From Gemmataceae bacterium (GTDB lineage: Bacteria > Planctomycetota > Planctomycetia > Gemmatales > Gemmataceae), in assembly GCA_009691815.1 (NCBI GenBank), contig SIAL01000001.1, positions 1 through 37,240 of the forward strand: 37,240 bases of DNA, in the 5' to 3' direction. Every line of letters begins with the position of its first letter. Within the stretch, counting starts at the first letter, position 1. Below are positions 1 through 37,240 of this stretch, piece by piece. Position numbers and translations under genes: made by a program. The notes beneath the pieces are model-generated. The model did not search any database and was not told where the DNA came from. It saw only the letters and a program-made list of their open reading frames with translations.

Positions 1-7
1 AGGAATG

Positions 8-523
8 TTATTTCGTCAACCCGCTCCTTGGGTCCCCTGCCGCAAGGACGGTTCGGGTTTGGTTTTCCCTAAAGCGCCTAACGGCTTCACGAAAATGGGG
101 ATATTTTCCCCCTAAAATGGCGGCGGCAAGCAACGCGGCGTTGATTGCCCCGGCCTTTCCAATGGCAAGAGTTCCCACGGGAATTCCGGCAGGCATTTGC
201 ACAATTGACTGAAGCGAATCAAGGCCGCGAAGGGCGTGGGATTCCACAGGAACTCCAAGTACGGGAAGAATGGTCTTGGACGCCGCCATACCGGGAAGGT
301 GCGCGGCGCCGCCTGCCCCGGCAATGATTACCTCAAGGCCACGACCTTCCGCCCCGGAGGCGTATTCAAACAACCAATCGGGGGTGCGATGGGCCGAGAC
401 AATTCTGGTTTCATGGGGGATTCCCAATTCGTCTAGAGTTGTGCTAGCGTGCCCCATGGTTTCCCAGTCGCTTTGGGAACCCATGATCACACCAACAAGA
501 ACTTGTTCTGTCATTTGGGTCAT
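8..523 (-). CDS. purE: N5-carboxyaminoimidazole ribonucleotide mutase (class I PurE)
   Basis: 171-aa ORF with PurE blocks [18 protein letters not shown] and [14 protein letters not shown]. The SAHRTP form is the class I (mutase) variant, consistent with a purK elsewhere in the window. Confidence 0.95.
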
Positions 524-534
524 TCCTTTGAGGT

Positions 535-1482
535 TTACGAACCCACCAGATTCCGGGGTTTGCCTTGGAGGAAAGCTTGTATGTTTTCCACGGTTTCGTC
601 CATAAGCCGTTGACGGGCCTCATGGGTCGTCCAAGCCATATGGGGTGTTATAAGACAGTTGGGTAATCCGAAAAGGGGATGATCCGCTGGGGGAGGTTCC
701 GTGACGAGAACATCCAACGCCGCTTGGGCGGGTTTGCCTTCCAAAAGGGCTACCCGAAGCGCCAAGTCATCAATCAGGCCTCCGCGGGCCGTGTTGATCA
801 ACCAAGAACCAGACTTCATTTTCGAAAGGGTGTCCCGATTAATCAGGTGGCGGTTACTTTCGTTGAGGGGACAATGAAGGCTAATGATGTCTGCTTGGGA
901 AAGGAGTTGATCCCAAGAGGCCGAAATTACCCCTTGAGGAACCCTACCCGAGGGACCTGGTAGGGCAATGACCTTTAAGCCAAAGGCAGCCCCGATCCGA
1001 GCGACCTGGGTCCCTATTTTCCCTACCCCAACCAAGCCAAGGGTCTTGCCCGCCAGCTCCACCTGGGGGGTATTCCACAGACAAAAAACACGGCTTTTAC
1101 TCCATGCCCCTGTCTGGCTCAGGGCTCCATGGTTACCGACCCGGTGGGCGAGTTCAAGGATCAATGCCCAAGTGAATTGGGAAACGGTATGCGTTCCGTA
1201 TTCGGGAACATTGGCGACAAATACACCTCGGCCGCCGGTGGCTTTTTTGTCTACGCAATCATGGCCGGTGGCGGTAAGGGCAACCATTTTCAGGGAGGGA
1301 CATTGATCGAGAACCGCTTGGGTGATTCGGGCCTTGTTGATGACCGCGATGGAAGCCCCCTCTAAACGATTCACTACAAGATCGGGGGGTGTGGAATCAT
1401 GGATGATAAGGTTCCCTAAGGCCCGGAGTGGGTCGAAGGAAATCTCGGCCATGGTCAGTGCTTCGGTTACGACAATGTTCAT
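535..1482 (-). CDS. D-isomer-specific 2-hydroxyacid dehydrogenase (glycerate/hydroxypyruvate reductase-like)
   Basis: NAD-binding loop [22 protein letters not shown], and catalytic His context ITPHMAW. The ORF track starts at 1512. I prefer Met11 (MNIVV..., ATG at 1480-1482) because it overlaps the upstream stop as TAATG and matches the usual family N-terminus. Confidence 0.9.
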
Positions 1483-2393
1483 TAAGAAAGGGCTCTGGGC
1501 TTTGATGTCCAAGGGTTAAGAAAGAAAGTCAGGTTCAGTCGGCCTTCTTCGAGCCAACTTCGAATCGGGAACATCAATAAGGCGATGAAGATCATGTTGC
1601 CATGAAACCCCCAGCCAAAAACCGTGATGATACCAAGGTGCATGCCGACCAGCCCAAGGCCAATCCAAAAACGAAACCTAGGCAGGATGGCCAAAGGGGC
1701 AAACACTTCGAAAACGATACTCATCGCCTGTAGGACCATGGCCAGAGGTCGGGAGTCCAAAATCCATTGGGTGGCAAAAAAATGGGGGTTGCCCCAAAGC
1801 CTTGTCCAAATCTGCATGGAGATTCCGTTGGGCCAATCAAGTCCGCTTTCGGCCAATTTGCTCCAACCGGCCCAACCATAAAAGAAACAAACTCCCAGAA
1901 GGCAGCTCTGGAATACCCACTCCGGGTAATAAAGTCCCGACCAAGGCGTCCCTTGCGCCTTGGCAAGCCGAAATTCCGAAAGGGTGGTTTGCCGCCACCA
2001 AGCAAGGATCCAAAGCATTAAAGCACTCAGGTGGCTGACATGAATCGTTTTACCCATGTTCTCAAGGCGTACGGCCCAAGCAAATGTGAAAAAAGCGGCA
2101 CTTAGCCATGGAGAAAAGGGAAGCCACCTTTGGCAAAGCCAAAGAGCCCCAAAGGTCCACATGCCGATAACCAACCCGAGTTCTAGCATGGGATGAGCCA
2201 ACAGGGTTCCGCGAAATGGGCTTAAAATCGTGGCGAAAATATTGGGCTCGGTGCCCACAACCCGTTCTGTTTCCAAAGTTAGCGGTAGATAAAGACAAAG
2301 GAGGGCGGCCCAAACCACAACGAAGATTTCAAATACCCTGCCAAAGGTAGCCGGATGTCTTTGGATCAGCCAGACTTGAGATGTCTTGGTCAT
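1482..2393 (-). CDS. Polytopic Trp-rich membrane protein, possibly HTTM (vitamin K-dependent gamma-carboxylase-like) family
   Basis: Eight or more hydrophobic segments with a C-terminal block GLVGMHLGIITVFGWGFHGNMIFIALLMFP reminiscent of HTTM domains. Start moved to Met9 (ATG 2391-2393), which forms an ATGA overlap with the upstream stop. The family call is tentative. Confidence 0.65.
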   Translation of the reverse strand: MTKTSQVWLIQRHPATFGRVFEIFVVVWAALLCLYLPLTLETERVVGTEPNIFATILSPFRGTLLAHPMLELGLVIGMWTFGALWLCQRWLPFSPWLSAAFFTFAWAVRLENMGKTIHVSHLSALMLWILAWWRQTTLSEFRLAKAQGTPWSGLYYPEWVFQSCLLGVCFFYGWAGWSKLAESGLDWPNGISMQIWTRLWGNPHFFATQWILDSRPLAMVLQAMSIVFEVFAPLAILPRFRFWIGLGLVGMHLGIITVFGWGFHGNMIFIALLMFPIRSWLEEGRLNLTFFLNPWTSKPRALS

Positions 2394-2854
2394 GGTAGTT
2401 TTACCACTTGAATCCAAGACAGATTGGGATCTTCACCGATTTGGTTTCCATCGAGATCCTTGATTACCCTTACCTTGACCGTGACAAATCCGTGGACCTC
2501 GAATGGGTTAAGCTTTAGGCTTTGCAAAACCGCGGCTTCAATTTGGCCTTTTGTTGAAACCTTCCCCAAACGATCAATAGAAAATTTGGGCTTCCTTCCG
2601 TGGCCATGCCCGGGTGGGTTTCCGTTATCATTTCTCTGTAACCCAAGCAGGTCGAGGGGAAGTACAGTCCCTTTGCCATCAAAAGCCGTGTACTCGCAAT
2701 AGGTACGGGGCGATTCGTTGAACATGGGGGCCCCCGAAAAAGGATAACAGTCAACAACTCCCGTAAATGGCAGGCCAAAAGTTACCAAAAGCATGGCGGC
2801 GGGAACGATCAATTCCCAAGGGGATCCCGGGGGAGATTTCCAGTTAGAGTGCAT
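2390..2854 (-). CDS. Hypothetical N-terminally anchored or exported small protein (154 aa)
   Basis: ATG start followed by a single hydrophobic helix (ELIVPAAMLLVTFGLPF) and then a soluble domain with a GHGHG patch. Its stop overlaps the next start (ATGA). No family recognised. Confidence 0.6.
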   Translation of the reverse strand: MHSNWKSPPGSPWELIVPAAMLLVTFGLPFTGVVDCYPFSGAPMFNESPRTYCEYTAFDGKGTVLPLDLLGLQRNDNGNPPGHGHGRKPKFSIDRLGKVSTKGQIEAAVLQSLKLNPFEVHGFVTVKVRVIKDLDGNQIGEDPNLSWIQVVKLP

Positions 2855-2931
2855 ACAATTATCTTAGCGATCACAAAGCCCATGGCATTCAAACCAAGCC
2901 AAGAGCCATCCCAACAGTAAAAGCGACCCCT

Positions 2932-2959
2932 CTTTCCTTCCTTGAAAAGGGAAGGAAAG
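2932..2959 (-). terminator. Candidate intrinsic terminator after the EF-hand gene
   Basis: 10-bp perfect stem ctttccttcc/ggaaggaaag with an 8-nt loop, 20 nt downstream of the stop at 2979. On the minus strand it is followed by an interrupted T-rich tract (tcgcttttactgtt). Confidence 0.35.
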
Positions 2960-2978
2960 GGCGCCTAAAAAGAGTCCC

Positions 2979-3383
2979 TTACCTACTGCGGCTTTTGAGG
3001 AGTTCCACCAAGGTTTCGCGCAAATTACTAAATTCGCCTTTATTCAGTTTGCCATTGCCATCCAAATCCAGACGGGCAAACAGTTTGGGCATGGCACCTG
3101 ATCCAAGTCGGTCGAACCGAGCCAGACCAATAAAATGGGATTTTAATTCTTGGCGAATTTTATCTTTGGCAACGACAAATTCGTCCTGATTCAATTCCCC
3201 GTCCTTATCCTGATCCAATTTTATGAACCCCTCTTCCTCGGCTTTCGAGGGCTCAACCTTGGCCGTTACCGCCTCGCCAGCCCGGGCTGCCGGGGAGGGA
3301 ATTACCATTAGGGTCATAGGAAAAGCCAAGGCAGAGACTCGAAACAAATCGAAACACTTTGCAATCCATCTCGAATCTTTCAT
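2979..3383 (-). CDS. Secreted EF-hand calcium-binding protein
   Basis: Two canonical EF-hand loops, DQDKDGELNQDEF and DLDGNGKLNKGEF. Start trimmed to MKDSRW... (ATG 3381-3383), which gives a signal-peptide-like N-terminus ending AARA. The ORF-track start at 3485 would overlap the divergent gene. Confidence 0.8.
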   Translation of the reverse strand: MKDSRWIAKCFDLFRVSALAFPMTLMVIPSPAARAGEAVTAKVEPSKAEEEGFIKLDQDKDGELNQDEFVVAKDKIRQELKSHFIGLARFDRLGSGAMPKLFARLDLDGNGKLNKGEFSNLRETLVELLKSRSR

Positions 3384-3497
3384 GAAAATCCCTTTCAATG
3401 AGAAAAAGCCATCTTGGCCAAGAAGAGCCGCCTGTCGGGTAAATACCCCGGTCATGTACGCCATTCTCCATCGGAAAATCAGCAAGGGGTGAAAACC

Positions 3498-4742
3498 ATG
3501 AAGAGATTAAAGTTCAAAGGTTTGGGTCTGTGCTTACTGGTTCTGTTGGCACCTTCGGCTCTTTTTGCCCAATTTAACAGCAAGGATTGGCGGGTTTCGC
3601 AGATCGCATCGGATTTAACGGTTGGCTATGCCGTCTACCTTTGTGACTTAAACAGCGACGGAAAGACCGATGTTTTGGTTCTTGATAGCCGTCGAATCGT
3701 TGCCTATTATGCTCCGGATTTCAAACCAACCGAAATCGCCAAGGACTTCGCCAAACCCGATTTGGTCTGTATTACCTCCATGGATGTAAATGGGGATGGA
3801 AGACTGGACCTTGTTGTTGGGGCCGATTGGAAGCCCTTTAACACCAAATCCGGGGGCACGATTCAGTGGCTCCGCCAGCCGGCGTTAGCGGGGGAAAAAT
3901 GGACAGTGACACCCATTACCGAGGAACCAACTATCCATCGAATCAAAACGGCGGATTTGGATGGGGATGGCAGGCCCGAGGTGATTGCCGTTGCCTTGAT
4001 GGGTTACGAAGCATCCGCCAAGGCGAATTGGATGGATGGTAGGCCGGTCCGGGTTTTGTCGCTAAAGCCAGGTATCAAACCGGAATCTGACCCTTGGGTC
4101 ATTCAGACTTTAGACCAGTCCCTTCATGTGGTTCACAATTTTCTTCCCATCTGCGAGCAGGGCAAAGATCCTTTTGTGATAACAGCCTCCTATGAGGGAT
4201 TGGGCCGACTGGTTTTGGATAAAAAGGGGCTGTGGGGAAAACTCAAACAATTGCATGCGGGTAATCAGGAAAAACCATCCTCCAACCGGGGGGCTAGCGA
4301 GGTGGCAAGGGGTAAGGATGCTTCGGGAAACGAAATGTTTGCCACTGTCGAACCGTGGCATGGGAACCAAATTGTGGCCTATGAACAAAATGCAGACAAG
4401 TTATGGACCAGAAAAGTTCTCGATGAGCAACTCAAATGGGGCCATGCCGTGGGTCTATTTGACTTAGACAATGATGGTATTGATGAAGTTGTAGCAGGCA
4501 TTCGCGATAATCTTTCCGATAATCCTGGAAAAAGGCGGGGGGTTCGCATTTATCGGCGAGACAAATCAGACCTTACCAAATGGATAGGGTTCGTTCTCGA
4601 GGATGGTGGAGTTGCTGTCGAAGATATGGCCATCGCGGATCTAAACGGCGATGGATTAAAAGACATCGTGGTATCTGGCCGGGCTACTCAAAACGCCCGG
4701 ATATATTTTCAAAATCCCTCCAAAGGATCCAGGGGGAAATAG
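3498..4742 (+). CDS. Secreted FG-GAP/VCBS repeat beta-propeller protein
   Basis: Repeated DxNxDGxxD loops: DLNSDGKTDVLV, DVNGDGRLDLVVG, DLDGDGRPEVIA, DLDNDGIDEVVAG, DLNGDGLKDIVVSG. Start trimmed to MKRLKFKGLGLCLLVLLAPSALFAQ (signal peptide), with aagggg 8 nt upstream. Confidence 0.85.
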   Translation: MKRLKFKGLGLCLLVLLAPSALFAQFNSKDWRVSQIASDLTVGYAVYLCDLNSDGKTDVLVLDSRRIVAYYAPDFKPTEIAKDFAKPDLVCITSMDVNGDGRLDLVVGADWKPFNTKSGGTIQWLRQPALAGEKWTVTPITEEPTIHRIKTADLDGDGRPEVIAVALMGYEASAKANWMDGRPVRVLSLKPGIKPESDPWVIQTLDQSLHVVHNFLPICEQGKDPFVITASYEGLGRLVLDKKGLWGKLKQLHAGNQEKPSSNRGASEVARGKDASGNEMFATVEPWHGNQIVAYEQNADKLWTRKVLDEQLKWGHAVGLFDLDNDGIDEVVAGIRDNLSDNPGKRRGVRIYRRDKSDLTKWIGFVLEDGGVAVEDMAIADLNGDGLKDIVVSGRATQNARIYFQNPSKGSRGK

Positions 4743-4757
4743 TTTTGGTTTGGCCTA

Positions 4758-5612
4758 CTATTTGACGGGGTTGGCTACAGGGGGTTCTTTGGTTTCCGGA
4801 GGCTTAACCTTGGTTTCCCAGCGAAACTTGGTTTTCGTTGGGTCAAACTTTAACAAATAGTCGGCCTCGTTTTTGGCGGTTGCCCAGAGAATTCCCCGGG
4901 TCAGCATGTCGAGGAATTTTGGATCGGCCAATTCTTCGTTGTAGTGACCAATGGTGGTGCCAAGGACGCGCCCTTTGCCGTATTGGTTGGTCCAAATACA
5001 AACCTCGTCCACATTCTTTTCGGTGTTTCTGGCAACCGCCAAAGGAGTGGCCGTGTCTTTGAGCTCGGAGATCCAGTAGAGCTCTCCCTTGGGGGATTTC
5101 CAACCTGAGCCGAAACCCTTCATTACCGGATGATCCGGGGATTTGTTGGCGACATCAAAAGCATAGTGCCCGCCATGGCGGTGGGATGTGACGCCACAAA
5201 ATTTGAACCATTCCCCTGTTCCATCCCGGTAACAGTGCATGGCACAATGGATGATGATGGCGGGAATGCCGTCCCGGTGAGGTTTTAGGATCGTTTCGGT
5301 ATATTTGGGGTCTTTCACATCCGAGAAACATTCGTTATGAATCACAATGTCATAGCCCTTGGCCCAGTCAGCGTTGCCATCATAAAGCGGTAGGCGGGAA
5401 TTGGTTGTATTCCCCCCCTGATGGATGATGGTCCATTCAATCCGTGCCCTTGCGGCGGTTCCCTCGGTCAAAATCAATTTTTGAGTGTTGTAATCATGAC
5501 AACAGCCACCGACAACCAACAGCCCTCGAATAGGCCGGGGCTTTTCTTTGGCTTGAATGGGAGTAGCCACAAAGGAAATCAACAAGGCGGCAAGGCTGAG
5601 AAGGTTTTTCAT
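4758..5612 (-). CDS. ThuA-like (class I glutamine amidotransferase-fold) secreted protein
   Basis: LLVVGGCCHDYNTQ and GKGRVLGTTIGHYNEE blocks are typical of ThuA-domain proteins. Start trimmed to MKNLLSLAALLISFVATPIQA (signal peptide), which also removes overlap with the upstream gene. Confidence 0.8.
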   Translation of the reverse strand: MKNLLSLAALLISFVATPIQAKEKPRPIRGLLVVGGCCHDYNTQKLILTEGTAARARIEWTIIHQGGNTTNSRLPLYDGNADWAKGYDIVIHNECFSDVKDPKYTETILKPHRDGIPAIIIHCAMHCYRDGTGEWFKFCGVTSHRHGGHYAFDVANKSPDHPVMKGFGSGWKSPKGELYWISELKDTATPLAVARNTEKNVDEVCIWTNQYGKGRVLGTTIGHYNEELADPKFLDMLTRGILWATAKNEADYLLKFDPTKTKFRWETKVKPPETKEPPVANPVK

Positions 5613-5628
5613 TGCGCAAAATACCTTT

Positions 5629-7086
5629 CTAATGGGTGGAGTTAGGGCATTGGTAGCCAAGGAGGTTTCTTTCGCGGATGATCTTGGCAACAGGTATGGG
5701 AACCATTTTTTCCCAACTGGGATCCCCCGCCTTGATTCGCTTGATCACATCGCGAGAAAAAATCGGCAAACAGGCAGGATCGTAATTTTCCAAGTCAAAA
5801 ATACATTGATTGTCCACAAGGTACCCGAACAGCTTTTGCAAATCGGGTGTGAATGTGAGGTTCGATGCCGTTTGAACTTCGTCCAAACCCTCGGGTTTGT
5901 ACGGATAAACCAGTAACTTGAGCTCATTCTTGAAAAGTCTCCCAAACGATTCCAGAATTCCACCCTCAAGCGTTTTGTAATAGACCGGGTCAAAAAGGTC
6001 TAACAAGGAGGGGACACCCATTACCAAGCCGATCCGTTTGCCCTTGTTCATGTTGTTAAGGTAGGCGGCCAGACGATAATACTCGAAATAGTCCGAAATG
6101 AGCACGGTCATTCCGCAGGCCCCAAGCATATCCGCCCTAGCCAGAAAATCAAGGGTGGAAAAGTTATCCGTAGTTTGCAGATTGCGCATCGTGATTTCGG
6201 TCACGGCCACAACATGATCTTTATCCTCGGGGGGCAAGTGCTTGGCAAAGTTCTCCTTGGCGCAATTAAGCATATCAATGTTGGTGTTGGTTACAGGGCG
6301 AAAGGAACCGCGTTCCACCAAAATCGGTCGCTTGTGAAACACTTCGCTTGGTTGAAGGACCTTTCCCGATGAATCAAACATCGCAGCTTTGGATAAGCCC
6401 ATTTGCACCAGTTTCAGGCTCATCAGGCGGTTATCAACCGTTCGAAATCCGATGCCCGAAAACTCGATCATATCGACTTCAATTCGCTGCGTCGAAAGGT
6501 TGTCCAGCAGCGACTCCACTAGCAATTCCGGTTCATGGTGAAGGAAAAAAGCACCGAAAAGGAGATTCACACCCACAATGCCAAGGGCTTCTTGTTGAAG
6601 GAGATTTTCGTTATCCAGCATTCTGACATGGATGATGATTTGGCTATCTTGATCCCTTGGGTAGATCTGAAAACGGACCCCCATCCATCCATGACAATCA
6701 TTGGTTCCTTGAAAATTGCGGGCGGAAACGGTGTTGGCAAAACCAAAAAAGGAGGTACTTTCCCCGCGCTGTGGCCCAAGCCGGTCAATGTTAAGCCGGT
6801 ATTCGTGGTCAAGCATCGACTCAAGCCGTGATCGACTCACATAGCGATCGCAGGGCCCATAGATCGCATCAGAAACCGCCATATCATAGGCGGACATGCT
6901 TTTGGCGATTGTTCCCGCAGCACCGCCTACTCGGAAAAACCACCGTACCACCTCTTGGCCGGCACCAATTTCCGCAAAGGTGCCATACCTTCGTTTGTCC
7001 AAATTAACTTTGAGGGCTTTTGAGTGGGTGTCCAATTTTGGATTTTCAGTGATTTGAGAGTGGTCGATATTGGCTATGCGGCTCAT
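5629..7086 (-). CDS. Conserved-looking soluble protein of unknown function (485 aa)
   Basis: Long ORF with GGAG 8 nt upstream of the ATG and no hydrophobic segments. I remember blocks such as RRYGTFAEIGAGQEVVRWFF from inconsistently annotated hypothetical proteins, but I cannot name a family. Confidence 0.8.
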   Translation of the reverse strand: MSRIANIDHSQITENPKLDTHSKALKVNLDKRRYGTFAEIGAGQEVVRWFFRVGGAAGTIAKSMSAYDMAVSDAIYGPCDRYVSRSRLESMLDHEYRLNIDRLGPQRGESTSFFGFANTVSARNFQGTNDCHGWMGVRFQIYPRDQDSQIIIHVRMLDNENLLQQEALGIVGVNLLFGAFFLHHEPELLVESLLDNLSTQRIEVDMIEFSGIGFRTVDNRLMSLKLVQMGLSKAAMFDSSGKVLQPSEVFHKRPILVERGSFRPVTNTNIDMLNCAKENFAKHLPPEDKDHVVAVTEITMRNLQTTDNFSTLDFLARADMLGACGMTVLISDYFEYYRLAAYLNNMNKGKRIGLVMGVPSLLDLFDPVYYKTLEGGILESFGRLFKNELKLLVYPYKPEGLDEVQTASNLTFTPDLQKLFGYLVDNQCIFDLENYDPACLPIFSRDVIKRIKAGDPSWEKMVPIPVAKIIRERNLLGYQCPNSTH

Positions 7087-7219
7087 GGTTCAAGCTCCAT
7101 GCGGTGATGCCTATTATTTATGGCAAAATGCCCCAGCCACCAATGGATGAAATCGAAGTGCTCCCTTGGTGAGAATTGGGTTTTGATTGAATTGGAGGGT
7201 TGCCCCTTAATCCATCGGG

Positions 7220-10200
7220 TTATTTCCCAGCCAACGGCGCGATTCGTTGGCTCAATAGATAGCCCAACAAATTTCGAAATTCCGATTCATTCATGGCCTC
7301 TGCAAAATTGGCGGGCATGGGGCTCAGGGTGGTTACCTTTTGCTCTTCAATGTTAGTTCTTTCAATGGGAATATCCTTGCCCAAGGCATCAACAAGAATG
7401 ACCAAATTGCCTTCGTTTTTGGTAACCAACCCGGTCTGGATTTGACCATTTTTTAGGGCGATAACGCTCTGCCTGAAGGCCTGATCCACATTCCGGCTTG
7501 GGTCGAGAATATCTTCACAAAGGCGTTCGAGTCCTCGTAAACCGATGCCGTCAAGCTGGGGCCCGACTTTGGCGCCCATGCCGCCAATTTGATGACAATT
7601 GGCACAATGCTTGGTGAAAAGCTCCTTCCCTTTGTCCACCATGGGGGAACCCTTGGAATACATCGCCAACCGAGTTTTGAGCAACGCATCAAACGATCCA
7701 TCACCGGGTGGAACTGCCAAATCGTATTTCTTCACCAATTCCCGAGCTTTGTCTACACCCGAACCCTCCAATCGGGCCGCCACCACCCGATCTCGGACCA
7801 AGCGAGGTGGAAGGTGGGATTGGGAAAGAGCGTTGAAAACGACCTGGGCACCACCCCTATGGGCTGCCAGCTCCCGGGTTGACGCCAATTGTAAACGATA
7901 GGGAAGGGGTTTCAGGATGATGACCAATTGATCCATAAGCCCCGTCTGTTGAACCTTGCCTACCTGGGTCGCAATTTGTTCCCGAAAGTTGATGGAATCG
8001 CTCGCATCAGAGAGGAGTTCTAGCATCGTTTTGAAGGCCAGTTCAAGAGCGATAGCAGACCACGCCTGAGCTGCGCTAAGCCGCCTTTGAGCGTTTTGGT
8101 CCTTTGAACGGATTATTTTCTCCAGAGTCGGGGCGGCTTGTTTGAGGTGCAAATCCGAAGCAAGGAGGATGGCATTATCCTTTCGACCCTGATCCCTTCC
8201 TTCAAGACCCTCAAGGGTCAGCGTCACGGCCTGACCATTCACGAAATCAGGAAGGGGGCGACCACTTTCACGGAGTCCTTGAATCAGATCGCGAAGAAGG
8301 CTAAGGTTTGTCCTTTGTAGGGTCCTGCCAGATAAGGCAATGGATGCCATGAGGAGATCTTCCTTGGCTCCCCACCTGCCAATGTGCTTAAACGCCAAAG
8401 AAAGGGATTCGTCATTGGTGGCCAGGATGTTGACATGTTGAGCTAGGTATGACGCCGCTTCTTGTGAAGGAACGCCAAGGCTGGCCAACGCAATGAGCCT
8501 TCGCTGGTCTTCAGGTCGGCCCGGTTTTTGGGCTTCTTTCCAAGCGTCTACTCCCGGGAGAAGCTGATTGCGAAGGCTGATCTTCAGGGCATGGGTGAGG
8601 TGATCGTCTGTTTTTGGGGTGGTATTGGCCGCCTCCAAAAGGGGATCAATGTTCCCCGTGGCAGGCAAACGGCCCAATCCCTCAGAGGCGATCCGGCGAA
8701 CCATGTGGCTGCTGTCGGTCAAACCGGTTTTTCGCAATTGGTCTACCAATACCGGATTCGCTTTGGGGCTTTCCATCAGCACACGAATCGCATGGCCCCT
8801 CAATAAGGGCGATTTGGATTCAAGCGATGCGCGAATCAGTTGATCCCGTTTTTCATTTTGATCCGGTACTCGGCTGGCGATCCAAAGGGCCATGATTTGG
8901 GCCTGGATGGTAGGGGCCTCCTTGGCGGTGTTCCAAACTGCTTGAAACCCTTCGGAGGTCGTTGGGTTTTTTTGACCCATGATTTGACCAAACAGAACAT
9001 GGCTTGCCCGAATGGCGAGATCCCTCTGGGGATTCCCCAAAAGGTTGATCAAAGATTCCGTAGGTAGGTTGGTTAAATCACCCACCTTGGAAGGGTTGGG
9101 CAGGACATCCTTGTCGGCGACAACGCGCCAAATGCGACCTCGGAAACGGTCACGACCCGGGTGCGTCAAGGGTACTTCATAGTGGCCAATGATGCGATTG
9201 TAAAAATCGGCCACATAGATCCCACCGTCTGGCCCGGTTTTCAAATCCACGGGGCGAAACCAGGCATCTTTGGAAACCACCAAATCGGGTAGTTCCACTG
9301 CCACAGGCGACGAACCACGGAAATCAATGCGATCTCGGTTGATACGGCTTGTAACCACATTTCCCAAAAAGATATTGCCCTGAAATTCCTTGGGGAACTG
9401 CGATCCGGCGTAGATCAAGCAACCGGCAATTCCTGTCGATCCGTGGTCGTGCTTGCACATTTCGGGGCCGTATCCCAAGCCATCGTGGGGTTTGCCAAAG
9501 CTGGGATAAAAGGCTCCTCGAAGGAGCCCATAAACGGGTCGCGTGTGGCAATCCGCCGTGTATAAATTGCCCCACTCGTCCATCGCCAAACCGAACGGAT
9601 TCACCTGTCCATGGGTGTATTGTTCAAGTCCTGTTCCGTCGGGACGAAAGCGGTAAGTGTTGCCCGATTGCAATTTGAGGCTCCTGCCATCGGTCCCCCG
9701 AATCTCCGAATCGTTGGCAAAGCCATGTGTGGCATAAATCCACCCATCCGGTGAATGGGTAAAGGCGTTGGTCATGCCGTGGGTGTCTCGGGAACCATAG
9801 CCCTTTAGTATTGTGGTTCGTTTATCCGCCTTGCCGTCGCCGTCGGTGTCCTCCAAAAGCATGATTTCACCAATATGAAACACGAGAGCCCGGCGGGGAC
9901 TTGATCCGGGAAGGGGAAGAAGGCCAATGGGAATATTGAGGCCCTCGGCAAAGGTGGTGACCTTTTGCGCTTTGCCCTGTTCGTCAAAATCGGAAAGAAT
10001 GTGGACCTTGTCCCGGGCCGTTTTCAGATCTTTGGCGGGATAGGGGTATTCCAGAGTGGAAGTTACCCAGAGCCTCCCTTGATCATCCCAGGCTAGGTTC
10101 ATGGGCTTATGAATGTCCGGTTCGGCCGCCACAAGCTGGATTTTGAATCCTGGTGGAACCTTGAGCGCTTTCAACTCTTCCGCCGGGCTAAGAGCTTCTG

Positions 10201-10300
10201 TTGTTGCCACCAACAAAGGGTCTTGACCATGGACCAAGCTCTGGACCATGAACCAACTCATGCCCAAAAACAAACAACGGTAAAGGGTTCGGTTAAGCAT
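7220..10300 (-). CDS. PVC-type heme-binding CxxCH protein (membrane-bound dehydrogenase-like domain + HEAT repeats + C-terminal cytochrome c)
   Basis: N-terminal LKVPPGFKIQLVAAEPDIHKPMNLAWDDQGRLWV block, a central helical repeat region, and C-terminal KHCANCHQIGGMGAKVGPQLDGIG heme-c motif. Start trimmed to MLNRTLYRCLFLGMSWFMVQSLVHG (ATG 10298-10300, signal peptide). Confidence 0.9.
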   Translation of the reverse strand: MLNRTLYRCLFLGMSWFMVQSLVHGQDPLLVATTEALSPAEELKALKVPPGFKIQLVAAEPDIHKPMNLAWDDQGRLWVTSTLEYPYPAKDLKTARDKVHILSDFDEQGKAQKVTTFAEGLNIPIGLLPLPGSSPRRALVFHIGEIMLLEDTDGDGKADKRTTILKGYGSRDTHGMTNAFTHSPDGWIYATHGFANDSEIRGTDGRSLKLQSGNTYRFRPDGTGLEQYTHGQVNPFGLAMDEWGNLYTADCHTRPVYGLLRGAFYPSFGKPHDGLGYGPEMCKHDHGSTGIAGCLIYAGSQFPKEFQGNIFLGNVVTSRINRDRIDFRGSSPVAVELPDLVVSKDAWFRPVDLKTGPDGGIYVADFYNRIIGHYEVPLTHPGRDRFRGRIWRVVADKDVLPNPSKVGDLTNLPTESLINLLGNPQRDLAIRASHVLFGQIMGQKNPTTSEGFQAVWNTAKEAPTIQAQIMALWIASRVPDQNEKRDQLIRASLESKSPLLRGHAIRVLMESPKANPVLVDQLRKTGLTDSSHMVRRIASEGLGRLPATGNIDPLLEAANTTPKTDDHLTHALKISLRNQLLPGVDAWKEAQKPGRPEDQRRLIALASLGVPSQEAASYLAQHVNILATNDESLSLAFKHIGRWGAKEDLLMASIALSGRTLQRTNLSLLRDLIQGLRESGRPLPDFVNGQAVTLTLEGLEGRDQGRKDNAILLASDLHLKQAAPTLEKIIRSKDQNAQRRLSAAQAWSAIALELAFKTMLELLSDASDSINFREQIATQVGKVQQTGLMDQLVIILKPLPYRLQLASTRELAAHRGGAQVVFNALSQSHLPPRLVRDRVVAARLEGSGVDKARELVKKYDLAVPPGDGSFDALLKTRLAMYSKGSPMVDKGKELFTKHCANCHQIGGMGAKVGPQLDGIGLRGLERLCEDILDPSRNVDQAFRQSVIALKNGQIQTGLVTKNEGNLVILVDALGKDIPIERTNIEEQKVTTLSPMPANFAEAMNESEFRNLLGYLLSQRIAPLAGK

Positions 10301-10479
10301 GTTAGGCCTTGAAATCCACAAGGAATGAAAAGGAAAAGGCGGGCAGGGGGGCACCAAGGGGCGGCAATGGCAATTTCGACAGGTTTTTCACAACCCGTTG
10401 TCGTCGGCCCTCATCGCTGGGATGAACTCCGCCGTCGCAAGCCCTAAACTAACCATAGGGATCAAGGTGACCTAAGACG

Positions 10480-11865
10480 ATGACAAATGCCCGTGTGGAA
10501 CTGCTCACAGGCAGATTGGCGGAAAAGGCATTGAGGCGACTGGTGGGGCAGTGGGGCCCAATCGCCGATTTTGAACTGGTTGTTATTGTCCTCCCTATCA
10601 ATGTGGTTTCGCTGGCAACGCTTGATTGGATTGGCCGTCACCATTCCCCTGGCGTTGGCACCTGTCGGATCATTATTCCCGGTCTGTGCCAAGGCAATCT
10701 CGAAACCCTTGGCCAAAAGTGGACCATCCTCGTTGAACGGGGCCCTGAGGATTACCGGGATTTGCCGGAGTTTTTCAAACTTGCGGCCAATCCGGTGGAC
10801 CTTTCCCGCCACTCCATTCAGGTCTTGGCGGAAATCAACCATGCCCAGACCCTTTCTCTCAATGAAATTCTAAATCAGGCACAAATCTGGCGTAACCATG
10901 GCGCGGACCTGATGGATTTGGGGGTCGATCCGGGGGGGCCTTGGACAGGGGTGAGTGATGCGGTCAAAGCCCTGAAAGATGACGGGCATCGGGTTTCGAT
11001 TGATAGTTTTGATTCCACGGAGGTGGCAATCGCCGTTGCTGCGGGTGCGGAACTTGTCCTAAGCGTAAATCAATTCAATCGAGAAAAAGCCCCGGATTGG
11101 GGGGTCGAAGTGGTGGCGATTCCCGACCATCCTGCCGAATTATCAACCCTTTGGAACACCGTCGAATTTTTGCAGGCCAAAGGCGTTTCTCACCGGCTTG
11201 ACCCCATCCTTGAACCCATAGGTCACGGCTTTGGTGCCTCGCTCTTGCGCTATGTGGAAACTCGAAAGCGCTATTCTGATGCCGCCATTATGATGGGAAT
11301 TGGGAACCTCACTGAGATGACCCAGGTCGATTCGGCCGGGGTAAATTTTCTTTTGTTGGCGCTGTGTCAGGAATGGAATATCACAAGCATTTTGACCACC
11401 GAGGTTGCTGGTTGGTGTCACAACTCGGTAAAAGAATGCGAGCGTATTCGAAGGGTGGTGTTTCACAGTATCGGTGAAGGGGTCGTCCCCAAACGCCTCG
11501 ATGCCGGTTTGGTTGTTGTTGGTGAGTCCAAAAGGCGGAAAACCGAACCGGGTGCTTTGGATGAAATTGCTGGTTGTCTAACCGACAAAAATGTCCGAAT
11601 ATTTGCCGAAAATGGCCAAATCGAAGTGATGAACGGACATTTTCGTTTTAGCGGAGAAGACCCATTCCTTCTTTTTGAAAAGATTCAAGCGATCGAAACC
11701 ATGAACCCGGCACACGCCTTTTATTTGGGTTATGAAATGGCAAAAGCGGTTACCGCTTTGACCCTTGGCAAACAGTATCGCCAAGACGCGGCACTCAACT
11801 GGGGCCACCTCACTGTTCCAGAAAAAACCCATCTTAAAAATCGAAATAGTAGGGAGATCCTTTGA
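10480..11865 (+). CDS. Long dihydropteroate synthase-like (pterin-binding) protein with extra N- and C-terminal domains
   Basis: The central region aligns by eye to the DHPS barrel: ADLMDLGVDPGG, VSIDSFDSTEVAIAVAAGAELVLSVN, LDPILEPIGHGFG, IMMGIGNLTE. There is a ~110-aa N-terminal extension and a ~100-aa C-terminal domain (AHAFYLGYEMAKAVTALTLGKQYRQD). At 461 aa it is much longer than canonical FolP (~280 aa). Confidence 0.8.
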   Translation: MTNARVELLTGRLAEKALRRLVGQWGPIADFELVVIVLPINVVSLATLDWIGRHHSPGVGTCRIIIPGLCQGNLETLGQKWTILVERGPEDYRDLPEFFKLAANPVDLSRHSIQVLAEINHAQTLSLNEILNQAQIWRNHGADLMDLGVDPGGPWTGVSDAVKALKDDGHRVSIDSFDSTEVAIAVAAGAELVLSVNQFNREKAPDWGVEVVAIPDHPAELSTLWNTVEFLQAKGVSHRLDPILEPIGHGFGASLLRYVETRKRYSDAAIMMGIGNLTEMTQVDSAGVNFLLLALCQEWNITSILTTEVAGWCHNSVKECERIRRVVFHSIGEGVVPKRLDAGLVVVGESKRRKTEPGALDEIAGCLTDKNVRIFAENGQIEVMNGHFRFSGEDPFLLFEKIQAIETMNPAHAFYLGYEMAKAVTALTLGKQYRQDAALNWGHLTVPEKTHLKNRNSREIL

Positions 11866-13328
11866 TTTCGCAACATGGGGAGGTTTGGGTTTGCCCTTGG
11901 GACGATGGGCCCACTCCTGAGGAATTGTTCAAGATTCTAGCCGGTCATTCGCATGTCGCCTGGTTGGATAGCGCCGTCAATCCCCATGGGTTGGGACGAT
12001 GGTCCTATATGGCAAAAGACCCTTGGAAAATCATTTCAGGCCGAGTGGGGCGCTTTGAGGTGAAAGGAACATGTTCCTTTTCCGACGACCCTTGGCAACT
12101 TTGGGAAAGCCAGCAAACCCCACATTCCAAACCAGATTCGAACTCAAGCCTGCCGCCGTTCCAGGGGGGCTGGATTTTTTCGTTGGGTTATGAATTGGGT
12201 CGAACCACGGAGCAGCTTCCAAAGGCATTGCACGACGAGTTTGAAACACCCGACTTGTGGGCTGGCGCCTACGACACCATTGTGGCTTGGGACCACGAGG
12301 AGGGGCAATGTTTTGTCCTAAGTTCCGGCAAAAGCGCCGACAAAGAAACCGATCGCAAAGCCAAAGCAAGCGCCTCGATTCTTGCCATAATGAACTTGCG
12401 ACCGAAAGAAACCAGTGGATTTCCAAAGCGCGGGTTGATTGAAGTCAGTCCGCCGGGCCGAGTTTGTGTCCCGTTGCCCCGTTTTCCTCACCTTTTGGTG
12501 TATAGCCCCATCATACGATCCGCCTTTGAGGAGAATGTCGCAAAAGTTGTGGAGTACATTCACGCAGGGGATTGCTTTCAGGTCAATTTGGCACAAAGAC
12601 TATTGAGTCGCCTTAAAGGCGCACCTGAGGAGCTCTACTTGACACTAAGGCGTGTCAATCCGGCTCCATTTGCTGGATATTTGGACATGGGAGACACGGT
12701 TGTGGCGAGTGCTTCTCCCGAACGGTTTTTGCGACTTGGCCCAGAGGGTTGGGTGGAAACAAGGCCGATCAAGGGAACCCGCCGACGGGGAACGACCCCT
12801 GCGGAGGATGATGCTTTGGCGAGAGAGCTTTTGTTGAGCGCAAAGGATCGGGCGGAAAATGTGATGATCGTGGACCTAATGCGCAATGATTTGGGCCGTG
12901 TATGTCGTCCGGGATCGATTTCCGTGGATGAGGTGTGTCGGTTGGAAAGTTATCGGACGGTACACCATTTGGTCAGCGTGATTCGGGGTCGGCTTGGGGA
13001 AAACAAAAAGCCCGGTGACTTGCTTCGGGCCACCTTTCCCGGAGGATCGGTGACAGGAGCGCCAAAAATTCGGGCCATGGAGATCATCACCGAACTGGAA
13101 AAGGTGGCTCGGGGACCCTATTGCGGGTCGATTGGTTGGTTGGGGGATAACCAACAAATGGATACGAACATCCTGATTCGCACCTTCACCGCCAAGGGTG
13201 GATGGGTTCAGTTTCCCGTTGGTGGAGGCATCGTTGCCGATTCAATCCCCGCCATGGAGTACGAGGAGACCTTGCACAAAGCCGAAGGACTCTTGCGGGC
13301 AATTTCCCATCGAATAGGCGGAATTTGA
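11862..13328 (+). CDS. pabB: Aminodeoxychorismate synthase component I (chorismate-binding enzyme, PabB-like)
   Basis: C-terminal chorismate-binding signature: ENVMIVDLMRND, FPGGSVTGAPKIRAMEIITELE, RGPYCGSIGW. The TTG start overlaps the upstream stop (TTGA), so the start is uncertain. PabB versus TrpE/other family members cannot be separated by eye; the DHPS-like neighbour favours PabB. Confidence 0.85.
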   Translation: MISQHGEVWVCPWDDGPTPEELFKILAGHSHVAWLDSAVNPHGLGRWSYMAKDPWKIISGRVGRFEVKGTCSFSDDPWQLWESQQTPHSKPDSNSSLPPFQGGWIFSLGYELGRTTEQLPKALHDEFETPDLWAGAYDTIVAWDHEEGQCFVLSSGKSADKETDRKAKASASILAIMNLRPKETSGFPKRGLIEVSPPGRVCVPLPRFPHLLVYSPIIRSAFEENVAKVVEYIHAGDCFQVNLAQRLLSRLKGAPEELYLTLRRVNPAPFAGYLDMGDTVVASASPERFLRLGPEGWVETRPIKGTRRRGTTPAEDDALARELLLSAKDRAENVMIVDLMRNDLGRVCRPGSISVDEVCRLESYRTVHHLVSVIRGRLGENKKPGDLLRATFPGGSVTGAPKIRAMEIITELEKVARGPYCGSIGWLGDNQQMDTNILIRTFTAKGGWVQFPVGGGIVADSIPAMEYEETLHKAEGLLRAISHRIGGI

Positions 13329-13424
13329 GCGGATCCCAATCTTTGGCCCTAGGGGACGAAACAGGACCGAAACCGTAGAATTCCTCAGTGGGTATTAGAG
13401 CTGGAATCTTAGGTGGAAAACGGA

Positions 13425-14624
13425 ATGTTAGGCATTTCAAAGATGGCGGCCGGGGTGGAACCTTCGGCAACTTTGGCGGCGGCGGCAAGGGCGAGGCAGC
13501 TCAAGTCCGAAGGCAAAGATGTTCTCGATTTTAGTGTCGGTGAACCCGACTTCCCCACTCCAAAGTTTATTTGCGATGCTGGAAGCCTTGCCATTACACA
13601 GGGAAAAACACGATATACCCCTGCTTCAGGGACTGTCGAACTGCGTAAAACCATCGCCTCATGGTATGAGTCGGAGTACGGCCTTTTGGTCACCCAGGAA
13701 CAAGTAATAGTTTCCGGCGGGGCCAAGCAATCCATTCACAATACCTTGGCGGCATTGGTTGGGCCGGGCGACGAGGTTATCATTCCCACCCCGTATTGGG
13801 TTAGCTATGGTGATTTGGTAAAGATGACCGGAGCAACCGCGGTTTTGGTTCAAACCACACTTGATAGCGGTTTCAAAATGACCCGGGAACAGCTTGAAGG
13901 GGCAATCACTCCGCGAACCAAACTTTTAATGCTCAATTCCCCTTCCAACCCGACCGGGGTGGTTTATTCTAGATACCAACTCGAGGCATTTGCCGAGGTG
14001 GTTGTCGCTCGAAATATTGGAGTTATTTCGGATGAAATATATGAGAAATTGGTATTTGGTAATACCAAGGCCACATGTTTTGCCACCCTCCATCCAGCCT
14101 TGGCTGAACGGGTTATCACCATTAGCGGCGTGAGTAAAACCTATGCCATGACCGGATGGCGTATCGGTTGGGCCATCGGGCCCAAACATGTTGTATCCGC
14201 CATGGGAAACATTCAAAGCCAAGAGACCAGCAATCCCTCCAGCATTAGCCAAGAAGCGGCTCGGGCCGCCCTTACCGGCGATCAGGCGTTTCTTGAACCG
14301 ATGATAAAAGAATTTGAGGCTCGGCGGGATTTGATTTGTTCCGGGCTGAACAAAATCCCGGGCATTCGGTGTTTTGTGCCCGATGGGGCCTTTTATGCTT
14401 TCTTTGATATTTCAGGTACATTTGGCAAATCGGTTGCCGGCGGCCCATTCCATACCGACACGGAATTTTGCCAAGCCGCTTTGGATCATGCTTTGGTTTG
14501 CTTGGTTCAAGGATCCGCGTTTGGCGCCCCGGGCCATGCGCGATTGAGCTTTGCGGCAAGTCGATCCCAACTTGAAGAAGGACTTAGGCGGCTGTCCCAT
14601 TGGTTGGCAAAAACATCCCCCTAA
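13425..14624 (+). CDS. Pyridoxal-phosphate-dependent class I aminotransferase (aspartate aminotransferase-like)
   Basis: PSATL...GKDVLDFSVGEPDFPTP N-terminus, NSPSNPTG, and PLP-lysine block SGVSKTYAMTGWRIGW. I prefer ATG 13425 (AGGTGG 8 nt upstream) over the GTG at 13413 used by the ORF track. Confidence 0.9.
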   Translation: MLGISKMAAGVEPSATLAAAARARQLKSEGKDVLDFSVGEPDFPTPKFICDAGSLAITQGKTRYTPASGTVELRKTIASWYESEYGLLVTQEQVIVSGGAKQSIHNTLAALVGPGDEVIIPTPYWVSYGDLVKMTGATAVLVQTTLDSGFKMTREQLEGAITPRTKLLMLNSPSNPTGVVYSRYQLEAFAEVVVARNIGVISDEIYEKLVFGNTKATCFATLHPALAERVITISGVSKTYAMTGWRIGWAIGPKHVVSAMGNIQSQETSNPSSISQEAARAALTGDQAFLEPMIKEFEARRDLICSGLNKIPGIRCFVPDGAFYAFFDISGTFGKSVAGGPFHTDTEFCQAALDHALVCLVQGSAFGAPGHARLSFAASRSQLEEGLRRLSHWLAKTSP

Positions 14625-14669
14625 TTTTCCAAATAGTAAGTCTGGTCACAATCTAGGAGGAGCGGTTTC

Positions 14670-15644
14670 ATGGCACTTTTCATCGATGAAGTTCATGTCC
14701 GAAGACTTTTGGATTGGGGCTTGGCGTTGGAAGTTGTCGAGAAAGCGTTTCGAAAGATCGGCCTAGAAGAAGCCACCAACACCCCAAGAAGCCGCGGACA
14801 AACCGATCATGTTCATGCCTACGCCATGATTGGGGGTGCCAAGGGCATGGCCGCCCTTGGCGTTAAGATTCAAACAACCCATAGCAAGTCCCGCCCCGAA
14901 ACCATGTTGGCTTTGTTTGATGCCAAATTGGGCGGACTAACCTGTTTAATGAAGGCAGCTTACCTTGACCAAATTCGGTGTGGGGCCTCGGGTGCCGTTG
15001 CCATCAAAACGCTGGCCCGAATGGATGCCCACACGGTTGGTATTTTGGGTTCGGGAACGCAAGCCCGGATGCAGCTTCGAGGGGCTGCGTTGGTACGAAA
15101 TCTTAAGAGTGTAAGAGTTTTTTCCCCTACTCGAGAAAACCGAGAATCGTTTGCCCGGGAGATGGCAGGGGAAACCGGGCTAGAGGTTCATGCCGTAAAC
15201 ACCGCGCAGGAAGCGGTCGTTGGGGCGGATTTAATCCTCTTGGCGACAACCGCCCGCGAACCGATCCTCGAGGCTGAGTGGATTTCTCCCGGGGCCCATA
15301 TCAATGCCATGGGTGCCACCTTTTTAGGCAAGGTAGAGGTCCACCCCAATGTATTCCTCAAAACCGGGTTGGTTGTTGTGGACCATAGGGAAAGTGCCCG
15401 GCTTGAGGCGGGAGACCTAGTGGAACCGATTGAATCCGGTGCTCTTCATTGGCGAGACATCCACGATTTGGGGCCGCTTCTTGTGGGTCGTTATGAAGGC
15501 AGAACTTCGGAAGATCAGATCACCTTATTCAAAGGGGTGGGGCTTGCCGTTTGTGATGTTTGCCTTGGTCAGGCCGTTTTGGAAAGGGCAATTGCTGAGG
15601 GGATTGGACACGAGGTCCCATGGGGCCAATGCAATGGCATTTAA
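14670..15644 (+). CDS. Ornithine cyclodeaminase/mu-crystallin family NAD(P)-dependent enzyme
   Basis: Family-typical layout with Rossmann loop VGILGSGTQARMQ and HINAMGA block. AGGAGG sits 9 nt upstream of the ATG. Confidence 0.85.
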   Translation: MALFIDEVHVRRLLDWGLALEVVEKAFRKIGLEEATNTPRSRGQTDHVHAYAMIGGAKGMAALGVKIQTTHSKSRPETMLALFDAKLGGLTCLMKAAYLDQIRCGASGAVAIKTLARMDAHTVGILGSGTQARMQLRGAALVRNLKSVRVFSPTRENRESFAREMAGETGLEVHAVNTAQEAVVGADLILLATTAREPILEAEWISPGAHINAMGATFLGKVEVHPNVFLKTGLVVVDHRESARLEAGDLVEPIESGALHWRDIHDLGPLLVGRYEGRTSEDQITLFKGVGLAVCDVCLGQAVLERAIAEGIGHEVPWGQCNGI

Positions 15645-15656
15645 TGGCCATTGCAT
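15629..15656. other. Perfect 10-bp hairpin at a convergent gene junction (possible bidirectional terminator)
   Basis: atgcaatggc / gccattgcat with an 8-nt loop that contains the stop codon of the 14670-15644 gene. It lies between convergent genes. There is no clean T-run on either side, so function is uncertain. Confidence 0.3.
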
Positions 15657-15670
15657 CTCGCTCGCATTCG

Positions 15671-16387
15671 CTATTTGCCTTTTAATGGTTTTTTTTCCGG
15701 CCCGTTAGCCTCGGAACCGGATTCCAAGGCCATCCATTTGGTGTCAAGTTTCCCCATCAATTTCAATTGGCCAATTTGCACCTCACCCTTTTCGGCCAAA
15801 AACTCAACCTGCTTGGGTTGATTCATGACCTTTGGAAAAACGCTTCCAAACTGGAATGTGCCGAACTTGACCGAGCTTTTTTGATCGTCAATTTGCCAAT
15901 CCACGGCAATGGGGCGCTTGCCCATGTCCTTTAGTTTGTAGGCTTGTTGGCTCAGGTTTTTTCCTAAAACCTGAAGAATCACTTTGTTGGAGGTTGTCGT
16001 TGGCTTACCCATAACAAGCTCGATCTTATCCGTCGTTTGAATCAGGGTGCCATGGGGATTGGTGGGGAGGATCAAAGTGACGATGCGGACATCATCCCAA
16101 ACCGCTTTGTGCCGAAGGACTGAGCCAACGGGAAGCGTGATCGAACCCTTTTGAAGCCTCAAGCCTTCCTGGGGGGTGAAGTCGTCTAGCTGGGATTTGT
16201 TGATAAAGGAATAGGTCAAGTTTACGCGATTGGTGGCTTTATCAATTTCCAGTTTGCCCGCAAATCGTTTTTTTAAGGATGCCCAATCGGGGCCGTCTCC
16301 TCCGACGGGATCTTGGGCGGTTCCCAAATGAACCACCAACCCAAGGCTAAGGGTTAAAAAACAAAGGGCCAAGGCACACCGCACCAT
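15671..16387 (-). CDS. Secreted hypothetical protein (238 aa)
   Basis: ATG start and signal peptide MVRCALALCFLTLSLGLVVHLGTAQDP, followed by beta-rich-looking sequence and a Lys-rich C-terminal tail. It lies 40 nt downstream of the 1018-aa gene. Confidence 0.7.
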   Translation of the reverse strand: MVRCALALCFLTLSLGLVVHLGTAQDPVGGDGPDWASLKKRFAGKLEIDKATNRVNLTYSFINKSQLDDFTPQEGLRLQKGSITLPVGSVLRHKAVWDDVRIVTLILPTNPHGTLIQTTDKIELVMGKPTTTSNKVILQVLGKNLSQQAYKLKDMGKRPIAVDWQIDDQKSSVKFGTFQFGSVFPKVMNQPKQVEFLAEKGEVQIGQLKLMGKLDTKWMALESGSEANGPEKKPLKGK

Positions 16388-16427
16388 GATGACCTTATTT
16401 CTGGGCCAAAAAACGGCCCGTGAAAAG

Positions 16428-19400
16428 CTACCCTTCTTTGTTCAAAAAGAGAACCAACCCAACGGAGGCCAGATCCACGAGGAGGCCGCAGATGGATAAA
16501 AGGCGAGCTTTGCCCGGTTTGATTCCTTGCGAGGATCCAAGCATTCCTAGTTGGACCAGTAAATCCAAACTGGCAAAAACGCCACCCACTAAAATTTTAT
16601 TGCCGTTAATCCCCAAACTGGATTTTAACCAATGATTGTCCAGCAGCATTCCACAAGGCACGGCAACCAGAATGGCGACACCGATCAACAGTAGGAAAGA
16701 GGTGATCGATTCCCCAAGGAGAGAGATTAGTGCCTCTCCACCGGTTTTTCCCGAATAAGCCGGGTCATGGACCAGTGGGAAAAGGAGTAATGCTTTAACA
16801 AGGGCCGCGATCAAGAGGCCTACTAATAGCCAAATCAAGAGAGGAGAGATCTTGAAATTGCTAAAGACTCCAAGGATGTTGGAATAGTCGTCGGTCCAAA
16901 GGGCAAGGTTGGGGTTGGGGGTAGGTTCCAACCAACAGGGTTCCCAAAGTTGGGCCACGCCGGCCAAAGTGGTTCCCAGATCGGAAACAGGGCCAAATGG
17001 CATAATGGCCAAAGGCTGGGCGATTCCCAAGGTAGTTCCCGTTTGAACCGCCGTGTTTAGCGGGCCCATCAATCGGGAAAGGTCGCTTGGTTTTCGCGCC
17101 AAAGCAACCCAGGTGGAAGCACTTTTCCCGATGTGGTCTTCTGTGGAATCGCTATTCACCAAAATGGCCATATTGCGCTTCTCGGCAAGATTGGCCAGCA
17201 CGGGTTCCAAGCGGAGGTACCGATTGCTCACATGAAACACAATGATCCCATCTTCCGTCAGGCGATCGAGGTAGACAGACATTGCCTCGTTGGTAAGCAG
17301 GTGAACTGGAATGGCATCCGAGCTGAAAGCATCCACGGCAATGATGGAATATTTGGTGGTCCCGGAAAACTTGGGCTTTTGCAAAGTTACCCGCGCGTCA
17401 CCCAAAATGAGCTGGAGCTTCGCACCGCGTTCGCTAGCCAATTGGGTGTAATGGAAAAACGCCTTCTTTTCATCGAAGGAAATGTCCTTTACTAGGGGGT
17501 CAATGTCATAAAAGTCAAATTGTTGTCCTTCATGGGCGTAGGTAGCCAAGGTCCCTGTCCCCAAACCGATAACGGCAACCGCCGGGTAAACACCTTTGGC
17601 GTTTTTGTTGCCATAGTTTTCAAGAACCTGACCAATGGGGCCGGTACGATGGTAATAAGTAAGCGGAATAGCCCTAAGGTTTTCGTTTACCGGTTGCATC
17701 CCGTGAAGGGTCGTTCCGTGAAGCAGGCGGGTAAATTCCACCCCTGATTCGATTTGCTTCTCAATTTTCAAAGCTCCGAAAAAACCCCGGGATTGCCAGA
17801 CGGCGGATTTGTCAAACATCCCGGCAAAAGTGGATCCGGCTATCACCGAAGCCACACCAAGGGCAAAACGCATGGGACGATCGACAAGGGTGTAACAAAG
17901 GATACAGGGAACACCATACATCAGGATGTAAAGGCCCCCTCGGAACATATCCGGCGATTGGAACATTTTCAGAAAGGGTATGGGGCTGGGTTCCGCGCCT
18001 GAGAACCAATTTTGAATGGGATAGTAAATGGTGTTGGAATAGACCCCAAGATTGAGCCCAATCGTCAAAACACCAAACGCCGCAGGCAAGGCGAGGTCAA
18101 AAACTTCGGCACCACCTAACTTTCCACGAAACCAAAGGTTCGTGGCCCAAACCACGCCAAAACCTGTGAGAAGGGCAAAAAGCCAAGCTCCTGAAATCAC
18201 TTGGCTTGACCCATCCCGATCCCAACTTCGGATGGTAATGAAAACCATGGTGAAAAACACCGCGCCAACGGCTAATAAAAGGTCGGCAAGCCGAGTGAAT
18301 TTGGTATCCGCGGCCACCCCAAGCGGAGGCACAAGCATACAAGCAACAACAAGGGCGACCTGATACTCCGCAATGGTGGGGAAAAGCATCGGTGCAAGCA
18401 ACCCGTTAAATAGGCCCCCAACAACACCTCCTAGCGACATATAGAGGTAAAAAGAGGTCAGGTTCTCCGGGGCGGGCCGACTTCGAGCCAACTCGCCGTG
18501 ACAAACCATGGAGACTAAAAATAGAACGGCGAGGTGAACCCCGATCAGGTTCATAATATCCTGCCCCGGTTTGATTCCCGAAAGCATGAGGAATAACAAA
18601 AGCAGAACACCTAGGGGCATCAACAGAATCATAGTGAAATGGACACCCGCCGGGATACGGGCAAACACCAAGATGAAAGACAAAAGGTAAATGGCCAATG
18701 GGGCTACCCAAAGGAGCGGGATTGCTGCAATATCTGTGGTCATGTAAGTGGTGGCGCCAAGCATCAAACTGGAAGGGACCGCTCCCAAAAATATCCAGCG
18801 AAGTATTATTGACTGGGGGATCGGTTTGGCCGGGTTATTCGATGCTTGGGTAGAAGTCTCGCGGACCGAATCCGGTGCGATTCTCAAAAGCCATGCGCAC
18901 ACTCCGGTGAAGATTACCAAGACCCCATACCCCATTCCCCAGCCCCATCGCTGATGTTCCAAAGTAAGGTAGGGTTCGACAAAGGCGGGATAGCCTATGA
19001 GGGCGATCATGCTTCCTAGATTGCTTGCAGCATAGAGGAAATAGGGATCCGAAGCTGCGGGGTGTCCAGTTCGACTAAACCAACGCTGAAGAAGCGGGGC
19101 GCTGGCGGAAACAATGAAAAAAGGAATACCCGCCGAAAGAAATAAAACTCCCAAGAGCTTTGGAATGAGAAAACTCTCGGTGTCGGAAAGCAAATCTTCA
19201 TGAATGGTGATCGGAAAAACAAAAAGGAACGGGATCATCATTAGAGCAAGATGAACGATACTCTGGCGACGGACACCCAGATACTTTGTTGAAAAGTGGG
19301 CGTAGGAATATCCTCCCAAAAGAAGGGCCTGAAAAAACACCATGCAGGTATTCCATACCGCCGGTGTTCCCCCAAGCAGCGGAAGGATCAATTTGCCCAC

Positions 19401-19484
19401 CATGGGTTGCACCATGAAAAGCAAAAGGGCGCTGGTGAACAGGGTCAAAGTAAACGCCGAAAGTGTTAAAAATGCCGATTTCAC
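16428..19484 (-). CDS. Fused polytopic membrane domain / spermidine synthase-like (class I SAM-fold) protein with an extra C-terminal 4-TM module (1018 aa)
   Basis: The GTG start is supported by alignment to the paralogue. Membrane blocks: LLLFMVQPMVGKLILPLLGGTPAVWNTCMVFFQ, DPYFLYAASNLGSMIALIGYP, LFLVSMVCHGELARSRP. Synthase-fold blocks: LLHGTTLHGMQ, VAVIGLGTGTLATYA, YDIDP, VDAFSSDAIPVHLLTNEA. Confidence 0.85.
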   Translation of the reverse strand: MKSAFLTLSAFTLTLFTSALLLFMVQPMVGKLILPLLGGTPAVWNTCMVFFQALLLGGYSYAHFSTKYLGVRRQSIVHLALMMIPFLFVFPITIHEDLLSDTESFLIPKLLGVLFLSAGIPFFIVSASAPLLQRWFSRTGHPAASDPYFLYAASNLGSMIALIGYPAFVEPYLTLEHQRWGWGMGYGVLVIFTGVCAWLLRIAPDSVRETSTQASNNPAKPIPQSIILRWIFLGAVPSSLMLGATTYMTTDIAAIPLLWVAPLAIYLLSFILVFARIPAGVHFTMILLMPLGVLLLLFLMLSGIKPGQDIMNLIGVHLAVLFLVSMVCHGELARSRPAPENLTSFYLYMSLGGVVGGLFNGLLAPMLFPTIAEYQVALVVACMLVPPLGVAADTKFTRLADLLLAVGAVFFTMVFITIRSWDRDGSSQVISGAWLFALLTGFGVVWATNLWFRGKLGGAEVFDLALPAAFGVLTIGLNLGVYSNTIYYPIQNWFSGAEPSPIPFLKMFQSPDMFRGGLYILMYGVPCILCYTLVDRPMRFALGVASVIAGSTFAGMFDKSAVWQSRGFFGALKIEKQIESGVEFTRLLHGTTLHGMQPVNENLRAIPLTYYHRTGPIGQVLENYGNKNAKGVYPAVAVIGLGTGTLATYAHEGQQFDFYDIDPLVKDISFDEKKAFFHYTQLASERGAKLQLILGDARVTLQKPKFSGTTKYSIIAVDAFSSDAIPVHLLTNEAMSVYLDRLTEDGIIVFHVSNRYLRLEPVLANLAEKRNMAILVNSDSTEDHIGKSASTWVALARKPSDLSRLMGPLNTAVQTGTTLGIAQPLAIMPFGPVSDLGTTLAGVAQLWEPCWLEPTPNPNLALWTDDYSNILGVFSNFKISPLLIWLLVGLLIAALVKALLLFPLVHDPAYSGKTGGEALISLLGESITSFLLLIGVAILVAVPCGMLLDNHWLKSSLGINGNKILVGGVFASLDLLVQLGMLGSSQGIKPGKARLLSICGLLVDLASVGLVLFLNKEG

Positions 19485-19520
19485 GGGAGTGTTCCAGTTG
19501 CAGGGTGTGAAAGAAGGGAC

Positions 19521-21950
19521 CTATTTTAAGATCCCAGGTAGGTTGGAATAGTCATCGGTCCATACACCAAAGCCCTTATCGGGATTAAGTGGGGACCACT
19601 TTTCGGTCCAAGTTTCGCCGTTTCGTTCAAAAGTGGATTCTTTTTTGGCCAAGGCGGCCAAGGCGCCAAGGGAAGGGGCCATAACCACCCAATTGGTCCC
19701 ATATTTCACCTCCTCGGCATGCTCAAACCCGCCCTGAATCATCGCTTTCATTCCCACCGCTTCGGCCATATTGCCAAGCACAGGTTCAAAATTCAAATAA
19801 CGATTGGCAATGTTAATGACCACAATTCCCTCGGGGGTGAGTTTGGATTTGTAGATTTCAAAGGCTTCTTTGGTGAGCAGGTGAACCGGCACAGCATCGG
19901 AAGTAAAAGCATCCATGAATATCAGGTCGTATTTGCCATCTTTTGACTGGTTCAGTTTGCGTCTGCCGTCACCCAGTTGGATGTTTATATTCACTCCCCG
20001 CCTTATCGCGTCCGGAATAAAAGTGAACAGGTCCTCCCGTTTGGTGGCAATCTCCACAACGGCGGGATCAATCTCAAATAGGTCAAGCGACCAATTGGTT
20101 TCCATGTAGGCCGCCAAGGTCCCCGTTCCCACCCCCAAAACACCCACATTTAGGGGTCGTTTTAGGGTCGCGGCTTTTTCTCGCATGGCTTCGAAAAGTT
20201 GGCCAATTGCACCTTTATTGTGAAAGTAGGTTACCGTGTCCCGTCGGCGGGCAATCGGTTCGTATGCCTGCATTCCGTGGTTGGTCGTGCCATGGAGCAG
20301 TTTGTGATAGAGGGTACCATCCTTTTCCCTTTCGGCGATAATTTGAAAGGTCCCGAAAAAGTTGCGCTCTTCATGGAGGATATCCAATTTTTCGGGGAGT
20401 CGATCAAGGATGTGTTCCCGCAAAAAGGCGGTGGGGATCCATTTGGTGATCCAATCTCTTCCTGTTTCCAAGGGAAGGAAATTGATGGCCAAAAGGATTG
20501 CTCCGGATGCCAACCCAAAAACAAAGATCAGCCATGTGCAGGCTTGTTGAAGTCGTCGGGAAAGGGCGCCTTGGCCCGCCACCCTAATGACAGGGAGCAT
20601 CAGGCAGGCCATTACCGCCATGAGTGGATATTCCACCACTCTGTGAAAAAGGACAGGCGCGATGACCGTGTTGAAAATTCCGCCTAACACCCCACCAAAA
20701 GACATAGCCAAGTAGAAAAGGGTCAAGTGTTCCACCGAAGGTCGGGTGCGGGCCAACTCGCCGTGGCAAACCATGGAAACAAGGAAAAGCAAAAGCAAAT
20801 GAACCGATATGATTTCAAGCTCGCTAAGGCCAAGGGACTCCCTTAAAGCCGGGGCAAAAATGGTTCCCAAAATGCCAAACGGAAGGAGGAAAATCATTAA
20901 GTTATGCTGGCTGACAAAAGACTTTGAAGCAATCCCCGCCCCCAATAGGGAAATGCCCACAAAGAGGAACTCCACCAAACGCAAAGTGCCCCCCGTGCGC
21001 AGGAATTCGCCTAACCAAGTGGGAAAGCCATCGTCAGTAACCGTAAACGCAGAGGAGGGGCCTTTGTAAAGGAATAAGAAATAGGTGGTGATGCCAAGGA
21101 TAATCGTGCCGGAAAGCCAAAGGGGAATGCGGGAAAAAACCAAAATAAAACTAAGAAGGTAAAGCGTTAGGGGGAGTATCCAAAGCAGAGGAATGGCTGC
21201 AATGTCGGTAGTTATGTAGGTAGTCACTCCAAGCATAACGCTTGAAGGGATCATGCCTAAAACGGTCCAGCAGAGGACCTTTGAAAGGGCGATTTTTTCG
21301 GAAGGTGCCGCCGGGGTTACCGGGTCATCCTCAGGCTTTAAGGAAGCCATGGCAAACTTGCCTGTCCAAAGGATGAGTCCCGATAAAACAACAAAACCAA
21401 CCAGCCAGGCGATACCCTGTTCAAAAACCCCTAATTTAGGTTCCACCCAAAAGGGATAAGCAATCAACGCCACCATGCTTCCCAAGTTGCTGGCACCATA
21501 AAGAAAGTAAGGATCTTTGGCATCTGGGTGGGTTGTTTTTGAAAACCACCTTTGAAGCAAGGGGGCGGTGGCGGCAACCGCAAAAAAAGGAAAACCGGCC
21601 GTAAAGAAAAGCACCACAAGTAACCAAGGAACCGGGCTTGTGGCCTCGGGGGGCAGGAAGATTTTCGCAAGGGGGGCAACATCAAATCGCAGCCCCGCCA
21701 GCGGAATTAGGGCCAGCACCAAAACGATGGCATGAATCCGCCACTGTTTTGCAAGGGTAAAGGATTTTCCAAGGAAATGGGCATATCCATACCCTGCAAG
21801 CAAAAGGGTCTGAAAAAACATCATGCAGGTATTCCACACCGCAGGCGTGCCTCCCAGCCAAGGAAGGAGGATCTTACCCACCATGGGCTGCACCGCAAAT
21901 AACAAAAGGGCGCTTGCAAGTAGTGTGAGGGCGAATGACCCTAAGAGCAT
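19521..21950 (-). CDS. Fused polytopic membrane domain / spermidine synthase-like protein, paralogue (about 809-813 aa)
   Basis: Carries the same conserved blocks as 16428-19484: LLLFAVQPMVGKILLPWLGGTPAVWNTCMMFFQ, LFLVSMVCHGELARTRP, LLHGTTNHGMQ, VGVLGVGTGTLAAYM, FEIDP, MDAFTSDAVPVHLLTKEA, WTDDYSN. The ORF track uses TTG at 21962; the ATG at 21948-21950 (MLLGSFALTLL...) aligns better with the paralogue. Confidence 0.85.
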   Translation of the reverse strand: MLLGSFALTLLASALLLFAVQPMVGKILLPWLGGTPAVWNTCMMFFQTLLLAGYGYAHFLGKSFTLAKQWRIHAIVLVLALIPLAGLRFDVAPLAKIFLPPEATSPVPWLLVVLFFTAGFPFFAVAATAPLLQRWFSKTTHPDAKDPYFLYGASNLGSMVALIAYPFWVEPKLGVFEQGIAWLVGFVVLSGLILWTGKFAMASLKPEDDPVTPAAPSEKIALSKVLCWTVLGMIPSSVMLGVTTYITTDIAAIPLLWILPLTLYLLSFILVFSRIPLWLSGTIILGITTYFLFLYKGPSSAFTVTDDGFPTWLGEFLRTGGTLRLVEFLFVGISLLGAGIASKSFVSQHNLMIFLLPFGILGTIFAPALRESLGLSELEIISVHLLLLFLVSMVCHGELARTRPSVEHLTLFYLAMSFGGVLGGIFNTVIAPVLFHRVVEYPLMAVMACLMLPVIRVAGQGALSRRLQQACTWLIFVFGLASGAILLAINFLPLETGRDWITKWIPTAFLREHILDRLPEKLDILHEERNFFGTFQIIAEREKDGTLYHKLLHGTTNHGMQAYEPIARRRDTVTYFHNKGAIGQLFEAMREKAATLKRPLNVGVLGVGTGTLAAYMETNWSLDLFEIDPAVVEIATKREDLFTFIPDAIRRGVNINIQLGDGRRKLNQSKDGKYDLIFMDAFTSDAVPVHLLTKEAFEIYKSKLTPEGIVVINIANRYLNFEPVLGNMAEAVGMKAMIQGGFEHAEEVKYGTNWVVMAPSLGALAALAKKESTFERNGETWTEKWSPLNPDKGFGVWTDDYSNLPGILK

Positions 21951-22046
21951 TAACGGTCGCAAGGGTCGGTCCCCAAATCACAAGGAGAGGGAATTACAAA
22001 GTCGTATTATGGGGAACCTTGTCAAAAAGGGTAGGAAATTAATGGT

Positions 22047-25000
22047 TTATTTCACTTTCCAAATGGGTTGGTCCCAAAAAAGGACCCAAGATTTCCATTC
22101 AGGTGTCTGATTCCTAGCGTCCATTTCATCCAAATCTATGAGATAGGTCGTTGCCATAGCATCATTTAGCACCGCCAAAGGTTGATCGCGGGAATCAAGG
22201 ACAAAAATCGGAACCTTGTTTTGCCCCGGACTCAGAAGTAAATGACCATCGGTTTGCCAAGGTTTCCCACCAGTATTCGGGAGGTCACTTTGACGAATTT
22301 GCAAACCTAGGGCCGCATCGAGGCCCTCCAGATTTTTTGCTACCAATTCACTTGGTGTATGGGCATCACGAAATAACCAACAGCGGTGATCAATGATCTC
22401 ATAGGCCAAACAATAAGGCGGTTTTTGATCGGTTGCCAATTGCAAACAAACTCCCCGTAAACCCATGCGATGGAGTCGGACCAGAGGGCTACCTTCCCCA
22501 AGAGGTTTACTGATCCTTTGGGAAAGTCCATCGCCATGGCGATGAAAAATCAAAGCAAGTTTTTCCTTGTGGTAGCCGATTTCCGATAGGATCCGCAACC
22601 TTTTGATGCCTTTGGCATGTCTAAGGCGCCGGTACGCTTTGGCCAATGTCCCTGAATGAAATCCAGGTGAAAAAAGCGACAGGAACGACTCACCGTGAGA
22701 ACCAATTCTAAGGCGTCCTAACCGGTTTGGTCGGTTGGCGGCATAGAGGCGCCAATTTTCCTTAAGTTCCCAAACCATGAATCCAAAAAACCCGGGAACG
22801 CCAAAAACAAACAATAGCGAGGTGGTATAGGCCACTGCCTTTTCCAATCCCAATTGTTCCAGTTGCCCGGCGATTGGAACGACCAAAACCAACATGAATT
22901 TGTGGCCAATGGTTACGGTCGGAAAATGTTTAATGGGGTTGATTTGGGGTTCGATCAAGACGGTGACCGCAAAGCGGAGGAAACCCAAAATCGGCTGGAA
23001 AATGGCTCCAAGTATTCCCTTGAATACCAGCGTGGCACCTTCCGTTTCGGGCTTGGGCCTAAGCCATTCGCTAATACCCAAAAGGACGATTGAAACCCAA
23101 TCCAACACTTGTCTGGCCAACCAAGCAAGCCATGCCGCCACACGATAAAGCGATTGAATGCCAAATTCGTGCATCCATTCCCCAAACAGATCCCACAACC
23201 AAGCATTTGCTCGGATAAAGGGTCGGCTGGCAAAAATGGCCATCAAAATGCCAAATACCAAAATCTGTAGGATTGGGCCAAAACCAATACCGGCTAACCG
23301 ATTCGCTAACAGCCAATAAACCACGGCGGCAAGCAAGGCTGGTTTAAGCCCCAAGGTCCATAACCAACGAATCGGTGGAAGTTCTAAAAGCGTTCGCACA
23401 GTGGGTGTGCGAAAAAAGTCCTTAGGGAGGGTCCAAAAGATAAAGCGAAATCCTTTGGCCAATTGGTAGAAAAAGGACAAGGTAAACCGTTTTACCAGAC
23501 CGACATGGAACAGACAGAGGAAATAAATAAAGGTGATCGCAAGGAGAGGGGGGCTTCCAAGTACGATTCGTTTTTCCACCTCTCCGTTGTGATTGGCATA
23601 GTCCTCAACCGAAGCAAAAACCGGCGTTGTCCAAGAAGTTGTTTCAAAGGTCGGGAGGTGGGCAGCTTCGGTTTCCAATATGGCATCATAAAGGTCCGAA
23701 TTGCGACCAACAAATCCCGCGAACTTGAGAAGTTCTTCGTGCATATATTGGGGAAATTTCCACAGAACAATTGTCATCAAAAAGGGCAGGATTGCCCAAA
23801 GCAGCACCAAGCGTCCCGTATTGGTCGCATAAAAAAGCGAACTTAATGCTTCCAACCCGGTGGTGTAAAACTCCCCTGGTCGATACGCCCCGGGGATCCG
23901 CCGTGCCATAGCTTTATCCAATTTGCGTAAAGGATCTCCCTGCCACCAACCGGAAACACCCGTCAAATCGGGCAATTTTAACTCATTCCGGGCCAAAATG
24001 TCGCGAAGGTCCCCAAAAGAAAGCTGCCTTGACTGCAATAGGCGTTCCACCATGTCTTCGATAATCGCATCTCGTGCGGCTTTTTCCACAAGATGGGTGG
24101 GGGCAAAGGAGGCTTCCTCCATGGCCTCTTGAAACTGAGGGGAAAAAGTATCTCGGATTTGTTTTTCCAATTGATGGACGGAGGCTTCTAGATTGGTGAT
24201 GATTGCCCCGATGACGGTCTCTTCAAGATCCGAGCGGAGAATCAAAAGCCTTGCCTTGAGAAGGGAACTTCTTGCTGAAAGCAATTCCACCCCGGGCAAG
24301 CTTTTTCTGATTGGGGCTTTGCCTAAGGAAATAAGCCAGCTCCAAGGACGCAGTTCACTCGGTTTTTGGGTTAGAATTACTCTTGCATCAAACACGGCAT
24401 GAAGGGCTTGATATTCCGGCCCGTCTGTGGTCTTTTGATTTGCGGCCACATCAAGCCAATGCAGGGCCCAATCGGGAACCGCACCACCCACCTCAAATAG
24501 ACCATCACCACCAAGGGTTTGGGCAAGATGTTTCCAGGCGGCTTTTTGCATCCGGCCCCGTGACCTGGTCGGTTCAACAAGGGCGGCGTCCAAATAAGTC
24601 AAACAAGCTTCAAAGTTCCGCCCCTCCGCCTCATGGCGCTTGGCGGTTCGAATGCAAAGGTCGTATTCCCGACCATCAAATTCTCGATCGGCGGGAACAA
24701 ATGTTTTTTCGGGCACAAGGGCCCGAAGTGTTGCCGGGTGGATGGCGCCCTCAGGTCGGCTGGCTGCCAGGTGATCTCGGGGACTGCCAACAAGTGTCAA
24801 CAAATCTTGGATCCGACCCGGTTCAAGGAGAGGAAACCAATCGCCAACTCGATCCGTTTCAAAAACCAAAAGTTCCAAAACAACCGACAGAAACTCCTCC
24901 AACACATGGCCTGTTTCGGCATCTGGGGCGATGAGGTTTTCTTCCAACAAAACGGTTCGGATCTCCCGGTATTCCATCCAGCCCAAACGGTCTACCCAGT

Positions 25001-25388
25001 CACCAGCGCGGGCATCATCCCAAACGCCCGCAATTTTGGCACGATGAACCGCCGCATGAATCCTGCCATGAAACAAATTCCGCCACAGCCATGTGAGGGC
25101 CTGATTACGGTCCCAAGAGCGCGTTTGGGCTACCGCGGGTTGGGCAATAAGCAACACGGTTTGATCAGGGCCACCGGGCGAAGGGAGTTCTTCAGGGGCA
25201 AAAACGCCCATATTGGAGAGGCTGGCATAGGGAATCAGATAGATTTCCGAATGAGGAAGGTTCCAGGCCAACCCCGGATAACCCAAATGCGCCTGAAGTA
25301 TATTTCGCAAAAGTTGCCGGGAGACAATTCGAGCCGAAGGTACAGTCTTTGTCGCAAGCGTTCCAAGTTCTTCCACCGACCAGGTCAT
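22047..25388 (-). CDS. Giant hypothetical polytopic membrane protein (1113 aa), no recognisable family
   Basis: Uninterrupted 3.3-kb ORF with an ATG start. It has a ~530-aa hydrophilic N-region, then roughly 8-10 hydrophobic segments (about aa 530-900), then a ~210-aa hydrophilic C-region. I recognise no catalytic or binding motif. Confidence 0.8.
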   Translation of the reverse strand: MTWSVEELGTLATKTVPSARIVSRQLLRNILQAHLGYPGLAWNLPHSEIYLIPYASLSNMGVFAPEELPSPGGPDQTVLLIAQPAVAQTRSWDRNQALTWLWRNLFHGRIHAAVHRAKIAGVWDDARAGDWVDRLGWMEYREIRTVLLEENLIAPDAETGHVLEEFLSVVLELLVFETDRVGDWFPLLEPGRIQDLLTLVGSPRDHLAASRPEGAIHPATLRALVPEKTFVPADREFDGREYDLCIRTAKRHEAEGRNFEACLTYLDAALVEPTRSRGRMQKAAWKHLAQTLGGDGLFEVGGAVPDWALHWLDVAANQKTTDGPEYQALHAVFDARVILTQKPSELRPWSWLISLGKAPIRKSLPGVELLSARSSLLKARLLILRSDLEETVIGAIITNLEASVHQLEKQIRDTFSPQFQEAMEEASFAPTHLVEKAARDAIIEDMVERLLQSRQLSFGDLRDILARNELKLPDLTGVSGWWQGDPLRKLDKAMARRIPGAYRPGEFYTTGLEALSSLFYATNTGRLVLLWAILPFLMTIVLWKFPQYMHEELLKFAGFVGRNSDLYDAILETEAAHLPTFETTSWTTPVFASVEDYANHNGEVEKRIVLGSPPLLAITFIYFLCLFHVGLVKRFTLSFFYQLAKGFRFIFWTLPKDFFRTPTVRTLLELPPIRWLWTLGLKPALLAAVVYWLLANRLAGIGFGPILQILVFGILMAIFASRPFIRANAWLWDLFGEWMHEFGIQSLYRVAAWLAWLARQVLDWVSIVLLGISEWLRPKPETEGATLVFKGILGAIFQPILGFLRFAVTVLIEPQINPIKHFPTVTIGHKFMLVLVVPIAGQLEQLGLEKAVAYTTSLLFVFGVPGFFGFMVWELKENWRLYAANRPNRLGRLRIGSHGESFLSLFSPGFHSGTLAKAYRRLRHAKGIKRLRILSEIGYHKEKLALIFHRHGDGLSQRISKPLGEGSPLVRLHRMGLRGVCLQLATDQKPPYCLAYEIIDHRCWLFRDAHTPSELVAKNLEGLDAALGLQIRQSDLPNTGGKPWQTDGHLLLSPGQNKVPIFVLDSRDQPLAVLNDAMATTYLIDLDEMDARNQTPEWKSWVLFWDQPIWKVK

Positions 25389-25454
25389 CCTGAATACCCC
25401 AATGCCTGATCTATTGTTACCACGGTTATCCTAGGATTTTCCTTTACTTCCGGC

Positions 25455-25670
25455 CTATTCCTCATCGGGTTGGACAGAGTTTGGCGCATCCCCACTCAGT
25501 GCGGCATGAAGCTTTTCCGCATGACTGCCGTTCATCCAGCGACCCAAATCCACGAGTTGGCATTTTTTCGAACAAAAGGGAAAGGATGGCCATTCCGCCC
25601 CATGGGTAGAAGACCCAGGCATGGGTTTTTCACAAATCGGACAAAAAGGTTTTTTGGGCATGGTTGCCAT
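25455..25670 (-). CDS. yacG: YacG-like zinc-ribbon protein (DNA gyrase inhibitor family)
   Basis: CPICEKP...FPFCSKKCQLVDLGRW closely matches E. coli YacG CPTCGK...RPFCSKRCQLIDLGEW. The start may be Met4 (AAGGT 9 nt upstream). Confidence 0.75.
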   Translation of the reverse strand: MATMPKKPFCPICEKPMPGSSTHGAEWPSFPFCSKKCQLVDLGRWMNGSHAEKLHAALSGDAPNSVQPDEE

Positions 25671-25694
25671 ACCTTGGGTTTTGGTCCAAGAGAA

Positions 25695-26024
25695 TTAGTC
25701 TTTGGACTTCTTGGAGGGAGAAGCTTTGGGAGCGGGGGTTGATTCCTTGGCGGGTGCCGTCCCCTCTTTGGATGTTGTCGGGGCGGTGGAAGATTCATTC
25801 TTGGGGGCTGTATCCGCCTTGGCCGCCGTGTTATAGGAATCGGTTCGGTAGTCCGTTTCGTAAAATCCGCTGCCCTTAAAGAGAATGGCCGCTCCGGTCC
25901 CAAGAAGCCTTTGCAGTTTGTTCTTTTTGCATTTGGGGCACTTTTTCAGGGTTGCTTCGCTGAAGGACTGGAATTCATCAAAGCGATGGGCGCAGGCGGA
26001 ACACAAATATTCATAGGTTGGCAT
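25695..26024 (-). CDS. FmdB-family (CxxC_CxxC_SSSS) zinc-ribbon protein with a disordered tail
   Basis: MPTYEYLCSACAHRFDEFQSF...CPKCKKNKLQRLL...KGSGFY is the FmdB-type signature. The C-terminal ~45 aa form a low-complexity A/P/T/S/K-rich tail. Confidence 0.85.
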   Translation of the reverse strand: MPTYEYLCSACAHRFDEFQSFSEATLKKCPKCKKNKLQRLLGTGAAILFKGSGFYETDYRTDSYNTAAKADTAPKNESSTAPTTSKEGTAPAKESTPAPKASPSKKSKD

Positions 26025-26073
26025 CGAAACTGTTCCTTATTCCCAAGGCAAGTGAAACGCATTCCATCAGAGA

Positions 26074-26595
26074 TTAGCTGCTTATGATGACTTTTGCAGG
26101 ACGCAAAACCCTGTCATGAAGCAACCAACCTTGTTCGAAAGCCTGGAGGACCATTTGCGAGGGATGGTCGGGACTGGCTATTTGGGTTACCGCTTCGTGA
26201 TGGTTTGGATCAAAGGGTTTGCCGACGCATTCCATTCGACTGAGGCCATGGCGTTTTAATAGCTCGACAAATTGGCCCATAACCAAACGGACCCCTTGGG
26301 TCAGGGCGCTGTTGTCGCCCGCTTGTGCGGCGGCCTCAAGGGCCCGCTCCAAGTTATCAAGGACGGGAAGCAAATCCGAGGCCAAAGGCAATTGGGCATA
26401 ACGGCGCTCTTGTTGAAGGTCGCGCTGCTGTCGCTTTTGATAATTCTCAAATTCTGCCCGGACCCCTTTGGCCAGAGCCAGATATTCGTCACGGATTTTT
26501 TCCGTTTCGGCCAATTTATGTTTGAGGCCTTCGATCTCAATTCCTTCGGAAAATACTATATCCGCGGGTTGATCTTGTGGTTCTTGTTCACTCAT
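26074..26595 (-). CDS. grpE: Nucleotide exchange factor GrpE
   Basis: Acidic N-terminus, a long coiled-coil region (RAEFENYQKRQQRD), and C-terminal FDPNHHEAV...V.QKGW-like block (FEQGWLLHDRVLRPAKV). AGGAGG lies upstream. Confidence 0.9.
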   Translation of the reverse strand: MSEQEPQDQPADIVFSEGIEIEGLKHKLAETEKIRDEYLALAKGVRAEFENYQKRQQRDLQQERRYAQLPLASDLLPVLDNLERALEAAAQAGDNSALTQGVRLVMGQFVELLKRHGLSRMECVGKPFDPNHHEAVTQIASPDHPSQMVLQAFEQGWLLHDRVLRPAKVIISS

Positions 26596-26622
26596 GGCAC
26601 ATTGGCCCTCCTAATTGGGCGC

Positions 26623-27747
26623 CTATTCCGCTTTGGTGGAATCCGCTGATCCCGCGAAAAAATTCCGGATCTTTTCAAAGAAACTCTTGGTTTGGGATTG
26701 GGGATGATTATCTTCGAGGTCTTTTAATTCCTTGAAAAGCTCTTGCTGTTTGGTGGTCAATTTGCGGGGAGTTTCCAACCGCATTTGCACCAACAGGTCA
26801 CCAGGTCGGCCCCCTCGCAAATTGGGCATTCCCCTTCCGGGAACCCGGAGGACCTCCATGGATTGTAACCCCGCAGGGATATTTAGTTTTACTGGATCAC
26901 CAATAATGCAGGGAAGCTCAAGGCTGTCCCCAAGGGCGGCCTGAGCAAAGGAAAAAGGAACTTCGCAAATCAAATCGGTTCCGTTTCGTTGATAGAAAGG
27001 GTGTTTCCGAACCCGAATGAGGACATACAAGTCCCCTGGCGCCCCTCTAGCAGGGCCAGCCTCTCCGTAACCTGTCAACCGAAGGGTTACTCCATCATCC
27101 ACCCCGGCTGGGATCTTGACCTCCACCTCTTGTTGAACGGGCCGTGTCCCCTTGCCGCCGCAATTTTTGCACGGGTCCGCAATGGTTTGGCCCGCTCCAC
27201 CACAAGCAGGACAGGCTCGTTGGATCCGAAAAAAGCCTTGACCTTGAAGGACAGCGCCTTGGCCATCACACTTTCGGCATTTGGTTTTTTTGCTGCCCGG
27301 TTTACAGCCCGAACCAGAGCAATCACCACACGATTCACTTCTGGGAACTTTGATCTTTCGGGTGATTCCTTTGGCGGCCTCTGCCAGATCAATCAGGGTT
27401 TCGATCTGGAGGTCTTCGCCGGAATTGCGCTGTTGTCGCCCGCCCGAACCCCCAAAGAGGTCGTTGAAAATGTCGAAAATACTTCCCTGGCCACCGGATC
27501 TATCCGCGGTTTCAGAGGCCTCGATTCCAGGAAAGCCATAGCGATCGTATCGTTTTCTTTTGTCCTGATCCCTTAGGACCTCGTAGGCTTCGTTCACTTC
27601 ACGAAAACGGGCCTCGGCATCCGGGTTGCCCGCGTTGCGATCGGGGTGCCACTGCATGGCCAATTTGCGAAATGACAATTTGATTTTTTCATCATCAACC
27701 CCCTTTTCAATTTCGAGGATTTCGTAATAGCAGCGTCTATTGGCCAT
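26623..27747 (-). CDS. dnaJ: Molecular chaperone DnaJ (type I)
   Basis: J domain (YYEILEIEKG...WHPDRN), a G/F-rich linker, and four CxxCxGxG zinc-finger repeats (CGDCSGSG, CRKCDGQG, CPACGGAG, CKNCGGKG). Confidence 0.95.
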   Translation of the reverse strand: MANRRCYYEILEIEKGVDDEKIKLSFRKLAMQWHPDRNAGNPDAEARFREVNEAYEVLRDQDKRKRYDRYGFPGIEASETADRSGGQGSIFDIFNDLFGGSGGRQQRNSGEDLQIETLIDLAEAAKGITRKIKVPRSESCGDCSGSGCKPGSKKTKCRKCDGQGAVLQGQGFFRIQRACPACGGAGQTIADPCKNCGGKGTRPVQQEVEVKIPAGVDDGVTLRLTGYGEAGPARGAPGDLYVLIRVRKHPFYQRNGTDLICEVPFSFAQAALGDSLELPCIIGDPVKLNIPAGLQSMEVLRVPGRGMPNLRGGRPGDLLVQMRLETPRKLTTKQQELFKELKDLEDNHPQSQTKSFFEKIRNFFAGSADSTKAE

Positions 27748-27775
27748 CTCAACGGATCCGTACTTTCCATAAGTC

Positions 27776-27828
27776 TAAACGAAAAAGGACGAACGGAAGG
27801 GATATTTGGCCCGACTCGTTCGTCCTTT
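27776..27828 (-). terminator. Intrinsic terminator downstream of groEL (copy 1)
   Basis: 12-bp perfect stem aaaggacgaacg/cgttcgtccttt (27784-27795 / 27817-27828) with a 21-nt loop, 20 nt after the groEL stop. On the minus strand it is followed by tttttcgttt. Confidence 0.5.
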
Positions 27829-27847
27829 GGAAGTCCCCCGACGATTC

Positions 27848-29482
27848 TTAGCGAACCGCTCCGACAACTTTGGTGGCGTGGTCGTCCTCGTCGATCTTGG
27901 TGATCATTACTTCGGTGGTGAGCATTAGCCCTGCAATGCTTGTCGCATTGGAAAGGGCTTGTTTGGTTACCCGGGTCGGATCAATGACTCCCGCCTTGAA
28001 GAGGTCTTCATACTTCTTCGAGACTGCATTGAAACCAAACTGGGGACCCTTTTCACCAACAGACCGAATTTCTTCAATCACCACGGCGCCATCAAGGCCC
28101 GAGTTTTCGGCGATGGTCCGGGCGGGTTTTTCCAAGGCGCGGTAAACGATTTCCGCACCGACCTTTTCGTCTTCGTGCAGCTTCTTTATCAAGTCGGCAA
28201 CGGCCTTTTGGCAGCGAAGCAACGCGACACCACCACCCGGAACAATGCCATCGGCAATGGCGGCGCGGGAGGCATGCAGGGCATCTTCAACGCGGCCCTT
28301 GGTCTGTTTCATCTCGGCTTCGGTGGTTCCACCGACGCGAATGATGGCAACCCCGCCTGTCAGCTTGGCAAGGCGTTCGGTGAACTTTTCCTTGTCATAG
28401 TCCGACTCGGTTTGGTCCATCTGTTTGCGGATCTGGGAAATCCTCTTTTGGATGCCGTCCTTGCGGGCCGCATCCATCTTGCTCACCACAATGGTGCTGG
28501 CTTCCCGCTCCACGGTGACCTTTTCGGCCGTGCCCAAATGTTCAAGGGTTACATTCTCGATTTTGATACCGAGGTCTTCGCTGATAAAAGTTCCACCGGT
28601 AAGAATCGCAATGTCACCAAGAATGGCGCGCCGACGATCGCCAAACCCGGGTGCTTTGATCGCCACGACTTTGAAAACACCGCGCATTTTGTTGATAACC
28701 AAGGCGGCAAGCGCCTCGCTTTCAACATCTTCCGCGATAATGACGAGTTCTCGGCCAGCTTGGGCGACCTGCTCAAGCATGGGAACCATTTCACGGACAT
28801 TGTTGAGCTTCTTCTCATAGATCAAGATGAGAGGATTGTCCATCTTGGCGCTCATGTCCTCTGGATCGTTGATGAAGTAAGGAGAGATGTAGCCTTTATC
28901 GAACTGCATGCCCTCGACGAGTTCAAGCGTGGTCTCGGAGGTTTTTCCCTCTTCAACCGTGATGACTCCGTCTTTGCCTACCTTTTGGAAGGCCTCGGCC
29001 ATCATGTCGCCGATTTTGCGATCATTATTGGCGCTGATCGAGGCGACCTGAGCCACCTCTTCGGTGGAGGACATGGGTTTGGAGAGTTTGGTGAGTTCTT
29101 CAACCACTTTCTCCACGGCCTTGTCGATACCTTTTTTCACCGCCATCGGGTTGGCGCCCGAGGTAATGTTGCGAAGGCCTTCTTGGTACACGGCCAAACC
29201 GAGGATGGTTGCCGTGGTGGTGCCGTCACCCGCCTTGTCGGAGGTTTTTTGCGCCACGGCGTTGATCAACTTGGCACCCATGTTCTCGAAGGGGTCGGCA
29301 AGGTCGATTTCCTTGGAAACTGTCACGCCGTCCTTGGTGACCGTTGGTCCGCCAAAGCTCTTGTCGATGATCACATTTCGGCCGGTGGGCCCAAGGGTGA
29401 GCCCAACCGCATGGGCCAACTTCTCGGCACCTGCCAAGAGCTTTTTCCGGGCATCATCCGAGTAAAGCAACTGCTTCGCCAT
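27848..29482 (-). CDS. groEL: Chaperonin GroEL (Cpn60), copy 1, no GGM tail
   Basis: Full-length Cpn60 with [25 protein letters not shown] and [11 protein letters not shown] blocks. AAGGAG lies 8 nt upstream. The C-terminus ends [16 protein letters not shown], without the usual Gly-Met repeats. Confidence 0.97.
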
Positions 29483-29521
29483 CTGGTATCTCCTTCAAAT
29501 GAATGGGGGTTAGCCTAGGTG

Positions 29522-29836
29522 TTACTTGCTTGATACCAAGCGGGCCAAAATGTCGGACTCGCGTAGTATTTTGTATTCCTTGCCATTGATTAGGACATCG
29601 CTGCCCGCATAACGGCCATAAACCACTTCATCGCCTGCCTTGACGGAAAGAGCGGTTACGGTGCCATCATCATGGCGCTTGCCTTGACCCACGGCAACAA
29701 CCGAGCCCCTTTGGGGTTTTTGCTTGGCATTATCGGGAAGCAAAATGCCGCCAGAGGTTTTTTCCTCGGCTTCAAGTTGCTCCACAACCACACGGTCATC
29801 GAGGGGACGAATCGAAACAGGTTTCTCTTTTGCCAT
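29522..29836 (-). CDS. groES: Co-chaperonin GroES (Cpn10)
   Basis: Trimmed to MAKEKPVSIRPLDDRVVVEQLEAEEKTSGGILLP... (104 aa), a typical GroES. The ORF-track N-terminal extension has no support. Confidence 0.95.
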   Translation of the reverse strand: MAKEKPVSIRPLDDRVVVEQLEAEEKTSGGILLPDNAKQKPQRGSVVAVGQGKRHDDGTVTALSVKAGDEVVYGRYAGSDVLINGKEYKILRESDILARLVSSK

Positions 29837-29878
29837 GACCTTAATCTCCAAAAACAACTTAAAAAACGGAAGAAATTC

Positions 29879-29912
29879 AAAAAGGGAGAGCCCAACCCTT
29901 TGCTGGGCTCCC
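29879..29912 (-). terminator. Terminator-like hairpin between groEL copy 2 and groES
   Basis: On the minus strand, gggagccca/tgggctctccc forms 9 bp with a 2-nt bulge and a 9-nt loop. It starts 9 nt after the groEL2 stop and is followed by TTTTT. It may be a partial terminator. Confidence 0.4.
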
Positions 29913-29920
29913 AAGGGGAA

Positions 29921-31645
29921 TTACATTCCCATGCCGCCCATGCCGCCCATGCCAGGCATGCCGCCACCCATTCCGCCCATGCCGCCCATGCCTTCGTCAC
30001 CATGATGGTGATGGCCTTCCCCTTCGGGTTTCTTCTTTTCGGGAATGTCAGCAATCAGGGATTCTGTGGTCAACAGCAAACAGGCAACCGAGGTACCGTT
30101 TTCCAAGGCGCTGCGGGTTACTTTTACGGGGTCGATAATCCCGGCTTTGCGAAGGTCTCGGTATTCGCCAAGGTCCGCGTCAAATCCAAAAGACTTGTCT
30201 TTTTCCTTGTAGATCCGGTTGACCACAACGGCGCCATCATGACCAGCGTTTTCCGCAATCATGCGGCAAGGGTATTCCAAAACCTTCTTGAGAAGGTTAA
30301 CCCCGGCCATTTCATCACCATTGAGTTCGCTTTTGGAAAGGAAAAGTTCGGGCTTTTCAAGAGCCTTGCGGCCATTGAGCAAAGCGACGCCGCCGCCAGG
30401 AACGATCCCCTCGGCAAGAGCCGCGCGGGTTGCATGAAGGGCATCGTCGTAAAGAGCTTTGCGCTCTTTCATTTCGGTTTCTGTCGCCGCGCCCACTTTA
30501 ACTTGGGCCACGCCACCGGCCAGCTTGGCGAGTCGCTCTTGGAGCTTCTCTTTGTCATAGTCGCTGTCGGTTTTTTCCATTTCGCGACGAATCAATTCAC
30601 ATCGCCCGGCGACGGCTTTTTTATCGCCAGCCCCTTCGGTGATGGTGGTGTTTTCAGAGTCGATGCGAACCTTTTTGGCCCGGCCAAGGTCGGTCAACTT
30701 GATATTCTCAATGGTGACGCCAAGGTCCTTGAAAATGGCTTTTCCACCCGTGAGGGTGGCAATGTCTTCAAGCATGGCTTTGCGACGATCGCCGTAGCCC
30801 GGAGCTTTGACTGCCGCAACATTAAGAACACCTCGAATCTTGTTCAACACAAGGACGGCAAGGGCTTCGCCTTCGATGTCTTCGGCAATGATAAGAAGGG
30901 GTGCGTTCTTTTTGGCAATCATTTCCAGAAGGGGAATCAGCGTCTTTGCCGAGCTGATTTTCTCTTCGTGGATGAGAATGAGAGGGTTTTCGAAAATGAC
31001 GCTGACATCTTCTTGATTGTTGACAAAGTTAGGGCTCAGGTAGCCACGATCAAACTGCATACCCTGAACCACAACAACTTCCGTGTCGGCGGTTTTACCT
31101 TCTTCGATGGTGATTACGCCGTTGGTTGCACCAACCTTGTCCATGGCTTCGGAAAGCTTCTTGCCAATTTCGGAATTGCCATTGGAGGCAATGGTGGCTA
31201 CTTCGGTAATCGACTTCCTATCTTTTGGGTCGATCTTTTCGGCAATCTTATGGAGTTCGGCAACTACCGCAGTTACCCCTTTTTGAACGCCACGGGTCAG
31301 GGCCATCGGATCATGTCCGGCGGCGATCATTTTGAGGCCTTCACGGAAAACAGCTTCGGCAATTACTGTTGCCGTGGTGGTGCCATCACCGGCCACATCA
31401 CTTGTTTTGCTGGCGGCTTCCTTGATGAGTTGGGCCCCCATGTTTTCAAAGGGATCCTTCAATTCAATTTCTTCGGCAACCGTCACGCCGTCTTTGGTAA
31501 CGGTTGGGCTACCCCAGCCTTTGTCAAGAACCGCATTGCGACCACGGGGCCCCAGGGTGCAACGAACCGCCCGAGCCAACTTGCTGGCACCTGCCAAAAG
31601 TTTCTGCCTCGCGTCGTCGCTGTAAAGCATCTGCTTTGCGCCCAT
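29921..31645 (-). CDS. groEL: Chaperonin GroEL (Cpn60), copy 2, with His-rich plus GGM tail
   Basis: Full-length Cpn60 ([36 protein letters not shown]). AAGGAG lies 7 nt upstream. By eye it is about 55-60% identical to copy 1. Confidence 0.95.
29924..29992 (-). repeat. Coding Gly-Gly-Met tandem repeat (catgccgcc-type 9-nt units)
   Basis: Encodes [23 protein letters not shown] at the C-terminus of groEL copy 2. It is preceded by a HHHH run (about 30000-30011). Confidence 0.9.
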
Positions 31646-31890
31646 TCGAATCTCCTTGAGTTATCCAAACCTTGCGAAAAATCCGTGAACCATGGGGCGG
31701 GTCTTTTCTACCCAAAACGCCATCGGCGCACCCCTTTGTTAATCAATACTTAAGCAACCCCTGTGCCGACCGGTGAAAAAGCCGCAAACCATTGGCGCAA
31801 ATAAGACTTATGTCGCCTTTTCTGCAGCTCATCCCTTCCAAATGTCATGTCAAACTGGCAGAAAACTCGTGGAAGGGAACCCTTTTGGCA

Positions 31891-31922
31891 AACAAAAAGG
31901 CCCCGGCTTTACCCGGGGCCTT
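31891..31922 (-). terminator. Rho-independent terminator of the BI-1/YccA gene
   Basis: 10-bp GC-rich perfect stem aaggccccgg/ccggggcctt (31897-31906 / 31913-31922) with a 6-nt loop, 28 nt after the stop at 31951. On the minus strand it is followed by tttgttt. Confidence 0.75.
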
Positions 31923-31950
31923 AAAACAGATTCTTGCCGCGATTTATGGA

Positions 31951-32679
31951 TCAATCCCGACTCTGGAAACTCATCAAAATCCGGAAAATGTAATAGAAAA
32001 GGGTTACTGCCGAGCTAAACAGCATCAAAGCCGCCGCCACATACATATCCGAGGGAAACCGGTGCATCACCTCGGAGGTTTGATAAAGGATGCAGGCGGA
32101 CAAAAGGCCAACCATGGCAAAGCTGAACCAAACTCCAAGCGAAAGGTTAAACATAATCGCGCAAATGATCAGGCCAAGGGCCAAGAACGAACCCATCGAG
32201 ATGGCTGTCTTAAGAAAACTGTAATCGGTACCTGTTGTGATCACTGCGGCGCTTAGCCCACCAAACACGCAAAGGGACAAAATGCCCGCGGATTGGGTCA
32301 ACCCCAGCATCTTTTCATGGCCCAGAGTCATTTCCGCATAAAAGAACATGGGTAGAAGCAAAAGGGCTTCCATCGCGATAAACAGGCCCAGTCCAAAATA
32401 TTGGAGGGCTTGGCTGACCCTTTGTGCCGCAATGGTTTGAGCCACCCAGCTGATGGCCATGAATCCCAAGAAGATTCCCAACATACCAAAAGGACTTTTA
32501 CCCAAAAAGCCAAACACTTGTTCTGAGGTCAAGGTTTGCAGCAAAAAGGCTTCCAAAGCCACCAAGGCTAGGAGCGACCCTGCCAAAAGGGAGTAGGTTT
32601 TCCGCAAAAAGGTGGCTCGTTCGGCCGTAGCCGATTGGGCGGCAACCTCAAATCCTTCATTCTCATAACCGTAAGACAT
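31951..32679 (-). CDS. Bax inhibitor-1/YccA family membrane protein
   Basis: 242 aa with about 7 TM segments. It has a family-typical N-terminus (...ERATFLRKTYSLLAGSLLAL) and a charged C-terminal tail. AAGGAGG lies 7 nt upstream. Confidence 0.9.
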   Translation of the reverse strand: MSYGYENEGFEVAAQSATAERATFLRKTYSLLAGSLLALVALEAFLLQTLTSEQVFGFLGKSPFGMLGIFLGFMAISWVAQTIAAQRVSQALQYFGLGLFIAMEALLLLPMFFYAEMTLGHEKMLGLTQSAGILSLCVFGGLSAAVITTGTDYSFLKTAISMGSFLALGLIICAIMFNLSLGVWFSFAMVGLLSACILYQTSEVMHRFPSDMYVAAALMLFSSAVTLFYYIFRILMSFQSRD

Positions 32680-32717
32680 CGGGCACCTCCTTTGGATTGT
32701 ATCCCACTCATCATTTC

Positions 32718-33968
32718 CTATTTTACAGCTTTCGGCAAGGGCAAAGGGTTCGGAAGCCTAGACAAATTGGGAATCACAAGAAACCGGTTGCCTAAAGATT
32801 CTAATCGAAGACCCCACTCCGCCTTGGTAAATCCAAACAAAGTCGCGTAAAGTTTGCCATTCCCGCCGCCGCCCACCCGTAATGGCTGGCTATTGGTCCA
32901 AGAAACTTCCAATACGGCCTCGCCGCTGATTTTTGCATCAACAGGAACCAGTTTCCAAATGGTGGAATCGCCCCAACTCTGGGGCAATGATTTCAGGGAA
33001 AAGGCTTCCACCCCCACATTGAGGTCAAGCGACTGCACATCTTCCCCAAAATGAAAATCCCCTTTGGTGAGCTTTATTTTTCCGCCAAATGCCTTCCCCT
33101 CGAGTTTGTCAAAGGTGACCTTCCCCTTTTCCACAAGAACATGCCCCTTGGCATCCTGTACCTGAAGTTGAATAGCAGGAATAGTAACCTCGACAATTGT
33201 GGGTTCCACTTCAACCCGGTAATCGACGGGTGCTTGGCCAATGGCAAGATCCAAAACCAAGGGTGTTTTGCCTGTTAGTTGGACCGATTCCCAAACGGAT
33301 TGGGGCACGAAAGGAATCGAATGGAGCTTGTCCAAGGTAACCGGAATCGTCCCCGTTTCCAGATGAATGGTCAACGAAAACGCAGGCATGAGGGTTAAAT
33401 AGCCTTTGAGTTTGGGGTTTCCCCATTCCTGATCTTGGGAGGTAAGGTCAATTTGGTACCCTGTTTTATCGGGCAAAAGCTGGCCCGCTATTTGGCGAAT
33501 CTCCAACGGGGGATGTCCTTCTTGCACCAGTCGAAATACCGCATCTTCGACCCGTACCATGGGGAGGTTGCCGGTGGCCCCTTCCGGCCCAGTGATCGGA
33601 AATTGGGTCAAAAGTTTGCCGGTTGGATCAAATGCGATTTCCAACTCTGCCCCGGAGGCATCCAAACAGAGGTTTTCGGTTCCCGAGACGATCGCTTGCC
33701 ACAATCCAAGGTCGACGCTCACCCGTTTTGATTTGACCCAGGGTTTTGCGTTTTCAAAGGCCTTTAATTCCACACCCTCCACCACGCTTGGTCCCATCCA
33801 GGACAGGGTGGTGGATTGGGCCATAAACACCTGTTTCGTGGCTTTGGAAATCTGTTGACAAAGGAAAACCAAAGGCAGGATTAAAGGCAGGAAAAACAGA
33901 CCAAGCCCCAGAAACCCTCCCGGGACCAAGGTGTAAATAAACCGTTTCGCTGTCCGTTTTCTGCTCAT
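32718..33968 (-). CDS. Hypothetical N-terminally anchored beta-rich protein (416 aa), possibly AsmA-like
   Basis: Basic N-terminus and one TM (FLGLGLFFLPLILPLVFL), followed by a long beta-strand-like sequence. It lies 38 nt upstream of the BI-1 gene. The family call is only a guess. Confidence 0.65.
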   Translation of the reverse strand: MSRKRTAKRFIYTLVPGGFLGLGLFFLPLILPLVFLCQQISKATKQVFMAQSTTLSWMGPSVVEGVELKAFENAKPWVKSKRVSVDLGLWQAIVSGTENLCLDASGAELEIAFDPTGKLLTQFPITGPEGATGNLPMVRVEDAVFRLVQEGHPPLEIRQIAGQLLPDKTGYQIDLTSQDQEWGNPKLKGYLTLMPAFSLTIHLETGTIPVTLDKLHSIPFVPQSVWESVQLTGKTPLVLDLAIGQAPVDYRVEVEPTIVEVTIPAIQLQVQDAKGHVLVEKGKVTFDKLEGKAFGGKIKLTKGDFHFGEDVQSLDLNVGVEAFSLKSLPQSWGDSTIWKLVPVDAKISGEAVLEVSWTNSQPLRVGGGGNGKLYATLFGFTKAEWGLRLESLGNRFLVIPNLSRLPNPLPLPKAVK

Positions 33969-34051
33969 TCCGCTGTCCGTGACCCTTTTCTCATCCTATC
34001 CCACTTGCATAAACCATGGATAGGACAAAACACTGATGGGGAAAACGAACC

Positions 34052-34732
34052 ATGATTACCGTGCGTTGGTTGGGTCACAGCTCCTTTCACATAAAGACTC
34101 CCGAATCCTCCCTCCTTATCGACCCCTTTTTCACGGGCAACCCCAAGGCACCCAAGGATGCCATGGACATTCGTGCGGATTACATTTTGGTTTCCCATGG
34201 TCATGGCGATCATGTTGGGGATGCTTTGGAACTTGCCCGCCGGGACAACGCCACCCTCATCAGCAATTATGAGATTGCCTGTTGGTTTGAAGCCAAGGGA
34301 ATAAAGGCTCACGGTATGCAGCACGGGGGCGGTCATGCCTTTCCTTTTGGTCGATGTAAGCTCACCTTGGCTTTTCATGGGTCCGCCTTGCCGGATGGCT
34401 CAAACGGAGGAAATCCCGCTGGGTTTCTCCTCACCTTCAATAATGGAAAAACCTTCTACGACGCCGCCGATACAGCCCTCTTTGGGGATATGCGCCTCAT
34501 TGGCGATGAAGGGATCGATCTTGCCGCTTTGCCCATCGGTGACAACTACACCATGGGCCCTGCCGACTCTCTACGGGCGGTGGGTTTTTTGCGCCCAAAG
34601 CAAGTCTTTCCCATTCACTACAACACCTTTCCCATCATCGAGCAAGATGCCCATGAATGGGCCAGAAATGTTCGATCCCAGACGACCGCCCAAGCGCTTG
34701 TTTTGGAACCCGGGGCCGTAATCGAACTTTAG
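34052..34732 (+). CDS. UPF0173-type metal-dependent hydrolase (metallo-beta-lactamase fold)
   Basis: MITVRWLGHSSFHI...LIDPFFTGNP...ILVSHGHGDHVGDA is the characteristic UPF0173/MBL HxHxDH-type signature. Confidence 0.9.
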   Translation: MITVRWLGHSSFHIKTPESSLLIDPFFTGNPKAPKDAMDIRADYILVSHGHGDHVGDALELARRDNATLISNYEIACWFEAKGIKAHGMQHGGGHAFPFGRCKLTLAFHGSALPDGSNGGNPAGFLLTFNNGKTFYDAADTALFGDMRLIGDEGIDLAALPIGDNYTMGPADSLRAVGFLRPKQVFPIHYNTFPIIEQDAHEWARNVRSQTTAQALVLEPGAVIEL

Positions 34733-34739
34733 GTAAAGG

Positions 34740-35843
34740 CTATTCGGACAGCCAATCCAGAAGGGAGTCCGATCGGGTCAGGGCTTCCAAGGCGGTGTTT
34801 CCAAGCACATTGACATGGCCTAGTTTTCGCCCATTGCGCGGGCTCTTTCCATAAAGGTGTAGCCGTACTCCCGGGTTTGCCAGCCAATCCTCCGCTGGGC
34901 GGTGGGACCCGATCAGGTTGAGCATTACCGTAAAATGACAGGCGTCCGTCAGCCCAAGGGGCCAGCCCAAAACGGCCCGAACATGATTTTCAAACTGGCT
35001 TGTTTTTGCTCCATCCATCGTCCAATGCCCGGTATTGTGAACCCTAGGGGCCATTTCGTTGGCCACCAGAGACTCACCCATTTGGAACCATTCGATGGCC
35101 AGCACCCCTACATAATCCAACGCCTCCATGACCTTTTCCATGGCTTGTCTGGATTGCTTTTCCAAGGGATGATTTGGCCCAATTCCCGGCGCGGGGGCGA
35201 TGGTTTTATGCAAAATCCCATTGCGGTGAAAGTTTTCCACCAAGGGGTAATGGCGAATTTCCCCCTTTGTCGATCGCACCGAAACTTGAGAAAGCTCGCG
35301 ATCAAAAGGAACCAGCCCTTCAAGAATCAAAGGCTGGCTTCCCAGTGTTTCCCAGCCATTGGCCACTTCCAAAGCCGAGTTGAGGCGCATTTGTCCCTTG
35401 CCATCGTAACCGAAGCGGCGCGTTTTGAGGATTGCCGGAAGGCCGATGGTCCGGGCCGCCTGCTGCAAATCTTCTAGGGATTGCACCGAGGCAAAAGGCG
35501 CGGTGGAAATCAAAAGCGATTGGAAAAACTCCTTTTCCACCACCCGGTCTTGGCTCTTTTCAAGGGCCTTTAATCCCGGGTAAACGGGCACATGTTTCGA
35601 TAGCTGTTCGATGGCGGGGAGAGGCACATTTTCAAACTCAAATGTGGCGCAATCGAGGCCCTCGGCAAATCGTTCAAGGGTCTCGGCATGATCCAACGGG
35701 CCCAAAACCAATGGGGAAACATGGCCGGCAGGGGCCTCCTCCGCGCCATCCAGAATGCGAAACTGTAATCCAAGTGGATATCCAGAAAGTGCAAGCATTC
35801 TGCCCAGTTGGCCCCCTCCGATAATCCCCATGCGTTTTGCCAA
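34740..35843 (-). CDS. purK: N5-carboxyaminoimidazole ribonucleotide synthase (ATP-grasp)
   Basis: MGIIGGGQLGRMLA N-terminus, an ATP-grasp core (LPAILKTRRFGYDGKGQ), and C-terminal HLYGK...GRKLGHV. The TTG at 35843 has AAGGA 8-9 nt upstream. An alternative ATG at 35831 gives the canonical MGIIGGGQ start. Confidence 0.92.
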   Translation of the reverse strand: MAKRMGIIGGGQLGRMLALSGYPLGLQFRILDGAEEAPAGHVSPLVLGPLDHAETLERFAEGLDCATFEFENVPLPAIEQLSKHVPVYPGLKALEKSQDRVVEKEFFQSLLISTAPFASVQSLEDLQQAARTIGLPAILKTRRFGYDGKGQMRLNSALEVANGWETLGSQPLILEGLVPFDRELSQVSVRSTKGEIRHYPLVENFHRNGILHKTIAPAPGIGPNHPLEKQSRQAMEKVMEALDYVGVLAIEWFQMGESLVANEMAPRVHNTGHWTMDGAKTSQFENHVRAVLGWPLGLTDACHFTVMLNLIGSHRPAEDWLANPGVRLHLYGKSPRNGRKLGHVNVLGNTALEALTRSDSLLDWLSE

Positions 35844-36016
35844 AATGACCGTCCTTTAATGCAATTCGATTCAGCCTCATTCTACTGTTTTCCGCCCCCA
35901 TGGTCAGGGCTAGGGGAAGGTTCCTTCTCCCTTGTGAAACGCCGGTTTCAGGGTGGGACAAGCCCGTTCCCCTAGAATGATAAATGGATTCCAATAGGCA
36001 ATAACCCCCGACTGAC

Positions 36017-37240
36017 ATGACCGATTCCTTTCCCAGACGCCGTTCACTCACCCATGTGGGGGGTGCCATTGAAACGGCAGGGGACGCCGCCGATGCCAAG
36101 GCCTTGGCCCACGCCATGGATGTCAATCCCTCCAACGAGGGTGACTCTGGTTCCAACGACAATGCAACTCGCAACCATGTCCACGGTTTCCACACCTATC
36201 CCGCCCGAATGCACCCGGTTACCGCTTCTCGGTTGGTGGAAGCTTTTTGCCCCCTAGGCGGCCGGATCCTTGACCCCTTTTGCGGGTCGGGTACGGTTCT
36301 GGTGGAGGCAATGATTCAGGGGCGCACCGCCTTTGGGGTCGATCTTAATCCCTTGGCGGTGCTGTTGTCCTCGTGCAAAACCAAAAACCGGGATCCGGAA
36401 CATTTGTCGGAAATGGTCGCCGAGGCTGCACAATGCGCCGCAATTGCCGATGAACGCCGCAAGGCTCGCACCAAGCCTTCCCGCCGCTATCCCCGGCTGG
36501 ATGCCGAGCTATTCGAACCCCATGTCCTCATGGAACTGGATTCGCTCCGTCACGCCATCCATGAACGACGAAAAACCCCTGTGGGGCCAGATTTGGCTCT
36601 GGTATTATCCTCCCTTTTGATCAAATGTTCCAACAGGGTGGGGGATACATCGAACAACACCACCCCCCGTAAACTGGCCCCCGGGTTTCCCGCGAAAATC
36701 TTTGTCCAAAAGGCCGAAGAATGGGCCTTGCGGTTGGCCGATTTTGCCTCCTTGTTGCCGGGTGACCCTGTACCCGAGGCCACCGTCCTCCAAGGGGATG
36801 CCACCAAACTTGCAATGCTCGATTTAGACCCCGTGAATGCTATTGTTACCTCGCCCCCTTATGCGGCCACCTATGACTATTTTGAACATCATGATGTCCG
36901 GCTCCGGTGGTTGGGAATGGATGCGATTTCTTTCCAAAGAGGCGAATTGGGATCTCGAACGACCTATCAAAAACTCTATCCCAACTCTGCCAAACGCCTT
37001 TGGTCCGAGGAGCTTGGTCAATTCCTTGTTTCTGCGGGGGGTTTGTTGAAAAAAGGCGGGGCCTTGGTGATGGTTCTTGCCGATTCTTCGGTGGGTAATA
37101 TCGCTCTTCGTGCGGATGAAATCGTGGCGGAAATCGCACGAGACTGCGGTTTCCTTCCCACCGCCAAGGCCTCTCAGGCAAGGCCCCATTTTCATGGACC
37201 GGGGCAAGAGGCTTTTTTCAAACGACCTCGGGCGGAACAT
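36017..37240 (+). CDS. Putative DNA (N4-cytosine or N6-adenine) methyltransferase, 3'-truncated by the window edge
   Basis: My own translation gives 408 sense codons from ATG 36017 (in-frame TAA at 36002-36004) to the last base of the window. This ORF is not in the supplied track because it has no stop. Motifs: FHTYPARMHP...ILDPFCGSGT (SAM-binding motif I with the HPAxFP-like block) and NAIVTSPPY (catalytic motif IV) about 200 aa later. Confidence 0.7.
   Translation, partial: MTDSFPRRRSLTHVGGAIETAGDAADAKALAHAMDVNPSNEGDSGSNDNATRNHVHGFHTYPARMHPVTASRLVEAFCPLGGRILDPFCGSGTVLVEAMIQGRTAFGVDLNPLAVLLSSCKTKNRDPEHLSEMVAEAAQCAAIADERRKARTKPSRRYPRLDAELFEPHVLMELDSLRHAIHERRKTPVGPDLALVLSSLLIKCSNRVGDTSNNTTPRKLAPGFPAKIFVQKAEEWALRLADFASLLPGDPVPEATVLQGDATKLAMLDLDPVNAIVTSPPYAATYDYFEHHDVRLRWLGMDAISFQRGELGSRTTYQKLYPNSAKRLWSEELGQFLVSAGGLLKKGGALVMVLADSSVGNIALRADEIVAEIARDCGFLPTAKASQARPHFHGPGQEAFFKRPRAEH

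Follow-up and report, generated by a model that had tools for sequence, protein, structure and literature searches.

Gene layout and the two paralogues

Within the window, the 37,240-nt stretch of Gemmataceae DNA analysed here, four minus-strand open reading frames (ORFs) follow one another closely (Table 1). They encode a 1113-aa protein, two paralogues, B and A, each joining a membrane domain to a spermidine-synthase-like domain, and a 238-aa protein. The ORF list and translations bear out the first-pass annotation in all four ORFs and their short spacing, with gaps of 84 nt between the 1113-aa ORF and B (96 nt from the ATG of B), 36 nt between B and A, and 40 nt between A and the 238-aa ORF. 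The ATG start of B agrees with a 98%-identical database protein (P0001). Upstream, the co-directional run passes through yacG, a Zn-ribbon gene (previously described as FmdB-like), grpE and dnaJ, as had been proposed, and on through groEL, with gaps of 66, 24, 49, 27 and 100 nt. A terminator scan scored 33 terminator-like sites against 28 +/- 7 in shuffled sequences. It placed nothing of terminator quality in the gaps, in line with the earlier statement that no stem-loop followed by a T-run separates the genes; a weak hairpin at 19516-19535 is at chance level (z = -1.0).

Table 1. Features of the locus (window coordinates)
Feature	Position	Strand	Remarks
238-aa ORF	15671-16387	-	signal-peptide-like N-terminus
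Paralogue A	16428-19484	-	1018 aa, GTG start
A C-terminal extension (residues 876-1018)	16431-16859	-	four predicted transmembrane helices (hydropathy)
A catalytic domain (residues 564-875)	16860-17795	-	
A motif WTDDYSN	16878-16898	-	
A acceptor motif DAFSSDAIPVH	17301-17333	-	
A G-loop GLGTGT	17550-17567	-	
Paralogue B	19521-21962	-	813 aa from TTG start; 809 aa from ATG at 21950; NF037959 member
B catalytic domain (residues 528-813)	19524-20381	-	beta-hairpin sub-domain and Rossmann fold
B motif WTDDYSN	19542-19562	-	
B acceptor motif DAFTSDAVPVH	19881-19913	-	
B G-loop GVGTGT	20118-20135	-	
B membrane domain (residues 1-520)	20403-21962	-	~14 transmembrane helices
1113-aa ORF	22047-25388	-	ATG start
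1113-aa family motif WELKENWRLYAANRP	22728-22772	-	
1113-aa family motif EPQINPIKHFPTVT	22911-22952	-	
yacG	25455-25670		PF03884
Zn-ribbon gene	25695-26024		co-directional with the four-gene run

The paralogues are 38% identical in their membrane parts (BLASTP, E = 2e-77) and 35% identical in their catalytic parts (E = 8e-53). Every motif block that had been quoted as shared was found in both proteins, and the paralogy reported at the DNA level is visible as ~79% identity between 19330-19430 and 21810-21910. A has the family architecture of B and keeps all catalytic-site residues, while lacking a two-helix insertion of B and carrying extra helices ahead of the catalytic domain. Its additional length is largely a four-helix C-terminal tail, a feature absent from the first-pass annotation; the total lengths alone of A-type orthologues (1015, 986 and 1008 aa in L001, L005 and L007) are consistent with retention of this tail. 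The B-A tandem is kept down to ~48% identity (L005, L006 and L089), each type with its own indels. A and B are anciently duplicated members of one very large family.

Fold, membrane domain and family

In the AF2 model of B (pLDDT 89.3, pTM 0.90), ~14 transmembrane helices are docked to a spermidine-synthase fold that is complete and has the N-terminal beta-hairpin sub-domain of that enzyme. In a Foldseek search of the PDB, 49 of the top 50 matches were aminopropyltransferases, the exception being MnmC2 at rank 49; alignments covered 245-311 columns, with target-normalised TM-scores up to 0.62 and E-values down to 8e-7. Model and search together uphold the view of each paralogue as a polytopic membrane domain joined to a spermidine-synthase-fold domain. 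By sequence, the best PDB match of B is the methyltransferase domain of METTL13 (5wcj).

The membrane domain of B carries the invariant polar motifs LPxLGGTPAVWNTCM, DPYFLYxASNLGS, TTDIAAIPLLW, MVCHGELARxRP and EYP. It has no sequence match in Pfam, NCBIfam or the PDB, and no relative with a known function could be detected, which leaves its role a guess; it may handle the substrate. In the 14-helix topology, 18 Lys and Arg residues lie on the side of the N-terminus and catalytic domain against 10 on the opposite side, which would make the catalytic domain of the B model cytoplasmic; that of A may be placed likewise.

The family to which A and B belong as further members is already named (NCBI NF037959), spans several phyla and is functionally uncharacterised. 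B scores 64 bits against a curated cut-off of 40, whereas A, at 35.4 bits, falls below it, and the match covers the catalytic part only (profile positions 283-393 of 480). The canonical 480-residue model has roughly 6 helices, in contrast to ~14 in the window proteins, and has neither the two-helix insertion of B nor the four-helix tail of A. The membrane domain of B alone matches 13,026 representative clusters (E <= 1e-3), counted as representatives at 50% identity. Full-length homologues bearing the PGAP name 'fused MFS/spermidine synthase' occur in Sphingomonas, Legionella, Leptolyngbya, Isosphaeraceae and Gemmataceae, with 30-37% identity over 81-98% of the length. Motifs of the membrane part and of the catalytic part recur in these proteins, including those from Alphaproteobacteria, Gammaproteobacteria and Cyanobacteria. 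The searchable literature yielded no biochemically characterised member, in keeping with the first-pass statement that the fused family has no experimentally established role.

Neighbouring genes and the limits of gene order

The 1113-aa protein consists of a soluble all-alpha N-terminus of ~520 residues, a transmembrane part at ~523-885 and a C-terminal alpha/beta domain. The label of a giant membrane ORF is thus right only in part, for the central helices. The protein had also been called motif-less, which does not hold: besides the two motifs in Table 1, its family strongly conserves GSHGES and PGFHSGT. It has no Pfam, NCBIfam or PADLOC match, and its AF2 model (pLDDT 80.6) finds a best Foldseek PDB match of E = 0.15. 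The family occurs across Planctomycetota; in species-representative genomes, at least 591 stretches contain it.

The 238-aa protein begins with a hydrophobic segment (residues 1-19), consistent with the signal peptide that had been predicted. Only 7 homologues were found, all at least 62% identical. The gene is present in L007 and L010 and absent from L001, L008, L009, L005 and L089.

The first-pass annotation combined the four genes into a dedicated system for alkyl or aminopropyl transfer associated with the envelope, with the 1113-aa and 238-aa proteins as partners or substrates of A and B. The tight co-directional spacing without convincing terminators invites this reading, as does the retention of the order 1113-aa gene-B-A where the 1113-aa protein is 51-68% identical and of the 238-aa gene at the 62-87% level. 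However, equally tight spacing extends through yacG, grpE, dnaJ and groEL, and is therefore no indicator of shared function. In the order-keeping relatives, synteny extends beyond 20 kb, so the common order reflects how closely the genomes are related as a whole. Beyond these close relatives the order is lost and only the B-A tandem persists: the ~48%-identity relatives keep B-A with different upstream genes, the 1113-aa gene adjoins A/B only in relatives with 51% or more identity in its product, and a syntenic relative with a 57%-identical B, the closest outside the group of 7 homologues, already lacks the 238-aa gene. Such loss of synteny is what the first-pass annotation had itself named as evidence against its model.

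Wider neighbourhoods point the same way. Of the 80 loci of the 1113-aa family that were retrieved, 78 have no A/B homologue in the +/-8 kb around the gene, and none of the 80 distant A/B loci carries a 1113-aa or 238-aa homologue. Nor does any gene family recur beside the 1113-aa family in more than 7/80 loci, or beside the A/B family in more than 6-7/80. A joint system of the four genes is accordingly very improbable, and we are confident that they do not form one. The 1113-aa protein stands alone as an orphan membrane protein of its own family, with no functional tie to A/B, and the 238-aa gene encodes a young, lineage-specific, predicted exported protein that is a neighbour and not a conserved partner. 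The four genes may still be co-transcribed in this organism, and the order conserved in close relatives (the 68% and 51% clades) would suit an operon specific to the lineage.

Active site and probable chemistry of A and B

Active-site columns were scored across 120 family members. G610, G612, D665, R667, D684, D689, P692 and H694 are invariant (120/120), and position 630 is Glu in 107 and Asp in 13; H694 is one of three extra invariant His residues, with H557 and H562. In spermidine synthases, an acidic residue in the GxG(D/E)G loop binds the aminopropyl amine of decarboxylated S-adenosylmethionine (dcSAM) and selects this donor over SAM. At the equivalent position 613, the Asp of GGGDGG, the family has Thr (64), Ala (35), Val (8), Ser (8) or Ile (4), and Asp or Glu in 0/120. 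The loss of this Asp, first noticed in A and B, is thus family-wide, and dcSAM cannot be assumed to be the donor, as had been cautioned. A HMMER alignment with plant spermidine synthases sets GGGDGG against GlGtGt and VD--SSDP against lDaFsSDa. The acceptor motif DAF[ST]SDA is indeed altered from the DSTDP-like form, with a two-residue insertion that gives DAFxSD in place of DSxDP, yet both amine-site Asp residues are kept. Relative to SpeE (PF01564, TIGR00417), the family shares the complete fold, the ribose-binding acid and the adenine-binding Asp; it differs in the loop residue, in the acceptor motif, in HGT.HG.Q for LDG..Q and in the large fused membrane domain, and it scores below all curated SpeE cut-offs.

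One alternative is that A and B are variant SpeE enzymes that use dcSAM and are coupled to MFS-type polyamine export or import, a coupling implied by the NCBI family name. The complete fold and the two invariant amine-site Asp residues would suit such an enzyme, and the long loop after TM6, the conserved motifs on both membrane faces and a weak co-linear resemblance (hhalign E = 0.0017) of the membrane part to a canonical NF037959 member would suit such a transporter. Against this stand the missing loop acid, scores far under the SpeE cut-offs (TIGR00417, 27.8 versus 249.6; Pfam, 18.4 versus 22.9), the lack of any Pfam MFS match in 50 members and of an internal repeat in the membrane domain, and the finding of no speD or other polyamine gene in the window and of none recurrent near A/B relatives. 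This reading is unlikely, and less likely still is a non-catalytic domain that senses SAM or polyamines and so gates a membrane-domain transporter. The altered SpeE motifs would fit a sensor, as would the stronger conservation of the membrane domain than of the catalytic domain (many representatives reach ~50% identity across the N-terminal 280 residues). However, the G-loop glycines, the ribose-binding acid, the adenine-binding Asp and the two Asp residues of the amine site do not vary across several phyla, which is the pattern expected of an active enzyme.

Characterised proteins offer analogies for SAM-dependent transfer. The fungal NHMT (AN4663) has 7 transmembrane helices and a spermidine-synthase-like domain with Ile for the loop acid; its methyltransferase activity was shown experimentally and requires the N-terminal polytopic domain (PMC10349129). 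NHMT resembles A/B in architecture, with an N-terminally fused membrane domain, and, like the METTL13 C-terminal domain, in its fold, its non-acidic residue at the dcSAM-selecting position and its conserved ribose-binding acid. It differs in being fungal, in having 7 helices instead of the 14 of the bacterial type, and in a catalytic domain that faces the ER lumen (PMC10349129), as opposed to the probably cytoplasmic one of A/B. SpeE2 from Pseudomonas (847 aa) is needed for induced systemic susceptibility in Arabidopsis; it clusters apart from characterised SpeE enzymes, and its biochemical function is not established (PMC7298707). By description it likewise joins N-terminal transmembrane helices to a spermidine-synthase-like C-terminal domain and has Thr at the D101-equivalent loop position; its amine site is reported as E624 and P627, compared with D689 and P692 in the A/B family, and its 11-gene locus has no counterpart at the A/B locus (PMC7298707).

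The absence of the loop acid, combined with invariant nucleotide-binding and amine-site Asp residues, suggests that A and B are probably active SAM-dependent N-alkyltransferases, N-methyltransferases being the likeliest kind, and not spermidine synthases. With Thr in place of the acid, N-methylation or another N-alkylation appears likeliest, and the single loop position and the analogies above make SAM, rather than dcSAM, the fairly likely donor. The amine-site insertion and the extra invariant His residues indicate that the chemistry could depart from simple N-methylation.

Overall, we give a probability of roughly 0.6 to the reading that the locus holds three unrelated things adjoining only in this lineage, with A and B as self-contained, probable SAM-dependent transferases. 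Each would bind an amine acceptor and a donor of the adenosyl-methionine type in a catalytic domain rigidly docked on a ~14-helix membrane domain with invariant polar residues on both faces. The loop solution would be that of NHMT, the METTL13 C-terminal domain and plant putrescine N-methyltransferase, which share the fold, the non-acidic selecting position and the ribose-binding acid. The membrane domain would present, or let through, the amine to be methylated or otherwise alkylated, which may be a lipid head-group, a polyamine or a protein N-terminus.

The four-gene run and its conservation

The first-pass annotation had described four minus-strand ORFs, namely a giant ORF, two paralogues (B and A) that each join a membrane domain to a spermidine-synthase-fold domain, and a 238-aa gene with a signal-peptide-like N-terminus, as a dedicated envelope-associated system for alkyl or aminopropyl transfer. 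The ORFs are real, with the coordinates claimed for them, and are separated by short gaps of 84 (or 96), 36 and 40 nt. Upstream, the run extends on the same strand into yacG, a Zn-ribbon gene, grpE, dnaJ and groEL, spaced 24-100 nt apart. An alternative start for B, an ATG at 21950, would give 809 aa, the same length as the 98%-identical database protein P0001. Terminator-like hairpins numbered 33, against 28 +/- 7 expected by chance, and in the gaps between the four ORFs the intergenic folding energies are no better than those of shuffled sequence.

Coordinates of the four ORFs and of other features in the window
Feature	Position	Strand	Length and remarks
1045-aa protein	7220-10357	-	1045 aa
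Co-directional block ending in OCD gene	10480-15644	+	
Inverted repeat	15628-15657		11 bp
238-aa gene	15671-16387	-	238 aa
Paralogue A	16428-19484	-	1018 aa, GTG start
Paralogue B	19521-21962	-	813 aa, TTG start
Giant ORF	22047-25388	-	1113 aa
ORF antisense to giant	24633-25409	+	258 aa
yacG	25455-25670	-	
ORF antisense to groEL	27959-29518	+	519 aa
693-aa ORF	29672-31753		693 aa
574-aa ORF	29921-31645	-	574 aa

Between the convergent 238-aa and ornithine cyclodeaminase (OCD) genes lies a perfect inverted repeat, without a T-run, that extends over the OCD stop codon. Its centroid energy is -21.4 kcal/mol (z = -1.3), and it could be a terminator acting in both directions or a hairpin that arose by chance. 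The OCD gene belongs to a co-directional block encoding a DUF6513/pterin-binding/DUF4346 protein, a chorismate-binding enzyme of the anthranilate or aminodeoxychorismate synthase type, a class I/II aminotransferase and an OCD/mu-crystallin protein; this block is syntenic in the related loci L001 and L008 and may represent a pterin or aminobenzoate-related pathway. The 1045-aa protein joins DUF7133 to HEAT repeats and cytochrome c, a combination typical of Planctomycetota, and a homologue in locus L004 adjoins a distant giant-family member, probably by coincidence. The long ORFs antisense to the giant and groEL genes are clearly spurious. Another antisense pair, the 574-aa and 693-aa ORFs, has a Pfam match on neither strand at 29.7-31.7 kb.

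The claim of a dedicated four-gene envelope system is not borne out, as the adjacency is not conserved beyond close relatives. The order grpE, Zn-ribbon gene, yacG, giant, B, A, 238-aa gene is retained in locus L007, a contig of a clade that is about 68% identical, and a second contig at this distance (L010) shows the same gene set by tblastn. In L001, L008 and L009 (8.8-Mb Gemmataceae MAG; B 57% and giant 51% identical) the giant-B-A order is kept and the 238-aa gene is absent. In the close relatives that keep the gene order, synteny extends beyond 20 kb. Of the four genes, only the B-A tandem is kept in L005, L006 and L089 (about 48-50% identity). Upstream of it lie a type II secretion cluster and divergent GT2 glycosyltransferases in L005 and L006, two loci that lack both the giant and the 238-aa gene; neither of these genes was found in L089 by tblastn. 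The 238-aa protein has only seven homologues, each at least 62% identical.

The same picture emerges when the giant and the paralogues are followed separately. Among 80 genome loci fetched from at least 591 giant-family stretches, 78 have no A/B homologue within +/-8 kb, and the two in which the giant adjoins A/B are both close relatives; in three annotated giant-family contexts the neighbours are unrelated. Conversely, giant and 238-aa homologues are absent from all 80 metagenome loci examined for more distant A/B relatives. All-against-all clustering of the flanking ORFs of these two sets of 80 loci yielded no recurring neighbour family in more than 6 of the A/B loci or in more than 7 of the giant loci. 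The commonest neighbours, identified by eye from their sequences, are chorismate synthase and Gfo/Idh/MocA-type oxidoreductases, a recurrence attributed to shared ancestry of the loci. Contexts of A/B-family genes in Sphingomonas, Legionella and Leptolyngbya are likewise unrelated to each other. On this comparative evidence, the four-gene arrangement is local gene order only.

Other functional associations were considered. A defence system was rejected, PADLOC giving no match for any of the four proteins, and the polyamine pathway genes speD, speA and speB are absent from the window. Downstream of B-A, a convergent OCD-family gene is found in L005 and L089, joined in L005 by an aminotransferase gene, so that these genes accompany the pair down to about 48% identity (OCD only in L089). 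As they are encoded on the other strand and were not found around more distant relatives, a functional link was rejected in favour of residual synteny.

The B-A tandem itself has a longer history. To judge from type-specific indels common to orthologues, the B-type/A-type pair is older than the split between the window lineage and the L005 lineage: B-type proteins have a two-helix insertion and A-type proteins have extra helices before the catalytic domain. The lengths of A-type orthologues also match the presence of the C-terminal tail of A, which comprises four transmembrane helices (residues 876-1018), a correction to the earlier description. Elsewhere in the family, tandem copies are sporadic (5-6 of 80 loci) and are mostly independent duplications. 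A larger array than that of the window, three family members in a row on one strand, is present at positions 6-7349 of L148 (metagenome contig ODAK010015128.1).

The giant protein belongs to a conserved orphan family across Planctomycetota, without a known fold. It had been presented as a membrane ORF, which holds for the transmembrane helices at about residues 523-885 and fails for about half of the protein, which is soluble; the helices are preceded by a 520-residue all-alpha N-terminal domain and followed by an alpha/beta domain. No match was found in Pfam, NCBIfam or a PDB profile search, and Foldseek with the AlphaFold2 model (pLDDT 80.6) returned no fold match, the best E value being 0.15. 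The family, counted in a one-genome-per-species collection, ranges over Gemmatales, Pirellulales, Planctomycetales, Isosphaerales, Phycisphaerae, a Kuenenia-labelled MAG and some Myxococcota MAGs, with the near-invariant motifs EPQINPIKHFP(V/T)VT, WELKENWRLYAANRP, GSHGE and PGFHSGT.

Family membership and architecture of A and B

The proposed paralogy of A and B is confirmed by BLASTP (E = 2e-77 for the membrane part and 8e-53 for the catalytic part, at 35-38% identity). All sequence motifs that had been quoted for the pair occur in both proteins, and the block in which similarity had been noticed at the DNA level is about 79% identical. The two proteins belong to a known, annotated and biochemically uncharacterised family. 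The nearest classification by profile is NF037959, the 'fused MFS/spermidine synthase' model of NCBIfam (cut-off 40 bits), which B exceeds with 64.0 bits and A just misses with 35.4, despite having every family motif seen in B; the model leaves the membrane part unmatched, its hmmscan alignment being confined to positions 283-393 of 480, the catalytic part. The Pfam profile PF01564 (Spermine_synth) gives B a sub-threshold 18.4 bits (cut-off 22.9) and does not match A, while the TIGR00417 cut-off of 249.6 is not reached (27.8 bits).

Full-length homologues bear the same name in RefSeq/PGAP, among them the database proteins P0087 and P0102 and the plasmid-borne H2-H5 and H8 (83-88% coverage). 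By tblastn, full-length homologues were found on plasmids and secondary replicons of Methylobacterium, Sphingomonas, Microvirga, Croceicoccus, Legionella, Pseudoalteromonas, Leptolyngbya and Calothrix; they share motifs of both domains with A/B and, where a feature is annotated, are mostly PGAP-named 'fused MFS/spermidine synthase'. A full-length search gave at least 7,649 significant matches among 8,000 candidates. The membrane domain alone matched 13,026 clusters (50% identity) at E <= 1e-3 and 4,558 at E <= 1e-30; the best 150 of the 13,026 are mostly 700-1,280 aa long and thus probably fused as A/B are. The earlier statement that this family has no experimentally established role stands: the literature that could be searched yielded no characterisation of the bacterial family, the terms 'fused MFS' and spermidine synthase together found no papers, and a recent survey of bacterial aminopropyltransferases has nothing on the bacterial fused family.

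The AlphaFold2 model of B, built from a 50-sequence alignment (pLDDT 89.3, pTM 0.90), has about 14 membrane-length helices in residues 1-520, followed in residues 528-813 by a beta-hairpin sub-domain and a Rossmann domain. The 50 best Foldseek matches in the PDB are spermidine synthases or other polyamine aminopropyltransferases, with the sole exception of MnmC2 at rank 49, and their alignments span 245-311 columns, which indicates that the whole spermidine-synthase fold is present.

The name of the family implies that the membrane domain is an MFS transporter, a reading that finds some favour in a weak hhalign match. Over 170 co-linear columns (E = 0.0017, probability 15%), the first six helices align with the membrane half of a Pseudomonas syringae protein that PGAP places under this name, and the G(K/R)xLxPxxG..xxxW and LYxxSxLGS motifs agree. 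On the other side, no Pfam MFS match was obtained in 50 members, nor in isolated domains at E <= 10; the isolated A/B membrane domains do not match NF037959, and that of B has no match in Pfam, NCBIfam or, by profile search, PDB sequences. The top 50 Foldseek matches of B contain no membrane protein, though it is the catalytic domain that dominates these matches. Against the MFS criterion of 12 helices in two homologous six-helix halves, the domain has about 14 helices, TM6 being followed by a long loop, and hhalign of its two halves detected no repeat (E = 0.13), although MFS repeats are often undetectable in sequence. The database family name is probably misleading.

A count of 14 helices would put the N-terminus and the catalytic domain on the same side of the membrane. 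This side carries 18 Lys and Arg residues versus 10 opposite, and SAM is located in the cytoplasm; both suggest that the catalytic domain is cytoplasmic. The membrane domain is strongly conserved, and its many invariant polar residues include Q51, Y58, H62, Q137, D150, N159, D253, H400, R407 and E444 (B numbering, as for all residues below unless A is named), and in this topology the conserved motifs fall on both membrane faces. The high pTM of the model implies rigid docking between the catalytic and membrane domains, which suggests that the membrane domain may help to present or translocate the substrate.

Active site and predicted chemistry

In aminopropyltransferases, the acid of the GxG(D/E)G loop binds the aminopropyl amine of decarboxylated SAM (dcSAM) and excludes SAM, and its replacement marks enzymes of the same fold that use SAM. 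Plant putrescine N-methyltransferase is one such SAM-using enzyme. Another is fungal NHMT, a protein N-terminal histidine methyltransferase with seven transmembrane helices, a spermidine-synthase-like domain and Ile at the loop position; the loop rule is stated explicitly in the NHMT paper, the criterion residues being I322 (loop) and E340 (ribose-binding acid) (PMC10349129).

The active site was compared across 120 sequences: A and B themselves, 48 hits from databases and 70 from metagenome loci. Position 613, which pairs in the HMMER alignment with the Asp of plant GGGDGG, is T in 64 sequences, A in 35, V in 8, S in 8 and I in 4, and never D or E; the loop residue is T613 in B and T643 in A. 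The argument from a missing dcSAM-selecting acid, made earlier for the two paralogues, is sound and extends to the whole family. Residues G610, G612, D665, R667, D684, D689, P692 and H694 are invariant in all 120 sequences, as is H562, with H557 and Q565 nearly so; at the ribose-binding position, 630, 107 sequences have E and 13 have D. HMMER also pairs VD--SSDP of plant spermidine synthases with lDaFsSDa, with a two-residue insertion, so both amine-site Asp residues are kept; D684 and D689 are the counterparts of D173 and D176 of the amine-acceptor site (T. maritima numbering).

These residues bear on the choice between a spermidine synthase and a SAM-dependent enzyme. A/B share with SpeE the fold and the amine-site Asp pair; they lack its defining loop acid and do not reach the curated thresholds, and on these grounds they are probably not SpeE. 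They combine the fold, a non-acidic loop residue and a retained ribose-binding acid, the combination that distinguishes spermidine-synthase-fold N-methyltransferases, and their architecture is strikingly parallel to that of NHMT. The best PDB sequence match of B is the METTL13 methyltransferase domain (5wcj, E = 8e-5), which shares this fold and has Gly at the aligned loop position. By sequence and analogy, A/B would function most like N-methyltransferases with a spermidine-synthase fold: an active enzyme would bind SAM, which an amine nitrogen would attack, most simply in an N-methyl transfer.

Meaning for the family

A broader reading, to which we give roughly one chance in four, is that the family comprises unrecognised membrane-integrated SAM-dependent amine alkyltransferases, whose 14-helix domain would deliver or translocate a lipid head-group, an envelope polymer or the N-terminus of a secreted protein to a cytoplasmic active site. 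Under the same proposal, the B-/A-type pair of Gemmatales-like planctomycetes would form an obligate heterodimer, as suggested by the dimeric habit of spermidine synthases. If true, this would represent a new envelope-modification chemistry in thousands of bacteria.

The sole related genetic datum found concerns Pseudomonas SpeE2, which is similar by architecture and alters plant immunity. This biochemically uncharacterised protein of 847 aa, which has N-terminal transmembrane helices and Thr at the loop position, is required for the induced systemic susceptibility of plants (PMC7298707), and it may be related to A/B. The match on a P. syringae pv. actinidiae plasmid (L172, 4045-5567) was rejected as SpeE2, being a canonical 'fused MFS/spermidine synthase' split into two adjacent CDSs of 208 and 299 aa with a 4-nt overlap; the pair sits in a conjugative (Dot/Icm-like) plasmid region and represents a split gene or a frameshift.

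For the window itself the practical message is negative, the apparent four-gene 'system' being local gene order. The family is very large, spanning Planctomycetota, Proteobacteria and Cyanobacteria, and is labelled in databases as a fusion of spermidine synthase and MFS, yet the dcSAM-defining residue is absent in every member examined and the MFS signal is undetected. Identifying the substrates that these enzymes alkylate would put right an annotation in wide use and might uncover a new membrane-coupled modification.
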